Source: Betaproteobacteria bacterium (GTDB lineage: Bacteria; Bacillota; UBA5301; DYFA01). From it: a DNA stretch of 64,000 nucleotides. Below the pieces are notes generated by a model. That model had not been told where the DNA came from, made no database searches, and saw only the letters and a program-made list of their open reading frames with translations. Location: contig JBLNCL010000006.1 in assembly GCA_050260635.1 (NCBI GenBank), positions 68,808 to 132,807 of the forward strand, written 5' to 3'. This document shows, piece after piece, positions 1-64,000 of the stretch. Each line of letters starts with the position of its first letter. Within the stretch, counting starts at the first letter, position 1. The position numbers and the translations under genes were made by a program.

Positions 1-264
1 TCGTCCCAGGGTGAGTTCCTCCCCCAGCGGAACCGTCTGACCAAGCTCCAGTCGGGGCCCGCCGTGGCCCAGGAAGACCCCGTCTACCGAGTTATCCTGC
101 ACCAGAAGGAGCCGGGCAGGCGCTTCCTGGCTGGGGCTTCCGGGACCCTCGCCACGGACCTCACGGGCCACACCCAAGGCGAGGCGCCCGGCCACCGCCC
201 AGACGTACCAGAGGAGCCCCCCCAAGACCAACATCCTGCCGGCCCATACGACAAGTTCGGACAC
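1..264 (-). CDS. Partial CDS (5' end only; continues beyond window start). Hypothetical membrane protein with an N-terminal TM helix.
   Basis: An open minus-strand frame starts GTG at about 264, directly after the stop of the FHA gene. It translates VSELVVWAGRMLVLGGLLWYVWAVAGRLALGV..., a hydrophobic helix. GC3 is about 80%, like neighbouring genes. There is no stop before position 1. Function unknown. Confidence 0.3.
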   Translation of the reverse strand, partial: MSELVVWAGRMLVLGGLLWYVWAVAGRLALGVAREVRGEGPGSPSQEAPARLLLVQDNSVDGVFLGHGGPRLELGQTVPLGEELTLGR

Positions 265-266
265 TC

Positions 267-1001
267 TCACCGCTCCCGGTAGGTGAGGATATTCAGGCCA
301 ACCTGCAACTCGTCCCCGTCTCTCAACTCGGCCTCCTCGACCAGCTCGCCGTTGCGCCGCGTGCCGTTCCGGCTACCGAGGTCGCGCAGCCGCGTCGCAC
401 CATTCTCCCAGATCAGGACGGCATGGTAGCGGGAAACGTTGCTGTCCCCCATGACCAGGTCGTTGTCGTCAGCCCGACCTAGCCGGTTCTCCCCCGGCCG
501 GAGCCCGAGGCTCCGGCCGGCGTCGGGACCATGGACCACCGAGACCTCAGGCGCCGCTCCTCGCGGCCGGCGAAACACCATGGTCGTCTCGCCCGGCGCC
601 CTCGCGCCGGCCTCCCCGTCGGAGGGCCGATCCTCGCCCACAACAAAGGACGCCTCGGCTTGAAACGTGCCGGTAGGAAGGTCGGCGTCTTCGTCCCACG
701 TTACGGTCAAGGGCCCAACCAACGCGTACCCCTGCCGGTGGGCCAGCCGGGTCAGATGCTGGCTGAGCTCCCCCGAGAGCTGAGCGGAGATGCTTGCGAG
801 GCGGGCACGGTCCGGAGGGGAAAGGCGAACCCGGAACGAGTTGGGAGCGTAGACGGCGCTGACGCTGATTTGTTTTTGCTCTTCCATGAGGCGAGCCAGC
901 TTCCGCCCGATCTCAACCGGCTGAACACCGCCGGAGCGCCGCCGGAAAAGGCCCTCGATCCCTTGTTCGAGCCAGCCTTCGAGACGGTCGAAGAGGCTCA
1001 T
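267..1001 (-). CDS. FhaA-like protein: N-terminal DUF3662 plus C-terminal FHA (forkhead-associated) domain
   Basis: 244 aa. The C-terminus (GRADDNDLVMGDSNVSRYHAVLIWENGATRLRDLGSRNGTRRNGELV) is a typical FHA fold. The N-terminus (MSLFDRLEGWLEQGIEGLFRR...VQPVEIGRKLARLMEEQKQISVSAVYAPNSFRVRLSPPD) resembles the FhaA N-domain. ATGA overlap with the rlmN stop. Confidence 0.8.
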   Translation of the reverse strand: MSLFDRLEGWLEQGIEGLFRRRSGGVQPVEIGRKLARLMEEQKQISVSAVYAPNSFRVRLSPPDRARLASISAQLSGELSQHLTRLAHRQGYALVGPLTVTWDEDADLPTGTFQAEASFVVGEDRPSDGEAGARAPGETTMVFRRPRGAAPEVSVVHGPDAGRSLGLRPGENRLGRADDNDLVMGDSNVSRYHAVLIWENGATRLRDLGSRNGTRRNGELVEEAELRDGDELQVGLNILTYRER

Positions 1002-2050
1002 CCTGGTCCACCAGCCTTCCCCACCCGCTGGCGCAACTGCCCGCAGGCCGCTTCGATCTCCGCCCCCATCTCGCGTCGGACCGTCACCGGAATTCCCGCT
1101 CTTGCCAGAATACCTCTGAATTGTTCGACCCGCTCGGGAGAACTCCTCTCAAAGCCGCTCTCCGGCACTTCGTTCATTGGAATGAGATTGACGTGGCAGA
1201 GCATCCCAGCCAGTAGCGCCGCCAACTCCTCCGCTTCCCTTGGCCCGTCGTTCGCTCCGGCGATAAGGGCATACTCGAAGGTTACCCGTCGCCCGGTCTG
1301 GCCTGCGTAGGCGGCGCAAGCGGGGATGAGCCGGTCCAGAGGATAATTCCGGTTCACCGGCATCAGCCGGGAGCGAAGTCGGTCGTTCGGGGCGTGGAGC
1401 GAAACCGCCAGGGTAATCGGAAGGCCTTCCCCGGCCAGCCGCTCGATCCCGGGAACCAGCCCGCAGGTCGACACGGTCATGTTCCGGTAACTCATCCCGA
1501 ACGCCTCCGGAGCGTGGAGCAGGCGGAGGAAGCGCATCAACGCCTCATAGTTGGCTAACGGCTCACCCATCCCCATCACCACGGCATGGCTGACCCGACC
1601 GCCTGCCCCCGCCGCAGCCTGGGCCTCTAGAACTTCCCCCAGCATCTCCCCGGCAGAGAGGTTCCGCACTAACCCGCCCCGGGTCGAGGCGCAGAACCCG
1701 CAACCCATCGCACAGCCCACCTGGCTCGAAACGCAGACGCTCACGCCATAGCAGTGGTGGAGGAGCACCGTCTCCACCGTCTCTCCGTCAGCCAAACGCA
1801 GCAGCAACTTGGCCGTGGCACCGTCCTCCGTGCGCTGAACCGTCGCCACCTCTGGCCGGCCGACCGCCGCCTCTTGGGCGAGCGTGGCGCGCAGTTCCGC
1901 CGGGAGGTCTGTCATCTCGGCAAAGGTTCGGGCCCCCTTCCGGTAGACCCACCGCATCACCTGACCCGCCCGGTAGGCTGGCTGACCCAGGGCAGCAAGC
2001 CGCTCGGCCAGCTCCTCCCGAAAGAGTCCCAAGACGGTCCAGGCGGTCAT
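998..2050 (-). CDS. rlmN: 23S rRNA (A2503-C2)/tRNA methyltransferase RlmN, radical SAM
   Basis: 350 aa. Radical-SAM CxxxCxxC motif (GCAMGCGFCAS). Conserved position after rsmB in Firmicutes. ATGA overlap with the upstream trxB stop. Confidence 0.9.
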   Translation of the reverse strand: MTAWTVLGLFREELAERLAALGQPAYRAGQVMRWVYRKGARTFAEMTDLPAELRATLAQEAAVGRPEVATVQRTEDGATAKLLLRLADGETVETVLLHHCYGVSVCVSSQVGCAMGCGFCASTRGGLVRNLSAGEMLGEVLEAQAAAGAGGRVSHAVVMGMGEPLANYEALMRFLRLLHAPEAFGMSYRNMTVSTCGLVPGIERLAGEGLPITLAVSLHAPNDRLRSRLMPVNRNYPLDRLIPACAAYAGQTGRRVTFEYALIAGANDGPREAEELAALLAGMLCHVNLIPMNEVPESGFERSSPERVEQFRGILARAGIPVTVRREMGAEIEAACGQLRQRVGKAGGPG

Positions 2051-2985
2051 TCCACTCCCCTCCAGGCATAGCCGGGGACCGTGAGATAGTCCACTGCCTC
2101 GACCGCGGCCATGGCCCCGTCCGCCACGGCAGTCACGATCTGGCGCAGCCCCTTCTGCCGCACATCCCCGGCGGCCAGAGCCCCCGGCAAGGGGAGCCGC
2201 AGCCGGGCGTCTGTGATCAGGTACCTTCGTTCGTCCAGGGGGAAGGTCTCCCCCAGCCAGCCCGTGTTCGGCTCGTATCCGACGTAAACGAAGACGCCAT
2301 CCGTCTCCTCCCGTTCCTCCCGCCCGTCACGATAGCGCAGGCGGACGGCCTCGACTCGCTTCTCACCTTCGATCTCCACCACCTGGGCCTCCCATTTAAC
2401 CCGCACCCTGGGGTGGCGAAGGATCTCTTCCTGGAGGACTCTGGTAGCCCGCAGTTCGTTCCGCCGGTGAACCAAGGTGACGCTCGCCGCGAAGCGCGCC
2501 AGGAAGAGAGCTTCGACCACTGCACTGTCGCCACCGCCCACCACATGAACGCGCCGATTGCGGAACAAGGCCCCGTCACAGGTGGCGCAGTAGGAGACCC
2601 CCTTGCCCGTCAGGCGGTTCTCTCCCGGGATCCCCAAGCGCTTGGAGCGGGCCCCCGTGGCGATGATCACCGCTCGCCCCCGCAAGAGCTCGCCGTCAGT
2701 CTCCAGCACCCACCGGGTGCCTTCCGGCCGCAACGCCCGAGCCTCCGCCGTCAGGAATTCCACCTCCAGCCGCTTGGCCTGGTCAGCCATGCGCTCAGTC
2801 AATTCCGGGCCGCTGATCCCCTCGGGAAAGCCGGGGTAGTTTTCGATCCGGTAGGTCGTCGCCGCCTGTCCCCCGGGAAAACCCTTCTCCACCAGGATCG
2901 TGCCCAGGCGCGCCCGCGCGGCGTACAGGCCGGCCGCCAGCCCAGCCGGTCCCCCTCCGACCACCAAGACGTCTGCTTCTCTCAC
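2047..2985 (-). CDS. trxB: Thioredoxin-disulfide reductase (TrxB)
   Basis: FAD motif VLVVGGGPAGLAAG, redox-active CATCDG, NADPH motif VHVVGGGDSAV. The listed ORF (2047..3210) has a 74-aa N-terminal extension that runs across the tRNA-Pro gene. I trimmed the start to GTG at 2985, preceded by the GAAGGGG SD. Confidence 0.85.
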   Translation of the reverse strand: MREADVLVVGGGPAGLAAGLYAARARLGTILVEKGFPGGQAATTYRIENYPGFPEGISGPELTERMADQAKRLEVEFLTAEARALRPEGTRWVLETDGELLRGRAVIIATGARSKRLGIPGENRLTGKGVSYCATCDGALFRNRRVHVVGGGDSAVVEALFLARFAASVTLVHRRNELRATRVLQEEILRHPRVRVKWEAQVVEIEGEKRVEAVRLRYRDGREEREETDGVFVYVGYEPNTGWLGETFPLDERRYLITDARLRLPLPGALAAGDVRQKGLRQIVTAVADGAMAAVEAVDYLTVPGYAWRGVE

Positions 2986-3048
2986 TCCGGATACCCCTTC
3001 CCGTGGTTGACAGCCTGGCTTCGAATGAGGTAGAATACAGGTGTTTCG

Positions 3049-3125
<77 letters not shown>

Positions 3126-3162
3126 TCCTCCAAAAACCATTCACGTTTACGTTATAGAATAT

Positions 3163-3191
3163 AGACCGGGCCGGGGTCAACTCCCGGCCCG
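3163..3191. terminator. GC-rich 11-bp hairpin between tRNA-Pro (+) and spo0A (-); a likely bidirectional terminator
   Basis: ACCGGGCCGGGG-TCAACT-CCCGGCCCGGT. A T-rich stretch follows on the plus side (TCCCTTCTCC). An A/T-rich stretch follows on the minus side. Confidence 0.5.
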
Positions 3192-3214
3192 GTTCCCTTC
3201 TCCACCGCAAAGGC

Positions 3215-4021
3215 TCAGCTCGCCCGGAGCTTGACCCGGAGCTGATCGGCGATTTTGGCGATCAGGAGTGAATTGGAGGGGAACTTCCCCTTGGTCGAAA
3301 TCGCCGACTTGCCAACGATGCTCGAAATGTACGGCCGGTTCCCGTGCTCCCAGGCGGTGAGGATGGCGTTCCGGATGGCCGCCTCCACGCCGCCGGTGGT
3401 AGTTCCGTATTTCTGGGCGATGCGCGGGTAGAGACTCTTGGTCAGGTTGCCGCCAAGCGTCGAGTCCTCCTCGAGAACCATGATCACGGCATCGCGGATG
3501 TAGTTGTACCCCTTAAAGTGAGCCGGAATCCCCATGAGGTGAATTATCTCGGTTACCATGGTCATCAGGTCCCGCTTGCCCGCCGAAGGGAGAGGCGGCT
3601 GGTGGAAATCTCCCGCTATCAGCGACCCCTCCTTGATGAGCGGAGCGGAGTCCTCAGCGAACTGCCTTATCCGGGTCACCAGCACCTCCATGTCGAACGG
3701 CTTGACCAGGTAGTAGTCGGCCCCGAGCTGGGTCAGCTTGAGGATCAGGTCCTCCCGTCCAAAGGCGGTCAAGATGATAATCTTGGGCCGCTTGGTCAGG
3801 TTCAGTGAGGGCAGGCGTTCCAACACCGCCAGTCCATCCAGCACCGGCATCGTGATGTCCAGAATCACCACGTCCGGATTCTGCTCCTGGATCAGGCGGA
3901 GCGCTTGCTCCCCATCGTAGGCCGTCCCCACAACCTCGATGTCCTCCAGCTTCTCGAAGAAACGGTTGAGGATCGTGCACAGCTCGACATTGTTGTCCGC
4001 GATGAGGACTCTGATCACCAA
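3215..4021 (-). CDS. spo0A: Sporulation master regulator Spo0A (response regulator)
   Basis: 268 aa, collinear with B. subtilis Spo0A. Receiver domain (VLIADNN...DVVILDITMPVLDGLAVLERL). C-terminal Spo0A-specific DNA-binding domain (IIHLMGIPAHFKGYNYIRDAV...AIRNAILTAWEHGN...IAKIADQLRVKL). TTG/GTG start, with a GGAGGAGGG SD. Confidence 0.92.
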   Translation of the reverse strand: MVIRVLIADNNVELCTILNRFFEKLEDIEVVGTAYDGEQALRLIQEQNPDVVILDITMPVLDGLAVLERLPSLNLTKRPKIIILTAFGREDLILKLTQLGADYYLVKPFDMEVLVTRIRQFAEDSAPLIKEGSLIAGDFHQPPLPSAGKRDLMTMVTEIIHLMGIPAHFKGYNYIRDAVIMVLEEDSTLGGNLTKSLYPRIAQKYGTTTGGVEAAIRNAILTAWEHGNRPYISSIVGKSAISTKGKFPSNSLLIAKIADQLRVKLRAS

Positions 4022-4071
4022 TGAACCCTCCTCCCCCGATCACCCTGACGTAAGGAAATGCTCTGGGGTAA

Positions 4072-4103
4072 GGGACTTCGGTACAGACCGAGAAATTCCT
4101 CTT
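4072..4103 (-). promoter_or_regulatory. Putative sigma-H-type promoter upstream of spo0A
   Basis: On the minus strand: AGAGGAATTT (-35 RNAGGAWWW-like), 12 nt, then CCGAAGT (-10 RNNGAATWW-like, one mismatch). About 45 nt upstream of the spo0A start. By-eye match only. Confidence 0.3.
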
Positions 4104-4139
4104 TGGCGGGAAAAGTTTCCCAGGAGTCTTTTCGCTCCT

Positions 4140-5516
4140 CTAGCTCAAGCGGTCGAGGCAGGCGGCAAAAAAGCCATCGGTCCGGTGTCGGTGAGGCCAC
4201 AGGCGCAGATAGGGACCGTTGAAGGCGGAGAGAACCCGGGCGGCTGGAACGCCCCGCTCGGCTAACACCTGCTGGGCAGGCCGGATCAGAAACTCACCCT
4301 CTCTCTCCCGGAGGAAGTCCTCCACTACCTCCTCTCCCTCTTCCGGCTCGGTGGAACAGGTGGAGTAAACCAGCCGCCCCCCTGGCCGGACCGTCGCCGC
4401 TACCGCCCGGATCAGCCGGCGCTGCTGGGCGGCCAGCACTTCCACGTCGCCGGGCTTTTTCCGCCAGCGGGCATCGGGCCGCCGCCGGAGAACGCCCAGC
4501 CCGCTGCAAGGCGCGTCCAGCAGGGCCCGGTCGAAGGATTGCCAAAACTCCCGCACCTCGTTCAGTCCCAGGGCATCGCGCACCTCGGGACGGACGATCG
4601 AGAGCCCCAGCCGGGCCGCGTTTTGGCGGATCAGGTCCAGTTTCCTGGGGTGAATGTCGAGCGCCCTTACCTCGCCTTGGTCGTCCATCAGTTCCGCCAG
4701 GTGGGTCGCCTTCCCGCCGGGTGCGCTGGCGGCGTCCAACACCCGCTCTCCCGGTACCGGCGCCACTAGATGGGCAATCAGCATTGACGCCTCATCCTGG
4801 ACCTGCGCCAGTCCTTCTGCAATCTCGGACAATTCCTCCACTATTCCGCTCCGGGACCGCAAGATTACCCCTTCCAGCGCCCACTGCGAGCCCTCGGCCC
4901 TCAACCCCCGCTCGGCCAGGCCGGCGAGCAACCCCTCCTTGGTGACCCGCCGCCGGTTGACTCGCAGCGCCACCGGAGGGGGTTCATTGTTCGCCGCGAG
5001 AAGCTCCGCCGTCTCGGTAAAACCCAATCGGGATAGCCACCGCTCGACCAACCACTCGGGGTGGGATTCCCGGACTGCCAGATACCTGACCGGCTCCGTC
5101 TCCGGATCGGGCCAGCTCAGCTGGTCCCGGCCCCGCAAGAAGCTGCGCAGCACCGCGTTGACGTAACCGGCGATCCCCCGGTGACCCCGCCTCTTCGCCA
5201 GCTCGACCGCTTCATGACAGGCCGCCTCAGCCGGAACCCGGGTGAGATAGAGCAGTTGATACAGGGAGAGGCGCAACAGATTGCGTACCCAGGGAGAAAG
5301 ACTCCCCACCGGCCGCGTGGAGCACTGGCCGAGCACCCAATCCAAGGTCAGCCGGCGGCGGACCACCCCATACACCAGCTCGGTGGCGAATCCTCGGTCA
5401 ACTGGCGAGAGGCCGGCCCGGTCCAGCGCCGCCCCAAGAGAAAGGTTGGCGTAGGCCTCCCGCTTCTCGATGGCGCAGAGGACCTCCAGGGCGAGCTCCC
5501 GGCTTCCCCCACGCAT
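4140..5516 (-). CDS. rsmB: 16S rRNA (cytosine967-C5)-methyltransferase RsmB/Sun
   Basis: 458 aa. N-terminal NusB-like domain. SAM-MTase motifs (DAPCSGLGVLRRRPD..., LVYSTCS). Conserved position after fmt. Confidence 0.9.
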   Translation of the reverse strand: MRGGSRELALEVLCAIEKREAYANLSLGAALDRAGLSPVDRGFATELVYGVVRRRLTLDWVLGQCSTRPVGSLSPWVRNLLRLSLYQLLYLTRVPAEAACHEAVELAKRRGHRGIAGYVNAVLRSFLRGRDQLSWPDPETEPVRYLAVRESHPEWLVERWLSRLGFTETAELLAANNEPPPVALRVNRRRVTKEGLLAGLAERGLRAEGSQWALEGVILRSRSGIVEELSEIAEGLAQVQDEASMLIAHLVAPVPGERVLDAASAPGGKATHLAELMDDQGEVRALDIHPRKLDLIRQNAARLGLSIVRPEVRDALGLNEVREFWQSFDRALLDAPCSGLGVLRRRPDARWRKKPGDVEVLAAQQRRLIRAVAATVRPGGRLVYSTCSTEPEEGEEVVEDFLREREGEFLIRPAQQVLAERGVPAARVLSAFNGPYLRLWPHRHRTDGFFAACLDRLS

Positions 5517-5525
5517 CCTGGCCCC

Positions 5526-6233
5526 TTACTCGTCGCGGCTCTGCTGCCGGATCAGCAGGAACTGGACCAACTGCAGGACAGCCACCAGGGCTGCTGCGAC
5601 GTACGTCCAGGCGGCGGCGGAGAGCACCTTCCACGCCCCGTCCGTCTCCTCCGGCAAGAGGTACCCGCCTTCCTCCAAGACGGTCACGGCCCGGCGGGAA
5701 GCGTTAAGTTCCACGGGCAGCGTGATTAGCTGGAAGAGAAGGGCCCCAGTGAAGAGGAGGATCCCCAGATTGATCAACCAGAGCCCGCCTTGGCCCAGGA
5801 AAAACCCGAGGATGACCAGAGGAAAGGCCACATTCGTGCCCAGGTTGGCTACGGGAACGAGACTGTTCCGGATGCCCAGGGGAGCGTAACTGGTGGCATG
5901 CTGGAGGGCGTGTCCCGCCTCATGGGCTGCCACTCCGAGCGCCGCCAGGCTGTCTTCCCGGTAAACCGGCGCTGAGAGACGGACCACCCGATGCCGGGGA
6001 TCATAGTGGTCGGTCAGGTTACCCGGAATCGGCTCCACCGCCACGTCGTGGAGGCCGGCCTGGTCGAGCACGGCCCTGGCCACCTGGGCGCCCGTCAGGC
6101 CGCGGCGGCTCCGGACCCGGGAGTACCGGGCGAAGGTGTTGCTCACCTTGGCCTGTGCCCAGAAGGCGAGGATGAGCCCCGGAATCAGGACATACCAGTA
6201 TGGGTTATAGCCGAAGAGAAACATCGCATCCAC
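5526..6233 (-). CDS. Membrane zinc metallopeptidase (YugP/peptidase_M-like)
   Basis: 235 aa. N-terminus FLFGYNPYWYVLIPGLILAF. HEAGHALQH zinc motif. Multiple TM segments. Confidence 0.75.
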   Translation of the reverse strand: MDAMFLFGYNPYWYVLIPGLILAFWAQAKVSNTFARYSRVRSRRGLTGAQVARAVLDQAGLHDVAVEPIPGNLTDHYDPRHRVVRLSAPVYREDSLAALGVAAHEAGHALQHATSYAPLGIRNSLVPVANLGTNVAFPLVILGFFLGQGGLWLINLGILLFTGALLFQLITLPVELNASRRAVTVLEEGGYLLPEETDGAWKVLSAAAWTYVAAALVAVLQLVQFLLIRQQSRDE

Positions 6234-6996
6234 CTCCAGAAATGCTTGGCTGGTCCGCCCGGAGGAACCGGTCGAGAGCCGCCTCCAGCCGTGCCAGGTT
6301 TAGCTGCGTGTTGACGCAGTACCCGTGGGGCCGGTCGTTCACAATGCCGTATACCGGCAACGGGAAGGTTTCCAACAGTCCGCTGGTCAAGTCGCGCTCA
6401 CAGGCCACGGCGATCACCGCCGCCGGACGGAGATCGTGGATGATCTTGCGGGCCATTCCCCCGCCGGTCGCCACCGCCAGGCGGACCCCGCGGTTTTCCG
6501 CCAGCCTCACCACCTCACCGATTTGACATCCCCCGCACCGCCGGCAGTTTCGGGCATCAACCGTGATCCGGTGGGGACAACCCGCCTGCTGCAGACAGTG
6601 GGGAACCAGAACCAGGACCTGCTCCGGACGAAGGACAGACGGCACTGCCAGGTCAGCCAGGGCGTTATTGACCGCCACGAAGGACAGCTGCACCCGCTCC
6701 TTCGGCACGCCCACCAGCGGGCCGAGGCGGAGCGTCACCGGGTACATGAGCTCCAGCATCAGCCGGACGAAGGGGGCCAGAAACACCGTCCGCCCACCCC
6801 AGACGCTGGCGGCGACAGCGATAACCCCCGCGGCGACCACCACCACGACCATGAACCCCAGCCAAGCCCCAGCGATGACAAGGACCTGCCCCCAGGTCCC
6901 GCGGCGTGCCAGCGACCAGATCGCCGCCGCCACAGCGCCGCCGACCAGGGCAACAGCAGTTACCAGCCCCAGGAACACCCTCTTGCGTACCGGCAT
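6205..6996 (-). CDS. DUF116-family membrane protein (Cys-rich CRRCGGC motif)
   Basis: 263 aa. N-terminal TM helices, then CRRCGGCQIGEV...LAVATGGGMARKII. This family commonly sits between fmt and rsmB in Clostridia-type genomes. Confidence 0.6.
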   Translation of the reverse strand: MPVRKRVFLGLVTAVALVGGAVAAAIWSLARRGTWGQVLVIAGAWLGFMVVVVVAAGVIAVAASVWGGRTVFLAPFVRLMLELMYPVTLRLGPLVGVPKERVQLSFVAVNNALADLAVPSVLRPEQVLVLVPHCLQQAGCPHRITVDARNCRRCGGCQIGEVVRLAENRGVRLAVATGGGMARKIIHDLRPAAVIAVACERDLTSGLLETFPLPVYGIVNDRPHGYCVNTQLNLARLEAALDRFLRADQPSISGGGCDVSLRL

Positions 6997-7006
6997 CCGG
7001 CTGCCC

Positions 7007-7984
7007 CTACCCCTCGAAACGTTCCTCCGGACCCAGACGTTCCCCTGGCTTCAGGCGTTGGCCTCGGGCAAACTCCTCCGCCGTCAGAACCCTGCCGCCC
7101 TCCGCCTGGACCTCCCGAAGCTCCAGAAGCCCCTCGCCGGTCGCCACATAGACTGCGGCGTTCCGCCCGACGCTGAGCGTTCCCGGCGCCCCGCCGCCGG
7201 CCTCTCCCGGCTTGAGCCTTCCCTCGTCTGGCCCCACCAAGCGGCTCCGCCAGATTTTGAGCCGCCGGCCACGCCACAAGGTGTATGCCCCGGGAGAAGG
7301 GGCCAGACCCCGTATCCGATTGTGTAACTCACGGGCCGGTCGCTTCCAGTCGAGTTCCGCTTCCTCTGGCCTAAGCCGCGGGGCCAGCGTGGCCTCGGCC
7401 TCGTCCTGCGCCACCCGCGGCGCCGCCCCCCGGGCCACAAGGGCCATCGTCTCCACCAGTACCTCTGCCCCTACCACCGCCAGCCGGGATTGCAGCTCAC
7501 CGGCATTCTCCTCGGGATCGATCGGCACCTGGCGGCGCAGGATCATGTCCCCTGTATCCCATCCGCTATCCAGGTAGATAGTGGTCACCCCAGTCACCGT
7601 ATCCCCGGCCATAATCGCCCGGGCCACCGGGGCCGCCCCCCGCCAGCGGGGGAGCAGCGAGGCGTGAACGTTGACCCACCCCCGGGGCGGAACCGACAGA
7701 AGCTCCGGGGTGATCTTCTGCCCGAAGGCCACGACGATACAGGCCTCTGGCTCAATCCGCCGAAGCTGCGCCAGAAACTCCGCCGTGGCGACCGACTCGG
7801 GCTGGCAGAGGGGCAACCCCAACGCCTGAGCCGCCTCTTTCACCGGCGATGCGGCTGACCGCCAGCCGCGCCCGGCCGGGCGGTCCGGTTGGGTAACCAC
7901 CAGGGCCAGCTCGTGCCCCTCCTGCGCCAACGCCATGAGGCTCGGGACGGCAAAGTCGGGGGTTCCGAAAAAGGCCAGCCTCAC
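7007..7984 (-). CDS. fmt: Methionyl-tRNA formyltransferase
   Basis: 325 aa. Begins MRLAFFGTPDFAVPSL. Formyl-transferase N and C domains. ATGA overlap with def. Confidence 0.92.
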   Translation of the reverse strand: MRLAFFGTPDFAVPSLMALAQEGHELALVVTQPDRPAGRGWRSAASPVKEAAQALGLPLCQPESVATAEFLAQLRRIEPEACIVVAFGQKITPELLSVPPRGWVNVHASLLPRWRGAAPVARAIMAGDTVTGVTTIYLDSGWDTGDMILRRQVPIDPEENAGELQSRLAVVGAEVLVETMALVARGAAPRVAQDEAEATLAPRLRPEEAELDWKRPARELHNRIRGLAPSPGAYTLWRGRRLKIWRSRLVGPDEGRLKPGEAGGGAPGTLSVGRNAAVYVATGEGLLELREVQAEGGRVLTAEEFARGQRLKPGERLGPEERFEG

Positions 7985-8454
7985 TCCCGCTCTCCCGCCC
8001 CCTTCTTGTCCCAGACTTCCTCAGCGCGGTCGATGAAAAGGATTCCGTCCAGGTGGTCGATTTCATGCTGCAGGGCGCGGGCAAGCAGCCCGGTCCCGGC
8101 AACCTCGATCGGTTTTCCCCGGCTGTTCCACCCCCGGACGGTCACCTCCCCCGCCCGGGTGACGTACCCGACCCGGTCAGGAATGCTCAGGCACCCCTCC
8201 ACGTCGGTCTGACGGCCTGAGGCCGCCACAACTTCCGGGTTGACCAATGCCAGGGGACCTTCGCCGACATCTACCACAATCACCCGGACCGATTCCCCCA
8301 CCTGCGGAGCCGCCAAGCCGACCCCATCCGCCCGGTGCATCGTCTCCACCATGTCGGCAATCAGCTTTTGAATGCGCTTGGTGACCCGCGCCACCGGCTC
8401 CGCCCGTCGGCGAAGAATCTCCGCACCTTCTTCCAGGATTGGCAGAACGGCCAC
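7981..8454 (-). CDS. def: Peptide deformylase
   Basis: Motifs GVGLAAPQVG, EGCLS, QHEIDHLDG. The listed ORF (to 8523) overlaps the priA 3' end. A GTG at 8454 (IVAVLPI...) with a GGGGG SD gives a canonical Def N-terminus. Confidence 0.88.
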   Translation of the reverse strand: MAVLPILEEGAEILRRRAEPVARVTKRIQKLIADMVETMHRADGVGLAAPQVGESVRVIVVDVGEGPLALVNPEVVAASGRQTDVEGCLSIPDRVGYVTRAGEVTVRGWNSRGKPIEVAGTGLLARALQHEIDHLDGILFIDRAEEVWDKKGAGERE

Positions 8455-8468
8455 TATTCGACCCCCCG

Positions 8469-10991
8469 TCAAAGCATTGCCTGCGGGTCCACATCTAAGT
8501 TCACCCTGAGGTTCTCGTCCCACCGGCGGATTTCCTCCGCCGCCGCTCGCAAAGCTATCCGACTCGACCGCCCCAGCTTCCCTTTGACCAGCACCTGGAA
8601 CCGGTACAAGCCACGCAATCGGGCCAGGGGCGCCGGGCTCGGACCCAACACGGTCGCCGTCTCCCCGACCATCTTGCGCACCTCCGTCGCCAGGCGCTCC
8701 GCCCCTTCCCTGGCCCGCCCCTCTGCCGCGTCCGCGACCGTGAGGAGGACCAGCTCACTGAAGGGCGGATACTCGGCGATCCGGCGGAAGGCGATCTCCC
8801 GCTCGTAGAATAGAGCGTAGTCGTGGCGGCTCGCCGCCACCACGCTGTAGTGGTCGGGATTATAGGTTTGGATGACCACCTCGCCCGGCCGCTCCCCGCG
8901 ACCGCTCCGTCCGGCGACCTGCGCCAACATGGAAAATGTCCGCTCCGCCGCCCGGAAGTCCGGCAGCCCCAAGGCGGTGTCGGCGGCCACCACCCCCACC
9001 AGAGTGACACCCGGCAGATTCAGCCCCTTCCCGATCATCTGGGTCCCCACGAGGACGTTCCATTCCCCCCGGGCAAAGCCTGCCAAGATCCGGGCGTGCG
9101 CCCCCTTCCGCCGGGTGGTATCAACATCCATGCGGACCGGTCTCGCCCCCGGGAAAATGCGGCGCACCTCTTCCTCGACCCTTTCGGTGCCCACTCCGAA
9201 GTGGCGGATGTAGCGGCTCCCGCAGGAGGGGCAGGTCACAGGGGCAGGCGCTGAGTGCTCGCAGTAGTGGCAGGCCAACCGATTTTCCGCCGCATGGTAG
9301 GTCATCGCCACGTGGCAGAAGGGGCACCTCACCACCAATCCACAGGCGCGGCAGAGCACGACCCGGCTGAAGCCACGGCGGTTGAGAAAGAGGATGACCT
9401 GCTCACCGGCGGTGAGCCGCGCCTTGACCGCTTCCTGGAGCCGGTGACTGAAGATCTCTCTATTCCCGCCGGCCAGTTCCGCCCGCATGTCCACCACGTG
9501 GACCTCCGGCAGGGGTCGTCCCAGCGGCCGCCGCCCCAGGCAACTCAAGTGAAACTCGCCCTGCGACGCTCGATAATAGCTTTCCACGGAAGGTGTGGCG
9601 CTTCCCAGAATTGCCACTGCGCCCTCCGCCGCGGCCCGGGCGAGGGCCACCTCCCGCGCATGGTAACGCGGGCTCTCTTCCTGCTTGTAGGAGCTCTCGT
9701 GCTCTTCGTCAACCACCACCAGGCCCAGGTCCGAAACCGGGGCGAAGACCGCCGACCGGGGCCCTACCGCCACCCTCGCCTCGCCCCGGGCCAGGCGCTG
9801 CCACTCGTCGTATCGCTCGCCCGCCCCCAGCCGGCTGTGGAGAATCGCCACCTGATCACCAAAGCGGGCGCGGAACCTCGTTGCCAGCTGCGGAGTCAGG
9901 GAGATCTCCGGGGTGAGGACAATCACTCCCCGGCCGCGGGCTAGCGCTTCGGCCGCCGCCTCCAGGTAAATCTCCGTCTTTCCGCTCCCTGTAACGCCGT
10001 GGAGCAGTACCGGTCGCGGCCTTGCTGCCCTAGCCGCCGTCCTGATGGTTTCCAGCGCCGCCCGCTGGTCCGGGGTGAGCCTGACCGCCGCAAAGCTCTC
10101 CTCCCACCCGGCCTCCTGCGGCGCACGTCGAACCGCCCTGCTGACCGCTGTGACTATGCCCTGCCGCACCAGCGCCCGGACTGCGCCCTCGCCGATACCT
10201 GCGGCAGCCAGTTCCTCCCGAGTCGCCCCCTCGGGCCGGGCCACCAGGAAAGAGAGCGCCTTCCGCCGGGCCGAAGTCACCCGGCCCCCGACCTCCGCTG
10301 CCAATAAGGACCTCGCCGCGGTTTCAGAGACGCAGTAGCAACGGACCAGCCGCGGGCCGACTCCCTCTCGGACCTTGCCTGCGACCACCAAGCCCCGTGC
10401 CACCAACGTCTCGACCGCCCGAACCGCCCGCTCGCCGCCCCACCGGCGGAGGTCCGCCCGCGTAAGCGGGGCCTGCTGGGCAGTGAGCCGCGCCCACACT
10501 TCGGCCGTGGCCCCTTTCAGGGGAGGGCTCATCGCCGCCGTCCGCGCACCGGGCGCCGGCCGGTAGGCCACCTGAAGCTCCCCGGCCACTCCCGGCGGGG
10601 CGAAGAGCGAAAGCACCTCCCGCCAGCCGCAAAGATAGTGTTCGACCAACCACTCGGCGACCGCCAGCGCCTCTCCGGAGAGTGGCGGGCAGGCTCCCAC
10701 CACGCCGGCGATCGCCCGGAGCCGCTCTTCCGGCACCTCCGCCTTCCCCTTCAGCCGGATTACCCAACCTTCGACCGTTCTGGAGGGGCCAAAGGGCACC
10801 CTGACCCGCCAACCCGGGGTGGCCGTCCCAGCCAGCTCCGGGGGAACCAAGTAGTCAAAAGGCCGGTCGATCTCCCGGCCGGCCACGTCCAACACCACTT
10901 CGGCGACGAGCTTGCTCGTCGACCCGGCAACTAGGCCTTCCGCCGGCTGGCCGGTTTCCCGCCCTTCCATCGCGCCACCACCGCGTCCCAT
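8469..10991 (-). CDS. priA: Primosomal protein N' (PriA helicase)
   Basis: 840 aa. Walker A (LHGVTGSGKTEIY), DEEH box, Cys-rich zinc-binding region (CRACGLVVRCPFCHVAMTYH...CHYCEHSAPAPVTCPSCGS). Confidence 0.92.
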   Translation of the reverse strand: MGRGGGAMEGRETGQPAEGLVAGSTSKLVAEVVLDVAGREIDRPFDYLVPPELAGTATPGWRVRVPFGPSRTVEGWVIRLKGKAEVPEERLRAIAGVVGACPPLSGEALAVAEWLVEHYLCGWREVLSLFAPPGVAGELQVAYRPAPGARTAAMSPPLKGATAEVWARLTAQQAPLTRADLRRWGGERAVRAVETLVARGLVVAGKVREGVGPRLVRCYCVSETAARSLLAAEVGGRVTSARRKALSFLVARPEGATREELAAAGIGEGAVRALVRQGIVTAVSRAVRRAPQEAGWEESFAAVRLTPDQRAALETIRTAARAARPRPVLLHGVTGSGKTEIYLEAAAEALARGRGVIVLTPEISLTPQLATRFRARFGDQVAILHSRLGAGERYDEWQRLARGEARVAVGPRSAVFAPVSDLGLVVVDEEHESSYKQEESPRYHAREVALARAAAEGAVAILGSATPSVESYYRASQGEFHLSCLGRRPLGRPLPEVHVVDMRAELAGGNREIFSHRLQEAVKARLTAGEQVILFLNRRGFSRVVLCRACGLVVRCPFCHVAMTYHAAENRLACHYCEHSAPAPVTCPSCGSRYIRHFGVGTERVEEEVRRIFPGARPVRMDVDTTRRKGAHARILAGFARGEWNVLVGTQMIGKGLNLPGVTLVGVVAADTALGLPDFRAAERTFSMLAQVAGRSGRGERPGEVVIQTYNPDHYSVVAASRHDYALFYEREIAFRRIAEYPPFSELVLLTVADAAEGRAREGAERLATEVRKMVGETATVLGPSPAPLARLRGLYRFQVLVKGKLGRSSRIALRAAAEEIRRWDENLRVNLDVDPQAML

Positions 10992-12154
10992 ATCCGTTCG
11001 GCAATCTCGCTCTTCGGCCGCTCAGTCAGTTCCGCCACTGGCCCGTCTGGACCGAGGATGACCACGCTGTTCGTCTCGGACTCAAAGCCGCTGCCGGCCA
11101 CGCCGACCAGGTTGGCGACAATCAGATCGAGCCCCTTGTCCCGCCGCTTCGCCTCAGCGTTGACGAGCAGGTTCTCCGTCTCGGCGGCGAACCCGACCAG
11201 AATCTGTCCTGGGCGGCGCTGCGCCCCCACCTCCCGGGCGATGTCCGGGTTGGCGACCAGCTGCAGGACAGCCTCGCCGGCCGTCCGCTTCAGCTTATGT
11301 GGAGCCTTCACCGCCGGCCGGTAGTCGGCCACAGCGGCCGCTAGGACGATCGCGTCCGCCTTGGGGGCCAGCTCCAGAGTGACTCGACGCATCTCCTCGG
11401 CCGTCTCGACCTGCGTCACCCGGACTCCCGCCGGGGGAGCCAGCGCCACCGGGCCGGAAACCAGATCGACCTCGGCGCCGCGGCGGTGGGCCGCTTCGGC
11501 CAAGGCATAACCCATCCGTCCGCTCGAACGGTTGGAGAGGAAGCGGACGGGGTCAAGGGGTTCTCGGGTCGGTCCAGCGGTGATCACAATCCTCCGCTCG
11601 CCCAGGTCGGCAGGCCCCAGCAGCCGCTCCGCCGCCCGCAAGATGTCCTCCAGCGGCGCCAGCCGCCCCTCCCCAACCTCGCCACAGGTCAACCACCCGG
11701 AGGTGGGACCGACGAAGTGGTAGCCGAAGCCTTTCAGCCGTTCGACGTTGGCCTGGACCACCGGGTTTCTCCACATGCGGACGTTCATCGCCGGGGCGAA
11801 GAGCACCGGGGCCTGTGTGGCCAGGACGGTTGTGGTCAGGAAGTCGTCCGCCACCCCGGCAGCTATCTTGCCCAGCACATTGGCAGTGGCAGGCGCCACA
11901 ATCAACAGGTCCGCCGCCGCGGCCAGGCTGACATGGGCCACTGGCCGTCCGGCGAGCCCGTCGAACAAGTCGACGCAAACGGGATTCCGGGAGAGCTCCC
12001 GCAAACTGGCGGGAGCAACCAGGTTGGCGGCCGCCTTGGTCATGATGACGTTGACTTCGGCCCCGGCCCGCGTCAACTGGCTGACCAGGTCACATGCCTT
12101 GTAGGCGGCGATGCTGCCGGTCACGCCAACGACGACCCGTTTCCCTTCCCACAT
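10931..12154 (-). CDS. coaBC: Bifunctional phosphopantothenoylcysteine decarboxylase/phosphopantothenate-cysteine ligase CoaBC (Dfp)
   Basis: Conserved start MWEGKRVVVGVTGSIAAYK (flavoprotein domain), then a C-terminal CoaB domain. The listed ORF (to 12436) has a 94-aa extension that overlaps rpoZ in another frame. I trimmed to ATG 12154. Confidence 0.9.
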   Translation of the reverse strand: MWEGKRVVVGVTGSIAAYKACDLVSQLTRAGAEVNVIMTKAAANLVAPASLRELSRNPVCVDLFDGLAGRPVAHVSLAAAADLLIVAPATANVLGKIAAGVADDFLTTTVLATQAPVLFAPAMNVRMWRNPVVQANVERLKGFGYHFVGPTSGWLTCGEVGEGRLAPLEDILRAAERLLGPADLGERRIVITAGPTREPLDPVRFLSNRSSGRMGYALAEAAHRRGAEVDLVSGPVALAPPAGVRVTQVETAEEMRRVTLELAPKADAIVLAAAVADYRPAVKAPHKLKRTAGEAVLQLVANPDIAREVGAQRRPGQILVGFAAETENLLVNAEAKRRDKGLDLIVANLVGVAGSGFESETNSVVILGPDGPVAELTERPKSEIAERIWDAVVARWKGGKPASRRKA

Positions 12155-12168
12155 TGTCGCTCGCCGCC

Positions 12169-12396
12169 TCACTTGGGTCCGGGGCGCGCCGATGACCTCT
12201 CCGACTGGACGTAGTCCTGAGCGATCTCCCTCAAAGCGATTGAGACGGGCTTCTCGCTGTCGCCCGGCACGATCTTTTCCTCGCCGGCCATCAACTGACG
12301 GGCGCGCTTGGCCGCCATGACAACCAGGGCATACTTGCTGTCGACCTTCTTCATCAACACGTCCAGCGACGGCTCCATCATCTCGGACTGCGACAC
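12169..12396 (-). CDS. rpoZ: DNA-directed RNA polymerase omega subunit
   Basis: 75 aa (…LDVLMKKVDSKYALVVMAAKRARQL…). Conserved gmk-rpoZ-coaBC order. Confidence 0.85.
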   Translation of the reverse strand: MSQSEMMEPSLDVLMKKVDSKYALVVMAAKRARQLMAGEEKIVPGDSEKPVSIALREIAQDYVQSERSSARPGPK

Positions 12397-12454
12397 TCCT
12401 TCTCCTTAAGCCATCATGTGGTGTTGGCGGGTCCAATATGCGAACGCACCCCGC

Positions 12455-13081
12455 CTAGCTTTCAAAAAAGCCGCGGAGGTACTCCTCGCCCAGCCGCTCG
12501 GTCCGGCACGACTCCGCAGTCAGGATGGCTTCGAGTTCCCTGACGGCGGCCGTGACTTCCCGGTTCCATACCACGTATTCATATGACGGAAGGGCGGCAA
12601 TCTCCTCCTTCGCCACTGCGAGGCGACGGCGGATCGCCTCCTCAGCGTCGGTCCCCCGGGACCTGATGCGGGCCTCAAGGACCTCCCAGGAGGGAGGAAG
12701 AAGAAAAACGAGCACCGCTTCCGGCATGGCCCCCCGTACCTGCATTGCCCCCTGGACGTCGATGTCCAGCACGACGTGGTGCCCAACGGCCAAGTGACCC
12801 TCCACGTAAGGGCGGGGAGTCCCGTAACGGTGCCCACAAAACTCCGCCCACTCCAAAAACTCCCCGGCAGCTACCCGGCGGGTGAACTCCTCCTCGGAAA
12901 GAAAGAAGTAATGCTTGCCATGTATCTCCCCAGGGCGAGGTGGGCGGGTGGTGGCTGAGATCGAGTACTTGACCTGGGGGTTCCGGGCGATGAGTGCGTT
13001 CAGCACCGTGTTCTTGCCCACACCTGATGGCCCGGACAGGACCAACAGGATTCCCGGCCGTTCCCCCGTTACCTGGCGCAT
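12455..13081 (-). CDS. gmk: Guanylate kinase
   Basis: 208 aa. P-loop LVLSGPSGVGKNTV. Confidence 0.92.
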   Translation of the reverse strand: MRQVTGERPGILLVLSGPSGVGKNTVLNALIARNPQVKYSISATTRPPRPGEIHGKHYFFLSEEEFTRRVAAGEFLEWAEFCGHRYGTPRPYVEGHLAVGHHVVLDIDVQGAMQVRGAMPEAVLVFLLPPSWEVLEARIRSRGTDAEEAIRRRLAVAKEEIAALPSYEYVVWNREVTAAVRELEAILTAESCRTERLGEEYLRGFFES

Positions 13082-13094
13082 AGCACGACCTTTC

Positions 13095-13361
13095 CTAATC
13101 GGACACGTCTACCCCGGCATCCTTCGAGATCAGTCGGTGAGCCACCGTTTCCGGCTGAACTGCGGACAGGATGACGTGGTCTGAGTCGGTGATCACCACC
13201 GCCCGGGTGCGCCGCCCGTAGGTGGCATCGATCAACATCCCCCGGTCGCGGGCTTCCTGAATGATCCGCTTGATCGGTGCCGACTCCGGACTGACGATTG
13301 CCACGATGCGATTAGCCGCAACGATGTTTCCGAACCCTATGTTGATCAGTCTGATGTCCAT
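13095..13361 (-). CDS. remA: RemA/YlzA (DUF370) biofilm/extracellular-matrix regulator
   Basis: 88 aa ([77 protein letters not shown]). Firmicute yloC-remA-gmk context. Confidence 0.85.
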
Positions 13362-13373
13362 GCTTCGCCTCCC

Positions 13374-13682
13374 TTACCCGAGCTTGGCCAACAGCGCACC
13401 GCGCTGCCGCTGTCCCAGGCCCTGAACCCGCCGGCTCTCGTCGATGCCGATCTCCTCCATGATCTTCCGGGTCGTTACCCTCCCGATCTTCGGAAGAGAC
13501 TCCAGGAGGTACGCCACCCGCATCCGGGCGACCACCTCGTCGTTGTCCCGGCGGAGCACTTCGGCCAACGTCAACCTGCCACTCTTCAGCCGTCGCCGGA
13601 GATCAGCCCGCTTGCTGCGCATGTCCTGCGCCTTCCGGAGAGCCCTTTTCTTCTCCTCCGCAGTCAGCTTCGGCAGTGCCAT
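13374..13682 (-). CDS. Actinobacterial-type integration host factor (mIHF)-like DNA-binding protein
   Basis: 102 aa (MALPKLTAEEKKRALRKAQDMRSKRADLRRRLKSGRLTLAEVL...LPKIGRVTTRKIMEEIGIDESRRVQGLGQRQRGALLAKLG). By-eye collinear with mycobacterial mIHF, which also lies just upstream of gmk in Actinobacteria. Confidence 0.7.
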   Translation of the reverse strand: MALPKLTAEEKKRALRKAQDMRSKRADLRRRLKSGRLTLAEVLRRDNDEVVARMRVAYLLESLPKIGRVTTRKIMEEIGIDESRRVQGLGQRQRGALLAKLG

Positions 13683-13710
13683 CTTTCTTCACCTCCTTGC
13701 CCTGTACTGA

Positions 13711-14589
13711 TCATTCGATGTTCTGAACCTGCTCCCGAATCTTCTCCAGTTCCGCCTTGACGGCAATCACCTCTCGGGCGATCTGGACGTCGTTGGCTTT
13801 CGACCCGATGGTGTTGATCTCCCGGTTCATCTCCTGAACAAGGAAGTCGAACTTCCGCCCGACGGCGGCTTCGTCACCAGCCAGGATGGCCGCGGCTTCA
13901 CTCAGGTGGCTGCGAAGCCTGACCACCTCTTCGGCGATGCTGATCCGGTCGGCGACCAAGGCTACCTCCTGCAGCAACCGACCCTCGTCCACCGGAAAGT
14001 TGCCGAGGACCTCCCGCACCCTTTCTTCCAGGCGGGTCCGATACTCCTCGACCACCGCCGGCGCCCGGGCGGCGATCGTCTCGACCGCTCCGCCCACCGT
14101 TGCCAAGCGCTGCTCCAGGTCGGCGCGGAGGCGCAACCCCTCAGCTTCCCGCATGCGGACAAGCTCCTCCAGAGCGAGCGTCAAAGCCTCCTGCAAAGCC
14201 TCCCCCAAGGTTTCCGGATCGGTCGTCTCCTCCACTGCCACCACACCGGGCATGTTCAGGAGCATCTCCAGGGTCGTCTCACCGGGCAGGGCCAAGGCGG
14301 CCCGCAGCTCCTCCAGGGCCTCCCGATATCCGCGGGCCAAAGGGATGTCCACCCTTACCGGCCGGGGAACCTCCTCTGCTTCCTCAAGGCTGACGAAAAC
14401 CTCAACCCGCCCCCGGCTCAGCCGCCCGGCGACCATCGCCCGCACTTTGTCCTCGAACCCGGTCGCTGCCTTGGGCAAGCGCGGCGCCACGTCCAAAAAG
14501 CGATGGTTGACGGCCCGAGCTTCCACTGTGACCCGATAGCGACCCTGCACGGCCTCCCCCCGGCCAAAACCGGTCATGCTCCTGACCAT
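13711..14589 (-). CDS. yicC: YicC/YloC-family stress-induced endoribonuclease
   Basis: Conserved start MVRSMTGFGRGEA. C-terminal DUF1732 region. I trimmed the start from the listed 14640 to M18. Confidence 0.85.
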   Translation of the reverse strand: MVRSMTGFGRGEAVQGRYRVTVEARAVNHRFLDVAPRLPKAATGFEDKVRAMVAGRLSRGRVEVFVSLEEAEEVPRPVRVDIPLARGYREALEELRAALALPGETTLEMLLNMPGVVAVEETTDPETLGEALQEALTLALEELVRMREAEGLRLRADLEQRLATVGGAVETIAARAPAVVEEYRTRLEERVREVLGNFPVDEGRLLQEVALVADRISIAEEVVRLRSHLSEAAAILAGDEAAVGRKFDFLVQEMNREINTIGSKANDVQIAREVIAVKAELEKIREQVQNIE

Positions 14590-14668
14590 CAACCAGGCTC
14601 CTTCGCACTGTGTGCGCCTTGAAACGGCATACCTCGTCAAATTGAGTATTGTATTCCACCCGTTCCCG

Positions 14669-17500
14669 CTAACTCCTCCTGCCTACGGGGGTTTTTTCCA
14701 ACTGCACCGACGCCACCCCGCCCTTCCGCCTACCGAGCGCGGGTCGAAGGTCCCCGATCAGGCTGGCATACCCCGCCGCCACCAGGACCAGAAGCCAGTC
14801 GGAAGCCGAGAGTGGTACAGTGTGGAAGACGTCCGTCATGCCCGGGACGTAGAGCACTGCCAGTTGCATCAGGAAGCTTACGAGCACGGCAGCGAGCAGA
14901 CTGGGGTTGCCGAGGATCTGGTATGCAAGGCCGCCGGGAGTCTCCCGGCAGCGGAAGACGTAGAAGAGTTGAGCAAGGACCAGGGTGGTGAAGGCGATGG
15001 TCCGCGCCCGCTCTACCGGATAACCGAACGAGAGGCCGAGCAAGAAGACGCCCACGGTGCTCAAGCCGATCAGCGTCCCGGTGGTCAGAATTCGCCCGAG
15101 AAGACCTCCGCTGAAAATCCCTTCGGTACTCCGCCGGGGCGGGTGAGCCATCACGTCGCCACTCACCGCGTCGAGCCCCAAGACCAGGGCGGGCAGTCCG
15201 TCGGTGACCAGGTTCATCCAGAGGATCTGGATGGCCAAGAGCGGCAGCGGCAGGTTGAAAGCGACGGCCAGCGCCATCGCCAGGACCTCCCCGACGTTGC
15301 ACGTCAATAGGTATCGGATGAACTTTCGAATGTTCTCGTAAATCCTCCGTCCTTCCTGCACCGCATGGACGATGGTGGCGTAGTTGTCGTCCGCCAGGAC
15401 CATGGCCGAGGCCTCCTTGGCGACGTCGGTGCCCAAAAGCCCCATGGCGATCCCGATATCGGCTTGTCGGATGGCGGGGGCGTCATTGACCCCATCCCCA
15501 GTCATCGCCACCACCTCTCCGTTCTCCTGGAGCGCGCGGACCAACTTGAGCTTGTGCGCCGGCGAAACCCGGGCGTAAACGGAAACCCGGCGGACCACCT
15601 GCCGCAACTCCCGTTCCGTCATCGTCTCCAAGGCGCTTCCGGTCACCACCGGCGCCCCGGGCGGCGCCAGGCCCAGCTGCCCGGCGATCGTCTGCGCCGT
15701 GCGGGCGTGGTCGCCGGTGATCATCACCGTTCGGACCCCCGCCTTCCGCGCCAACCTGATTGCCGCCGCCGCTTCGGGCCGCGGGGGATCGTACAGCCCG
15801 ATCACCCCGGCCAGGACCAGTTCCCGCTCCCACCGTTCTTCCGCCCCTGCAGCCGCCAGTTTTCCCCCCATGGCCGGCTCCCGCGCCGCGGATGTCAGCC
15901 GGTAGGCCAGCCCAAGCACGCGTAGACCGTTCCCGGCCATCCGCTCCCCGACCGCCCTGATCTCCTGCCGCCGCCCCTCCGTCAGCGGGACCTCCGCCCC
16001 GCCCCCGGCCACCGCCCGGCACCGCTCCAGGACGACGTCGAGGGCCCCTTTGGTGCAGACTAGCCATTGCCCCTTGCCCGTCGCCCAAACCACTGTCATC
16101 CGCCGCCGCTCCGGGGTAAACGGGATCTCCGTCACCAACCGGTACCTCCGCTCATACTCCCCCCGGTCCAGTCCGGCCTTCGCCGCCGCCACCAGCAGCG
16201 CTCCCTCCGTGGGGTCGCCCTCAACCGACCACCCCTTGTCCATCGCCTGTGGCCTGCCCTTTCGCGCTGGCGGAACCAGCGTCGCTGTGTTGCAGAGGAG
16301 GCCGACTTCAAGAGCCCGTCGCAGCTCCGGCAAACCGGCAATGCGAACCGCTCTCCCGTCTTCCCGGAACCCCCCCTCCGGGCGGTAGCCCGTCCCCCCC
16401 ACGTCGTACAGGTGCCCCCCAACCCAGATTTGCCGGGCCGTCATCTCGTTCTTGGTCAGCGTTCCGGTCTTGTCGGCGCAGATCACCGTGGTGCAGCCGA
16501 GGGTTTCGACCGCCGGCAGGCGGCGGACAATCGCCCCCCGCCGACTCATCCGCTGGACTCCGGCAGCCAGGGCGACGGTCACCACCGCCGGCAACCCCTC
16601 CGGGATCGCAGCCACCGCCAGGCTCACCCCGGTCAGGAACATAGCCCGGACGGGCCGCCCCTGGGCCACCCCCAGGACGAACACCCCGAAACAAATCGCC
16701 CCGCATCCGGCAACCAGCCACTTGCCTAGTTCTTCGAGGCGCTTCTGGAGGGGAGTCGCCTGGTCCCCGGATTCGGCAATCAGGTGGGCGATTCGCCCCA
16801 TCTGGGTCTCCCGCCCGGTGGCCACCACCACGCCCCGCCCGTGCCCCCGGGTCACGAGCGTTCCGAGGAAGGCCATGTTATGCTGGTCAGCCACGGCCGC
16901 CTGCTCGTCTGGGAGGCTCTCCACCACCTTGGCCACCGGCACCGACTCCCCGGTCAAGGCCGCCTCGTCCACCTCCAGGGCTATCGCCTCGCAAAGCCGC
17001 AGGTCAGCGGGAATCCGGTCGCCCGCGTCGAGGCAAACGAGATCCCCCGGAACCAGTTCGGCCGCCCGGACGGACCGCGGCACCCCGTCCCGGATCACCC
17101 GGGCCATCGGCGCCGAGAGCTCCCGCAGCGCCTCCAGGCAGCGCTCCGCCCGATACTCCTGAATGAAGCCGAGGATTCCATTCAGCAAGACGATCAGGAG
17201 AATGGTGAGAGAATCGAGAATCTCCCCCAGCGCCGCTGAGACGAGGGCCGCCCCCAGCAGGACCACCACCATGAAGTCCGCAAACTGAGCCAGGAAGACG
17301 CGCCAGGCGGACGGGCGCGGCCGGGAGGCCAAGACGTTCGGACCCACCTGCGCCAGCCGGCGCCGGGCCTCGCTCTCTCCCAAGCCGGTCCGGAGGTCTG
17401 TCTTGAGCTGGGCCGCCACCGCCTCTGCCGGCCAAAGGTACCGTTCCGGTTTCGCCACCCGCCTCACCCACTTTCGCCGAAACCTATGCCTGCTTGGCAA
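14669..17500 (-). CDS. Calcium-translocating P-type ATPase (type IIA, YloB-like)
   Basis: 943 aa. Phosphorylation motif ICADKTGTLT. Hinge MTGDGVNDAPA. TGES loop. 10 predicted TM. Same position as B. subtilis yloB, next to yloC. Confidence 0.9.
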   Translation of the reverse strand: MPSRHRFRRKWVRRVAKPERYLWPAEAVAAQLKTDLRTGLGESEARRRLAQVGPNVLASRPRPSAWRVFLAQFADFMVVVLLGAALVSAALGEILDSLTILLIVLLNGILGFIQEYRAERCLEALRELSAPMARVIRDGVPRSVRAAELVPGDLVCLDAGDRIPADLRLCEAIALEVDEAALTGESVPVAKVVESLPDEQAAVADQHNMAFLGTLVTRGHGRGVVVATGRETQMGRIAHLIAESGDQATPLQKRLEELGKWLVAGCGAICFGVFVLGVAQGRPVRAMFLTGVSLAVAAIPEGLPAVVTVALAAGVQRMSRRGAIVRRLPAVETLGCTTVICADKTGTLTKNEMTARQIWVGGHLYDVGGTGYRPEGGFREDGRAVRIAGLPELRRALEVGLLCNTATLVPPARKGRPQAMDKGWSVEGDPTEGALLVAAAKAGLDRGEYERRYRLVTEIPFTPERRRMTVVWATGKGQWLVCTKGALDVVLERCRAVAGGGAEVPLTEGRRQEIRAVGERMAGNGLRVLGLAYRLTSAAREPAMGGKLAAAGAEERWERELVLAGVIGLYDPPRPEAAAAIRLARKAGVRTVMITGDHARTAQTIAGQLGLAPPGAPVVTGSALETMTERELRQVVRRVSVYARVSPAHKLKLVRALQENGEVVAMTGDGVNDAPAIRQADIGIAMGLLGTDVAKEASAMVLADDNYATIVHAVQEGRRIYENIRKFIRYLLTCNVGEVLAMALAVAFNLPLPLLAIQILWMNLVTDGLPALVLGLDAVSGDVMAHPPRRSTEGIFSGGLLGRILTTGTLIGLSTVGVFLLGLSFGYPVERARTIAFTTLVLAQLFYVFRCRETPGGLAYQILGNPSLLAAVLVSFLMQLAVLYVPGMTDVFHTVPLSASDWLLVLVAAGYASLIGDLRPALGRRKGGVASVQLEKTPVGRRS

Positions 17501-17524
17501 AAAAAATGCACCCCGCAGGGTGCT
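17500..17524 (-). terminator. Rho-independent terminator downstream of the TPR gene and upstream of the ATPase
   Basis: Minus-strand RNA GCACCC-UGCG-GGGUGC followed by UUUUUUUU. This is the plus-strand A8 run at 17500-17507. Confidence 0.6.
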
Positions 17525-17555
17525 CCAGCGCAGCTACAAGCCCATTTGTCGCAAC

Positions 17556-18251
17556 TCAGCCGGTCTCCTGAGGGCGTTGGCTCGCTCCAGCGTCTGTCCC
17601 CTTCAGCCGACGTAGCGTCTCCGCCACCCCGGGGTAGCCGGGGTCCAGGCGCAGCGCCAGTGCGAAAGACGTCTTCGCCTCTTCCAGCCGGCCGACCGCC
17701 AGATAAAGCTGACCTACCGCCACCAGGGCTTGGCAATCCTCAGGGTTGTCCGCCAGGAAGCGCCGGTATTCCTCGATCGCCTCCTCGTTCCGACCCAACC
17801 GGGCTAACCCCTCCGCCAGCCCCCGTCGGGCTAAACCCAGCGAAGCGTCCGCTGCCAGCGCCTCCCGGTACAGCCCGAGCGCCTCGTTGAGCCGGCCCCC
17901 GTCGGCCAGAAGCCGCGCCTGGAGGGCCCTGATGACCGCCGGGCCCAGGGCGGCCGGGTCGGGGGGAGCCACGTGTGCGGCCTCGGCGAGGACTGCCGCC
18001 GCCCGCTCGGGCTGCCCCATGGCCTCCCTGAGGAGGCCTTCAAACACCAGCACCTCCACGGTTCCCTCCGCGGCAGACTTTTCCAGCTCATGGAGGGCCA
18101 TCTCCGGCAGACCCATCTGGAGATAGAGCAGACTCCGCTCCAGCCCGGTCCCGCGCTTCGCCGCGACGCCGGGGGATCCTGCCACTACCGGCGCCAACGC
18201 CAGCAGGGCGAGGAGCGCCCCGCCCCACCGGCGGCTGAACTTACACCTCAT
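17556..18251 (-). CDS. Secreted/lipoprotein-like TPR-repeat protein
   Basis: 231 aa. Signal peptide MRCKFSRRWGGALLALLALAPVVAG. Multiple Ala/Leu-rich TPR-like helices. Confidence 0.7.
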   Translation of the reverse strand: MRCKFSRRWGGALLALLALAPVVAGSPGVAAKRGTGLERSLLYLQMGLPEMALHELEKSAAEGTVEVLVFEGLLREAMGQPERAAAVLAEAAHVAPPDPAALGPAVIRALQARLLADGGRLNEALGLYREALAADASLGLARRGLAEGLARLGRNEEAIEEYRRFLADNPEDCQALVAVGQLYLAVGRLEEAKTSFALALRLDPGYPGVAETLRRLKGTDAGASQRPQETG

Positions 18252-18327
18252 TTGCTAACCACCAGCCTCTACTTCGGCGGGACGCCCGCCCCCTCCTCCC
18301 TGGCCCGCCTTCTCCCCAAAGCTGGCA

Positions 18328-18356
18328 TTGTCCCCCCTGTCAGGCGATGGTATACT
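18328..18356 (+). promoter_or_regulatory. Putative sigma-A promoter of rqcH
   Basis: TTGTCC, 17 nt, TATACT. An SD GTGAGGTGG and an ATG at 18377 lie downstream. The listed ORF start at 18347 falls inside the -10 element. Confidence 0.45.
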
Positions 18357-18376
18357 GGAGCGTGAGGTGGCCTGAG

Positions 18377-20200
18377 ATGCCCATGGATGCGGCGGTTTTC
18401 GCCGCCCTCGCCCGGGAACTCGACTGTGAGCTCAGGGAGGCCCGGCTGGAGAAGATCATCCCGCTCAACCCCCAGGAACTCCGCTTTCTCCTCCGCCTCC
18501 CCTCGGGAGGCGGCCGACCGGAGCGCGCACTGATCGTTTCGCTCGACGGTCCGCTGGCCCGCCTCCACCTGGAGGCCCCCGGCCGCAGCAGCGACGAGCC
18601 GTCCGCCGCCTCTCCGTTCGCGCTGCTCCTGCGGCGGCACCTGCCGGGGTGCCGCCTGAGTGGGGTCCACCATCCGGCCTGGGAGCGAATCCTCCACTTC
18701 ACCTTCATTGGCCCCGCCGACGAGTTCCCCCGCCGGCGCCTGACCTTGATTTACGAGCTCTTTGGCGCCAAGGGGAACATTCTGCTGCTCGACGCCCAGA
18801 GAATCCTCCTAGGCAGCCTGCGCCCCCTTTCTGAGGGGGACAACCGGTTGCAGATCGGCGCTCCGTACGCTGCCCCACCTCCCCCGACGGCTACCCCGGG
18901 GGCGCCTCTGGCCTATCTGCAGCAGGCGATTGCCCTTGCCCCTGCCGACGCCCCGCTCCGCTTCGCTTTGGTGCGCAACGTGGGCGGGTTGGGCCCCTGG
19001 GCGGCCGCGGCGCTCATCCGGGCGGCCGGCCTCGACCCGGACGAACCCTGCGGGGCGATGCCGCCGGACGGCGCGGCTCTCCTCTGCGAGCAGCTGTCCG
19101 CCTTCGCTGAGGACGTGGCCGCCGGGCGCTTCTCCCCCGCCCTCTGGCGGCAGGGCGGCGAGCTGCGCGAGTTTTGGGTCTATCCCGCCCCGGTCCCCCC
19201 CGGCTGGACCGTTGAGCCCCAGGCCAGCGCCAACGAGGCGGTGGCGAGGTTCTTCGCCGAGCAGGTCAGCGCAACCCGCCTCGCCCGGGGCCGGCAGACC
19301 CTCCTCCAGCGCCTCGACGCCCAGCTCGCCCGCCTGGAGCGGAAGCTTCGGGCCCAGCAGCAGGATCTCGCCCGAGCCGAGGCCGCCGACGACCTCCGCC
19401 GGTCGGGAGAACTTATCCTGGCCAATCTTCCCCAGCTAAGCCGGGGCATGACCGTCTTCACCGGCGTGTCTTACGCTGATTCCACCCCTCGTACCGTGTC
19501 CCTCGACCCCCGGCTCAGCCCGCCCGAAAATGCGCAGCGCTACTTTGCCCGCTACCGGAAGGCCAAGCGGGGCCAGGAGGAGGCAGCCACCCGGGTGAGG
19601 GCAACGGAGGAGTTGTTCAAGCGGACCCGTCAGGCCCGCTTCGAGGCGCAGGACGCCGAGAGCCTCGCCGAACTCAAGGCGCTCGCCGCGCAGCTCGTGG
19701 AGGAGGGGATCCTGGAGGAGGCCACCCTCCGCCCCCAGCCTGGCCGCAAAGTTGTTCCGCCGGCCACTCCCGGACCAAACAAGCCGAGCCCGCGCCGCTA
19801 CCGTTCGACCGACGGATACGAGATCCTGGCCGGCCGGAACAGCCGCGAGAACGACTGGTTGACCCTCCGCTCGGGCGCTCCCCACGACCTCTGGCTCCAC
19901 GTTAAGGACCTGGCCGGAGCCCACGTCATCCTCCGCCTGCCGGCGGAAGGGCCGATACCTGAGGGGGCGCTGCGAGAAGCGGCCCAGATCGCCGCCTATC
20001 ACAGTGAGGGGCGGCAGAGTAGCCGGGTTCCGGTGGACTACACTCCCCGTCGCCATGTGCGCAAGGCTCCCCGCGGCGGTCCGGGTCAGGTCTTCTACGA
20101 CCATCACCGGACCCTTTATGTTACCCCCGACCCCGCCCTGGTCGCCCGTCTGCGGGTGAACGACGCTCCCGGCGAGCAGCCGGTGGAGGGTCCGCGGTGA
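18377..20200 (+). CDS. rqcH: RqcH/YloA (NFACT-domain, Rqc2 homolog; 'fibronectin-binding protein A' family) ribosome quality-control factor
   Basis: NFACT-N, coiled coil, and an NFACT-R/DUF814 region (GYEILAGRNSRENDWLTLRSGAPHDLWLHVKDLAGAHVILR). Same position as B. subtilis yloA beside yloB. I placed the start at the MPMDAAV Met, after the SD. Confidence 0.85.
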   Translation: MPMDAAVFAALARELDCELREARLEKIIPLNPQELRFLLRLPSGGGRPERALIVSLDGPLARLHLEAPGRSSDEPSAASPFALLLRRHLPGCRLSGVHHPAWERILHFTFIGPADEFPRRRLTLIYELFGAKGNILLLDAQRILLGSLRPLSEGDNRLQIGAPYAAPPPPTATPGAPLAYLQQAIALAPADAPLRFALVRNVGGLGPWAAAALIRAAGLDPDEPCGAMPPDGAALLCEQLSAFAEDVAAGRFSPALWRQGGELREFWVYPAPVPPGWTVEPQASANEAVARFFAEQVSATRLARGRQTLLQRLDAQLARLERKLRAQQQDLARAEAADDLRRSGELILANLPQLSRGMTVFTGVSYADSTPRTVSLDPRLSPPENAQRYFARYRKAKRGQEEAATRVRATEELFKRTRQARFEAQDAESLAELKALAAQLVEEGILEEATLRPQPGRKVVPPATPGPNKPSPRRYRSTDGYEILAGRNSRENDWLTLRSGAPHDLWLHVKDLAGAHVILRLPAEGPIPEGALREAAQIAAYHSEGRQSSRVPVDYTPRRHVRKAPRGGPGQVFYDHHRTLYVTPDPALVARLRVNDAPGEQPVEGPR

Positions 20201-22545
20201 AGCGGCGCATCAACCCTCTGTACGTGGTCCTGGCCACCCTGATCCTGGCGGTGGAAGGCGGTATCTTTCTCTACCTGAAGGCCACCAACTTGACTGAGCG
20301 ACTGACCGGCCCGGGGTTGGCCGGCCAGGTGGCCGCCGTCAGACGGACGGCCGCCTTCAGCCTGCCCGGGCTGGGCGACGTTCGGGTGGAGGCGCAGCCA
20401 GGCGGCTATGCCACCAGGTCGAGAAGAGACGGCCGCTTCGCCCTGAAGCTGCCCCCTGGCGTCTATGAGGTGACCTTCTCCGCCGCCGGCTATCTCCCAC
20501 ACCGCGAGCGGGTGCAGGTCCTCTCCGCCGGGCCGACCTACCTCTGGCCGGCTCTCTTCCCCCGGCCAACTGGTCCGCCGGTGCCGTCCCTCATGCGCAG
20601 CCTGCGCTCGCCGGGCGACGGGCCGGTGGCCTACAACACAGGGATCATTCTCGACGCCTCCGGGTCCCAGAACGTCATCCCGGACGGTCTCCGCTGGGAG
20701 ATAACGGACGAGGCGGGCCACATCCTCACCGATCCCTACACCCAACCGAGCCGCCCCCTCCAGCTCAAACCCTCGCCGATCCCAGGCAGCTCTCCGCTGC
20801 TCGTCACCTTTGTCCCACCAGCCCCGGGGCGCTACAATGTCCGGCTCTACCTGAAGAATGCCTTTTCCAAGGCCCGCGAGGTGTTCGCCGATTTTTCCGT
20901 CGAGGCGGAGAACCGCAGCCCAGAGGCGGTTCCATTGGTGATCGCCGGCCCCAACCCGCCTGGCTATCGCCCCGATGGGAGGTTCAAGGTAGGCTCTGGC
21001 CTCCGCACGGTTCTCGCCGGGGAGACCGTCTACCTTGCCGCCTGGGCCTTCGACAAGAACTACCCCTCGCCGGAGTTGTACCATCCCGCTGGGCGGCAGC
21101 CGGACGCCTACGGGAAGAACTTTCTTCCCCCCTTGAGCCGATACACCTGGAGATGGCGCCTGTACAGGATGGACGGGTCTCGGCGGAGCGACGTGACGGG
21201 GCTTCTCCGGGCAGACGAGCCGGGGCCAGCGGACCGCTCGCCTTACCCCTGGTTCGTGGCCGAACGGCCGGGGCGGTACCTCGCCTCTCTCTGGGCGGAG
21301 GACCACGACCCCCACGGCTCCCGCCTCGGCAGTCCGACCACCCTGGAGATCACCGTCCTGCCGCGGGAGGGAGCGCTGGTCTCCGAGCAGACGTGCTCCC
21401 AGGATGGCTGCCACCCTGCGCAGCGAACGGCAGCCGCCCTCAGACCACACATGACCTGCCAGTCCTGTCATGGTCCAGGCCAGCCCCACCTGGTCGCCCG
21501 GGACCGGGAGAGCAGGACCGCCACGATGCAGGTGTCCTACGAGGCGGCCCAGTGCGGCCGCTGCCACCGGCAGTACGCCGAGTGGGAGAAGTCCCGTCAC
21601 GCCGACGGTTACGCCTTCGGCTACCAGGAGATCGCCAAGCCGCTCCTCTTGAACTGCGCCAAGTGCCACTATCCCCAGGGTTTCGCCGACGCGGCGGCCA
21701 TCGCCCGGAAGAAACGGGTTGACTTCGGCCAAATCGAGTTCAAGAAGGCGGCCTTCCCAGGGGGGCCGCTGGTGTACGACTTCGATAAACTGCCGGAGCG
21801 AGTCGGTCAGGGAGTCAGCTGCCAGGCCTGCCACGACCCTCATCAAATCGGCCCCCAGAACAAGTTGGGCCTGCGCCTCCCCAAGTCCCAGCTCTGCGGC
21901 TCCTGCCACGAGACCAAGTGGCAAAACGTCCTCCTCGAACAGACCGCCGGCCGGGTCGGCTCCGCCTACGAGTATCCCGGCCGCCAATACGCCAGCCAGA
22001 ACCCCCACAACACTGAAGAAAAGTGCCTGCTCTGCCACATGAGCAAGGACGCGCCAGAGCAGGATGAACACGGCGTGCGCAGGCTCGGCGGCCACACCCT
22101 TCGGATGCGCGACGCCGGCCCGGATGGTAAGCTTGGCGGCTTCGGTCCCGCCCCGGACGATCCCAACCGGCAGCGCGAGGCCTACGGGGCAGACGACCTC
22201 CTGAACCTCGCCCCCTGCCGGCGCTGCCACCTCGAGGCGACCACTTTCGACCTCGGAGGACGCCAAAGGGAGATCTACCAACTCTGGCTCGAACTGGGGC
22301 GCCGGCTGAAGGAGTTGAACCACGGCGTCCTCCCCGGTTACCGGCCGGGAGACAAGTGCGCCACCTGCCACCGCGGGGGAACCCTGCCCTTTGACCACGA
22401 TCCCAAGCTGGTCCTGGAGAACGCCTACACCAACTACAAGCTGGTCAAGAACGACCGGAGCTGGGGCATCCACAACTACCGCTATACCAAGCAGCTCCTC
22501 GAAGACTCCCTGCGGTCGCTGGAGGAGTTGACCCCGACCCGGTGA
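20197..22545 (+). CDS. Membrane-anchored multiheme c-type cytochrome. It has 8 CxxCH motifs, an N-terminal TM helix, a carboxypeptidase-regulatory-like domain and Ig-like domains.
   Basis: 782 aa. N-terminal TM VVLATLILAVEGGIFLYL. CarbopepD_reg-like segment (DGRFALKLPPGVYEVTFSAAGYLPHRERVQV). The C-terminal ~350 aa carry CQSCH, CGRCH, CAKCH, CQACH, CGSCH, CLLCH, CRRCH and CATCH, plus a possible variant CSQDGCH. The GTG start overlaps the rqcH TGA (GTGA). Confidence 0.8.
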   Translation: MKRRINPLYVVLATLILAVEGGIFLYLKATNLTERLTGPGLAGQVAAVRRTAAFSLPGLGDVRVEAQPGGYATRSRRDGRFALKLPPGVYEVTFSAAGYLPHRERVQVLSAGPTYLWPALFPRPTGPPVPSLMRSLRSPGDGPVAYNTGIILDASGSQNVIPDGLRWEITDEAGHILTDPYTQPSRPLQLKPSPIPGSSPLLVTFVPPAPGRYNVRLYLKNAFSKAREVFADFSVEAENRSPEAVPLVIAGPNPPGYRPDGRFKVGSGLRTVLAGETVYLAAWAFDKNYPSPELYHPAGRQPDAYGKNFLPPLSRYTWRWRLYRMDGSRRSDVTGLLRADEPGPADRSPYPWFVAERPGRYLASLWAEDHDPHGSRLGSPTTLEITVLPREGALVSEQTCSQDGCHPAQRTAAALRPHMTCQSCHGPGQPHLVARDRESRTATMQVSYEAAQCGRCHRQYAEWEKSRHADGYAFGYQEIAKPLLLNCAKCHYPQGFADAAAIARKKRVDFGQIEFKKAAFPGGPLVYDFDKLPERVGQGVSCQACHDPHQIGPQNKLGLRLPKSQLCGSCHETKWQNVLLEQTAGRVGSAYEYPGRQYASQNPHNTEEKCLLCHMSKDAPEQDEHGVRRLGGHTLRMRDAGPDGKLGGFGPAPDDPNRQREAYGADDLLNLAPCRRCHLEATTFDLGGRQREIYQLWLELGRRLKELNHGVLPGYRPGDKCATCHRGGTLPFDHDPKLVLENAYTNYKLVKNDRSWGIHNYRYTKQLLEDSLRSLEELTPTR

Positions 22546-22823
22546 ATGGAGACGAGAGCTTTGCCAAGACGGAGGCGGCGGCAGTGAGACAGTGGATGTC
22601 CTGGCTTTTCTTCTTTCTTCTACTGTGGTCGGGAGCGTCGGGCGAGGCACTCGCCCAAGCCGGCTGGCGGTTCAAGGATTACCGCATGGACGCAGAACGC
22701 GAGCTTCGCCTCCAAGGCAAAGCAGTCGGCCTGGGCTTCGACGTCTGCGTCCGGCTGGTCAGGACCAGCGCTGGGGACGAATCGGTCGAGTACAGTCTCG
22801 GGACGAGCTTACTGATGTTCTGA
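22542..22823 (+). CDS. Small hypothetical protein with a signal-peptide-like hydrophobic segment. A possible partner of the cytochrome.
   Basis: The GTG start overlaps the cytochrome TGA (GTGA again). Alternative start at Met 22596 (MSWLFFFLLLWSGASGEALAQAG...). GC3 about 75%. The 3' end overlaps the pepT stop convergently by 15 nt. Confidence 0.35.
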   Translation: MNGDESFAKTEAAAVRQWMSWLFFFLLLWSGASGEALAQAGWRFKDYRMDAERELRLQGKAVGLGFDVCVRLVRTSAGDESVEYSLGTSLLMF

Positions 22824-24101
22824 GCAAGAGCACCGCTGCGTGGGCGGACCAGGCTCCTCCGCCCACAGCAGCACAAGCTGGCAGGCGATCTCGGCTGCCT
22901 TCTCCATCCACTGGACAGAGGCCCACTCCCGGCGGGAGTGGACGTTCTCCGAGCCGTTGGAGAGGTTGGGCGTGGGGAGCCCCTTGAACGAGAGGCGGGC
23001 CCCGTCGGTCCCGCCGCGGATCGACCGGCGGACCGGCTCCACCCCGGCCCGGCGGATCGCCTCCTCGGCCAGTTTGACGACTTTGCGGTTCCGGTCGAGG
23101 ACTTCCCTCATGTTATCGTAGCTGTTGGTCTGCTTCACCTCGACGGCGGCGCCCGGGTAGCGCAGGGCGAGCAGGGCGCCCAACTCCCGCAGGGTCCGGT
23201 CCTTCCGCTCGATCCCTTCCCGGGTGAAGTCTCGGGCCAGAACCTTGATCGCCACCCGCTCGACGTTACCGCTGATCTCATCGGGATGGTAGAAGCCCTC
23301 CCGCCCATCGGTCGTCTCCGGACGGGCGGTGGCCGGGAAGGCGCTGACGAATTCCGCCGCCAGGTGGATGGCGTTGATCATCTTGCCCCGGGCGGAGCCG
23401 GTGTGGGCGCTGACGCCGGTGATGGTCACGGTGTAGTTGCGGGCGTAGAAGTTTTCCGCCTCCAGTTCCCCGATCCCGCTCCCGTCCAGGGTGTAGGCGA
23501 CATCGGCGCCGAACCTGGCCACGTCGAAGAGGTCGATCCCTCCGCCGACCTCCTCGTCCGGGGTGAAGGCCACCTTGACCGGGCCGTGCTTCAGTTCAGG
23601 CTCACGGAGAAGGCGGCAGAGGGTCTCCATGATGGCGGCGATGCCGGACTTATCGTCGGCCCCCAGGAGGGTGGTCCCATCGGAGGTGACAAGGTCGTGG
23701 CCGATGGCCTGGAGGAGTGCGGGGAATTCCGCCGGCGTGAGCGTTTCCCCGCTGGGCAGCCGGATCTCGCCCCCCTGGTAGTTCCGGTGGACGAGCGGTT
23801 TGACGTTGGCGCCCGGGACTCCCGGGAAGGTGTCGAGGTGGGCCAACAGGCCGATGGTCGGGGCTGGCCGGCCAAGGTTCCCGGGCAGAGTCGCCGTGAC
23901 GAACCCGTGGTCGTCGAGAGCGGCGTCCCTCAGGCCGAGGACCAGCAGTTCGTCCCGGAGCATCCGGGCCAAGTCCAGCTGTCCAGGAGTGCTGGGGACC
24001 TTCCCCGCCTCCTCCGCCGACGCCGTATCCACCTGGACATAGCGCAGGAACTTGGCCAACAGGCCTTCGTTGAGCAAGCTTTGACGATCCATCAACGACA
24101 C
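22809..24101 (-). CDS. pepT: Peptidase T (tripeptide aminopeptidase, M20B)
   Basis: 430 aa. N-terminus collinear with PepT (…YVQVDTASAEEAGKVPSTPGQLDLARML…GFVTATLPGN…PTIGLLAHLDT…TTLLGADDKSGIAAIME…). Confidence 0.88.
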   Translation of the reverse strand: MSLMDRQSLLNEGLLAKFLRYVQVDTASAEEAGKVPSTPGQLDLARMLRDELLVLGLRDAALDDHGFVTATLPGNLGRPAPTIGLLAHLDTFPGVPGANVKPLVHRNYQGGEIRLPSGETLTPAEFPALLQAIGHDLVTSDGTTLLGADDKSGIAAIMETLCRLLREPELKHGPVKVAFTPDEEVGGGIDLFDVARFGADVAYTLDGSGIGELEAENFYARNYTVTITGVSAHTGSARGKMINAIHLAAEFVSAFPATARPETTDGREGFYHPDEISGNVERVAIKVLARDFTREGIERKDRTLRELGALLALRYPGAAVEVKQTNSYDNMREVLDRNRKVVKLAEEAIRRAGVEPVRRSIRGGTDGARLSFKGLPTPNLSNGSENVHSRREWASVQWMEKAAEIACQLVLLWAEEPGPPTQRCSCSEHQ

Positions 24102-24291
24102 CTCCTGGATTGGGAACGGACCATCCGCCCACGAAAGCGGCCTGACGGGAAACGTACGCCCGCCAGGCCCTTCGCCACCGCAAGAAACGGAGGGGGGATG
24201 CCCGGGAGAGCAGATGATGCCCCGGGGGCTCCAGCCGCCCGCCTCCTGCGTTTCGGCTGCCTTACCAGTTTCTATTCCTCCATTACTATTC

Positions 24292-24316
24292 CTGCCACCC
24301 TGGCAGCTTTTTCAAT
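24292..24316 (-). terminator. Weak hairpin just downstream of the purD stop (end of the pur array)
   Basis: CTGCCA-CCC-TGGCAG, a 6-bp stem. On the minus strand, A/U-rich GAAUAGUAAU follows. A T5 run sits on the plus side. Non-canonical. Confidence 0.25.
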
Positions 24317-25596
24317 CACGCCGTCTTTTCCGCGATATCGGTTCGCCATGCTCCACCGGGGAACCGGACCGCCGCCACGCCGGCGTATGCCCGCTCCCGG
24401 GCTGCGGCCAGGCTGGCGCCGACACCGGTGACGTTCAGCACCCGGCCGCCGTGCGAGACCACCCGCCCCGCCTCGTCCCGTCTCGTCCCGGCGTGGAAAA
24501 GCAGAACCCCCGGCAGAGCCGCTGCGGAGGCGAGCCCCTCGAGCGGCAGGTTCCGCTCGTACCGGCCCGGGTACCCCCGGGCAGCCATCACCACGGTCAC
24601 GGCAGCGCCGGCGCAGCGCGGCGGGGCCAGGCCAACCAGGCCGCCCGGCTCGGCTGCTCCCCGCAGGTACGGCAGGAGGTCGTCCAGGAGCAAGGGAAGG
24701 ATCACCTGCGTCTCAGGGTCGCCAAAGCGGGCGTTGAACTCGACCACCTTGGGCCCAGAGGCGGTCAGCATCAAACCGGCGTAGAGCACCCCCTGAAAGG
24801 GGCAGCCGGCGCGGGCCAGCGCCCGGATGGCGGGGAGCAGGATCTCCGCCCGGACTCGCTCGGCCACCTCCTCCGTCACTACCGGGGTCGGGGCGAAGGC
24901 CCCCATCCCACCGGTGTTCGGCCCCTGGTCACCGTCGTAAGCCCGCTTGTGGTCCTGCGCTGCCGGCAATACCAGGCAGTTCTCGCCGTCCGTCAGCGCT
25001 AGGACTGAGGCCTCGCGGCCCGCCAAAAACTCCTCCACCACGACCTTCCGCCCGGCCGCCCCAAAGACTCCTTGTTCCAGGGCGGCGCTGACGGCCTCCT
25101 CCGCCTCCGCACAGCTCTCCGCCACCACGACGCCCTTCCCGGCTGCCAGCCCGTCTGCCTTCACCACGATGGGCGGGCGGAGCGAGCGGACATAAGCCCG
25201 GGCGGCACTCGCGTCCGTGAAAACCCGGTAGGGGGCGGTCGGAATCCCCGCCTCCGCCATCAGGTCCTTGGCATACGACTTGCTCCCCTCGATGCGGGCC
25301 GCCTGGGCGCCCGGCCCGACCGCCGCCACCCCGTCTTCTCGCAAGGCGTCAGCCAAGCCGGCCACGAGATAGGCTTCCGGCCCAATCACCACAAGCTCGA
25401 CTCCCTCCCGCCGGACCAGCTCCCGGACGGCCGCCGCCGCCAGCCCCGGCTCGTCGGGGAGCGGACAGTTCCGCCCCACCTCGGCTGTCCCAGCGTTTCC
25501 GGGGGCCACCAGCACTTCAGAAACCAAAGGACTCGCCTTGAGTTTCCAGGCAAGGGCATGTTCCCGGCCCCCGCTTCCCACCACCAGAACCTTCAT
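24316..25596 (-). CDS. purD: Phosphoribosylamine-glycine ligase
   Basis: Conserved start [19 protein letters not shown], with a GGGGAGAAGG SD. The listed ORF (to 25734) has a 46-aa extension that runs into purH. Confidence 0.9.
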
Positions 25597-25621
25597 TGCC
25601 TTCTCCCCGCCCTCATGGCCA

Positions 25622-27172
25622 TCAGTGTCTGAAGTGGCGCAGGCCGGTGAAAACCATGGCGATCCCCGCCGCCTCCGCTGCGGCGATCGAGTCGGCGTCC
25701 CGGAGCGAGCCCCCGGGTTGGATGATGGCCGCAATCCCGGCCGCCGCCGCCGCTTCCACCACGTCGGGCATGGGAAAGAAGGCGTCAGAGGCCAAGACCG
25801 CCCCCCGGGACGCCTCCCCGGCCCGCTGTAAGGCGTAGCGGGTCGGATCGATCCGGTTCACCTGGCCCCCGCCGATCCCCACAGTCCGCCTGCCCCGGGC
25901 GACCACGATGGCGTTCGACTTGACGTGTTTCACCACCTTCCAGGCAAACCGCAGCTCCTCCCATTGCGCCGGCGAAGGCGCACGGCTCGTCACCACCTTG
26001 AGCTCCTCCTCGGGTGGCAGGAGGGCCGTGTCGGCGTCCTGCACCAGGAGCCCCCCGGCTACGCGGCGCAGGTCGAGCCGCTCGGCCTCGCCGCCTACCG
26101 GCACCCGGAGCAACCGCAGGTTTTTCTTGGTTTGCAGGATCTCCAGCGCCCCCGGGGAAAAGTCCGGGGCCAGGACCACCTCGAGAAAGATCCCGGCTAA
26201 CTCGCGGGCAGTCTCCTCGTCCACCTCGCGGTTTAGGCCGACGATCCCCCCGAAAATGGAGACCGGGTCGGCAGCGGCCGCCTGCCGGAAGGCCTCCGCC
26301 AGAGTCTCCGCCTCCGCTACCCCGCAGGGATTGGTGTGCTTCACCGCCACCGCTGCCGGACCCTCGAACTCAGCCACCGCTGCTAGGGCTGCGTCGGCGT
26401 CGTTTAGATTGTTGAAGGACAGCTCCTTACCCCATAGCTGCTCGGCGTGGACCAGGCTTCGCCCGACCGGCCGCTCCTCCCGGTAGAAGGCAGCTCGCTG
26501 ATGGGGGTTTTCGCCATAGCGTAGCGCCTGCTGTCGCGTGAAGTGGAAGAACAGGTGTTCCGGGAACGGCTCCTCCCCGACCAGATAGCGATAGATCTGG
26601 GCGTCATAGCGGGAGGTTGCGGCGAAGGCTTCCGCTGCCAGCCGCTGCCGCAACGCTGGCGTCGTCCCCCCAAGCTCCCGGACCTGAGCCAGGACCTCGC
26701 CGTATTGCTCTGGCCCGGTGACCACCGCCACGCTGTCGTGGTTCTTCGCCGCTGCCCGGACCAGGCTCGGGCCGCCAATATCGATTTGCTCGATCGCTTC
26801 CGCCCGGGTGACGCCCGGCCGGGCGATTGTCGCCGCAAAGGGATACAGGTTCACCGCCACCAGGTCGATGGGTGCGATCCCCGCCTGCTCGAGCTGGGCC
26901 AGGTGGGAAGGAAGGTTCCGGTCGGCCAGGATTCCCGCGTGGATTCTCGGATGGAGCGTCTTGACCCGCCCGTCCAGCATCTCCGGAAACCCCGTCACCT
27001 GCTCGACCGGCGTCACCGGCAGGCCGGCCCGGCGCAGGGCGGCGTAGGTCCCCCCCGTCGAGATCAGCTCTGCCCCGCACTCAGCCAGCCCCCGGGCGAG
27101 CTCTTCAACGCCCTCCTTGTTGTAGACGCTCAACAGCGCCCGGCGCACCGGCCTGACTCCCTGCTCGCTCAT
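25622..27172 (-). CDS. purH: Bifunctional AICAR formyltransferase/IMP cyclohydrolase
   Basis: MGS-like N-domain ([12 protein letters not shown]) and AICARFT domain. Start ATG at 27172, preceded by a GGAGGAGGAG SD. The listed M1 lies inside that SD. Confidence 0.9.
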
Positions 27173-27199
27173 CCTGCGCTCCTCCTCCCCCACCCTCGT

Positions 27200-27820
27200 C
27201 TACTCCAGAATGCGAACTTTCCGCCCCTCCACCTCGATGCGGCCCTCCGCCATCAAGCGGATCGCCTCCGGGTAGAGCCGGTGCTCCTCGACCAGGATCC
27301 GGGCGGAAAGCGACTCCTCTGTGTCATCCGGCAGCACCGGCACAGCCGCCTGGAGGATGATCGGCCCGTGGTCGACCTCCTCGTCCACCAGATGGACCGT
27401 GCAGCCGCTTACCCTCACCCCGTACGCCAAAGCCTGCCGCTGGGCGTGAAGCCCCGGGAAACTCGGCAGAAGCGATGGGTGGATGTTGAGCACCCGCCCG
27501 GGAAAGGCGGAGAGGAAGTCATGGCCCAGGAGCCGCATGAAGCCGGCCAGCGCCACCAAGTCCACCTCGGCCCTCTTGAGTCGGGCCACCAGCGCCCGCT
27601 CGAACTCCGCCGCGGAGGCAAAGTCCGCCCGCCGGACTACGGCCGCGACCACCCCTCGCTGCGCCGCCTTGGCCAAGGCCGGCGCCTTCGGGTTGTCGGA
27701 AACCACCAAGACCGGTTCAGCGCCGAGTCGGCTGAGCCGGTGAGCGTCGAGGATAGCCTCCATATTGCTGCCTCGCCCGGAGACGAGAATGCCCAGTCTC
27801 GGCGGCTTCCTCTGACTCAC
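27200..27820 (-). CDS. purN: Phosphoribosylglycinamide formyltransferase
   Basis: RLGILVSGRGSNMEAIL…. GTG start at 27820 overlaps the purM TGA (GTGA), with a GGAG SD 5 nt upstream. Confidence 0.88.
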   Translation of the reverse strand: MSQRKPPRLGILVSGRGSNMEAILDAHRLSRLGAEPVLVVSDNPKAPALAKAAQRGVVAAVVRRADFASAAEFERALVARLKRAEVDLVALAGFMRLLGHDFLSAFPGRVLNIHPSLLPSFPGLHAQRQALAYGVRVSGCTVHLVDEEVDHGPIILQAAVPVLPDDTEESLSARILVEEHRLYPEAIRLMAEGRIEVEGRKVRILE

Positions 27821-28851
27821 CGCAACTCCACTCCCCCTTCGCCGGCCGCCACCCGGCCGATGACCCACGCCTGCTCTCCAACCTCCGCCAGGGCGGCCAC
27901 CGCCTCGCGGGCCTCTTCCGCCGGCACCGCCACCACTAGGCCGATTCCCATGTTGAAGGTGCTGAACATTTCCCGTTCCTGGATCTCGCCCAGCCGCTGG
28001 AGCCAGGCAAAAACCGCTGGGACGGGCCAGCTCCCTCGCTCAATGACGGCCGTGGCGCCCGGAGGGAGACCCCGCGGGATGTTCTCGAAAAACCCGCCGC
28101 CCGTGATGTGGGCCACCCCGCGGACATTCACCGTGCGGCGCAGGGAGAGCAGGCTTCTGGCATAGATGCGGGTTGGGACGAGCAGCTCCTCGACGAGGGG
28201 CCGCCCGAGCTCCGGAATCACGGCGTCCAGTTTGTACCGGCCAACCTCGAAGACGAGCTTCCGGACCAGGGAAAAGCCGTTGGAGTGGAGCCCCGCCGAG
28301 GCCACCCCGACCAGGGCGTCACCCGCCTGAACCCGGGATCCGTCGATTACCTCGTCCCGCTCGACCACCCCTACGGCAAACCCGGCCAAGTCGTACTCGC
28401 CCGGTTCATACAACCCAGGCATTTCCGCCGTCTCTCCCCCGACCAGGGCGCACCCCGCCTGGCGGCAGCCCTCGGCCACGCCCTCCACCAGCGAGGCGAC
28501 AAGGGCCGGGTCGAGGCTCCCGACGGCCACATAATCCAGGAAGAAGAGCGGTTCTGCCCCCAGGGCAGCGATGTCGTTGACGCACATGGCCACGCAGTCG
28601 ATCCCGACCGTGTTATGGCGCCCGGCCCGCTGGGCGACGAGCACCTTGGTCCCGACTCCGTCGGCCCCTGACACCAGCACCGGCTGGCGATACCCGTCCG
28701 GCAGGGCGACCAGCGACCCGAAGGAGCCAATCCCAGCCAAGACCTCCGGCCGGGTGGCAGAGGACGCCAGCGCCTTGATTCGCCGCACCGCCTCGTACCC
28801 TGCGGCCACGTCTACCCCCGCCTGGCGATAGGTGAAGCCCCTCTCCGTCAC
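27817..28851 (-). CDS. purM: Phosphoribosylformylglycinamidine cyclo-ligase (AIR synthetase)
   Basis: 344 aa. N-terminus YRQAGVDVAAGYEAV. Confidence 0.92.
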   Translation of the reverse strand: MTERGFTYRQAGVDVAAGYEAVRRIKALASSATRPEVLAGIGSFGSLVALPDGYRQPVLVSGADGVGTKVLVAQRAGRHNTVGIDCVAMCVNDIAALGAEPLFFLDYVAVGSLDPALVASLVEGVAEGCRQAGCALVGGETAEMPGLYEPGEYDLAGFAVGVVERDEVIDGSRVQAGDALVGVASAGLHSNGFSLVRKLVFEVGRYKLDAVIPELGRPLVEELLVPTRIYARSLLSLRRTVNVRGVAHITGGGFFENIPRGLPPGATAVIERGSWPVPAVFAWLQRLGEIQEREMFSTFNMGIGLVVAVPAEEAREAVAALAEVGEQAWVIGRVAAGEGGVELR

Positions 28852-30284
28852 CGCCCGACCGCCTTTCGTTCCAGTTCGAGAGCGCCCGTCTCCTCGAAGG
28901 CAAACTTCCCGGCCGGGCGCCCGGGGATGGGTACTGGGTAGGCGCCGTCGAAGCAGGCGAGGCAGAGCGATCCCGGCTGACGCCCGACCGCCCGGGTCAA
29001 TCCAGCGAGAGACAGGTAGTGAAGGGAATCCGCCCCGATGACCTCCCTGATTTCCGCCTCGGTTCGCCCGGCAGCAATGAGTTCCCCCTTCTCGGAGGTG
29101 TCGATCCCATAGTAGCAGGGGTGGCGGTAGGGCGGTGAGGCGATGCCCAGATGGACCTCCCGGGCCCCCCCCTCCCGGAGGAGGCGCACCGTTCGCGCCG
29201 AGGTCGTGCCCCGGACGACCGAATCGTCGATCAACACCACCCGCTTCCCCACAATCACGTCCCGCACCGGGTTGAGCTTAATCTGGACTCCCAGGTCCCG
29301 GACGGCCTGGGTCGGTTGGATGAAGGTCCGCCCGACGTAGCGGTTCTTCATCAGCCCGATGTCAAAGGGAAGCCCCTTCGCCTCGGCGAAACCCATCGCC
29401 GCCGAGGTCCCGGAGTCGGGGGCGGCAATCACCACCTCCGCCTCGACTTCCCACTCCGCCGCCAGCTGCCGTCCGATGTCCTTCCGGACCTGGTGGACGT
29501 TGCGCCCCGCCAGGACGGTGTCGGGCCGGGCGAAGTAGATGTACTCAAAGGCGCAAAGGCGTTCGCCCGCGGATGGCTGGACCTGGCGGAAGCGCGGCCC
29601 GTCCCGGTCGATCACCACCATCTCGCCCGGCGCCAGCTCCCGCACAGACTCGGCCCCCAAATTTGCCAAGGCGCAACTCTCCGAGGCCAGAACATACCCC
29701 TCCCCCAGGCGGCCCAGGGCCAGCGGGCGAAAACCGTGGGGATCGCGCAGGCCGAAGAGTTGGTCCTGTCCCATCGCCACCAAAGCGTAAGACCCGGCGA
29801 GGCGGCGGACCGCTCCGGCCAGCGCCCCCTCCAGATCCTCCCGGGCGAAACGGGCCACCAGGTTCAGGATGACCTCGGTGTCGGTGCTCGTCTGGAAGAC
29901 CGAACCCGCCTCCATCAGCTCCTGCCGAAGGACGTCGGCGTTGACCAGGTTGCCGTTGTGGGCCACCGCCACCGTCCCCTTGGAGCAGCGAGCCAAGAGG
30001 GGCTGCGCGTTGATCACCGAGCTCCGGCCGGTAGTCGAGTAACGGACGTGGCCGATCGCCAAGTAACCCGGGAGGCCCGCCAGAACCTCCTCGGAGAAGA
30101 CTTCCGCCACCAAGCCGGTCTCCTTGTACAACCGGACCGCCGTTCCGTCGGAGACCGCCAGCCCGGCGCTCTCCTGTCCCCGGTGCTGCAGGGCATACAG
30201 GCCGAGGAAGGCCAAATTGGCCACGTCCTGCCCGGGGAGATAGATGCCGAAGACCCCGCATGCCTCCCGGAGATGCTCACTCAC
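28848..30284 (-). CDS. purF: Amidophosphoribosyltransferase
   Basis: 478 aa. N-terminal propeptide then CGVFGIY (catalytic Cys). PRTase domain. C-terminal Cys cluster for Fe-S. Confidence 0.92.
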
Positions 30285-32523
30285 GGTCGCGTCCCTCCAG
30301 GCGACGGGGGATGGCCTCCCGCCAGATTCGTTCGAGTTCCTTCACCGGCTCATTGACCAGCGGCTGTTCCTCCCGGCCGGCCGGCATGACCCGGAGCGTC
30401 CCGCCCCCGGTGGCCCCGAGAAGCGTCCAGGGAACGCCGTGCTTGTCGGCGAGGGCCGCCACCGCGGGAGCGTCTTCCCGTTCGACGGCCAGGAGGACCC
30501 GGCCCTGCGACTCCCCGAAAAGGTAGGCATCGAGCCGAAGGGGCGTCTCGACCATGATCCCGCAGCCGATGCCTGTCCCGAAGCACATCTCCGCCAGGGC
30601 GACCAACAGCCCGCCCTCGCTCACGTCATGGGCCGCCTTCACCAGCCCCTGCCCGATGGCGCTCGCCACCATCTTAAGCAAGACCTTCTCCCGCTCGAGG
30701 TCAAGCTGAGGGGCCGGCCCAGCCACGATCCGCCGTCGGAGCCAGAGGTATTCGCTGCCACCCAGTTCCTCCCTGGTCTCGCCGAGCAGAAGGACGGCCT
30801 GGCCGGTCCCGGTGAAGGTGGAGGGACAACGCTTGGACACGTCGGGCAAAAGCCCCACCATGCCGATGATCGGCGTAGGGTGGATGGCCTCCCCGTTCGT
30901 CTCGTTATACAGGCTGGCGTTGCCCCCGGTCACGGACAAACCCAGCGCCCGGCAGGCCGAGGCGATCCCTTTGACCGCCTCCTTGATCTGCCAGTAGGTC
31001 TCCGGCCGCTCGGGGTTCCCGAAGTTCAGTCCGTCGGTCACCCCCAGCGGTCTCGCCCCGCTGACCACCAGATTCCGGGCCGCCTCGCAGACCGCTGCGG
31101 CGCCGCCCGTCCAGGGATCCAGGTAGCCGTACCGTCCGTTGCCGTCGATGGTCAAGGCGAGCCCCTTTTGCGTCCCTTTGATCTGCAGGATCGCCGCGTC
31201 GCTCCCGGGCCCGACCACCGTGTTGGTCTGGACCTGGTAGTCGTACTGGCTGTAGACCCACTCCTTGCTGGCCATGGTCGGTGAGTCGAGGAGAGCCTTG
31301 AGCATCTCCCCGTAGTCGTCCGGTTCAGGCAGGCTCGCCAGGTCGAACCGGCGCCGCTCCTCCAAGTCCTCGGGAGGCCGCGCCTCCGGCTGGTAGACCG
31401 GGGCGCCCTCGGTCGAGAGCGACCTCGCCGGAACCTCCGCCACCACCCGGCCATTCTCCAGGACCCTCAGCATCCCGTCGTCGGTCACCCGCCCTACCGT
31501 CACCGCCTGAAGACCCCACCGCTTAAAGATCTCCCGGACCGCCTCTTCTTTCCCCGCCTGCGGCACCACCAGCATCCTCTCTTGCGACTCGGAGAGCATC
31601 ATCTCGTAGCTGTTCATGCCCTCCTCCCGGCGAGGCACCAGCGCCAGGTCCAGTTCGATCCCGCTCCCCGCCCTGGCGGCCATCTCGGACGCGGAGCTGG
31701 TCAAACCCGCCGCCCCCATGTCCTGGATGCCGACGACCAGCCCGCTCCGGATCGCCTCCAGGCAGGCCTCAATCAGCAGCTTTTCCGTGAAGGGGTCGCC
31801 CACCTGGACGTTGGGGCGCTTCTCCTCGTTCTCCTCCGACAGCTCGGCCGAGGCGAAGGAGGCGCCGTGGATCCCGTCCCGGCCGGTGGTCGAGCCGACG
31901 ACCATCACCGGGTTGCCGACCCCCTTGGCCGCTGCTGTAGCGATGTGGGCTGTTTCGACCAACCCCACCGCCATCACGTTGACCAGGCAGTTCCCGCTGT
32001 AGCTGGGGTCGAAGTAGACCTCCCCGCCCACCGTGGGGACACCGACGCAGTTCCCATACCCGGCGATCCCGCTCACCACGCCGGTGAAGAGGTACCGCTG
32101 GCGGGGTTCAGACAGCTCCCCGAAGCGGAGCGAGTCGAGGACGGCGACGGGCCGGGCGCCCATGGTGAAGATGTCCCGCAGTATCCCGCCAACCCCGGTG
32201 GCCGCCCCCTGGTACGGCTCAACCGCCGAGGGGTGATTGTGGGACTCGACCTTGAAGGCCACCCCCAGCCCGTCCCCGAGGTCCAGGATGCCGGCGTTCT
32301 CCCCCGGCCCCTGCAGGACGTGCTCCCCCTCCGTAGGAAAGAGCCTGAAGAGCGGGCGGGTGTGCTTGTAGGCGCAGTGCTCCGACCAGAGCACGGCGTA
32401 CATCCCGAGTTCGGTGTAGTTGGGGTCGCGGCCGAGGATCTCCACGATCCGCTCGTACTCCTTGTCCCTCAGCCCCATCCGGCGCCAGGCCCTTTGTTCC
32501 CTGATTTCCGCCGGGCTCAGCAT
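30277..32523 (-). CDS. purL: Phosphoribosylformylglycinamidine synthase subunit PurL
   Basis: 748 aa. Collinear with PurL (small-form FGAM synthase II). Confidence 0.92.
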
Positions 32524-33215
32524 GCTTTCACCCCCTCGCCGCGCAAGATCGCTCCGAGGATGCGGCGGCCGTCTTCCCCGCCCAACAGCGCCGCCACGGC
32601 CCGTTCCGGGTGGGGCATCATCCCGACCACGTTCCCCGCCCGGTTGCAGACCCCGGCGACGTTGTTCACCGAGCCGTTCGGGTTGGCTTCAGGCGTCACC
32701 TGCCCATCAGGAGTGGCGTAGCGAAAGACCACCTGACTCCGCTGCTCCAACTCGGCCAGCTCCTCCGGGGCAGCGTAATAGTTGCCCTCCCCGTGGGCGA
32801 TGGGGAGCCGCAAGACCTCGCCAAAGGTCAAGCCCTTCGTCCAGGCCGTCGAGGCGTTCTCCACCCGCAGGTGGACTGGCTTGCAGAGGAACTTGAGGCC
32901 GGCGTTGCGCAGGAGCGCCCCCGGTAGCAGCCCCGCCTCAGTAAGAATCTGAAACCCATTGCAGATGCCCAACACCGGTCGGCCGTCTTCGGCGAACCGG
33001 GCCACCTCGGCCATGATCGGGCTGAACCGGGCGATCGCTCCGCAGCGCAGGTAGTCGCCGTAGGAGAAGCCGCCCGGCAGAATGACGGCGTCGAAGCCGG
33101 AGAGGGAGCTTGCCTCGTGCCAGACGAACTCGGCCCGGCCGCCCACCCGCTCGACCGCCCACCTGACGTCGGCGTCGCAGTTGGAGCCGGGAAAGACGAC
33201 GACCCCGACCCTCAT
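32517..33215 (-). CDS. purQ: Phosphoribosylformylglycinamidine synthase glutaminase subunit PurQ
   Basis: [14 protein letters not shown]… Start ATG at 33215 follows a GGAGGAGG SD. TGATG overlap with the purS stop. Confidence 0.9.
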
Positions 33216-33466
33216 CAGCACGCCTCCTCCAGGCTGAACCGGTACTCCTCGATGACCGGATTGGCCAGAAGCCGCCGGCAGGCCTCTTCCACCAGCCCCC
33301 GGGCTGTCTCCCGGCTGTTTGCCTCGAAGCGGAGTTCGATCAGTTTGCCCACCCGGACCTCCTGCAGCCCGGCAAAGCCAAGGGTAGCCAGACCACCCTG
33401 GACCGCCTTCCCCTGCGGATCCAGGACCCCCGCCTTCAGTACGACCTCAACCTTCGCCTTCCACAA
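33215..33466 (-). CDS. purS: PurS (FGAM synthase small subunit)
   Basis: 83 aa ([23 protein letters not shown]…). Confidence 0.85.
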
Positions 33467-33535
33467 GACTGCTCATCCTCCCCGCCGTCGCTTTCCAGGC
33501 CAGCCGCCCTTGGCCACCGGCCGCTCGCTCCGCCC

Positions 33536-34243
33536 TCACCCGGCGATCCGCCGCCAAACCTCCTGGTATGCCTCCGCAACCCCGCCCATGTCCCGCCGGA
33601 ACCGGTCCTTGTCGAGCTTCTCGCCGGTCTCGGTGTCCCAGAAGCGGCAGGTATCGGGACTGATCTCGTCGCCGAGCAGGATCTGCCCATCCCGGGTCCG
33701 CCCGAACTCCAGCTTGAAGTCGATCAGCTCCAGCCGCCGGGGCTTCAGGTAGGCCGCCAGGAGGTCGTTCACCTTAAGGCTGGTCTCGGCCAGTTGCGCT
33801 ACCTCCGCCGGCGTCGCCAGGTCGAGCGCCTGGATGTGGTACTCGTTCACCAGCGGATCGCCCAGGTCGTCCCGCTTGTAGTAGAACTCCACCACCGTCC
33901 GGGCCAAGCGCGTTCCTTCCGCCAGGCCGAGCCTCTTCGCTAGACTGCCGGCCGCCACGTTCCGCACTACGACCTCCAGCGGAACGATCGCCAGTCGCCG
34001 GGCCACCATGTCCCGCTCGCCTGGCAAAGCAACGAAGTGGTTAGGGACGCCCTGCTCTGCCAGGTAGCGGAAGAGGGCCGCTGAGATGCGGGCATTCAGA
34101 ATCCCCTTGTCGCTGATGAACCCCTTCTTCTGGCCGTTGAAAGCCGTGGCGTCGTCCTTGAAGTGGATGAGCAGAAGGTTCTGGTCGTCCGTCGCGTAGA
34201 CGATCTTGGCCTTCCCCTCGTACAGGCGCTCACCCTTGGTCAC
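33536..34243 (-). CDS. purC: Phosphoribosylaminoimidazole-succinocarboxamide synthase
   Basis: …[14 protein letters not shown]…. GTG start at 34243 after a GGGGAGGAG SD. The listed ORF start at 34306 overlaps purB. Confidence 0.88.
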
Positions 34244-34263
34244 CAAAGCGCTCTCCTCCCCGC

Positions 34264-35667
34264 TTACTTTTCGTCCAACCCCAGGGCTTTCCGCCAGGAG
34301 GCGCACAGCTCCCGAGTCCGCTGTTCCGCTAGGCCGGTATATCCCTCCGGTTGCGCCAACACCGCTCGCTGGGCGGGAGTGATGCGGGCAACGTACGGGG
34401 CCAACTCAGCGTTCCCCTCCAGCAGCTGCAGCAGCGGCTGGCCGGTCTTCTCCGCCTCCAGGGTCAGCCGGCGAACCGCCTCGTGGGCGTTGGGGTGGCC
34501 GGCCGCCGCCAGGCAGAGATAAAGCGGCTCCGCCACGAAGCTCTCCCGGGCCTGGGCGAAGTTCCGCGCCATCTGTTCCCGGTGGACCCCCAGCCGCTCG
34601 ATGATCCCCGCCAGCCGGTCAGCTCCCAGAACCAATCCGGCCACCACCTCCACGACGAAGCGGGCGGAGGCGGAGTTGGTCAGGTCGCGCTGATGTTCGG
34701 AGATCTGGTCCAGATAGACCGTCACCATGCGGGGCATGAACTCCTTGTAAAGGCTCTTGACATGCTCGAAGTTCCAGGGATTCCGCTTATGGGGCATGGT
34801 GGACGAGCCGACCTGCTCCGGACTGAAATACTCGCCGATCTCCGCAATCTCGGAGCGCTGCAGGTGGCGGAAGTCGTCGGCCAGGTTGGCCAGGACGCCG
34901 AAGGTGGAGATGAGGGCGTGGAGGTAGTCGGCGGCGAACTCCGGTTCGACGATCTGGGTGGCTGCCCCCGCCGGTTTGAGCCCCAACCGGCCGAGGACCC
35001 CCTCCTCGAAGCGGCGGGCATCCGGCAAGAACAGGCTGGCGGCATTGTAGGCGCCGACTGCCCCGGCGAGCTTCCCCCGGAGGTTCTGGGCGGCAGCCTC
35101 GATCGCCTGGATTCGCCGGCCCAGTCGGTCCACGTAGAGGGCGCAGGCGTAGCCGAAGGTCACCGGGACTGCATGCTGTCCGTGCGTCCGCCCGATCTGA
35201 AGCGTCCCCGCCTCCCGCTCAGCCAGCCGGAGCAGGGCCAGCTCCAAGCGGAGCAAGGTGGGCCGGACCACCTCTTGGGTAGCAGCCCGCAGCCGCAGGG
35301 AGTTGGCTGTGTCCATGATGTCCGCCGAGGTGGCGGTGAAGTGGACCCAGGGACGGGCCGCCTCGCTGACGTGGCGCTGGAGGCAATTGACCAAAGCCCG
35401 GATGTTGTGACGGGTCCGCTTCTCCTCGGCGGCGACCTCCTCGGCGGTGATCCCGGGGATTGCCTGTCGGATCTCTTCTGCCACCTCAGTGGGACAGAGC
35501 CCCTCCGCCGCCAGCCCTTCCACCAGGGCCGCTTCCACCTCCAACTGATACCGAAGGTAGGCGGCCTCGGAGAGATGGGCCGCGAGCCTGTCCCACAGCG
35601 CAGGGTTAGCGGCCCGGTACCGCCCGTCGAGTGGGCTAAGGTTGTTCCAGAAGCTGTCCTGCACCAT
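34264..35667 (-). CDS. purB: Adenylosuccinate lyase
   Basis: [17 protein letters not shown]… ATG at 35667, preceded by a GAGGGGGTG SD. The listed start 35688 is a GTG inside the terminator U-tract. Confidence 0.9.
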
Positions 35668-35680
35668 CGCACCCCCTCGA

Positions 35681-35724
35681 AAAAGCACACGGCGAGTAGG
35701 TTTCGCCTGTGAAACCTACCCGCC
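35681..35724 (-). terminator. Attenuator-like intrinsic terminator in the purE-purB leader
   Basis: Minus-strand RNA GGCGGGUAGGUUUC-ACAGGC-GAAACCUACUCGCC, a 14-bp stem with one G-U pair. It is followed by GUGUGCUUUUU, which abuts the purB SD. Confidence 0.5.
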
Positions 35725-35891
35725 GGGGCTTTTATCCCTCTAGGGTGTAGTCCAAAGCCGGCCTTCGCGCCCGCCTCGGACCTGCATCACTCGGTCCAGA
35801 CCCCCTCTCGGGCGGAACCCTAGATGCACTTCCAACTGGGGCTATGCGGTTGTCTGTACGTCACCATGTTACCAGACCCGCCAACTGATTG

Positions 35892-36455
35892 TCAACGCGG
35901 CCGGTGCGCGCCGGCCGCCCCGCTTCCTCCTCCACCCCCCGGGACGTACGCCGGAAGCCCCTCGGCAGCAACCTTCTCCGCCTTGGCACGGACGCCGGCC
36001 GCCTGGGCATGGCGGAAGTCACGCAGCGCCTCCCGGAGGCGCTGATCGGAGAGGCTCAGGATCGACACCGCCAAGAGCGCCGCATTGCGCGCCCCGTTGA
36101 TCCCGACGCACGCCACCGGTACCCCTGGCGGCATCTGGACGATGGAGTACAGGGCGTCCACCCCGCCCAGCCCCTTGCCGGCCTCAAGGGGCACACCGAT
36201 CACCGGCAGGGCGGTATGGGCTGCCAGGACGCCCGGCAGGTGAGCCGCCCCGCCGGCTCCGGCGATGATTACCCCGAGGCCCCGGGAGGCCGCCGTCTTG
36301 GCGTACTCGGCCGCATCCTCCGGCGTCCGGTGCGCTGAGAGGACCGCCACCTCAAACCCCACCTTGAACTGCTCCAACGTCTTGGCCGCCTCGCGCATCA
36401 CCGGCAGGTCGGAGTCGGACCCCATCACAATCCCAACCCGATGCTGATCGGACAT
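35892..36455 (-). CDS. purE: N5-carboxyaminoimidazole ribonucleotide mutase
   Basis: …[14 protein letters not shown]…AHRTP… Start ATG at 36455 after a GGAGGAA SD. The listed 36491 overlaps pyrE. Confidence 0.88.
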
Positions 36456-36474
36456 CCGCCGTTCCTCCATATCC

Positions 36475-37086
36475 TTATCGCCCATGGCCAAGGCCCCGGC
36501 TGCCCCGTTGCGTCAACGGTACCCCTTTGGCGCAGAGAGGGCACTCCTCCGGCACCCAGCTGACCGCCTCCACCCGCCACAAGGGGGCGAACGGCACGCC
36601 GAACGAAGCTCTGCCCCCGCTCCGGTCGACCAGAGCGGCCACGCCGGCCACCGCCACTCCGCTGGCCTGCAGCAAGGCCAAGACTTCCTTCACCGAGCCC
36701 CCGGTGGTTACCACGTCCTCCACCACCAGCACCCGCTCCCCCGACTTCAGGGCGAACCCCCGTCGCCAGGTCATTTTCCCCTCCACCCGCTCCGGAAAGA
36801 GAAACCGGACGCCAAGGTGGCGCGCCACGTCGTAGGCCAGAATCGCCCCGCCGGTCAAAGGGCCCACGACGGTCTCGATCCCGGCGCCGGCGAACCTCCC
36901 GGCCATGGCCGCGCAGAGGCGGGTGAGGTACTCCGGGTGCTGCAATACCGCAAACTTCTCCAGGTAGACGTCGGAGTGGCGGCCGGAGCTGAGCTTGAAG
37001 TGGCCGGTGAGATACGCCCCGGTCTCCCGGAACCAGCCCTCGATCGTCTCCGGCGGCAGTTCCGCCTCAAGCCCTGCCCGCTCCAT
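36475..37086 (-). CDS. pyrE: Orotate phosphoribosyltransferase
   Basis: PRTase motif [16 protein letters not shown] at 37086. The listed TTG at 37107 overlaps pyrD. Confidence 0.88.
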
Positions 37087-37094
37087 GCTCTTGC

Positions 37095-38072
37095 TCACCC
37101 CCTGCAAGCCTCGCCCAGGCCTCCCCGCCCGGGCAGCGCCACCCCGGTTAACTTGCCCACCGACCTGATTCCCCGGTCACGGCAAAACTCCTCCAGCCCC
37201 TCGCTCACCCGCAGCGGGGCCTTAGGATCGCCAAAGAGCGCCGTCCCCACCGCCACGAGGGAAGCGCCGGCCATCAGGAACTCCAGGGCATCAGCGGCGG
37301 TGGCGATGCCCCCCATCCCCAGGATCGGCACCTTCACCGCCTGCGCGACCTGGTAAACCATCCGCACCGCCACCGGCCGGATCGCTGGTCCCGAAAGCCC
37401 CCCCGTGACATTCCCCAGCACCGGCCGCCCGGTCTGCACGTCGATCGCCAGCCCGAGCAGCGTGTTGATCAGGGAAAGCCCGTTAGCGCCGCCGGCTTCC
37501 GCCGCCCTGGCCACCTCGACCACGTCGCTGAGGTTCGGCGAGAGCTTCACGAAGAGCGGCAGGCGGGTCCGCTCCCGCACCCGCCGGGTGAGCCGCTCCA
37601 CCACTGTCGGGTCGGTTCCGAAGGCCATCCCGCCTTTCCGGACGTTGGGGCAGGAGAGGTTGACCTCCAGCGCCGCCACCCCCGGCTGCCCGCTGAACCG
37701 CTCTGCCAGTTCCTCGTACTCGGCCTCCGACTCCCCGGCGATGTTCACCAGGATCGGGATGCCCAAGGGCACCAGAGCCGGCAAGTGGCGGGCGAGCACC
37801 GCCTCCACGCCCGGGTTCTCCAGCCCCACGGCGTTGAGAAGCCCGGCCGGTGTCTCGCAGAGGCGCGGCGCGGGGTTGCCGGCCCGCGGCTTGAGGGTCG
37901 TCCCTTTGACGATGATCCCGCCGAGCCGGCGGGGATCGAAAACTCCGGCGTACTCCAGCCCGTACCCGAAGGTCCCCGAGGCGACCAAAACCGGGTTAGG
38001 GAACCGAATCCCCGCCACCGTCACCCCGAGCTCCACGCCCTTGCTCGTCTCCTCCCCCCGTCGTCCGCTCAC
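37095..38072 (-). CDS. pyrD: Dihydroorotate dehydrogenase (class 1B) catalytic subunit
   Basis: 325 aa (…GIRFPNPVLVASGTFGYG…). FMN-binding TIM barrel. Confidence 0.9.
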   Translation of the reverse strand: MSGRRGEETSKGVELGVTVAGIRFPNPVLVASGTFGYGLEYAGVFDPRRLGGIIVKGTTLKPRAGNPAPRLCETPAGLLNAVGLENPGVEAVLARHLPALVPLGIPILVNIAGESEAEYEELAERFSGQPGVAALEVNLSCPNVRKGGMAFGTDPTVVERLTRRVRERTRLPLFVKLSPNLSDVVEVARAAEAGGANGLSLINTLLGLAIDVQTGRPVLGNVTGGLSGPAIRPVAVRMVYQVAQAVKVPILGMGGIATAADALEFLMAGASLVAVGTALFGDPKAPLRVSEGLEEFCRDRGIRSVGKLTGVALPGRGGLGEACRG

Positions 38073-38850
38073 GCCTTCACCACCTCGAAGCAGGGGCCGT
38101 CGCGGCAGACCCGCAGGGGGCCGCCCCTCCCCCCCTCCCCCGGCGCTCCGGAAGACAGGCCGATCGGGCGCAGGGCCAGGTCGGGGGCGAGGCGCCCGTC
38201 CGGCCAGGCGCAGCCGGCGCAGGCTCCGACGCCGCAGGCCATCCGCTCCTCCACGCTGACCTGGCAGCGGAGACCGAAACCGAGGACCTGCCGGGCAACA
38301 GCCACCAGCATTCCCCGTGGTCCGCAGGCATAGACCGCTGCCGGTGGCGGGCCGCCCGCGGCCAGTCGCTGCTCGACCGGCGCCGTCACCAGCCCCGGGA
38401 GCCCGGCCGAACCGTCCTCGGTGGCTACCGCCACCTCCACCCCCAGCCGTCGCAGCTCCTCAAGCCCCGGGAGGTCCGCTGCGGTGCGCCCGCCCAGGGC
38501 GGCCCAAACGCCGCTTCCAGCTTCCCTCAGCCAGCCGGCCAGAAAGAGGAGGGGAGCCGTCCCGATCCCTCCCCCGACCAGCCACACCGCGCTGCCCGCC
38601 GGAGGCAGGGCGAACCCCCGCCCTTGCGGCCCGTGGAGCCCTACCTGCGCCCCCGGCGCCAGTGCGGCCAGCCACTCGCTGGCCGGTCCACTCACCCGGA
38701 CGAGCAGCCGGATGAGCCCCCGCTCCCGGTCAACCCCGCTCACGCTGAACGGGCGCCGGGTGATCCGGTGCGGTCCGCCCTCCACCATCACGAACTGGCC
38801 CGGAACCGCCGTCCGGGCCACCTCGGCGGCCGGCAGCCAAAGCTCCCGGA

Positions 38851-38854
<4 letters not shown>
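38069..38854 (-). CDS. pyrK: Dihydroorotate dehydrogenase electron-transfer subunit
   Basis: 261 aa. FAD/NAD domains. C-terminal 2Fe-2S Cys cluster ([12 protein letters not shown]). Confidence 0.88.
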
Positions 38855-42116
<3,262 letters not shown>

Positions 42117-42120
<4 letters not shown>

Positions 42121-43199
42121 CTTTCCATAAACGCCAGGAATCGTTCGAACAAATGCTCCGAATCGTGGGGACCAGGACTCGCCTCGGGGTGGTACTGGAC
42201 TGAGAAGACCGGCAGCGTCCGGTGGACCAGCCCTTCCACCGTTCCGTCGTTGAGATTCCGGTGGCTCACCTCGACCTCGGCCGGAAGGCTCTCAGGGTTC
42301 ACGGCATAGCCGTGGTTCTGGGCGGTAATGTAGACCCTCCCCGTCGCCAGGTCCTTGACCGGGTGGTTGCCCCCCCGGTGGCCGAACTTCAGCTTGTAGG
42401 TGTCGCCGCCCAGGCCCAAGGCGAGCAGTTGGTGGCCGAGGCAGATGCCAAAGAGGGGCACCCGCCCCACCAGTTCCCGCACCGTCTGCACAGCGTACGG
42501 CACCGCCTTGGGGTCGCCCGGCCCGTTACTCAACACCACCCCGGCCGGCTCCGCCGCCAGGATCTCCGCCGCCTTGGTCCCCGCCGGAAAGACAGTCACC
42601 GCGCACCCTGCCGCCACGAGAGACTCCACGATGTTTCCCTTCGCCCCGAAGTCCAGAAGAGCGACCCGCCTCTCTCCGGCTCCCGCCGTAAAGGGCGCCT
42701 TAACCGTAACCTCTCGCACCAGGTCCAGCTCGCCCAGGTCTGGGACGCTGCGGGCCGCCTCGACTAGCTCCATCGGGTCGGCGTCGCCCGGGGCGATGAT
42801 CCCCCGCATCGCTCCCCGCTCCCGCAGCCGCCGGGTGATGGCCCGCGTGTCTACCCCGGAAAGCGCCACGACGTTATGCAACTCCAGGTACTCACCGAGG
42901 GTCTGCTCGGCTCGCCAGTAGTTGGGGTGGGCGCACAGTTCCCGGACAACCAGCCCCCGGGCGTGCACCCCGAGCGACTCCTGATCCTCGGAGTTGGCTC
43001 CGTAGTTGCCGATCAGCGGGTAGGTCATGGTCACGATCTGCCCGGCGTAAGAAGGATCGCTCAGAATCTCCTGATAGCCGGTCATGGAGGTGTTGAAGAC
43101 CACCTCGCCCGCCACCGGCCCCTCGCCATGCAGCTCTCCACTGAAGACCGATCCATCTTCCAGGGCCAGAAGCCCCCGCCGCGCCGAGAACAGCTTCAC
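42117..43199 (-). CDS. carA: Carbamoyl-phosphate synthase small (glutaminase) subunit
   Basis: 360 aa. GATase triad region (ICLGHQLL). Confidence 0.93.
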
Positions 43200-43246
43200 C
43201 GTTCCACCGCCTCTTCGTCGTCTGACGCAGGAACCCTCCTGACATC

Positions 43247-44215
43247 TCAGTTCATTCTACCATCGGCTGCATACTTATGCAACGGCTTGCATATTTTCTC
43301 CAGATCTCGCCGGATCGCCAAGACCGCCTCCCGGGCCGCCTCGGCGTAGGCCTCCGGGCCGAACCGCTGCCAGTACTCCGGCCGCCGGAAGGCAAAGACG
43401 ACGCTTCGGGCAGCGTTCACGACCGCCCCCCGCCCCTGTGGGTCGAAGCAGGGCGCCGCGTCGGCCGCCCCGCCCCCCTGGGCCCCGTAGCCCGGGACCA
43501 GGAAAGGTGTCGCCGGCATCAGCCGCCGCAGACGGGCCGCCTCCGCCGGGTCCGTTCCTGCCACTACTGCCCCTAGAGCAGAGTACCCGCTTAACCCACG
43601 GTGGGCCGCCCCCCAGCGGTCAACCAGCTCCGCCAGGTGATCAGAAAAGGGCCGCCCGCCGCCTCCCGGCCCGTCCCCGGCCAGTTTGCCGAAGTCCTGG
43701 AGCTCCCGTCCGTCGGGGTTCGAGGTCCGGACAAGGGCGAAGGCGCCCTTCCCCGCAGCGGCGTAGGCCAAGAACGGCGCCACGCCCTCCCAGCCGAAGA
43801 GCGGGTTGACCGTCACGGCGTCGGCGTCCAGACCTGTCCGGCCCAGGCAGGCCTCGGCGTACGCCCGGGCGGTTGACCCGATGTCCCCCCGCTTGGCGTC
43901 AAGGATCACCAGCAGCCCCCGCCGGCGGGCCTCTCGGACGACCGCTCGCAGCGCCGCCCACCCGGCCGCCCCATGCTGTTCGAAGTAGGCCGCCTGCGGC
44001 TTGACCGCCGGAACCAGGTCGGCCACGGCCGCCAGGATTTCGAGGCAGAACCGCCCGACCGCGGCCGCGACCGCCCGATGGCCCCGCCCGTACCGCAGCT
44101 CCGCCTGGACCAGCAACGACTCAGGCAACTCCGAGGGGATCGGGTCGAGTCCAACCACCAGCGGCGTGCCCTTCGCCTCCACGGCCGCCGCCAGACGGTC
44201 GGCGAAGTTGTTCAT
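43247..44215 (-). CDS. pyrF: Orotidine-5'-phosphate decarboxylase, long (type 2) form
   Basis: The conserved start MNNFADRLAAAVEAKGTPLVVGLDP makes an ATGA-type overlap with the pyrC stop. The listed ORF (to 44347) has a 44-aa extension. Confidence 0.85.
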   Translation of the reverse strand: MNNFADRLAAAVEAKGTPLVVGLDPIPSELPESLLVQAELRYGRGHRAVAAAVGRFCLEILAAVADLVPAVKPQAAYFEQHGAAGWAALRAVVREARRRGLLVILDAKRGDIGSTARAYAEACLGRTGLDADAVTVNPLFGWEGVAPFLAYAAAGKGAFALVRTSNPDGRELQDFGKLAGDGPGGGGRPFSDHLAELVDRWGAAHRGLSGYSALGAVVAGTDPAEAARLRRLMPATPFLVPGYGAQGGGAADAAPCFDPQGRGAVVNAARSVVFAFRRPEYWQRFGPEAYAEAAREAVLAIRRDLEKICKPLHKYAADGRMN

Positions 44216-45487
44216 ACCAGCACCTCTCCTTGCCACATGACGAGCCGCCCGCCCACTACCGTCGCCGCCGGTCGCCCGGTCAGCCGCCACCCTGCAAACG
44301 GCGTGTTCCGGCTCTGGGAGACAAAGTCCGACGGGTTCACCGTCCACTCTGCCTCCGGGTCGATCACCGTGAGGTCTGCCACCGCTCCGACTTTGACGGC
44401 GTTCGCTGGGAGTCCCAAGACCCGCGCCGGCCCGTAGGACATCCGCTCCACCAGTCCGGCCCAGCCCAGCCTCCCTCGGCGAACCAGCCGGTCCACCACA
44501 AGCCCGACCGCCGTCTCCAGCCCCACCATGCCCGGAGGGGCTAGACCAAACTCGACCTGCTTCTCCTCGAGGGTGTGGGGAGCGTGGTCGGTCGCCACAG
44601 CGTCGATCAGGCCCTTCACCAGCCCGTCCTGGAGCTCGGCGCAGTCTCCCTCCGTCCGCAGGGGCGGCGAGACTCGGGCGTTGGTGTCGTACCCCCGGAC
44701 CGCCTCTTCGGTCAAGAAAAGGTGGTGAGGCGTCACCTCACAGGTAACGCTTACCCCCCGCCGCTTCGCCTCTTTAATGAGGCGGAGTGCCCCGGCCGTC
44801 GAGACGTGGGCGACATGGAGCCGGGCACCCGTCAACTCCGCCAGGATGAGGTCCCTGGCGACCATGGTCTCTTCCGCTGCCGCCGGGATCCCCGGTAGCC
44901 CGAGCCTCGTCGAGAGCGCACCCTCGTTCATCACCCCGTCAGCCGCCAGGTTCCGGTCCTCGGCGTGGACGATCACGGGGCGGCCGTGCCCTTTAGCGTA
45001 CTCCAGCGCCCGCCGGAAAAGGGCCGCGTTCATCACGGCACTCCCGTCGTCTGAGAAAGCCACCGCCCCCGCCCGTGCCATGTCGCCCATCTCTGCCAGT
45101 TCCTCGCCAGCTCGCCCCTTCGTCACCGCCCCGATGGTGTAAACGCGCACGGCGCTCTCCGAGGCCGCCCGGTCGAGGACAAAGCGAACCATGGACTCCC
45201 GGTCGATGGCCGGGTTGGTGTTGGGCATCGCCGCCACCGCCGTGAACCCGCCCCGGGCAGCAGCCCGGGTGCCGCTCCGAATCGTTTCCTCGTCCTCCCG
45301 CCCCGGCTCCCGCAGGTGGACGTGCGGATCGACGAAACCGGGCAGGACCACCATCCCGGCGATCTCCCTGACCTCGGACGCCGTCCGCGGAGCTAGGTTC
45401 TTCCCCAGCTCGACAATCAAGCCGTCGGCGATCCGGACATCCAATACGCCGTCCAGTCCCTGCTTCGGGTCAACCACCCGGCCTCCT

Positions 45488-45504
<17 letters not shown>
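44212..45504 (-). CDS. pyrC: Dihydroorotase
   Basis: 430 aa (…VDPHVHLREPG…). Amidohydrolase fold. Confidence 0.9.
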
Positions 45505-47072
<1,568 letters not shown>

Positions 47073-47080
47073 TCAGGCAG

Positions 47081-47163
47081 AATAAAACGCCCTCCGCCCG
47101 TCCGGCGAGAAGGCGCCACACGCGAAAGATGCCGGGTCCCCGCCTTGTTAGCCTCGCCGGACT
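47081..47163 (-). promoter_or_regulatory. PyrR-dependent transcription attenuator in the pyrR leader. It comprises a PyrR-binding loop and a terminator.
   Basis: Minus-strand RNA AGUCCGGCGAGGCUAACAAGGCGGGG matches the PyrR-binding consensus (UCCNGNGAGGCU...AAGG). A bulged GC hairpin (GGCGCCUUCUCGCCGGACGGGCGGAGGGCG) follows, then UUUUAUU. This sits immediately before the pyrR SD. Confidence 0.55.
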
Positions 47164-47354
47164 AACTTAAAGACTCAGGCCCATGTTCCGTGTCAATCTT
47201 AGCACGGGCCGGGAGCGGAGTCAAACAAAACTTGGTCCGCCAGAACGGCTGAATCATCCTCGATCAGAACAGCAGGATCCTTTGCGAGCTTGAAGGAACT
47301 TGTTGCCTGCGGCGGAAAATGTCATTATTGCTGGAGACCGGCGAAGGAGGGACG

Positions 47355-47798
47355 AAGATGGAGACTCAATTGGTGGTGTTCCGGCTCGCCAACGAGGATT
47401 TCGGGGTTCCGATCGGCCAGGTGAAGGAAATCAACCGGCTGGTGCCGATTACCTCGATACCGAAGGCGCCACCCGCCGTCCTGGGGGTCATCAATCTCCG
47501 GGGACGCATCATCCCTGTCTTCAGCCTCCGTCAACGTCTCGGGTTTGACCGTGGCGAAACGGACGACGCCACCCGGATTGTTGTGGCCGAGGTGGGCTCT
47601 GAGACCATCGGGTTTGTCGTGGATGCGGTGACAGAGGTCTTGCGCCTCGAGGACACCGCCATCGAGCCAGCCCCGGAAGGCTCCGGAGAGATCGATTCGA
47701 CCTTCATCCGCGGGATCGGCAAGGTGGACGGGCGCCTGATCATCGTGCTCGACGTGGAGAAGGTTTTCGGCTCGGCTGAACTCTCGGAGGCTTCCTAG
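47355..47798 (+). CDS. cheW: Chemotaxis coupling protein CheW (orphan)
   Basis: METQLVVFRLANEDFGVPIGQVKEINRLVPITSIPKAPPAVLGVINLRGRIIPVF… is a typical CheW fold sequence. An AAGGAGGG SD precedes ATG 47355. The listed start 47319 is upstream. Confidence 0.85.
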   Translation, partial: KMETQLVVFRLANEDFGVPIGQVKEINRLVPITSIPKAPPAVLGVINLRGRIIPVFSLRQRLGFDRGETDDATRIVVAEVGSETIGFVVDAVTEVLRLEDTAIEPAPEGSGEIDSTFIRGIGKVDGRLIIVLDVEKVFGSAELSEAS

Positions 47799-47884
47799 CC
47801 CAGGAGGCAGCTTCTGCCACCGAGAGGAATCCCCGGCGCTTCCGAGAAAAAAGCCAGGAGAAGTCTCATAAGGGAGGCCCCTCT

Positions 47885-48583
47885 ATGACTCGTCATACCC
47901 TGCTCACCGTGTTCGCTCTGGTGCTTCTGGCGTTGGCTCCCCTGTATGGGCCCGCGGCCGAGGTGGAGGCCGCCTCACCCGCCCAGCGGATCAGCGACTC
48001 CCTCGAGGTCTTACGGGAGATGGCGCAGCAGTCAGACTCACAGGCCATGGCGAAGCTCCTGCAGAAGGCGAAGGGCGTAGCCGTCTTCCCCTCGGTGATC
48101 AAGGCGGGGCTGATGGTTGGCGGGCGCTACGGCGAGGGCCTCGTGCTCCGCCACGAACCCAACACCGGCGCCTGGTACGGCCCGAGTTTCGTGACCATCA
48201 AGGGCCTTTCCTACGGCCCACAGATTGGCTTCCAGTCCACTGCACTGGTCCTCGTGATCACGAACGACCAGGGAATGAAGAGATTCCGGGGCGACAAGGT
48301 GACGCTGGGCGGCGACCTCGCGGTCGCCGCCGGCCCGGTTGGCCGCCACGTGGAGGCCTCAACCGACGCCGACCTCAAGGCTTCGATCTACAGCTACTCG
48401 ATGAGCAAGGGGATCTTCGCCGGCCTTTCGTTGGAGGGTGCGGTGATCACCCCTGACGACCCGGCCAACGAATCCTACTGGAAGGCCCCCCTCCACCCCG
48501 ATGAAGCCCTCAACCGTCGAGCAGCAGCCGCCGTCCAGCCGCTGGTTCAGGAACTCGAACGCCTGATCACCCAGGCAAAGTGA
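47885..48583 (+). CDS. Secreted SYLF (Ysc84/DUF500) domain protein
   Basis: 232 aa. Signal peptide [33 protein letters not shown]-like core ([14 protein letters not shown]…[12 protein letters not shown]…[14 protein letters not shown]…[12 protein letters not shown]). Domain call by eye. Confidence 0.65.
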
Positions 48584-49569
48584 GGTCAGCGAGGCAAATG
48601 GGGCCATTGCTGCAGGTCGAAGACCTCAAGGTGCACTTCGACACGGATGACGGAAGGGTCAAAGCCGTCGACGGAGTCAGTTTTCGCCTCGAACGAGGGG
48701 AGACGCTGGCCATCGTGGGCGAATCAGGCTGCGGGAAGAGCGTCACCGCGCTGGCCATTATGGGGCTGATTGCCCACCCGGGGAAGATCGCGGGCGGAAG
48801 CATCGTGTTTGACGGAGAGGACCTGCTGCGGAAAAGCGCCGCGGAGTGGCGTGCCTTGCGGGGTAGCCGCCTCGCCATGATCTTCCAGGAGCCCATGACC
48901 TCGTTGAACCCGGTCTTCACCATCGGGCAACAGATCATGGAGGCCGTCCGCCTCCACCAGCGCGTTGGACCGACAGAGGCCAGGGAAAGAGCCGTCGAGA
49001 TGCTGAGCGTGGTCGGCATCCCGGAGGCAGCCAAGCGAGTGGACGAGTATCCCCATCAATTGTCGGGCGGCATGAGGCAACGAGCGATGATCGCCATGGC
49101 CCTCTCCTGCCGGCCCGAGCTGCTCATCGCCGACGAGCCCACCACGGCGCTGGATGTGACCATCCAGGCCCAGATCCTCGATCTCATGCGCAAGCTACGC
49201 TGCGACTTCGGCACGTCCATCATCCTCATCACGCACGACATGGGGGTGGTGGCCGAGATGGCCGATCGGGTCGCCGTAATGTACACGGGCAAGGTCGTGG
49301 AAGAGGCGGACGTGAAGACGTTGTTCGCCGACCCCCGGCATCCCTATACCTCCGGCCTGTTGGCCTCCATTCCTAAGCTTCATACCAAGGCGGACCGCCT
49401 GAAGGTCATCGAGGGGACGGTGCCCGACCCCTTCGAGCTCCCGGAAGGCTGCACTTTCGCCCCCCGCTGCGCCAGGGCGGGCGAGCGCTGCCGCCAGGCG
49501 CCGGTGCTACGCACGGTTAACCCCGGCCACCTCGTCGCTTGCTGGAAGTCCGACGAGATTCCGGCCTGA
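48580..49569 (+). CDS. Oligo/dipeptide ABC transporter ATP-binding protein (OppD/DppD-like)
   Basis: Walker A GESGCGKS, signature LSGGMRQR, Walker [14 protein letters not shown]-terminal oligopeptide-ABC extension. Confidence 0.88.
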
Positions 49570-49573
49570 CGAG

Positions 49574-50599
<1,026 letters not shown>

Positions 50600-50637
50600 C
50601 CTTACCGGCCGGGGCGGTTGCGGCCCGCACCCGCCGG

Positions 50638-50663
50638 CAAGTCTGAGAATCAAGTCTGAGAAT
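50638..50663. repeat. Perfect tandem direct repeat 2 x 13 bp (CAAGTCTGAGAAT), 20 bp upstream of the substrate-binding-protein gene start
   Basis: Read directly: ggCAAGTCTGAGAATCAAGTCTGAGAATatcaagaaaggggttgatccaGTG. This is an AT-richer island in a GC-rich genome. It could be a regulator site or slippage. Confidence 0.5.
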
Positions 50664-50684
50664 ATCAAGAAAGGGGTTGATCCA

Positions 50685-52286
50685 GTGAGCAAGAAGTGGT
50701 TTGTTGGCCTGTGGTGCTTCGCCCTCGTCCTGGGGCTCGCCTCGGTGAGCCTGGCTGCCAACAAGAACCCGCAGGGCCAGATCACCGTCGGCCTGCTCGA
50801 CACACTGGAGCACATGAACCCGATCCTCTCCGAGGAGATGAACGGGACCTACGTGCTCAACGCCATCTTCAGTCAATTGGTACGCATCGACGAGAACGGC
50901 AACGTGATTCCGGACCTGGCGACCAAGTGGGAAGTCTCCAAAGACGGACTCGTCTACACCTTCCATCTGAACCCGAAGGCCAAGTGGCACGACGGACAGC
51001 CGGTGACGTCGGCTGACGTCAAGTTCACCTGGGAGACCATCATGAACCCGAAAGTCCAAGTCGTCAGCCGCGACGGCTTTGACAAGATCACCAAGATCGA
51101 GACTCCTGATCAGCACACCGTCAGAATGTACCTCAAGGAGCGGGTCGCTGACTGGCTGCTAAACTGGGCCCAAACGCAGGGCAGCATCATCCCGGAGCAC
51201 ATCCTGGGTAAGCTGAAACCCGAAGAAATCACCAAGGGTTGCGACTTCGCCCGCAAGCCGATCGGCTCCGGCCCCTACAAGTTCGTCGAGTGGAAGGAAG
51301 GGTCCTACGTCGTCCTCGAGGCGAACAAGGACTACTACGGCAAGGGGCCTTTCATCGCCAAGGTCATCTTCCGCCTGGGCTTCAACCAGAACACCCGTCT
51401 CGTGGCCTTGAAAGCTGGCGAGATCGACGTGACTGATCTCGCTGCGCCGCAGTACGAGGAAGCCACCAAGATCGCCCGCCTCAACGTCATTAAGCGGCCG
51501 GCTTCGACGTATGCCCACATCACGCCGGACCTGCGCAAGCCGATCTTCCAGGATAAGCGGGTCCGCCAGGCGCTCAGCTACGCCATCCCGCGGGACCTTA
51601 TCGTGGAGAAGATCCTGAAGGGGATCGGGCAGCCGGCGGCCGGCTCCATGGCCCCGGTCATGTGGGCGTATAACCCGAAGGTCAAGCCCTACCCATTTGA
51701 CCTGAAGAAGGCCAACAAACTCCTGGATGAGGCCGGCTGGAAGATGGGCAAGGACGGCATCCGGGAAAAGGATGGCAAGCCGTTCCACGTCACCATCTCC
51801 ACCAACGCCGAAAACTCCATCCGAGTCCAGATTGAGCAGGTCCTGAAGGAAGAGTGGAAGAAGATCGGTGTTGACCTAGAGATCAAGAACTACGACGGGA
51901 CCACCCTGTTCGGCGACATCCTCGAAAACATCAAGTTCGACCTGATCCTGTTCGCCTGGGTGACCGGCGCCAGTCCGGATGAGTGGACAATGTACCACTC
52001 CAGCCAGATTCCCTCCCCCCAGAACCAGGTCGGCCAGAACTACATGGCCTACAAGAACCCCGAGGTCGACAAGCTCCTGGCGCAAGGCCGGGCGACCGAC
52101 GACCGCAAGGTCCGGATCCCGATCTACCACAAGATCCAGGAGATCCTTCACGAAGACGTGCCGTTCCTGCCGTTGTACTACTACGTGAACGTCTTCGCCT
52201 CGCCGAAGAATCTGGTGAATTTCCGGCCGTCGGGCTTCACCAACGGGTTTGACTGGAACATCAACGAGTGGCAGTTGAAAAAGTAA
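50685..52286 (+). CDS. ABC transporter substrate-binding protein, family 5 (OppA/DppA/NikA-like)
   Basis: 533 aa. Signal peptide MSKKWFVGLWCFALVLGLASVSLAA. SBP_bac_5-like body. Confidence 0.88.
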   Translation: MSKKWFVGLWCFALVLGLASVSLAANKNPQGQITVGLLDTLEHMNPILSEEMNGTYVLNAIFSQLVRIDENGNVIPDLATKWEVSKDGLVYTFHLNPKAKWHDGQPVTSADVKFTWETIMNPKVQVVSRDGFDKITKIETPDQHTVRMYLKERVADWLLNWAQTQGSIIPEHILGKLKPEEITKGCDFARKPIGSGPYKFVEWKEGSYVVLEANKDYYGKGPFIAKVIFRLGFNQNTRLVALKAGEIDVTDLAAPQYEEATKIARLNVIKRPASTYAHITPDLRKPIFQDKRVRQALSYAIPRDLIVEKILKGIGQPAAGSMAPVMWAYNPKVKPYPFDLKKANKLLDEAGWKMGKDGIREKDGKPFHVTISTNAENSIRVQIEQVLKEEWKKIGVDLEIKNYDGTTLFGDILENIKFDLILFAWVTGASPDEWTMYHSSQIPSPQNQVGQNYMAYKNPEVDKLLAQGRATDDRKVRIPIYHKIQEILHEDVPFLPLYYYVNVFASPKNLVNFRPSGFTNGFDWNINEWQLKK

Positions 52287-52385
52287 CGACTTGACCAGGC
52301 AGGCCGTGCGGTCCCCCGGGTAGCCAGCTCGGGGGACCGTCCACCGCCAGCCCTGGAACCCGGCCAAGACAGGGGGCTTTCTATC

Positions 52386-53339
52386 GTGTGGCGCTACATC
52401 CTTCGCCGACTGATCCAGGCAATACCGCTGCTAATCGGAATCTCGCTCATCTCTTTCTTTATCATGCGGCTGGCGCCTGGCGGCCCTCTGTCTGGACTGC
52501 TCACCAACCCCAAGGTGACGCCCGCCGACGTAGCCCGCATCGAACATGCCTGGGGTCTCGACCAGCCCCTGCACATCCAGTACTTCAAGTGGTTGTGGTC
52601 CATGATTAGGGGCGATTGGGGACTGTCCTACAAGACGGGGTTGCCGGTCTGGCAGATGATCGTGTCTCGCCTTCCGGCGACGTTCACCCTCATGTTTTCC
52701 GCCTTTCTGCTCAGCGTGACCATCGCGCTCCCAGCCGGCATCCTGTCGGCCGTGAAACGTTACTCGCCGGCCGATTACCTCGTGACCTTCCTGGCCTTTC
52801 TCGGTGTGGCGCTGCCCTCCTTCTGGTTCGGCCTAATGCTCCAGTTGCTCTTCTCAGTCAAGCTGGGGTGGCTGCCGAGTTCCGGCCTGGAAACCATCGG
52901 CCTTGGCTTCAACGTGCTGGACAGGCTGCGGCATCTGGCCATGCCAACGATCGTCTTGGCGCTCGTCAGCATCGCCGGATGGAGTCGTTACATGCGGTCG
53001 AGCATGCTTGAGGCTATCCACCAGGACTATATCCGCACCGCTCGGGCGAAGGGATTGCCGGAGAGCGCGGTGATCGGCCGACATGCTCTGAAAAACGCCA
53101 TGATTCCCGTGGTAACCATCATGGGCCTGGACCTACCCTCCTGGTTCGGCGGGGCAGCGATCACCGAAACGATCTTCGCCTGGCCAGGAATGGGCCGACT
53201 ATATGTGGAGGCCGTATTCGGGCGCGACTACCCGGTTCTTATGGCCAACCTTATGTTCACGGCGGTTCTGGTGGTGGTCGGGAACCTTTTGGCCGACATC
53301 CTGTACGCGCTCCTCGACCCGCGCATCAAGTATGACTGA
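52386..53339 (+). CDS. ABC transporter permease (OppB/DppB-like)
   Basis: 317 aa. BPD_transp_1 with EAA-like loop (…YIRTARAKGLPESAVIGRHALKNA…). Confidence 0.88.
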   Translation: MWRYILRRLIQAIPLLIGISLISFFIMRLAPGGPLSGLLTNPKVTPADVARIEHAWGLDQPLHIQYFKWLWSMIRGDWGLSYKTGLPVWQMIVSRLPATFTLMFSAFLLSVTIALPAGILSAVKRYSPADYLVTFLAFLGVALPSFWFGLMLQLLFSVKLGWLPSSGLETIGLGFNVLDRLRHLAMPTIVLALVSIAGWSRYMRSSMLEAIHQDYIRTARAKGLPESAVIGRHALKNAMIPVVTIMGLDLPSWFGGAAITETIFAWPGMGRLYVEAVFGRDYPVLMANLMFTAVLVVVGNLLADILYALLDPRIKYD

Positions 53340-53363
53340 GCCAGACAGAAGGAGAAATGCGTT

Positions 53364-54266
53364 GTGGCTGAGACGAAAGCAGCGATCGCAAGTTCACCAC
53401 AGGTCAGGCGGGCGGTTAGGGTCGACTCGCCCCTGCGGCAGGTGACCCGGCGCTTCCGCAAGAACCGCCTGGCGGTGCTCGGGTTGATCATGCTCCTGCT
53501 CTTAAGCTTCACGGCGCTGTTCACACCCTGGATCGCCCGCTACAAGCCTACTCAGATAGATCTGTTCAGCGTGCAGTCGCCACCCTCAAGAGAGCATCCC
53601 CTCGGGACCGACGAATTGGGCCGCGACGCCCTGACCCGCTTGCTGTACGGCAGCCGGGTGTCCTTGTCGGTGGGCCTGGCGGCCACGGTCATCTCCACTA
53701 CGGTCGGGGTGTTGGTGGGGGCTGTCGCCGGCTACTACGGGGGATTGGTCGATAACCTCCTGATGCGGTTCGTCGACATCATGCTGTCGTTCCCGACCTT
53801 GTTCCTGCTCATCATCCTGGCGGCCTACTTCAAGACCACGGTCCTGGGAGTAATCGCCATCATCGGGTTGACCGGCTGGATGAACGTGGCTCGGCTGGTT
53901 CGCGGCGAGTTCCTCTCCCTGAAAGAGAAAGAGTTCACCGAGGCAGCCCGGGCGCTGGGCATCCGCGACGGCCGCATCATCTTTCGCCACCTCCTGCCCA
54001 ACGCCATGGCGCCGGTCATCGTCGCCGCCACCCTTAACGTCGGTGGGTCCATCATCTACGAGTCGGCCCTGAGCTTCCTCGGGGTGGGGATCCAACCGCC
54101 CGCTGCCAGTTGGGGGAACATGCTGACCAACGCCCAGGACTACCTCTGGAACGCCCCGTGGCTGGCCATCTGGCCGGGCTTCATGATCTTCGTGACGGTT
54201 CTGGCCTTCAACTTCGTCGGCGATGGCCTGCGGGACGCCCTCGACCCTCGGCTCAAAGGCCGCTGA
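53364..54266 (+). CDS. ABC transporter permease (OppC/DppC-like)
   Basis: 300 aa. N-terminal OppC_N-like helix. EAA loop (…FTEAARALGIRDGRIIFRHLLPNA…). Confidence 0.88.
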   Translation: MAETKAAIASSPQVRRAVRVDSPLRQVTRRFRKNRLAVLGLIMLLLLSFTALFTPWIARYKPTQIDLFSVQSPPSREHPLGTDELGRDALTRLLYGSRVSLSVGLAATVISTTVGVLVGAVAGYYGGLVDNLLMRFVDIMLSFPTLFLLIILAAYFKTTVLGVIAIIGLTGWMNVARLVRGEFLSLKEKEFTEAARALGIRDGRIIFRHLLPNAMAPVIVAATLNVGGSIIYESALSFLGVGIQPPAASWGNMLTNAQDYLWNAPWLAIWPGFMIFVTVLAFNFVGDGLRDALDPRLKGR

Positions 54267-55218
54267 TCTTTGCGCCCCTCAGCCGTTCCACCGCCGCCTG
54301 AAAATCGGCCGGCGGCGCCGTCCGGAAGGAAAGTTCTTGGCCGGTCCGAGGGTGGCGGAAAGCAAGCACCGCGGCGTGGAGGGCCTGACCCTGAAGGCCG
54401 AGTTCCCCGGGCTGGCCGCCGTAGACGGGATCGCCGGCGACGGGGTGACCGATATGGGAGAGATGGACCCTGATCTGGTGGGTCCGCCCGGTTTCCAGGC
54501 GCGCCTCGAGCAGGGTATAGCCGGGGAACTCCTCAAGCACCCGCCAGTGGGTTACCGCCGGCTTGCCGCCGGTCTGGACGACCGCCATCTTCTTCCGGTG
54601 GCGCGGGTGACGCCCGATGTTGCCCGAAATGGTCCCCTCAGGACTGGGCAGGTGACCCTTGACCAGCGCCACGTACCGGCGGTCGATGCGGTGCGCCTTG
54701 AACTGGGCGGCAAGGTGAAGGTGGGTTGGGTCGTTTTTCGCCACCACCATGACTCCGCTCGTATCCTTGTCGAGCCGGTGGACGATCCCAGGCCGCATCA
54801 CACCCCCCACCCCGGACAGGCTTCCGGCGTGGCCAAGGACGGCATTCACCAGCGTCCCGCGGCGGTTCCCGGCGGCCGGGTGGACCACCATTCCGCGGGG
54901 CTTGTTGACGACGATCAAATCGTCGTCCTCGTGCAGGATCTCCAGCGGAATCTCCTCGGGTTCGGCGGCCGACGGCTCCGGCGGCGGGATGGTGTAGGTG
55001 ACCCGCTCCCCGCCGGAGAGACGAAAGCTGGGCCGGGCCGGGCCGCCGTCCACCAGCAGCTCCCCCGCCTCGATCAGCCGCTGGGCCATGCTCCTGGAGG
55101 TGATTCCGGGCAAGGTGGCGGCGTAGACGTCGAGCCGTTTCCCAGCCGCAGCTAAAGGAACAGCGGCGGTCCCGGCGGTCGGCTGTCCACTCGCTGCCAT
55201 GCCCCTCCCTGCTGCCAT
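54253..55218 (-). CDS. rluD: RluD-type 23S rRNA pseudouridine synthase (RluA family)
   Basis: S4 domain, then the catalytic motif HRLDKDTSGVMVVAKN. Same position as B. subtilis ylyB, after lspA. Confidence 0.88.
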   Translation of the reverse strand: MAAGRGMAASGQPTAGTAAVPLAAAGKRLDVYAATLPGITSRSMAQRLIEAGELLVDGGPARPSFRLSGGERVTYTIPPPEPSAAEPEEIPLEILHEDDDLIVVNKPRGMVVHPAAGNRRGTLVNAVLGHAGSLSGVGGVMRPGIVHRLDKDTSGVMVVAKNDPTHLHLAAQFKAHRIDRRYVALVKGHLPSPEGTISGNIGRHPRHRKKMAVVQTGGKPAVTHWRVLEEFPGYTLLEARLETGRTHQIRVHLSHIGHPVAGDPVYGGQPGELGLQGQALHAAVLAFRHPRTGQELSFRTAPPADFQAAVERLRGAKISGL

Positions 55219-55241
55219 GCCGGCTGCCTCCCCTGCTCTGT

Positions 55242-56003
55242 CTACCCCGAGAGCGTCTCAACTCCCGGCCGCCGCTTCCGGTCGAGGTACGGAACCATGG
55301 CAAAGGCCGCCGTTCCGAGGATGAGGCTGGCGACCTGACCGAGAGTGAGGGGTCCGAGAAAGGCCGGCTCAAATCGCCAGAACTCGACGATGAACCGGAT
55401 GACGGAGTATCCGCCGACCATCACCCAACCCGGCCACCCCTTGAAGTGCGTATGGCGCCTGGTGACCCAAAGGTAGCCAAAGAGAGCGAAGTCGAGAAGC
55501 ATCTCGTAGAGTTGCGTGGGATGGCGGGGGACATCGTGAAGGAGCGAACAGTCAAAGGCCCATGGAACGCTGGACGGGACCCCGAAGCAGCATCCGTTCA
55601 AGAGGCACCCGAGTCGCACCATCCCGATTCCCAGGACACCCCATTTGGGAAGGAAATCAGCCAACTCCCAGGCGTCCACCTGCTGCCACCGGGCATACCA
55701 GACACCGGCCAGGATGGCCAGGGCAAACCCGCCATGCATGGCGAGGCCGCCATCCTGCAAGGCAAATGCCTTCAGCGGGTTGGCCAGGTAGTACGGGAGG
55801 TTGAGCAATACGTGGAGCAGGCGGGCGCCGATCACCCCGGCAATGGCGAAAAGGAGCGCCAGGTTATAGATGTGCTCCTCGGCCATCCCTCGGCTTCGCG
55901 CCTCCCGGACGGCAAAGAAGGTCCCGAGGAGGAAGGCCAGGGCGAGCATCGTCCCGTAGGCCCAGATAGTCAACGGCCCGATCCGCAGTAGTACGGGGTG
56001 CAT
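55242..56003 (-). CDS. lgt: Prolipoprotein diacylglyceryl transferase
   Basis: MHPVLLRIGPLTIWAYGTMLALAFLLG…, Lgt signature region. The listed ORF (to 56096) overlaps lspA. An ATG at 56003 makes a TGATG junction with the lspA stop. Confidence 0.88.
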   Translation of the reverse strand: MHPVLLRIGPLTIWAYGTMLALAFLLGTFFAVREARSRGMAEEHIYNLALLFAIAGVIGARLLHVLLNLPYYLANPLKAFALQDGGLAMHGGFALAILAGVWYARWQQVDAWELADFLPKWGVLGIGMVRLGCLLNGCCFGVPSSVPWAFDCSLLHDVPRHPTQLYEMLLDFALFGYLWVTRRHTHFKGWPGWVMVGGYSVIRFIVEFWRFEPAFLGPLTLGQVASLILGTAAFAMVPYLDRKRRPGVETLSG

Positions 56004-56443
56004 CAGTGCGCCTCCTCCCGCCACCAACTGATGAGCAAGAGTCCAACCCCCACGACAATGGCGATGTCCGCCACGTTGAAGATGGCTGGGTACCACCGGA
56101 CGTCCAAGAAGTCGCGGACGTAGCCAAAACGAACCCGGTCAATGAGATTCCCCACTGCCCCGGCTGCTGCCAGAGTCAGCCCAGCCTTGGCCCCTAGGCG
56201 CCGTCGGGTGAGCCGCTCATGGAAGCAGGCGGCAAGGGCGACCGCAACCGCCGCAAGGGCGATGAAGAGCAGAGTCCACTGAGGCAACACGCCGAAGGCC
56301 GCCCCGAAGTTCTCCGCCGGGCGCAAACGGAGGAGGCCCGGAATGAGCGACCGAGCCCCGCCGGCGGGGACAAGGCGGCCCACCAGGGCTTTGGTAAACT
56401 GGTCCAGGGCTACGATCGCCGCCCCGACGAGCACGAAACGCAT
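56003..56443 (-). CDS. lspA: Lipoprotein signal peptidase II
   Basis: 146 aa. 4 TM (…NFGAAFGVL…FNVADIAIVVG…). Confidence 0.9.
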   Translation of the reverse strand: MRFVLVGAAIVALDQFTKALVGRLVPAGGARSLIPGLLRLRPAENFGAAFGVLPQWTLLFIALAAVAVALAACFHERLTRRRLGAKAGLTLAAAGAVGNLIDRVRFGYVRDFLDVRWYPAIFNVADIAIVVGVGLLLISWWREEAH

Positions 56444-56513
56444 GTCTAGATTCTACCACACCGGTGGAGCGACCGGCAAACGCCTTCCCCCGCCAGAGAG
56501 CGGTCCGGGCCGG

Positions 56514-57356
56514 TCAGGGTCGGGCGCCGCGGAAAGGCTCCTCGTGGGGACGCCGCCTCTGTCCCCGCCGCCCCAGGTCGTAGAAGTCCTCGGTCAGCTC
56601 GCCGCCTTCGATCCCTCCCTGGCTCGGATCGATCAGGGCGTCGGTCTCCTCCACGAGCCCCAAGTCCTCGTCGGCGTTGTAGAAGGACTCGTCGTAGTTC
56701 ACGGCGTCCGGGACGTCTTGGGGCGAATTGGCCGTCCCGTAGCGGGCCACCGCCTGCCAGGCGTCCTCGGCGTCGAAGGCGTTGCTCTCGCCCGGATCCC
56801 GCTGCGAACCAAAATCCGTCCCGATGCTCAGCAGATCCTCCTCAATCGGCTGGCCGCCCTCGTTTCGCTCCACGGCATTCCGCTCGATCGAATTCTGCTC
56901 CTCTTGGCAGGCCAGGCACCTCGTTGCCTCCGGTTTCGCCTCGAGCCGCTCGGGGTCGATCAGCGCCCCGCAGACCTCGCACCGCCCGTAGGTGCCCTCC
57001 TTCAACCGCTCCCGCGCCCGCTCCACCTGCCTCAGCCGGAGGCGGAGGTTGTCCCGGAGGGCCAAGTCTTTGGCCCGCTCGAAGGTTTCTGTGCCGAGGT
57101 CCGCCGGGTGGTTGTCGTAGGTCGACAGCTCCCCCACCTGGTCGCCCTGGCCGTCCTGTAGCCCGTGCTCCTCCAAAAGCCCAATTTCCTGCCGCAGCCG
57201 CTCCGCCTCCTCGCTCAGGCGAGCGCAGACCCGTCGTGGATCGATTCCTTCGCGTCTCTCCGGCCGCTTCTCCGCCACCGCCGCTCTCCCTTTCCTCGCG
57301 TTGTCGCCACGTTTCGTGGCTGGACTACCGGCTGAACGCCAGCTCATGCTCGACAA
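56514..57356 (-). CDS. DksA/TraR-family C4 zinc-finger protein (YlyA/YteA-like) with a long acidic C-terminal tail
   Basis: Coiled-coil region, then CEVCGALIDPERLEAKPEATRCLAC (CxxC-X17-CxxC). C-terminal ~100 aa rich in D/E. Syntenic with B. subtilis ylyA between ileS and lspA. The true start may be internal, since the listed start overlaps the upstream ORF. Confidence 0.7.
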   Translation of the reverse strand: MSSMSWRSAGSPATKRGDNARKGRAAVAEKRPERREGIDPRRVCARLSEEAERLRQEIGLLEEHGLQDGQGDQVGELSTYDNHPADLGTETFERAKDLALRDNLRLRLRQVERARERLKEGTYGRCEVCGALIDPERLEAKPEATRCLACQEEQNSIERNAVERNEGGQPIEEDLLSIGTDFGSQRDPGESNAFDAEDAWQAVARYGTANSPQDVPDAVNYDESFYNADEDLGLVEETDALIDPSQGGIEGGELTEDFYDLGRRGQRRRPHEEPFRGARP

Positions 57357-57651
57357 TCCGGGCGATGTCGGCGATGAACTGCCCGATCAGGGGCAGGTTC
57401 AACCGGGCCAGCCGCCCGAGGAGCCAGAGGAGCACCGCCGCCACCAGGGTAAAACCGATGGCGATCCCAACCCCCCGCGCCAGTCCGCCCACCAGGTTCA
57501 CCCAGACCACCCGGTGCGGACGGGCGAAGAACTCGGCGTACTCCGCGATGCCGTACTTCTCCCACCCGGCGATGGCCTCGGAGGCACGCAGGAGGAGGTG
57601 CGCCACCTCCTCCTGCCGCCTGTCCCGTTTCGATCTGCCCCTCTGCCTCAT
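57325..57651 (-). CDS. Small conserved hypothetical membrane protein (about 2 TM)
   Basis: 108 aa. Basic N-terminus, then hydrophobic helices (VWVNLVGGLARGVGIAIGFTLVAAVLLWLLG). Confidence 0.45.
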   Translation of the reverse strand: MRQRGRSKRDRRQEEVAHLLLRASEAIAGWEKYGIAEYAEFFARPHRVVWVNLVGGLARGVGIAIGFTLVAAVLLWLLGRLARLNLPLIGQFIADIARIVEHELAFSR

Positions 57652-57700
57652 CCCGGGGCTAGCTTACCCTGGCCGTGTGCTTCCCAAACCTGCTGTACCC

Positions 57701-60565
57701 TTATCTGGCCAACCGGCGCAGCACCCCCGCACAGCGCGGGCAGACGTCCGGGTAGTCTTTGTCCTGCCCCACCTCCGGCGCGTACATCCAGCACCGCGCG
57801 CATTTCTCGCCGGCCGCCCGGCGGACCGCAACGGCCACCTCCTGGTCGCCCGCCGTGTCAGTCAGGGCGCCGGCCGGCCGCTCGTCCCACGGGCGCAGTG
57901 CCACCTGTGAGACGATGAAGACGGTCGGCAACTCCGCCTCGTACCCTTTGAGGAAGGACGCCAGCTCCGGCGAGGCATACACCTCCACCGCCGCCTCGAG
58001 CGAGTTGCCGATGAGCCTTTCCGCCCGGGCCCCCTCTAGCGCCCGGAGGGCGATGTCCCGGACGGCCAGAAGCTTCTCCCACCGGGACTCCAGCCCCTCG
58101 TCGAGCCACTCCCCGGGGACCTCCGGCCAAGGAAGCAGGTGGACACTCTCCGCCTTCTCCGCCTCACCCGAAAGCCCGGCCGGCACGTAATCCCAGATTT
58201 CCTCGGCCGTGTGGACCAGGACCGGAGCGATCAGGCGGACGAGGGTGGTCAGGATCCTGTAAAGGACCGTCTGGGCCGCCCGCCGCTCCTTCGCTCCGGG
58301 CAGGCTGGTGTAAAGGCGGTCCTTCAGGACATCCAGGTAAAAGGCGGAAAGGTCCACCGCACAGAAGTTGTGCACCAGCCGATAGAAGACGTTGAATTGG
58401 TAGGCGTCGAACCCCTCGGTGACGCGGGCGACGACCCTCGCCAGCTTGGCCAGGGCGAACCGGTCGAGTTCGGAGAGTTCGGCATACGGGACGGCGTCCC
58501 GAACCGGGTCGAAGTCGGCCACGTTCGCCAGGAGGAACCGGGCCGTATTCCGGATCCGCCGGTACCCCTCGGCCAGGTGCTTCACGATGTTAGGCGAGAT
58601 CCCGACGTCGTCGGTGTAGTCCACCGAGGCCACCCACAGCCGCAGGATGTCGGCCCCGTACTGCTTGATGACTTCCTCCGGCGCCACCACGTTTCCGAGG
58701 GACTTGGACATCTTCCGGCCTTCCTCGTCCACCACGTAGCCGTGGGTGAGGACCTCCCGATAGGGTGCCCGCCCCTGCGTCGCCACTGCGGTGAGGAGCG
58801 AGGACTGGAACCAGCCGCGATGCTGGTCCGACCCCTCTAAGTAGAGGTCGCTGGGCCAAGCCAGCTCGGGCCGCTCGGGCAGGACCGCCCAGTGGCTGGA
58901 TCCCGAGTCGAACCAGACGTCCATGATGTCGGTTTCCTTGCGGAACTTCCCGGCCCCGCACTTCCCGCAGCTCGTCCCGGCCGGCAGGATTTCCTCCGCC
59001 TCCTTGGCAAACCAGGCGTCCGAGCCTTCCCGGGCGAAGAGCTCCCGCACCGCCGCCAGGCTCTCCTCGGTGATCAGCGGCTCGCCGCACTCCGTACAGT
59101 AAAAGATAGGGATCGGCACGCCCCAAACCCGCTGCCGGGAGATGCACCAGTCGCGCCGCTCCGCCACCATCCCGGCGATGCGCTCCTCACCCCAGGCCGG
59201 GTACCACTTCACCTCGTGGATGGCCTTGAGCGCCTCCCCCCGGAAGCCGTCCACCGAGGCGAACCACTGCTCAGTCGCCCGGAAGACGACCGGGTTCTTG
59301 CAGCGCCAGCAGTGGGGGAACTGGTGGCGGATGGTGCCGCTCTCGGCCAGCGCCCCCGCTGCACGTAGGTCGGAAATGACCGCCTTGTTCCCAGCCTCAA
59401 GGTCCAGTCCCTCGTACTTCCCTGCCTCGGCGGTGAAGCGCCCCTGGTCAGAGACGGGGTTGAGGACCGGCAGGTCGTACTTCTGCCCCACGAGGAAGTC
59501 CTCTTCGCCGTGGCCCGGCGCCGTATGTACGCAGCCCGTCCCGGCGTCGAGGGTCACGTGGGGGCCGAGGATCACCACTGATTCCCGGTCGTAGACCGGA
59601 TCCACGCCGGCCAGCGGGTGTCGGCACCTGATCCCCTCCAGCTCCCGTCCCGCAAAGGTCCGCTCCACCTGCGGCGCTTCCCAGTGGAGAACCTCGCTCA
59701 GGGTTGGGAGCAGCTCTAGGGCCACGACGCAGCGCTCCTCCCCCGCCCGAACCAGGGCGTAGTCGAAGTCGGGATGGAGGCAGATGGCCAGGTTGGCCGG
59801 GATGGTCCAGGGGGTGGTAGTCCAGATGAGGAAGTAGGTCCCCTCCAGCGACACCCCCAGCCTCCCGCCATCCTCTACCACCGGGAAGCGGACGTAGATC
59901 GAGGCCGACTTCTTCTCGGCGTACTCGATCTCGGCCTCGGCCAGGGCGGTCTCGCAAGTGATGCACCAGTAGACCGGCTTCAGCCCCTTGTAGATGTAGC
60001 CTCGCTGGGCCATTTTGCCGAAGACCTCGATCTGGCGGGCTTCGTATTCCGGCTGGAGGGTGAGATACGGGTGCTCCCAATCGCCCCAGACGCCCAGGCG
60101 CTTGAACTCCTCCCGCTGCACGTCCACGAACTTCAGGGCGTACTCCCGGCACTTCCGCCGGAACTCGACCGGCCCTACGGCATGGCGGTTGAGTTGCAGA
60201 TCTCTGATCACCCGGGTCTCGATCGGCAGGCCATGCGTGTCCCACCCCGGCACGTAGGGAGCATGGAAACCCCGGTAGGTCTTATACCGGACCACTATAT
60301 CCTTCAGGATCTTGTTCATGGCGGTCCCGATGTGGATGTGATCGTTGGCGTAGGGCGGCCCGTCATGCAGGATGAACCTGGGCCTCCCCTCCCGCTGGGC
60401 CCGTTCCTGGACCCGCTCGTATAGGCGTTCTTTCTCCCACCGGCGCTGGATCTCCGGCTCCCGCTGAGGCAGCCCCGCCCGCATGGGAAACTCGGTCGCC
60501 GGCAGGTTCAGCGTCCCGCTGTAAGTTCCACCCGGCTGTCGCGTCTCGTCCGTCACTTCCTGCAC
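57701..60565 (-). CDS. ileS: Isoleucine-tRNA ligase
   Basis: 954 aa. HIGH (PYANDHIHIGTAMNK). KMSKS (KMSKSLGN). CP1 editing domain. C-terminal Zn-binding Cys pairs. Confidence 0.95.
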   Translation of the reverse strand: MQEVTDETRQPGGTYSGTLNLPATEFPMRAGLPQREPEIQRRWEKERLYERVQERAQREGRPRFILHDGPPYANDHIHIGTAMNKILKDIVVRYKTYRGFHAPYVPGWDTHGLPIETRVIRDLQLNRHAVGPVEFRRKCREYALKFVDVQREEFKRLGVWGDWEHPYLTLQPEYEARQIEVFGKMAQRGYIYKGLKPVYWCITCETALAEAEIEYAEKKSASIYVRFPVVEDGGRLGVSLEGTYFLIWTTTPWTIPANLAICLHPDFDYALVRAGEERCVVALELLPTLSEVLHWEAPQVERTFAGRELEGIRCRHPLAGVDPVYDRESVVILGPHVTLDAGTGCVHTAPGHGEEDFLVGQKYDLPVLNPVSDQGRFTAEAGKYEGLDLEAGNKAVISDLRAAGALAESGTIRHQFPHCWRCKNPVVFRATEQWFASVDGFRGEALKAIHEVKWYPAWGEERIAGMVAERRDWCISRQRVWGVPIPIFYCTECGEPLITEESLAAVRELFAREGSDAWFAKEAEEILPAGTSCGKCGAGKFRKETDIMDVWFDSGSSHWAVLPERPELAWPSDLYLEGSDQHRGWFQSSLLTAVATQGRAPYREVLTHGYVVDEEGRKMSKSLGNVVAPEEVIKQYGADILRLWVASVDYTDDVGISPNIVKHLAEGYRRIRNTARFLLANVADFDPVRDAVPYAELSELDRFALAKLARVVARVTEGFDAYQFNVFYRLVHNFCAVDLSAFYLDVLKDRLYTSLPGAKERRAAQTVLYRILTTLVRLIAPVLVHTAEEIWDYVPAGLSGEAEKAESVHLLPWPEVPGEWLDEGLESRWEKLLAVRDIALRALEGARAERLIGNSLEAAVEVYASPELASFLKGYEAELPTVFIVSQVALRPWDERPAGALTDTAGDQEVAVAVRRAAGEKCARCWMYAPEVGQDKDYPDVCPRCAGVLRRLAR

Positions 60566-60875
60566 CTCCTGGTTTCGCCGAGGGGCTCAACCGGCCACCC
60601 CGGCCGACACAAAGAAAAAGCCTCCCGCCCCCAAGGGACGAGAAGCCATCTTCCCGCGGTACCACCCTGCTTGGTCCGGCTCAGCGTCGGACCCGCTCTG
60701 AAGGCCTGTCACGTCAGCCTCGCCCGGTGATAACGGTGGGCACCCCGTCCCGGCCTACTCTGCTTCGACCGGGCGACTTCCGGGTGATTTTCTCCGCCGC
60801 TCCAGCCGCCGGGTTTCCACCTTCCCCCAGGCTCTCTAGGGCGTCGCAGCAGGTACTCTCCCGTGCATCGTCTTT
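60566..60875 (-). promoter_or_regulatory. T-box riboswitch (tRNA-Ile, putative AUC specifier) controlling ileS
   Basis: Minus-strand RNA contains the T-box sequence AGCAGGGUGGUACCGCGGG (plus-strand 60653-60671). Upstream lies a Stem-I-like region with an AGAGA motif and GGAGAAAAUCACCC (AUC followed by A). A terminator follows. Confidence 0.8.
60609..60647 (-). terminator. T-box leader terminator
   Basis: GGCUUCUCGUCCC-UUG-GGGGCGGGAGGCU (13 bp, with G-U pairs), followed by UUUUUCUUU. The 5' strand can alternatively pair with the T-box to form the antiterminator. Confidence 0.6.
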
Positions 60876-60881
60876 GGTAGG

Positions 60882-60911
60882 AGTATATTATGCCCCGGGG
60901 CGGGGCGTCAA
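60882..60911 (-). promoter_or_regulatory. Putative sigma-A promoter for the ileS T-box leader
   Basis: On the minus strand: TTGACG, 18 nt, TATACT. The -35 element overlaps the divIVA stop codon. Confidence 0.4.
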
Positions 60912-61348
60912 GGAGCTGTTTTGGCCGGCTCCCCCGCTGCCCCGGCCGGCGCCCCCCCGTCCTCGGCCAGCATGGCCCGGTACGACTCGAGCATCGCCTG
61001 AAACTGGATGGCGAAGAGCCGGCGCTGGTTGCGCAGGGCTTCCAGCCTTTGCGCCTCCTCCCGCACCGCTTGGCGCAAACGCTCCAGTTCGCCAGCGAGC
61101 TGCGGGAACTCCTGCTGCTCAGCGGCGTCAGCCTGCGGCACCACCGTCACCCGGGCTTCTCGCCCCTCCCCTCCGGCCGCCGCGGCCTCGCCTACCCCGG
61201 CCAGCTTCTCTTTCAGCACCTGGTTCTCCCGGAGAAGCTGTTCGTATTCGATCACCACCCGGTCGAGGAACTCGTCCACCTCGGCCTCGTTATACCCCCG
61301 GAAAGACCGGTGGAAAACGGTGTTCTGGATGTCGAGCGGTGTCAGCAT
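60908..61348 (-). CDS. divIVA: Cell-division protein DivIVA
   Basis: 146 aa (MLTPLDIQNTVFHRSFRGYNEAEVDEFLDRVVIEYEQLLRENQVLKEKL…). Coiled coil. Confidence 0.88.
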   Translation of the reverse strand: MLTPLDIQNTVFHRSFRGYNEAEVDEFLDRVVIEYEQLLRENQVLKEKLAGVGEAAAAGGEGREARVTVVPQADAAEQQEFPQLAGELERLRQAVREEAQRLEALRNQRRLFAIQFQAMLESYRAMLAEDGGAPAGAAGEPAKTAP

Positions 61349-61392
61349 CGTCCAGGCCTCCCCTGCCCCCGTCCAACTTGGACCTTGTCTCG

Positions 61393-62175
61393 TCAGAGAT
61401 ACCGTTCTAGCCTCAACCCAAGGCGTCCCTTCTTGGTCGTGCCGGTGATTTCCGCCACCATCAGCCGGCCTCGCCCACGGAGAGCGATCACGTCCCCCGC
61501 CCTCACCTCGGCCGCCGGGTCATCCACCGGCCGCCAGTTGAGCCTAACCCGCATCCCCCTGATTTCCCGGCTCATCTGGGTGCGCGAGGTCCCGAAGCCA
61601 ACGCTGGCCACGGCATCCAGCCGGAGGCTGGCGACCGTAGCGCGGATCTCCTTCTTCCGCTCGGCCGGCGCCGTCACTTCTTCGGGGGCAATCTCCCGAG
61701 CGGTCACGGGAACCCCCGCCACCTCGACCAGCCGCTCCTCCACGGTTGGCGCCAGCTCCTCTACCAGGAAGATGCTTCCGCCCCGGGCATCAGGCAGGAC
61801 GTCGCCGACCTTCTCCGCCTGGACTCCGAGCCTCAGGACGGCGTTCAGCAACTCCTGGCGGGAGGGCGCAGTTGGGAAATCCCCCTCCACCCGCACGGCC
61901 GAAATGCGGTATGAAACCTCCTCCGCCCGTAAGCCTCGCGGTCTTAAGACCAAGCGGCGCCGCTCTGCCCCGGCGTGGCCGCCCACCAGGTCATAGGCAA
62001 GACCCGGGGCCTGTTGCATCAAGAGCCCCGCGAGGGTCTGCGCTGCCTGATCCAGAAAGCCGGTGAGCTGTGGCCGCCCACTGGTCTCGGCCTCGTCCTG
62101 CAAGGCTAGGATTCGCTGGGCCAGGGCCCGCTCCGCATCGGTGGCCAAAAGAGCCAAGAGGTCGTTCCGGTTCAT
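61393..62175 (-). CDS. ylmH: YlmH-type S4-domain RNA-binding protein
   Basis: Conserved ylmG-ylmH-divIVA context. C-terminal S4-like region (…MRVRLNWRPVDDPAAEVRAGDVIALRGRGRL…). I placed the start at MNRNDLL (62175). Confidence 0.8.
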   Translation of the reverse strand: MNRNDLLALLATDAERALAQRILALQDEAETSGRPQLTGFLDQAAQTLAGLLMQQAPGLAYDLVGGHAGAERRRLVLRPRGLRAEEVSYRISAVRVEGDFPTAPSRQELLNAVLRLGVQAEKVGDVLPDARGGSIFLVEELAPTVEERLVEVAGVPVTAREIAPEEVTAPAERKKEIRATVASLRLDAVASVGFGTSRTQMSREIRGMRVRLNWRPVDDPAAEVRAGDVIALRGRGRLMVAEITGTTKKGRLGLRLERYL

Positions 62176-62179
62176 CCGG

Positions 62180-62452
62180 TCATGCCCCCCAGCCCAGGAG
62201 GACGCTGACCAGCACCCGCTGCATGAGTCCCAACAGGAGCATGGCGACAAACGGCGAGAAGTCGATCGGCCCCGTCTGGGGCATGATGCGCCGGATGGGC
62301 GCCAGAATCGGCTCAGTCAAGTCATCCAATAGTCGCGCCGCCGGGTGACGCGGATCCAGGGCGGGCAACCAGGACAGGATCACCCGGAGGAAGATGGCCA
62401 GGTTCATGAGATAAAAAACGGCGTTGACCACCCGCACGAGGTAGTAGCTCAT
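62180..62452 (-). CDS. ylmG: YggT/YlmG family membrane protein
   Basis: 90 aa. 2 TM (…AIFLRVILSWLP…). Follows proC/sepF. Confidence 0.8.
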   Translation of the reverse strand: MSYYLVRVVNAVFYLMNLAIFLRVILSWLPALDPRHPAARLLDDLTEPILAPIRRIMPQTGPIDFSPFVAMLLLGLMQRVLVSVLLGWGA

Positions 62453-63324
62453 GCCGGGGCTCCTTTCTTCTTCTGACTAGGGTGGCTCACCGGGCTAACC
62501 TGCCCGTCCCGCTGCCCCGCCAGCTCTGCCGACCGCCTGGCCCCCGCCTCTACCGCCCGCAAGACGGCGCCCCGGAAGGCCGCCTCTTCAAGGACGGCCA
62601 GTCCGGCGATGGTCGTGCCGGCCGGCGTCGCCACCTGGTCTTTCAGCTCGGCCGGAGGCCGCCCGGTCTCGGCCACCATCTGGGCCGCCCCCCGAACCGT
62701 CTGCACCGCCAGGTCGAGGGCTACCTGGCGCGGAAGGCCGGCCATCACCCCGCCGTCCGCCAGCGCCTCGATGAACACGTAAACGTATGCCGGTGCGCTG
62801 CCCGAGAGGCCGGTCACTGCGTCCATCAGTTGCTCGTCGAGCCAAATCCCCCGCCCGACGCACTCCACCAGCTCGGTGACAACTGCCCGGCGCTCGGCAT
62901 CCATCCCACGCCCCGCCGCCAGCGCCACTACGCCCGCCTTGACCCGGCAGGGTGAGTTTGGCATCGCCCGCACCACCGCCACCCCGCCGGGCAGCCGCGC
63001 TTCCAGCTCAGCCAAGGTCACCCCAGCGGCGATCGACATGACAACCGAACCCGCCCGGAGGCGGGGAGCGATCTCGTCCAGCACGGGTGGGACGACCGGG
63101 GGCTTGACTGCCACCACAACCACGTCCGCCCCGGTGGCCGCGGCGGCGTTGCTAGGCGATACGCCCACCCCGTATTGGCTGCTCAAAGCAGTCAATCGCT
63201 CAGTTCGCGGATCGGTTACGACGATCTGCTTGTGGCTGATCTTGCCGGACGCCAGAAAACCGGAGACCAGGGCTTCGCCCATGACTCCTCCGCCGAGCAC
63301 CGCCACCTGATGGCTTGCTTTCAT
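62449..63324 (-). CDS. proC: Pyrroline-5-carboxylate reductase
   Basis: 291 aa. Rossmann start VAVLGGGVMGEALVSG. P5CR dimerisation C-terminus. Confidence 0.88.
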   Translation of the reverse strand: MKASHQVAVLGGGVMGEALVSGFLASGKISHKQIVVTDPRTERLTALSSQYGVGVSPSNAAAATGADVVVVAVKPPVVPPVLDEIAPRLRAGSVVMSIAAGVTLAELEARLPGGVAVVRAMPNSPCRVKAGVVALAAGRGMDAERRAVVTELVECVGRGIWLDEQLMDAVTGLSGSAPAYVYVFIEALADGGVMAGLPRQVALDLAVQTVRGAAQMVAETGRPPAELKDQVATPAGTTIAGLAVLEEAAFRGAVLRAVEAGARRSAELAGQRDGQVSPVSHPSQKKKGAPA

Positions 63325-63770
63325 GGCTTACCCCCGCCGGACAGGAAAAAGAGCCCATGCTCTTTGAGGCTTATTACGTCCTCCGCATGAATCTCCACGT
63401 TCTCCGGGGCAAAGAGGAAGATCCCGTCGATAACCTTATGCACCGAGCCATTTAGAGCATACACCGCTCCGGTTAGGAAGTCCACCATCCTCCGGGCAGT
63501 GTCGTAGTCGGCGCCGGAGAGATTGCCCACCACCGGGGAGCGGCTCTTGAGGTGATCCACCATGCCCTGGACATCGTCGAACTTGTTCGCCTGGACCACA
63601 AAGACCTTCATGGGCGGTCGAGCGTCCCGGGCGGGAAGACTCACCAAGCGGGCGCTCCGATTGCGCCCTGGCTCCGGAGGCACCTCCTCCTCGTATTCTT
63701 CGTACTCTTCCTCCTCCGCCGCCAGCCCGAAGAACTCCATCAACCGCCGCCATAATCCGTTCAACCCCAC
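63321..63770 (-). CDS. sepF: Cell-division protein SepF
   Basis: N-terminal amphipathic helix plus acidic stretch (LWRRLMEFFGLAAEEEEYEEYEEE). DUF552 core (MKVFVVQANKFDDVQGMVDHLKSRSPVVGNL…). GTG at 63770, preceded by an AGGAGG SD. The listed start is 63854. Confidence 0.85.
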   Translation of the reverse strand: MGLNGLWRRLMEFFGLAAEEEEYEEYEEEVPPEPGRNRSARLVSLPARDARPPMKVFVVQANKFDDVQGMVDHLKSRSPVVGNLSGADYDTARRMVDFLTGAVYALNGSVHKVIDGIFLFAPENVEIHAEDVISLKEHGLFFLSGGGKP

Positions 63771-63783
63771 TGCACCTCCTGAT

Positions 63784-64000
63784 TCACCGCCGGGGGCCGA
63801 AGATTGCCGTACCAATCCGGACAAGCGTCGCGCCTTCTTCCACTGCCACTTCATAATCCTGGCTCATGCCCATCGAGAGCTCCGCCAGTTCCGCTCCGGG
63901 GAGCTGCAACGCGTTCAGCCGCTCGAGCAACCGCCGAAGCTCCCGGAAGATAGGTCGGTTCCGCTCGGCCTCCGGGCTGGCCGGAGCAACCGTCATGAGC
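63784..64000 (-). CDS. ylmE: YggS/YlmE PLP-homeostasis protein (3' portion only; the gene continues past the window end)
   Basis: The C-terminal 70 aa (…ELSMGMSQDYEVAVEEGATLVRIGTAIFGPR) match the YggS family C-terminus. Confidence 0.7.
   Translation of the reverse strand, partial: LMTVAPASPEAERNRPIFRELRRLLERLNALQLPGAELAELSMGMSQDYEVAVEEGATLVRIGTAIFGPRR

Follow-up and report, generated by a model that had tools for sequence, protein, structure and literature searches.

The 64-kb stretch of DNA analysed here (the window) carries on its plus strand a 782-aa open reading frame (20197..22545) that encodes a membrane-anchored, stalked nonahaem c-type cytochrome. The product is identical in sequence to NCBI MGE5552694.1, and a homologue search matched P0001 at 100% together with 25 further homologues. 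Translation starts at a GTG that shares bases with the TGA stop of the preceding gene (GTGA, 20197-20200) and agrees with the aligned N-termini of the homologues. A Shine-Dalgarno-like GGAGGG, read from the sequence, lies 6 nt 5' of this codon (20185..20190, plus strand).

An antisense ORF of 844 aa (20116-22650) spans the entire gene. The GC3 value of the plus frame (0.85) falls within the range of the neighbouring genes (0.78-0.91) and that of the antisense ORF (0.67) below it, which identifies the plus frame as the real coding frame, in line with the first-pass annotation. The notion that the locus holds no functional cytochrome gene but a chance ORF, a pseudogene or a shadow of the antisense ORF could appeal to this complete coverage and to the many long spurious ORFs that arise in high-GC DNA, but it is vanishingly improbable, being refuted by the codon-position evidence and by conservation (purifying selection on all 18 Cys and 15 His in 26 homologues with E<=1e-3, 24 of them full-length), and it also sits badly with the Shine-Dalgarno sequence, the high-confidence prediction of the β-sandwich domains and the number of CxxCH motifs expected by chance (mean 0.0095, maximum 1, in 2000 composition-preserving shuffles). 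The ORF encodes a genuine protein. The syntenic position is held by a 77%-identical orthologue, and the GC and GC3 of the gene are in line with those of its flanks; the gene is therefore native to this genome, with no recent acquisition.

The cytochrome gene is flanked by rqcH (NFACT; 18347..20200, plus strand; Pfam NFACT_N, E 4e-75), which is context and not a functional partner, and on the other side by an M20 peptidase gene (22809-24101, minus strand), so that the housekeeping setting described earlier holds. The sole promoter-like site of the region found in a promoter scan is at 18328-18356, and rqcH and the cytochrome gene are probably co-transcribed. A comparison of homologue neighbourhoods shows the same picture: these genes stand alone in housekeeping regions, without a surrounding respiratory operon. 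No gene for an electron donor, a quinol dehydrogenase, another multihaem cytochrome or cytochrome c maturation was found within the window, and none is conserved beside the homologues, which counts against the role proposed below. The host is a member of the Bacillota with a spo0A gene in the window (3215-4021), as expected of the sporulating Firmicute that had been proposed. The closest named relatives of this Spo0A are from Limnochordia (~50-53% identity), a group proposed to be diderm.

Membrane anchor and β-sandwich domains

The protein begins with a hydrophobic helix (residues 7-31; 20215..20289, plus strand, as are all features below) that is preceded by K2-R3-R4 and appears as a helix in the AF2 model. 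A hydrophobic stretch of 19 or more residues is present in 29/29 relatives checked, with K/R before it in 27. The transmembrane helix of the first-pass annotation is thus retained, and is predicted to be a signal anchor with an N-in/C-out topology.

Three β-sandwich domains follow. D1 (residues 38-120; 20308..20556; pLDDT 83-94) adopts the CarboxypepD_reg-like fold already noted at first pass; its match to PF13620, at 32.2 bits, falls just short of the cut-off of 32.3, and homologues clear the cut-off with up to 80 bits. A Pro-rich linker (residues 121-144; 20557..20628), FPRPTGPPVPSLMRSLRSPGDGP, is nearly devoid of regular secondary structure in the model and leads to D2 (residues 145-240; 20629..20916), a PKD/Ig-like sandwich with a weak Pfam PKD match; PKD is annotated in several homologues. 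D3 (residues 243-390; 20923..21366) is conserved in all family members, and is kept in P0027 and in members whose matches start at residue ~200-242. It contains the invariant loops D.N.PSPELY..G..PD.YGKN (residues 286-308; 21052-21120) and D.DP.G, with loop pLDDT values below 50. The Ig-like character assigned earlier to the middle of the protein is correct, but the single domain with a generic Pro-rich segment gives way to three sandwich domains. The full-length model resembles the tandem Ig/FN3 strings of S-layer proteins (Sap, SbsB) and adhesins, and we infer that the three domains serve as a stalk. Typical Ig-domain size puts this stalk at an estimated ~10-13 nm, perhaps not long enough to span a thick Gram-positive wall.

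Nonahaem domain

The haem domain (residues 396-782; 21382..22542) has an OcwA/OmhA-like fold and was matched in Pfam by Cytochrome_C7, Paired_CXXCH_1 and MtrC/MtrF_II-IV. It contains eight CxxCH motifs (C421, 453, 487, 542, 567, 610, 674 and 721) and a C400-x4-C405-H406 site, which together account for all 18 Cys of the protein. The nine CXnCH sites are invariant across 34 relatives, down to 41% identity. The protein had been described as octahaem, with the CX4CH site as a mere possibility; the Cys and His of this site are invariant, its spacer varies from X2 to X3, X4 or X5, and it aligns with CX2CH in relatives, which brings the count to nine.

Sites 1 to 8 are collinear with haems 2-9 of OcwA (TherJR_2595 of Thermincola potens JR; PDB 6I5B), an outer-cell-wall cytochrome that likewise binds nine haems. 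Site 1, C400-SQDG-C405-H406 (21394..21414), aligns with haem 2 (CAGCH) in hhalign. Site 2 (C421QSCH, 21457..21471) is followed by GPGxxH, including H431, and corresponds to haem 3 (CEQCHGPGAKH), and site 3 (C453GRCH, 21553..21567), followed by QYAEWEKSRH with H468, corresponds to haem 4 (CGQCH). The W..S.H motif at site 3 also resembles that of MccA, the octahaem sulfite reductase of Wolinella succinogenes (PDB 4RKM), in which the haem 1 region recalls CxxCH-x-QYxxWxxSxH. Site 4 (C487AKCH, 21655..21669) was paired with haem 5 (CLKCH) by manual alignment, the automatic one being weak. Sites 5 (C542QACH-DP-H549, 21820..21834), 6 (C567GSCH, 21895..21909), 7 (C610LLCH-M, 22024..22038) and 8 (C674RRCH, 22216..22230) match haems 6 (CQVCHASH), 7 (CTQCH), 8 (CVDCHM) and 9 (CSSCH), respectively.

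Site 9, C721ATCH (22357..22371), lies between helices of a C-terminal three-helix bundle (residues 686-776; 22252..22524; model helices 686-707, 736-752 and 761-776) and represents an extra haem with respect to OcwA, where hhalign places a loop devoid of haem motifs. The stretch around it, PGDKCATCHRGGTLPF, is the most conserved of the family; the site is common only to a subgroup of relatives, the compact lipoproteins P0041 and P0042 among them. The bundle also carries the conserved NDRSWGIHNY with H759, and residues 739-776 align with OcwA 461-495 and with MccA 655-692.

Six additional His are invariant (H431, H468, H549, H604, H633 and H759), five of which align with His of OcwA. Six haems are predicted to be bis-His coordinated, and three of the nine lack a conserved His sixth ligand. 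OcwA is similar in having six conserved distal His per nine haems and a Firmicute host; its haems include two that are penta-coordinate, haem 5 among them, and one with His/Met coordination.

Relation to known multihaem cytochromes

The haem module is a clear yet distant homologue of OcwA on sequence comparison, within the group formed by NrfA, ONR, HAO, MccA, OcwA and OmhA (Soares et al. 2022, PMC9250108). Profile searches of PDB sequences retrieved OcwA (E 9.5e-16), MccA (1e-9) and OmhA (3e-9), and hhalign gave 99.85% for OcwA (E 1e-29, 28% identity, 314 columns). Signatures in common with OcwA are CxxCHGPGxxH, QYxEWxx[ST]xH, CHxxH, CxxCHM and G[IV]HNY in the last helix. The relationship has its limits: OcwA reaches no more than 61 bits with the family profile and is outscored by more than 150 other cluster representatives. 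Haem 1 of OcwA and the β-domain that follows it have no counterpart, a comparison of D3 with the OcwA N-terminus giving 0.3%. Both diagnostic HH pairs are missing, since an OcwA insertion of ~60 residues with H281/H282 is absent and the H380/H381 segment is deleted. Conversely, the membrane helix and a β-sandwich stalk of ~360 residues are gained. Membership of the OcwA/OmhA family was rejected on the grounds of the unmatched haem 1, the extra haem of the C-terminal bundle and the lack of both HH pairs.

OmhA (Carboxydothermus ferrireducens, PDB 6QVM), an S-layer-associated undecahaem protein, matches over sites 1-7. It differs in binding eleven haems, two of them in an N-terminal extension (PMC9250108), and in keeping non-bonding distal His that are absent here; neither a CarboxypepD_reg/PKD stalk nor a membrane helix is reported for it. 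The decahaem outer-membrane cytochromes MtrC, OmcA and MtrF of Shewanella are functional analogues only, as envelope-displayed multihaem terminal reductases. PF22113 (MtrC/MtrF domains II/IV) is matched with 31.4 bits, above its cut-off of 30, whereas the solved MtrC and OmcA chains yield no significant sequence match (E 0.35-0.8), and the protein has no MtrAB-type porin partner.

The family comprises ~13 clusters at 50% identity, with members seen in MAGs only, and has no curated model. Some relatives with the same haem module bear SLH domains in place of the membrane helix (P0030, E 3e-31; an ORF at L022, E 5e-33); P0032 has a C-terminal dockerin and P0034 TSP3 repeats. This exchange or addition of anchors suggests that these proteins are displayed in the cell envelope.

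Proposed function

On balance, the most likely role is that of an envelope-displayed terminal electron-transfer protein. The cytochrome would be exported via Sec and keep its N-terminal helix, uncleaved, as a tether in the cytoplasmic membrane, with the sandwich domains and linker holding the compact haem domain off the membrane, in or past the cell wall. Its haems, all nine covalently bound, would form a close-packed wire of the NrfA/OcwA type. Carriers in the membrane or wall space, with genes elsewhere in the genome, would feed electrons into this wire, and an acceptor outside the cytoplasm would draw them off at terminal haems exposed to solvent. By analogy with OcwA and OmhA, this acceptor would most likely be an insoluble or extracellular oxidant, such as Fe(III)/Mn(IV) minerals, humics or flavins, or else a syntrophic partner. 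Both of these cytochromes are known to act as terminal reductases at the surface of Gram-positive bacteria (PMC6703420; PMC7829351; PMC9250108), thermophiles that use them to deliver electrons to minerals, with a role in ferrihydrite reduction described for OmhA (PMC7829351). One or two of the three haems that lack a conserved His ligand could, by the same analogy, also bind and reduce small molecules, and the chemistry at these putative open haems may differ from that of OcwA and OmhA because both distal-pocket His-His pairs are missing.

A possible, though rather unlikely, alternative is an enzyme that, like NrfA, ONR, OTR or MccA, reduces a soluble substrate (nitrite, hydroxylamine, NO, sulfite, tetrathionate or polysulfide) and is tethered to the membrane so as to act in the wall space or periplasm; its catalytic centre would be a penta-coordinate haem, and the stalk would do no more than hold the enzyme in place. 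The characterised members of the group, OcwA included, all reduce nitrite or NO in vitro (PMC9250108; PMC6703420), and the three haems without a conserved His ligand would suit such an activity. An HAO/HDH-like octahaem gene adjoins a homologue at 3 of ~30 loci, in different lineages (L002, L024 and L027), but neither the window nor the majority of loci has such a neighbour. The same architecture also occurs in MAGs labelled Gammaproteobacteria and Deltaproteobacteria, where the protein would face the periplasm rather than the cell exterior, which counts against a surface role. On the other hand, the NrfA CxxCK motif is missing, and the distal His-His segments of OcwA fall in gaps or insertions of the hhalign alignment. 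There is neither a CX15CH haem nor a spare Cys for a Cu site of the MccA type, the number of haems differs from that of MccA and the NrfA/ONR enzymes, and no NrfH- or MccCD-type partner gene occurs nearby. The nearest structures are those of two extracellular electron transfer proteins, OcwA and OmhA, rather than of the enzymes, and SLH and dockerin anchors typify surface display and would be unusual on periplasmic enzymes.

Inward or lateral electron flow appears doubtful, whether as uptake from a partner cell (direct interspecies electron transfer), an electrode or a mineral, or with the protein acting mainly as an envelope-bound store (capacitor) instead of a dedicated terminal reductase. 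Multihaem wires are in principle reversible, the record titles of homologues refer to anaerobic digesters and deep-subsurface MAGs (DTU025, AS09, UBA, Soudan, CROMO, DeMMO), and the isolation of the gene from respiratory operons is compatible with such a function. Partner or uptake-linked genes are, however, absent nearby. The structure would be the same as for terminal electron transfer and physiology alone would differ, the sequence being silent on the direction of flow.

For the envelope-displayed electron-transfer protein that we favour, placement of the haem domain at the cell surface is plausible, as first proposed, but the novel redox conduit suggested at that time is not upheld as a wholly new system, given OcwA and OmhA. 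The haem module belongs to a described group, and the kind of system is already known; the particular family and its architecture are undescribed.

Gene, reading frame and host

The cytochrome gene occupies positions 20197–22545 of the plus strand and encodes a protein of 782 aa, as the first-pass annotation described. The GTG start codon and the TGA stop of the preceding gene overlap in the sequence GTGA (20197–20200), and a GGAGGG sequence is located six bases before the start (20185–20190). GC3 in this frame is 0.85, versus 0.78–0.91 in the real genes of the window, which has a GC content of 67%. The antisense ORF of 844 aa (20116–22650, minus strand) displays the signature of a shadow frame (GC3 0.67, GC1 0.83), and the comparison of its GC3 with the value of 0.85 in the plus frame rules it out as the true gene. 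Across the window, long antisense and shadow ORFs, reaching 844 aa, are common; they can be told by their low GC3 and high GC1 and are artefacts. All 18 cysteines of the protein lie inside eight CxxCH motifs and one C400-x4-C405-H406 motif; sequences shuffled at the same composition contained a mean of 0.0095 CxxCH, with a maximum of one. An artefactual reading of the cytochrome gene is excluded.

The gene is flanked by those for RqcH/NFACT (18347–20200, plus) and an M20 peptidase (22809–24101, minus). Farther out, one side encodes a TPR protein, a P-type ATPase, YicC, Gmk, CoaBC and PriA, and the other the pur and pyr operons, an opp transporter, Lgt, IleRS and DivIVA. The sole promoter-like site near the cytochrome gene is found upstream of rqcH, and the two genes are, therefore, probably co-transcribed in the window. 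No further multihaem ORF, CcsA/ResC-type WWD motif or respiratory gene was found in the 64 kb, and a search for a WWD-motif ORF of cytochrome c maturation was equally negative in 564 kb of fetched loci. An isolated cheW (47319–47798, plus), the only chemotaxis gene in the window, and a Ysc84-domain gene (47885–48583, plus) are located between the pyr genes and the opp oligopeptide transporter operon.

Because the window encodes Spo0A (3215–4021, minus) and DivIVA (60908–61348, minus) together with RqcH/NFACT, the host is a member of Bacillota, and the label "Betaproteobacteria bacterium" on the record of the identical protein, MGE5552694.1, is wrong. Outer-membrane marker genes are absent from the 64-kb window. 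The closest Spo0A sequences (91–93% identity) come from MAGs, and the named taxa (Limnochordales, Limnochordia, Carboxydochorda) reach only ~50–53%. Near Spo0A, among housekeeping genes, lie genes for an FhaA-N/FHA-domain protein (267–1001, minus) and a DUF116 protein (6205–6996, minus).

Homologues and the haem domain

A word-indexed search of 5.8 billion clusters revealed 26 relatives, nearly all from MAGs or unassembled metagenomes, 24 of which are full length with identities of 43–77%. When the haem-domain profile was run exhaustively as an HMM against 1.84 billion representatives, ~13 full-length clusters were recovered at E ≤ 1e-90, beyond which scores fall sharply to other multihaem proteins at E ~1e-35 or weaker. 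By these searches the family is small and well delimited. Its members carry generic public names. Pfam assigns generic multihaem domains to the protein, with a weak PKD match and a CarboxypepD_reg match narrowly below threshold (32.2 vs 32.3 bits); no NCBIfam model comes near its own cut-off, and the family has no curated model there. Exactly nine haem motifs are present in all 34 members examined. The spacer of site 1, the most N-terminal motif, is X2 in 21 of them, X3 in two, X4 in ten, including the protein of the window, and X5 in one, and its Cys and His are invariant at every length. Hence, the eight CxxCH of the first-pass annotation stand, and the CX4CH that it had listed as a mere possibility is a genuine ninth haem site. 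A related protein of 1946 aa (P0052) contains three tandem copies of the module, each with one CX4CH and eight CxxCH, which amount to 27 haem motifs in a single polypeptide.

The 77%-identical orthologue, P0002, occupies the same syntenic slot as the window gene, with an additional RsgA-like GTPase/ABC-type gene between rqcH and the cytochrome (locus L035, 8824–9909). This is the only locus syntenic with the window; those of the 72%- and 65%-identical homologues are not. The orthologue in the slot, and the agreement of GC and GC3 with the flanks, indicate that the gene is native to the lineage. Outside the syntenic slot, it is a stand-alone unit in unrelated contexts; an all-versus-all BLAST of the flanks of 30 loci revealed no neighbour family common to more than four.

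The solved structures closest to the family profile by sequence are 6I5B (E 9.5e-16), MccA (1e-9) and 6QVM (3e-9). 6I5B is the structure of OcwA, a nonahaem terminal reductase from the outer cell wall of Thermincola potens (PMC6703420), and 6QVM that of OmhA, an undecahaem cytochrome associated with the S-layer of Carboxydothermus ferrireducens (PMC7829351; PMC9250108). Both belong, with NrfA, ONR, HAO and MccA, to one homologous group (Soares et al. 2022, PMC9250108). The haem domain of the protein (residues 396–782) shares the fold of this group, with values in the structural comparison of 14.8 for OmhA, 14.6 for OcwA (27% identity over 274 residues), 11.6 for ONR, ~10.5 for NrfA, 8.4 for HAO and 7.1 for MccA; Foldseek ranked OcwA first. 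The C-terminal three-helix bundle of the group (686–707, 736–752 and 761–776) is also present with its conserved His-containing helix, and residues 739–776 align with OcwA 461–495 and MccA 655–692, GxH included. Alignment of the family profile to OcwA with hhalign gave a probability of 99.85% and an E-value of 1e-29, with 28% identity over 314 columns, so the homology is secure. The OcwA sequence used comprised index positions 13–211 and 250–499 (212–249 are missing) and was taken from the PDB alignment with the OcwA-like protein P0172.

The alignment spans OcwA residues 122–499 and reveals differences in haem complement. Sites 1–8 are collinear with OcwA haems 2–9, where site 4 was matched to haem 5 by hand (QYAEWEKSRHA...NCAKCH vs QYPEWLMTGHA...RCLKCH). 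By contrast, OcwA haem 1 and the domain that follows it have no counterpart in the protein, and a motif-less loop of OcwA stands opposite site 9, so that the complement and order of OcwA haems 1–9 are not reproduced. No stretch of the family is more conserved than site 9 (PGDKCATCHRGGTLPF; haem motif at 22357–22371), which lies between helices of the C-terminal bundle. This bundle haem is common only to a subgroup that includes P0041 and P0042, and is missing in more distant relatives. P0041 and P0042 are compact lipoprotein nonahaems of 360–376 aa that share the motif PG.xCxxCHRGGTxPF and show 47–48% identity over the C-terminal 112 residues; in P0046 (337 aa, seven CxxCH), the position is occupied by CNQCK, with Lys replacing His. 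The two diagnostic HH pairs of OcwA (index 252/253 and 351/352; the PDB number is the index plus 29) fall in gaps or insertions, in segments absent from the family, and there is no HH dipeptide in the protein and none conserved among its relatives. More than 150 other cluster representatives outscore OcwA against the family profile, where it reaches only 61 bits. The different haem order, the missing HH pairs and this low score place the protein as a homologue of OcwA and OmhA outside their clade.

Membership of other families was rejected. The protein lacks the CxxCK motif expected of NrfA and matches no NCBIfam nitrite-reductase model at E ≤ 1. With 18 of 18 Cys in CX2CH or CX4CH, it has neither the CX15CH of MccA nor a spare Cys for Cu. 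Nor does it belong to the MtrC/OmcA/MtrF family, which is marked by ten haems in a staggered cross and by fold and sequence similarity to MtrC.

Stalk and anchors

AlphaFold models show a helix (residues 7–31) followed by three confident beta-sandwiches, D1 (38–120), D2 (~145–240) and D3 (~243–390), and then the haem domain. With the full-length model as query, fold comparison retrieved nothing but strings of tandem Ig/FN3 domains, among them adhesin stalks and the S-layer proteins Sap and SbsB; the haem domain needed a model of its own. Each of the 29 relatives checked has a hydrophobic N-terminal segment, which follows Lys/Arg in 27 of them, and the basic N-terminus and hydrophobic helix fit Sec export with a predicted signal anchor. 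The protein thus has the conserved CXnCH motifs and the predicted extracytoplasmic export of multihaem c-type cytochromes in general.

No member lacks D3, whose invariant loops, rich in Asp and Asn, are modelled with low confidence. One of these, D.N.PSPELY.P.G..PD.YGKN (residues 286–308, 21052–21120), has a pLDDT below 50 and, together with a D.DP.G loop, looks like a putative metal-binding or interface site. The equivalence of D3 to the beta-domain common to OcwA and MccA, the region after OcwA haem 1, is rejected at the sequence level (hhalign 0.3%).

The anchors of the relatives are diverse. P0030 and an ORF from a Bacillota MAG (locus L022) each combine a signal peptide with SLH domains (E 3e-31 and 5e-33, respectively), the C-terminus is a type I dockerin in P0032 and consists of TSP3 repeats in P0034, and a more distant relative has a membrane helix and collagen repeats. 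Of the comparative evidence, the attachment of one module to so many envelope devices speaks most strongly for display in the cell envelope, and the SLH, dockerin and TSP3 variants lend indirect support to a location at the outer cell wall or S-layer.

Haem ligands, neighbouring genes and function

Six His outside the motifs are invariant (H431, H468, H549, H604, H633 and H759), five of which, all except H604, align with His of OcwA. A seventh, in [WY]xx[ET][ST]xH after site 1, is found in 14 of 14 distant members and is additionally lost in the subclade of the window. Nine haems and six conserved distal His suggest that three haems lack such a ligand. The arithmetic is the same in OcwA, which has six bis-His, one His/Met and two penta-coordinate haems (PMC6703420), and sites 1 and 4 match its two open haems by position, which is suggestive of a similar arrangement.

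We lean towards the view that the protein is an exported, membrane-tethered cytochrome, whose stalk presents an OcwA/OmhA-type nine-haem wire in or beyond the wall for terminal electron transfer to external acceptors. The three haems without a conserved His would also suit the main rival, a tethered reductase of a soluble nitrogen or sulfur compound, as would the abundance of enzymes in the superfamily; we regard this rival as rather unlikely. It draws further on the gene neighbourhoods. Three of ~30 loci, from different lineages (L002, 1529–2782, plus; L024, 14541–16085, minus; L027, 13579–14904, plus), have an HAO/HDH-like octahaem gene at most 3.6 kb from the homologue (Pfam PF13447, E 1e-23 to 2e-31), whose product could act as a partner or hint at nitrogen-oxide chemistry. 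In two other loci, close homologues adjoin a gene for a protein with 11 CxxCH by motif count (L004, 3921–5162, plus) or one with five and weak NrfB/NapC-like matches (L001, 6457–7518, plus). Neither these nor the HAO/HDH-like gene occur in the window. Relatives in MAGs with proteobacterial labels are a last point for a reductase, but such labels are unreliable, as the record of the window itself demonstrates, and other homologue labels (Chitinophagales, Desulfovibrio, Nitrospirae) may be no better. A role in electron uptake or as a capacitor, which would require the same structure as terminal electron transfer, is improbable.

As a kind of system, multihaem cytochromes of the NrfA-like group that Firmicutes display in their envelope are already known. 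To our knowledge, OcwA and OmhA are the only Gram-positive cell-surface terminal cytochromes solved and characterised. The present family constitutes a third, clearly distinct branch beside them, distinguished by another haem complement, the absence of distal His-His pockets, a built-in stalk and swappable anchors; the literature searched for this architecture contained no description of the family, its haem complement, stalk or interchangeable anchors. Should the protein prove to be simply a tethered nitrite- or sulfite-type reductase, its interest would be routine.

The terminal electron-transfer reading can be extended, quite speculatively, to a modular "stalked electron outlet", one polypeptide with its own anchor, Ig-like spacer and nine-haem terminal wire. 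The anchor may be interchangeable among membrane helix, SLH domains and dockerin, the last of which could dock the cytochrome onto cohesin scaffolds. With its additional bundle haem and the loss of His ligands, the protein would let electrons leave or enter at a site that differs from the one in OcwA. The hosts are uncultured Bacillota that live in anaerobic digesters and the subsurface. Electron transfer between species in these habitats, direct or mediated by minerals, is debated and has yet to be tied to molecular parts. With such an outlet, these organisms of digesters and the deep subsurface could swap electrons with minerals or partner cells, and a dedicated multi-cytochrome operon may not be needed for the exchange. 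The family is a concrete single-gene candidate for expression, haem count, localisation and assay, and a marker to track in metatranscriptomes of reactors amended with conductive materials. It is also a further case for the "grafting and pruning" picture of how multihaem cytochromes evolve, with an N-terminal haem lost and a bundle haem gained.

Follow-up and report, generated by a model that had tools for sequence, protein, structure and literature searches.

Four-base overlaps downstream of rqcH are probably products of rearrangement and gene decay rather than of functional coupling

Three plus-strand open reading frames, encoding the ribosome-rescue factor RqcH, a nine-haem c-type cytochrome and a small hypothetical protein, follow one another in a high-GC, Bacillota-like bacterium. 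At each of the two junctions a GTG start codon overlaps a TGA stop codon within the sequence GTGA. This arrangement raises the question of whether the genes are coupled because they function together, or whether the overlaps have a different origin. We analyzed a 64,000-nucleotide stretch of DNA, referred to here as the window, together with the corresponding loci of related genomes, which are designated by L numbers. The features on which the analysis depends are collected in Table 1. Taken as a whole, the comparison makes it likely that both overlaps arose from ordinary rearrangement beside rqcH, that is, from gene gain, deletion and decay, and not from functional coupling.

Table 1. Features of the region from rqcH to pepT, numbered by position in the window
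Feature	Coordinates	Strand	Description
Sigma-A-type rqcH promoter	18328..18356	+	-35 TTGTCC (18328-18333), 17-nt spacer, TG-extended -10 TGgTATACT (18348-18356)
rqcH Shine-Dalgarno GAGGTG	18364..18369	+	7 nt before ATG 18377; invariant in five relatives
rqcH	18377..20200	+	NFACT-family ribosome-rescue factor, 607 aa
Non-conserved 14-codon RqcH tail VNDAPGEQPVEGPR	20156..20197	+	Corresponds to non-coding cytochrome-gene leader in L001
Cytochrome-gene Shine-Dalgarno GGTGGAGGG	20182..20190	+	Inside rqcH tail, 7 nt before GTG 20197; homologous block upstream of L001 ATG
GTGA overlap 1	20197..20200	+	Cytochrome GTG (20197-20199) and rqcH TGA
Membrane-anchored nine-haem c-type cytochrome	20197..22545	+	782 aa; stop TGA 22543-22545; Pfam matches
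GTGA overlap 2	22542..22545	+	Cytochrome TGA and first GTG (22542-22544) of 93-codon ORF; also in strain L024
93-codon ORF	22542..22823	+	Hypothetical protein MGE5552695.1; apparent relic of ~880-aa secreted-protein gene, P0035 family
Hypervariable patch	22546..22685		17 substitutions in 140 nt between two strains of one species
Probable ancestral relic start	22571..22586	+	GGAGG (22571-22575), 8 nt, GTG (22584-22586); 39 nt downstream of GTGA
Signal-peptide-like relic segment	22584..22667	+	Residues 15-42 (...ALAQAGW); weak match to P0035 residues 5-29
Relic segment RFKDYRMDAER	22668..22700	+	P0035 281-291 (RFKDYRMDGER); blastp, tblastn and motif listing
Relic C-terminal segment	22701..22823	+	Matches the final 40 family residues (P0035 841-880), 62.5% identity
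pepT (peptidase T)	22809..24092	-	Convergent with relic, overlaps its last 15 nt; NCBIfam PRK05469 2e-155, TIGR01882

Given that a four-base overlap can be read as a sign of translational coupling, we asked how common such junctions are in this DNA. When the genes of the window are mapped crudely from its longest ORFs, 4-nt NTGA overlaps account for 12 of the 48 same-strand junctions (25%), and seven of these are GTGA. Since this is the commonest type of junction in the window, the overlaps downstream of rqcH do not exceed chance expectation and are unremarkable in themselves. The rqcH/cytochrome junction does share features with translationally coupled ATGA/GTGA pairs: the genes are co-directional, the start of one overlaps the stop of the other, the Shine-Dalgarno sequence of the second lies within the coding sequence of the first, and the junction is free of terminator-like and promoter-like sites. 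However, classical coupled pairs encode partners and retain their order across species, whereas the order in the window is unique to one lineage and appears traceable to a deletion, and the second pair includes what is evidently a gene relic.

The identity of the first gene is clear. Its product is an exact match to the NCBI annotation and is collinear over its full length (E 1e-57) with B. subtilis RqcH/YloA (PDB 7as8, 7aqc, 7ope), residues 10-600 aligning with residues 10-575 of 7as8 (E 1.2e-57). As expected of an NFACT protein, it joins NFACT-N, middle and NFACT-R RNA-binding domains in one protein of ~570-610 amino acids, with Pfam matches to NFACT_N (PF05833, 3.8e-75, residues 4-452) and NFACT-R_1 (PF05670, 1.4e-14, residues 474-567). 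The Asp-Arg pair of the tRNA-binding motif in B. subtilis RqcH is Glu-Arg in the window protein, where aweRil stands opposite gldRim; the arginine is retained, the aspartate is replaced by glutamate, and Glu-Arg is also found in L001. We take this NFACT-N pair to be D97/R98 in the B. subtilis numbering. The gene reads from ATG 18377 to a TGA at 20198-20200; an alternative start at ATG 18347 was rejected, as the NCBI product and the alignment of relatives favor ATG 18377. A divergent P-type ATPase gene adjoins rqcH and is kept in distant relatives too; from the gene order of B. subtilis it is presumably yloB-like.

The predicted TTGTCC-17-TATACT promoter upstream of rqcH is present and looks real. 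A consensus scan gives it nine of 12 consensus matches plus the TG extension, and it is one of two such sites in 7 kb, where 0.2 would be expected. The -35 element, extended -10 element, Shine-Dalgarno sequence and start codon are invariant across five genomes (the window, L001, L002, L008 and L029), whereas the spacer and the flanking sequence differ among them.

The second gene encodes a protein with an N-terminal transmembrane anchor, a CarboxypepD_reg Ig-like domain, a PKD-like domain and a haem domain. The haem domain contains one CX4CH motif (C400/C405/H406) and eight CXXCH motifs, beginning at C421, C453, C487, C542, C567, C610, C674 and C721 (residues 400-725, nt 21394-22371), and each of the nine Cys/Cys/His triplets is unchanged across 15 homologues, as befits a multihaem cytochrome. 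Pfam matches are to Cytochrome_C7 (5.4e-14) and Paired_CXXCH_1. Haem is attached to c-type cytochromes outside the cytoplasm, so an export signal is expected, and the N-terminus (MKRRINPLYVVLATLILAVEGGIFLYL) has the corresponding layout, a basic n-region followed by a hydrophobic span that aligns in all homologues. An exact-product look-up of this cytochrome returned no record, and its family has only ~26 database members. The position of its GTG 20197 start matches the L001 ATG and the N-termini of the 15 homologues; on this alignment the GTG start is supported, and both partners in the first overlap are real genes.

The GTGA that was predicted between the rqcH stop and the cytochrome start is thus present at exactly that position, and its TGA has a simple source, because a Met-Lys start (NTG AAG) makes TGA automatically. 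How the rqcH frame came to reach it is suggested by the RqcH C-terminus. RqcH ends in ...ARLRAR*, ...ARLRADGGHPQ* or ...AKLRLDIDAEGAV* in relatives, and in the window a 10-nt motif, CGTCTGCGGG (20147-20156), precedes the 14-codon tail. Relative to B. subtilis RqcH, this tail is a lineage-specific extension that appears to derive from non-coding DNA: window positions 20147-20196 align with L001 positions 6944-7003, including the block CCGGTGGAGG, in a gapped alignment of 50 nt at ~65% identity. Two copies of this 10-nt motif lie 1386 bp apart in L001, at 5558-5567 and 6944-6953. With L001, a single relative, standing in for the ancestor, the alignment suggests that ~1.4 kb was deleted between direct repeats of 10 nt. 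The original prediction took the arrangement as a possible mark of insertion into the rqcH transcription unit; the overlap itself was most likely made not by insertion, but by this later deletion, which would have removed an rsgA gene that is still in place in L001 and L002.

The related loci support such a history. L001 and L002, whose cytochromes are 77% identical to that of the window, have the same flanking genes (ATPase, TPR protein and rqcH, then pepT and purD), and between rqcH and the cytochrome gene they carry rsgA, which exceeds the TIGR00157 cut-off, with spacers of 248 and 91 bp. In L001, the closest relative, the cytochrome gene is separated from pepT by 62 bp and the small ORF is absent. 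No cytochrome gene lies between rqcH and pepT in L009, where other genes and a C-terminal rsgA remnant are found instead, or in the outgroup relative L029. In L029 the order is ATPase, TPR protein, rqcH, an 880-aa P0035 gene, and then rsgA, GNAT, pepT and purD on the minus strand; the rqcH TAG abuts the GTG of the P0035 gene, and the strand of rsgA is opposite to that in L001. The gene that sits at the 3' side of rqcH encodes an 880-aa secreted protein in L029 and a nine-haem cytochrome in the window. Cytochrome homologues of 73, 73, 67, 56 and 46% identity occur in unrelated contexts, six unrelated loci in all, and in L003-L007, L021-L023 and L032 the gene is away from the rqcH-pepT locus. 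In more distant genomes a convergent gene follows rqcH, which is then the last gene of its unit.

Among the compared loci, the order rqcH-cytochrome-small ORF is found in the window only, and thus lacks the conservation expected of an operon. The cytochrome is not a conserved partner of rqcH: it arrived in one lineage, is absent from the locus in L029 and L009, and has homologues in unrelated contexts. The original prediction also asked whether rqcH is normally followed directly by pepT or the terminator; L009 and L029 have no cytochrome there, and the gene directly after rqcH is rsgA in L001 and L002 and P0035 in L029. We also looked for other signs of mobility or shared context. A recent horizontal insertion marked by composition was rejected (GC 0.65-0.73, with no step across 18-23 kb), and a sigma-E/anti-sigma/MucB/DegP neighborhood, which in distant lineages lies beside the cytochrome and also beside the 880-aa family, is absent from the window, L001, L009 and L029. 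The 427-aa pepT product is an exact annotation match.

The third ORF does not have the properties of a bona fide gene, for which homologues beyond the species and purifying selection would be expected. Searches of 5.8 billion clusters, 1.84 billion representatives and JGI metagenomes returned no homologue outside its own species; the sole homologue, 89% identical, is from the same species. It has no Pfam or NCBIfam match, and its GC3 is 0.75, compared with 0.82-0.88 in neighboring genes. Three apparent JGI metagenome relatives proved to be low-complexity eukaryote-like DNA, and P0031-P0033 from the representative search are tandem-repeat proteins with summed weak matches that are unrelated to the ORF. 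Between the window and strain L024, 17 of the 21 differences fall in the hypervariable patch, with the flanks contributing four in 1503 nt, and the substitutions in the variable half of the ORF (11 non-synonymous, six synonymous) are near neutral. A diversity-generating retroelement or repeat copy was rejected as the source of this patch, as the substitutions show no preference specific to adenine and neither the window nor the compared loci contain a second copy.

What the ORF does resemble is the P0035 family, whose profile matches this frame and no other in the whole window (profile positions 840-881 of 882). It corresponds to P0035 in three collinear, in-frame pieces, both end in LLxF followed by a stop, and at the syntenic locus of L029 the P0035 gene lies directly after rqcH. 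The signal-peptide match is an ungapped local alignment whose score was reached by six of 2000 shuffles. The geometry of the downstream start resembles that of the L029 P0035 start (GAGGGGG, 8 nt, GTG). Like other small hypothetical ORFs that are pseudogene relics, this one is an orphan with lowered GC3, near-neutral substitutions and pieces of a larger family; it is unusually tidy in its three collinear, in-frame pieces, and the window-strain ORF keeps a Shine-Dalgarno sequence, a start codon and a signal peptide. The GTGA predicted at the cytochrome stop is therefore present in the sequence, but the third gene is in all appearance a relic that probably starts at GTG 22584. Because that codon is the likely ancestral start, the second overlap is probably an artefact of choosing the longest ORF. 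Nor does the small ORF seem to have arrived as a pair with the cytochrome, as had been proposed; it is rather a remnant of the resident ~880-aa gene that follows rqcH in L029. Given that its frame is open through two deletions, that the window strain keeps a Shine-Dalgarno sequence, a GTG and a plausible signal peptide, and that the h-region differences from L024 are all hydrophobic, the relic may still be expressed. In L024, GTG 22584 is GTA and ATG 22596 is CTG, so that only the GTGA start remains, which would favor the originally predicted start if the ORF is translated.

These observations can be assembled into a history of the rqcH-pepT interval, which in this high-GC, Bacillota-like clade is a hot spot of rearrangement. 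The ancestor would have had a gene for a ~880-residue secreted protein directly after rqcH, a state kept in L029. In the lineage of the window and L001, both rsgA and a single-gene nine-haem cytochrome would have settled in the interval. The window lineage would then have lost rsgA, along with the stop codon of rqcH and some of the cytochrome leader, when ~1.4 kb was deleted between the two copies of the 10-nt motif, so that the rqcH frame would run for 14 codons through the former leader to the TGA made by GTG-AAG, creating the first overlap. Two in-frame internal deletions would have reduced the resident gene to a 93-codon relic that keeps the signal peptide, the stretch 281-291 and the final 40 residues, and its frame, by chance open upstream as far as the GTG overlapping the cytochrome stop, would have given gene callers the second overlap. 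The upstream region that once belonged to the cytochrome gene appears to be gone. Transcription now probably reaches the gene by read-through from the conserved rqcH promoter, and translation probably uses the gene's own Shine-Dalgarno sequence in the rqcH tail, possibly with termination-reinitiation coupling.

Several other explanations were weighed against this history. One would be a functional operon in which RqcH works jointly with the cytochrome and a small secreted protein, the GTGA overlaps enforcing stoichiometric coupled translation; ribosome rescue might even be tuned to the making of a hard-to-secrete multihaem protein. The three co-directional ORFs, their tight overlaps and the single conserved promoter would suit this, as would L029, where rqcH likewise abuts a secreted-protein gene with no gap. 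We nevertheless regard it as very improbable, since rqcH and the cytochrome gene are adjacent in the window alone (rsgA intervenes in L001 and L002, and neither L009 nor L029 shows the adjacency), cytochrome homologues are scattered over six unrelated contexts, the third ORF is itself a relic, and rqcH ends its unit in more distant genomes. The rqcH/redox coupling that the original prediction had called functionally odd thus finds no comparative support as a functional unit. Co-transcription is a separate matter: the genes are co-directional, and a consensus scan, which is weak evidence, found no promoter-like or terminator-like site at either junction, which makes read-through from the rqcH promoter plausible. 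The plus strand does have weak terminator-like sites, at 20876 within the cytochrome gene and again past pepT, with none between the genes. The cytochrome might instead be transcribed from a promoter within the 3' part of rqcH, the overlap then being physical only, without co-regulation. Elsewhere the gene mostly stands alone and must have its own promoter, and the scan was limited to sigma-70-type sites; against this, no promoter-like site turned up within rqcH (18377-20196), the other plus-strand site is within the cytochrome gene (20810-20838), and the upstream region homologous to that of L001 is down to ~50 nt. On balance, such a promoter seems rather unlikely. That the junctions are chimeric artefacts of assembly is exceedingly improbable. 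While the source is a metagenome-assembled genome with an implausible taxonomic label, and the assembly of the related DYFA01 metagenome-assembled genome is broken within rqcH, the cytochrome-relic-pepT junction recurs in the independent Logan assembly L024, flanking synteny agrees with L001, L002 and L029, the rqcH tail has a homologous counterpart in the cytochrome leader of L001, and composition stays even throughout the region.

The 93-codon ORF could also be a functional small secreted protein, produced by reductive evolution and translated by termination-reinitiation at the GTGA after the cytochrome. Its frame is open through two large deletions in both strains, the GTGA is the only start codon common to both, it has the best GC1/2/3 pattern among the six frames, and its N-terminus is signal-peptide-like, with an ALA-QA site and with four h-region differences from L024 that all remain hydrophobic. 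This is still an unlikely reading, given an ORF that has no homologue outside the species, is absent from the 77%-identical relative with its 62-bp spacer, evolves close to neutrally in its variable half, has a GC3 below that of neighboring genes, and retains 51 residues, drawn from two widely separated parts of a large protein, for which the original fold is unlikely. The GTGA also lacks a Shine-Dalgarno sequence 5-10 nt away, the nearest candidate being a GAGGAG 15 nt upstream. A bolder proposal is that the 3' side of rqcH is a recurrent landing pad that gives constitutive read-through expression to envelope and secreted genes, with the 93-residue product a new small secreted protein, made by in-frame reductive deletion, GTGA-coupled to the cytochrome and diversifying in its own 140-nt hypervariable leader/signal-peptide region; we consider this a long shot. 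Structured RNA was also sought. No Rfam family matches 18100-23000 even at E<=1, the only match in the window being a tRNA (3049-3122), and an RNA structure or intrinsic terminator in 22530-22830 was rejected for both strands (fold z-scores -1.1 and -0.6, T-run terminators absent), and the one clean hairpin there is disrupted by the L024 change at 22652.

The cytochrome can be considered separately from the finding on the overlaps. Its best solved-structure match (E 7.9e-9) is OcwA (TherJR_2595) of Thermincola potens, a nine-haem cell-surface terminal reductase (PDB 6i5b; PMC6703420), although the match is local only, in stretches of 60 and 41 residues, and takes in several of the haem motifs as well as the region of the C-terminal helix. 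Like OcwA, the window protein is a nine-haem c-type cytochrome of a Bacillota-type organism. It differs in having, over its 782 residues, an N-terminal anchor and additional CarboxypepD_reg and PKD-like domains, and in that its first haem motif is CX4CH. From these matches, the cytochrome family is a small, uncharacterized one of membrane-anchored nine-haem proteins, distantly related to OcwA, in uncultured Bacillota-like bacteria, and it may be of interest for extracellular electron transfer.

For the locus itself, the pairing of ribosome quality control with envelope redox chemistry would be a historical accident rather than a functional module. High-GC NTGA junctions and small signal-peptide ORFs are easily mistaken for operon logic, and the comparative genomics here points to tight junctions left as scars by deletion and gene decay. 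When DNA between short repeats is deleted, a reading frame can become fused to the leader of its neighbor, making an overlap and leaving that neighbor reliant on a foreign promoter, and an 880-residue gene can dwindle to a 93-codon ORF annotated as a hypothetical protein.

Two GTGA overlaps, one between rqcH and the multihaem cytochrome gene (20197-20200, overlap 1) and one between the cytochrome gene and a 93-codon ORF (22542-22545, overlap 2), are present in the window sequence along with the three plus-strand ORFs that they connect, just as the original prediction described. Overlap 1 joins two real genes, which are probably co-transcribed. Overlap 2 joins a real gene, that of the cytochrome, to a relic. 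GTGA overlaps are not unusual in the window: in a crude longest-ORF gene map, 12 of the 48 same-strand junctions are 4-nt NTGA overlaps (7 GTGA and 5 ATGA). The Met-Lys start of the cytochrome (NTG AAG) makes a +1-frame TGA regardless of the upstream sequence, and the same TGA is present in the homologous ATG AAG of L001, a locus from the closest relative. By our own base-composition estimate, the chance of a 93-codon open frame in DNA of ~65% GC is roughly 10%.

Features of the rqcH-pepT region, and matches of the 93-codon ORF to P0035, an ~880-residue protein encoded in the outgroup locus L029
Feature	Position	Strand	Remarks
Promoter-like site	18328-18356	+	TTGTCC-17-TATACT, TG extension; upstream of rqcH
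rqcH	ATG 18377 to TGA 20198-20200	+	607 aa; same product as NCBI MGE5552693.1
Cytochrome ORF	GTG 20197 to TGA 22543-22545	+	782 codons
93-codon ORF	GTG 22542 to 22823	+	NCBI: hypothetical protein MGE5552695.1
pepT	22809-24092	-	convergent with the 93-codon ORF, 15-nt overlap
ORF residues 19-43	P0035 5-29		hydrophobic signal-peptide region ending AQAGW-R (P0035: ARPAW-Q); score reached by 6 of 2000 shuffles
ORF residues 43-53	P0035 281-291		RFKDYRMDAER (P0035: RFKDYRMDGER)
ORF residues 54-93	P0035 841-880		62.5% identity; both end LLxF then stop

The sigma-A-like promoter proposed upstream of rqcH is likewise present, as one of two sites of this type found in 7 kb versus 0.2 expected, and GAGGTG lies 7 nt 5' of the rqcH start codon. 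When the TPR-rqcH intergenic regions of five loci (the window, L001, L002, L008, and L029) are aligned, the -35 box, TG-extended -10 box, Shine-Dalgarno sequence, and start codon are invariant, in contrast to a variable spacer and variable flanks, and this pattern is good comparative evidence for a functional rqcH promoter. RqcH itself is a full-length NFACT protein (Pfam NFACT_N, 3.8e-75; NFACT-R_1, 1.4e-14) that matches structures of B. subtilis RqcH along its whole length (E 1e-57). Glu-Arg replaces the Asp-Arg pair of the B. subtilis tRNA-binding motif (residues ~92-98, window 18650-18670), as it does in L001. The 14-residue RqcH tail, VNDAPGEQPVEGPR, is not conserved, and the proteins of relatives end 3-10 residues past the common ...LR.

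The second gene encodes a membrane-anchored multihaem cytochrome with a basic and hydrophobic N-terminus, Pfam matches to CarboxypepD_reg, Cytochrome_C7, and Paired_CXXCH, and a weak PKD-like match. All nine of its haem-attachment motifs, eight CXXCH and one CX4CH, are unchanged across 15 homologues. The family is small: among 5.8 billion clusters it has 26 proteins, every one of them from a metagenome or a MAG, and the taxonomic labels are inconsistent. The best solved relative, with a match that is local only (E 7.9e-9), is OcwA (6i5b), the nine-haem surface reductase of Thermincola potens (PMC6703420), and the cytochrome adds a new protein to an OcwA-like family that is uncharacterised. A start at GTG 20197 is supported because the N-termini of homologues align there and L001 has an ATG at the equivalent position, preceded by the same CCGGTGGAGG block. 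In L032 (4577-4606), the start called for the cytochrome homologue P0004 makes an ATGA overlap with an unrelated ParA/CbiA-like gene; GTG 4604, with GAAGGGGG upstream, is a better-looking start, and this overlap is probably another longest-ORF artefact. A second multihaem cytochrome of 325 aa with Cytochrom_C552/NrfA-like Pfam matches (L021 3643-4620, L022 185-1162) lies 2.4 kb upstream of a 73%-identical homologue of the window cytochrome and resembles the C-terminal half of the latter weakly (25% over 343 residues).

The flanks of L001 and L002, the loci of the closest relative, are as in the window, with P-type ATPase(-), TPR protein(-), and rqcH(+) on one side and pepT(-), purD(-), and purH(-) on the other (identities to the window: cytochrome 77%, rqcH 72%, pepT 85%). 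In these loci a 361-aa rsgA, which scores over the TIGR00157 cut-off, separates rqcH from the cytochrome gene with spacers of 248 and 91 bp. In L009, from a MAG as close as L001/L002, the rqcH-pepT interval has no cytochrome gene and holds a GNAT gene, a PlsY-like gene, PAS genes, a C-terminal rsgA remnant, and a small gene. Other homologues of the cytochrome (73% identity in L021/L022 and L032, 67% in L023, 56% in L003/L004, and 46% in L005-L007) occupy six unrelated contexts, mostly as the last or only gene ahead of an opposite-strand gene, and in more distant genomes rqcH is followed by a convergent gene. Given the intervening rsgA, the missing cytochrome gene in L009, and these varied contexts, the rqcH-cytochrome adjacency is lineage-specific and overlap 1 is unique to the window. 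The L009 rsgA remnant (3142-3528; EEPGCAVRQALEDGTLDPARYESYLKLQ) is about 90% identical to L001 RsgA 298-326 and continues in frame into a hydrophobic C-terminus of unrelated sequence; it is a further case of gene decay between rqcH and pepT. Downstream of pepT lies a minus-strand purine-biosynthesis string (24316-35688), in which purD and purH were read directly and purN, purM, and purF follow by comparison with L001. L001, L009, and L029 all retain this string, and conserved housekeeping genes therefore enclose the variable interval on both sides.

The counterpart of window 20147-20196 in L001 is 6944-7003, where the sequence is a non-coding leader ahead of the cytochrome gene. A 10-nt motif opens each of the two aligned segments (CGTCTGCGGG in the window, CGTCTGTCGG in the L001 leader), and L001 has a further copy, CGCCTGCGGG, where rqcH ends (5558-5567), 1386 bp upstream of the leader copy. 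Had an L001-like ancestor undergone a deletion between these direct repeats, the rqcH stop, the spacer, rsgA, and the beginning of the leader would have been lost, leaving exactly the structure seen in the window. One relative, L001, and a gapped, ~65%-identical 50-nt alignment are thus suggestive of a repeat-mediated origin of overlap 1. Of the sequence that once preceded the cytochrome gene, the deletion would leave only ~50 nt, which now lie within rqcH coding sequence. Since so little upstream sequence would be left and a consensus scan found no promoter-like site within rqcH, the simplest inference is that the cytochrome would be expressed by read-through from the rqcH promoter.

The 93-codon ORF has no Pfam or NCBIfam match. 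Its sole homologue is P0030 (89% identity), encoded on the 1.6-kb Logan contig L024 from a second strain of the same species, whose pepT differs from that of the window at 3 of 1251 nt. In L001 the cytochrome-pepT gap is only 62 bp and holds no trace of the ORF. An exhaustive HMMER search gave one meaningful distant match, to the C-terminus of P0034 (65% over 37 residues). P0034 is grouped with P0035-P0042 in a family whose ~880-residue members have signal peptides. The ORF matches the P0034/P0035 family in three collinear, in-frame pieces, and in a six-frame translation of the window the family profile matches this frame only (positions 840-881 of 882). What we regard as the decisive evidence for a relic origin comes from L029, an outgroup within the same clade (identities to the window: ATPase 71%, rqcH 62%, pepT 80%), where the order is ATPase(-), TPR protein(-), rqcH(+), P0035(+), rsgA(-), GNAT(-), pepT(-), and purD(-), and where the rqcH stop TAG abuts the P0035 GTG start. 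Given the three collinear matches and the position of P0035 directly after rqcH, the 93-codon ORF is what is left of the original downstream neighbour of rqcH, an ~880-residue gene that has lost about 250 and 550 codons in two internal deletions.

In the window, GGAGG (22571-22575) lies 8 nt ahead of GTG 22584, and P0035 has similar start geometry in L029 (GAGGGGG, 8 nt, GTG). The 14 codons from the GTGA to GTG 22584 have no counterpart in the ~880-residue family, and no Shine-Dalgarno sequence lies at the right distance from GTG 22542. In L024, GTG 22584 is replaced by GTA and ATG 22596 by CTG; therefore, the ancestral start is lost there and only the GTGA is left. A GC3 of 0.75, versus 0.82-0.88 in neighbouring genes, and 11 non-synonymous against 6 synonymous differences between the window and L024 are consistent with decay. 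The frame is open and changes in the h-region keep its hydrophobicity, which leaves some chance, albeit a small one, that the ORF still yields a small secreted product. With L024 as the one comparator, 17 of the 21 window-L024 differences fall within 22546-22685 (L024 130-269), a 140-nt patch of 12% divergence, versus 0.27% in the 1503 nt around it, between strains otherwise 99.7% identical. The patch begins at the first base past the cytochrome stop and extends over the relic's leader and signal-peptide portion. Its substitutions have no adenine bias, no RNA fold is preserved in it between the window and L024, and no second copy was found in the window or the fetched loci. Recombination import and local hypermutation are both possible sources.

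The source MAG is labelled 'Betaproteobacteria bacterium' at NCBI, and close homologues are labelled Chitinophagales, Aneurinibacillus, Bacillota, and Firmicutes. The pairing of rqcH with a divergent P-type ATPase gene, which we take to be yloB-type from the B. subtilis gene order, and ~68% GC agree better with a high-GC Bacillota lineage than with the label. This lineage is possibly Limnochordia, which are diderm and have ~71% GC (PMC11456536). In distant lineages (L003 2151-9316, L030 3372-13131, L031 7001-15806), the ~880-aa gene and the cytochrome gene lie near a sigma-E-like/anti-sigma/MucB(RseB)/DegP operon, in the order 880-aa gene(+), 750-aa gene(-), GT4(-), sigma factor, anti-sigma, MucB, and DegP, followed in L003 by the cytochrome gene. 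Such a neighbourhood suggests an envelope-stress setting of the kind typical for diderm bacteria. The window contains none of the operon genes.

The proposal that the cytochrome gene and the small ORF were inserted together into the rqcH transcription unit holds for the cytochrome gene only, as the position of P0035 in L029 marks the small ORF as the remnant of a resident gene and not a passenger. Nor does a coupling of ribosome quality control to envelope redox chemistry stand up: the adjacency is lineage-specific and the third ORF is a relic, so the arrangement reflects rearrangement in a variable interval and not a functional module. These observations lie within known kinds of genome evolution and mark no departure from them.

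Follow-up and report, generated by a model that had tools for sequence, protein, structure and literature searches.

Riboswitches built on the ykkC scaffold can shift specificity with very few mutations: subtype 1 responds to guanidine, 2a to ppGpp, 2b to PRPP and 2c to (d)NDPs, and 2d is an orphan. Each subtype keeps its own company of genes, namely guanidine-related genes (carboxylase, efflux) for subtype 1, BCAA, glutamate synthase and natA genes for 2a, de novo purine genes and codA for 2b, NUDIX/HAD hydrolases for 2c and EamA/TauE transporters for 2d, and in the published ON-switch design of subtypes 2a and 2b a terminator competes with the 3' part of the aptamer. The PRPP class was described from 257 Firmicutes examples, and the published 2b consensus reads nGAAAGYGYRYCU-A-GGGUUCCR...G-GnCCRAGYGRYRCR...YACACCR--nAGGG-AYAAAAGCCCAGR-nGGR-YAGGUUUCRC. 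For the singlet 2b riboswitch upstream of purB in H. modesticaldum, PRPP antitermination has been demonstrated in vitro and with a B. subtilis reporter (Sherlock et al., 2018, eLife 7:e33908). The T. mathranii PRPP aptamer, known from its crystal structure (Knappenberger et al., 2018, eLife 7:e36381), is part of a tandem guanine-PRPP device. In this structure P0 stacks under P3, A5 and G6 contact the beta-phosphate of PRPP (PMC6031431), and C77 and C78 contact its 5-phosphate and ribose. G96 gives the T. mathranii aptamer a 46-fold preference for PRPP and is more than 97% conserved in PRPP aptamers, whereas in subtype 2a the position is absent or filled by A, C or U; a G96A mutation switches specificity approximately 40,000-fold.

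In the stretch of bacterial DNA analysed here (the window; 64,000 nt), purE and purB are separated by a non-coding spacer of 224 nt (35668-35891, minus strand) that contains no conserved ORF. Judged by its sequence, this spacer is predicted, with a probability of about 0.9, to be a singlet PRPP riboswitch of ykkC subtype 2b, acting as a transcriptional ON switch for the purB-purC-purS-purQ-purL-purF-purM-purN-purH-purD block (Table 1). The grounds from our own data are family membership by sequence and structure, covariation, a conserved genomic position, a conserved promoter, and the conserved overlap of aptamer and terminator. On this reading the element had gone unannotated but is otherwise an ordinary representative of an established class, and it calls for no new mechanism.

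Table 1. Features of the purE-purB region; positions are those of the window.
Feature	Position	Strand	Basis or remark
purE	35892..36491	-	TIGR01162, 200 bits against a cut-off of 150; stop TGA 35894-35892; not part of the riboswitch
-35 hexamer TTGACA	35890..35895	-	contains the purE stop TGA (35894-35892)
-10 hexamer TAACAT, TG-extended	35866..35871	-	promoter match
PRPP riboswitch aptamer (predicted), full length	35704..35834	-	covariance model of published PRPP aptamers
P0 5' strand UGGA	35831..35834	-	pairs with UUCA 35713-35710
P1/P1a/P1b three-part helix	35783..35828	-	holds CUAGGGUUCCG, GGACCGAG and the G48/Y49 equivalents 35790 (G), 35789 (U)
P2 hairpin	35749..35782	-	variable sequence, pairing kept; 4 of 6 pairs changed on both sides
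ACACC junction	35744..35748	-	CC = C77/C78 equivalents
P3 hairpin GGG-AUAAAAG-CCC, invariant	35726..35738	-	alignments
3' pocket strand and P0 3' strand	35710..35725	-	C95, G96 (35724), G97...G105, then UUUCA
Intrinsic terminator hairpin	35690..35725	-	15 bp (9 G-C), 6-nt loop, then UGUGCUUUUU
Terminator U-tract UUUUU	35680..35684	-	sequence
purB Shine-Dalgarno GAGGGGG	35672..35678	-	sequence
purB (adenylosuccinate lyase)	34264..35667	-	TIGR00928; ATG at 35667; first gene of the regulated block

With gathering thresholds, Rfam reported only a tRNA across the whole window and missed the element. Under permissive settings, the spacer matched RF00442 (ykkC/guanidine-I) over the full length of the model (35834-35719, model positions 1-107 of 107; E = 2.4e-9) at 55.2 bits, below the gathering score of 63, which is what a ykkC subtype 2 variant should give; no PRPP-specific Rfam family matched the element. 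An independent test of membership used a covariance model built from 12 published PRPP aptamers only, among them those of H. modesticaldum purB, F. ignava purC and T. mathranii, all three validated by experiment, and including no loci of the present analysis. Four Paenibacillus rows that MAFFT had mis-registered around ACACC were dropped before model building, and the P1b pairs were omitted from the model because MAFFT aligned this variable hairpin inconsistently. Run over the 64-kb window, the model gave one match only, which lies at 35834-35704 on the minus strand, covers model positions 1-116 of 116 and, with 81.9 bits (E 1.1e-19), exceeds the RF00442 score by 27 bits. A first, sequence-only reading could not match the leader by eye to the purine (G-box) or the ZTP (pfl) riboswitch, and this stands: neither RF00167 nor RF01750 matched at gathering score or, on the spacer, at E up to 10. 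That reading had also ventured a divergent or novel purine-responsive element. The match to an established riboswitch family makes the element, in substance, known rather than novel, and it fits the published 2b consensus at essentially every conserved position; the idea of a purine-pathway-responsive riboswitch whose terminator implies conditional read-through is supported. Other weak Rfam matches in the spacer (MIR162_2, PtaRNA1, GNAS-AS1, HCV_SL1412 and PyrR205; E 0.75-9.7) were dismissed as chance. A tandem guanine-PRPP arrangement was likewise rejected: RF00167 gave no match on the spacer even at E up to 10, and approximately 25 nt would lie between the predicted transcription start and P0. 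As no guanine aptamer was found upstream, we regard the element as a singlet.

The spacer had been described as a non-coding, structured leader, and its folding energy bears this out: the minimum free energy of -105.8 kcal/mol (z = -3.97) beats all 200 of 200 dinucleotide-preserving shuffles, and the leader ends in a terminator-like hairpin with a U-tract. Its 5' part displays the ykkC fold, with a P1/P1a/P1b stack, P2, P3 and the core motifs CUAGGGUUCC, GGNCCRAG, ACACC and GGGAYAAAAGCCC. For comparison with the crystal structure, T. mathranii numbering was rebuilt from published primers, whose wild-type 3' end reads ...GCCCGGGAGGAUAGG... and whose G96A mutant reads ...GCCCGAGAGG.... Under this numbering, the 3' portion of the window element reads GCCC-C95-G96-G97-C98-G99-G100-G101-U102-A103-G104-G105-UUUCA, with G96 present at 35724, and the equivalents of A5 and G6 (35830 and 35829) directly follow the P0 5' strand. 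The contact positions of the T. mathranii aptamer are alignable and conserved (A5, G6, G48, Y49, C77, C78, G96, R101, A103, G104 and G105 are common to both), with position 101 a purine (G) in the window. From T. mathranii to the window, C49 changes to U, G95 to C, A98 to C and A101 to G. Position 49 (35789) is thus a pyrimidine, as in 2a and 2b, where guanidine-I has A46; among published 2b aptamers, 72 read CC[AG]AGUG (U49) and 166 read CC[AG]AGCG (C49). Departures from the 2b consensus are few: a C for R after ACACC (a C-C opposition with position 98), a C at position 95, and a linker of 5 nt rather than 3 nt before P3, each of which recurs in relatives or in published members.

The singlet upstream of purB in H. 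modesticaldum is a close counterpart, sharing the downstream gene purB, the lack of a guanine aptamer, the conserved core, G96, the P0 extensions, and an ON-switch layout in which a terminator overlaps the 3' side of the aptamer. The window element differs from it in having U49 rather than C, 5 nt rather than 3 nt in the linker before P3, a long and GC-rich P2, and a promoter that overlaps the stop codon of a purE closing a pyr operon. It shares the overall fold and most tertiary-contact nucleotides with guanidine-I (RF00442), but differs from it in the binding-pocket nucleotides (A46 to U), P0, ligand and regulon. The ppGpp riboswitch (2a; Sherlock et al., 2018, PNAS) resembles the element in its near-identical consensus, in P0, in having a pyrimidine as residue 49 and in switching ON by way of a terminator, but it has no G96 and its targets are BCAA, glutamate and natA genes.

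Relatives were collected with a purB scan of one genome per species, yielding 80 loci, mostly from uncultured Bacillota and many labelled Limnochordia or Limnochordales, of which the best has 82% PurB identity. The PRPP model detected the aptamer in 41 of the 80 purB loci, the closest relative (L001) included; G96 is kept in all 41, and the aptamers nearly always end 50-250 nt before purB. The sequence-only reading had proposed a covariation analysis of orthologous purE-purB spacers, and a comparison of the aptamers revealed covariation across the whole structure: in an alignment of the window, 25 relatives and three validated aptamers, scored for the full subtype-2 architecture including P0, 96.6% of cells were paired (against 31-51% in slid controls), with 16 pairs changed on both sides, a level reached by none of 500 shuffles. 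A model-based alignment of the 41 loci had 97.5% of cells paired and 11 pairs changed on both sides, and RNAalifold independently recovered P1, P1a, P1b, P2 and P3. P0 covaries as well, at three of its four pairs, one of which reads AU in 12 sequences, GC in 12, GU in 4 and UA in 1. The window and L001 differ by compensatory or wobble changes, located in P2 (where a C-G pair becomes U-A) and in the P1b loop, and the pocket, P0 and terminator arms are identical save for one G-C to G-U change.

Further observations concern individual relatives. A Halanaerobiales MAG (L031:699-869) carries a PRPP aptamer (80.3 bits) approximately 1.4 kb upstream of purE and not between purE and purB, indicating that the position of the switch relative to purE varies between lineages. 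At two loci (L016:2732-2848 and L017:2731-2847), UUUUUUAUGC replaces the conserved GGAAGUGC; these aptamers, which lack the A5/G6 pocket residues as well as the 5' strand of P0, have the lowest scores among complete matches (approximately 73 bits) and may be decaying or functionally altered copies. One relative has a PyrR binding-site RNA upstream of its pyr genes (L068:260-362; RF00515, 62.5 bits), an equivalent of which was not detected in the window at gathering threshold.

The hairpin and U-tract just before the purB Shine-Dalgarno sequence had been recognized from the sequence; its stem, however, is 15 bp and not 14, extendable to 17 bp with one mismatch, and the U-tract begins 3-5 nt past the stem, a slight departure from the canonical layout. 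Nucleotides 35725-35711, the terminator's 5' arm, correspond exactly to aptamer positions 95-109, that is, the pocket strand (G96, G99-G105) together with the P0 3' strand, so that a ligand-stabilised P0 and the terminator are mutually exclusive. The same overlap occurs in approximately 34 of 38 loci, with the 5' arm starting at position 95 or 96, and the 3' arm co-varies with aptamer positions 101 and 102 (GGAUAGG/CCUAUCC, GGGCAGG/CCUGUCC and GGGUAGG/CCUACCC). The terminator hairpin alone contributes -27.5 kcal/mol, and the terminator conformer (-85.2 kcal/mol) is favored over the aptamer conformer (-63.0 kcal/mol) by approximately 22 kcal/mol in secondary-structure energy alone. From this difference in stability, the default state would be OFF, and read-through would need ligand capture during transcription. 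By analogy with published work on homologues, PRPP is likely to be the ligand, the polarity is likely to be ON, and control is likely to be kinetic, that is, co-transcriptional.

Transcription probably starts from a sigma-70-type promoter just upstream. The site, TTGACA-18-TAACAT with an extended TG (35895-35866), matches at 10 of 12 positions and occurs once, where 0.2 sites are expected in shuffles; it would place the transcription start at approximately 35859, roughly 25 nt before P0. In approximately 27 of 38 related loci, a perfect TTGACA, a 17- or 18-nt spacer and a good -10 likewise precede the aptamer, and this conservation implies that the element heads its own transcription unit. On the model of its homologues, the switch would work as follows: The promoter, whose -35 overlaps the purE stop, would start the transcript, with read-through from pyr-purE possibly adding further transcripts, and the nascent RNA would adopt the ykkC architecture (P1/P1a/P1b, P2 and P3). 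Abundant PRPP would be captured in the pocket formed by the equivalents of A5/G6, G48/U49, C77/C78 and G96-G105, closing the short P0 (35834-35831 with 35713-35710). With 35725-35710 locked in the aptamer and unpaired with 35704-35690, no terminator would form and the polymerase would enter purB. When PRPP is low, the much more stable 15-17-bp terminator would form instead, and transcription would stop at the U-tract (35684-35680).

Four other readings of the spacer deserve consideration. The ykkC scaffold has been respecified by very few mutations, and the clade marked by U49, a GUAGA/CUAGA linker and C98 shares a few non-consensus positions; the same fold might thus have drifted in this clade to another phosphorylated ligand, such as an NDP (as in 2c) or a phosphoribosyl compound. 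Against this, the residues seen to contact PRPP in the crystal are all conserved or conservatively replaced, the same variant positions are found in published 2b members, and the context is exclusively that of the purine pathway, with no NUDIX/HAD or EamA/TauE association, which also sets the element apart from subtype 2c (NDP) and the orphan 2d. We give such a drift a slim chance. Slimmer still is the chance of a ppGpp riboswitch (ykkC 2a), by which purine synthesis would be tied to the stringent response: the consensus sequences of 2a and 2b are nearly identical, with P0 and pyrimidine 49 in both, and their separation rests on G96 and gene context, but G96 is found both at 35724 and in all of the related aptamers, and the genes downstream belong to the purine pathway, the defining association of subtype 2b, and not to BCAA, glutamate synthase or natA.

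It is hardly credible that the spacer houses a leader-peptide or protein-mediated (PurR/PyrR-like) attenuator, or a constitutive terminator of the pyr-purE operon. A 15-codon ORF does exist (35867-35820), as had been pointed out, and, since purE and the hairpin have no other terminator between them, transcripts from upstream would end at the hairpin too. Against a leader peptide, the ATG of this ORF overlaps the -10 hexamer, its stop is the invariant UAG of the aptamer motif CUAGGG, and only 7 of 38 loci have an ATG ORF in this frame (31 lack one), with unrelated peptides, such that we attribute the ORF to chance. The 130 nt that precede the hairpin make up a covarying and deeply conserved aptamer, for which neither a protein site nor a plain terminator would have any use, and the protein-mediated attenuator that had been suggested is unnecessary to explain the anatomy. 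Ending pyr-purE transcripts is itself compatible with a riboswitch and is not an alternative to it. We see next to no prospect that the element is a guanidine-I riboswitch (ykkC subtype 1), even though RF00442 is the only Rfam family to match it and half of 20 relatives score above that family's gathering score. The diagnostic A46 is a U (35789), guanidine-I has neither the P0 helix nor the conserved extensions at the 5' and 3' ends, the genes downstream serve purine biosynthesis and not guanidine carboxylation or efflux, subtype 2 RNAs are published not to bind guanidine, and the 55.2 bits fall under the RF00442 gathering score, with the PRPP-only model 27 bits higher.

The predicted PRPP riboswitch sits at a boundary between two biosynthetic gene blocks. 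Downstream lies purB-C-S-Q-L-F-M-N-H-D, followed by pepT, and upstream purE comes last in a pyrB-pyrC-pyrF-carA-carB-pyrK-pyrD-pyrE-purE block (35892-46489, minus strand), in which the pyrE and purE ORFs abut or overlap; the order pyrE-purE-aptamer-purB recurs in at least 15 relatives. A terminator within a tightly overlapped operon, as initially envisaged, is therefore not what this locus presents: purE closes the pyr block, which leaves the riboswitch outside any tightly overlapped pur operon, and the element has a promoter of its own that is conserved in relatives. The reported absence of purK between purE and purB was confirmed within the 64-kb window, where no purK or ATP-grasp PurK-like protein was found among ORFs of at least 200 aa. 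The purE product is a class I-type N5-CAIR mutase by its NCBIfam name, and it contains (36491-35892) an SAHRTP motif, typical of class I N5-CAIR mutases needing PurK; pur blocks without purK occur in many Clostridia-like genomes.

Two further observations concern the window. The 3'-terminal part of purE contains, immediately before the -35 box, a GC-rich inverted repeat (CGGCCGG...CCGGCCG, 35889-35925), which has a weak, chance-level Rfam match (PtaRNA1, E 1.2) and encodes the Gly/Ala-rich C-terminal tail of PurE past residue 174, the last matched by the purE family model. Elsewhere, ORFs of 844 aa (20116-22650, minus strand) and 782 aa (20197-22545, plus strand) overlap almost completely on opposite strands, and the 844-aa ORF has no Pfam match.

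The interval from the purE stop to the aptamer holds no terminator-like hairpin in the window, nor does it in 18 of 20 relatives, and transcripts from upstream therefore probably run into the riboswitch. This raises the possibility, which we put forward tentatively and consider doubtful, that the riboswitch terminator serves as a PRPP-gated junction between the nine-gene pyr-purE unit and the ten-gene pur unit. If so, the pyr-purE transcript arriving from upstream and the promoter-proximal leader would both be cut short at low PRPP, high PRPP would fuse pyrimidine and purine biosynthesis into one read-through transcript of approximately 20 kb, and in this Bacillota clade the location of purE on the gate's pyrimidine side would be a design feature that is conserved yet unexplained.

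The label of the host sits uneasily with a class described from Firmicutes. A protein identical to PurB is on record as MGE5552706.1, 'MAG: lyase family protein [Betaproteobacteria bacterium]'. All of the closest loci come from Bacillota or Limnochordia MAGs, and the window shows Bacillus-type synteny (rlmN-rsmB-fmt-priA-coaBC, and yicC/yloC-P-type ATPase/yloB-NFACT/RqcH/yloA), which points to Bacillota; the taxon label is probably wrong, or the contig was mis-binned.

A literature search on the PRPP riboswitch and Rfam yielded nothing that alters this picture, and the main value of the finding lies in annotation, as current Rfam-based annotation misses or mislabels such elements. A standard Rfam scan passes over the element in the window, since its score is below the RF00442 cut-off and no PRPP-specific family responds. 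A different error is expected among its relatives: ten of 20 related PRPP-type aptamers (L007, L014, L016, L029, L032, L047, L063, L068, L076 and L080) exceed the RF00442 gathering score, at 63.7-74 bits, and, although they bear the 2b signature and precede purB, routine annotation would mislabel them 'Guanidine-I riboswitch'. The analysis adds approximately 40 members to the PRPP class from MAG lineages, many labelled Limnochordia or Limnochordales, and brings to attention the conserved pyrE-purE-riboswitch-purB arrangement, in which the main residual curiosity is that purE, a purine enzyme, is conserved with the pyr genes on the pyrimidine side of what may be a PRPP-gated junction. Identity as a PRPP riboswitch would explain how the pur genes are regulated in an uncultured, high-GC Bacillota lineage without a PurR/PurBox system.
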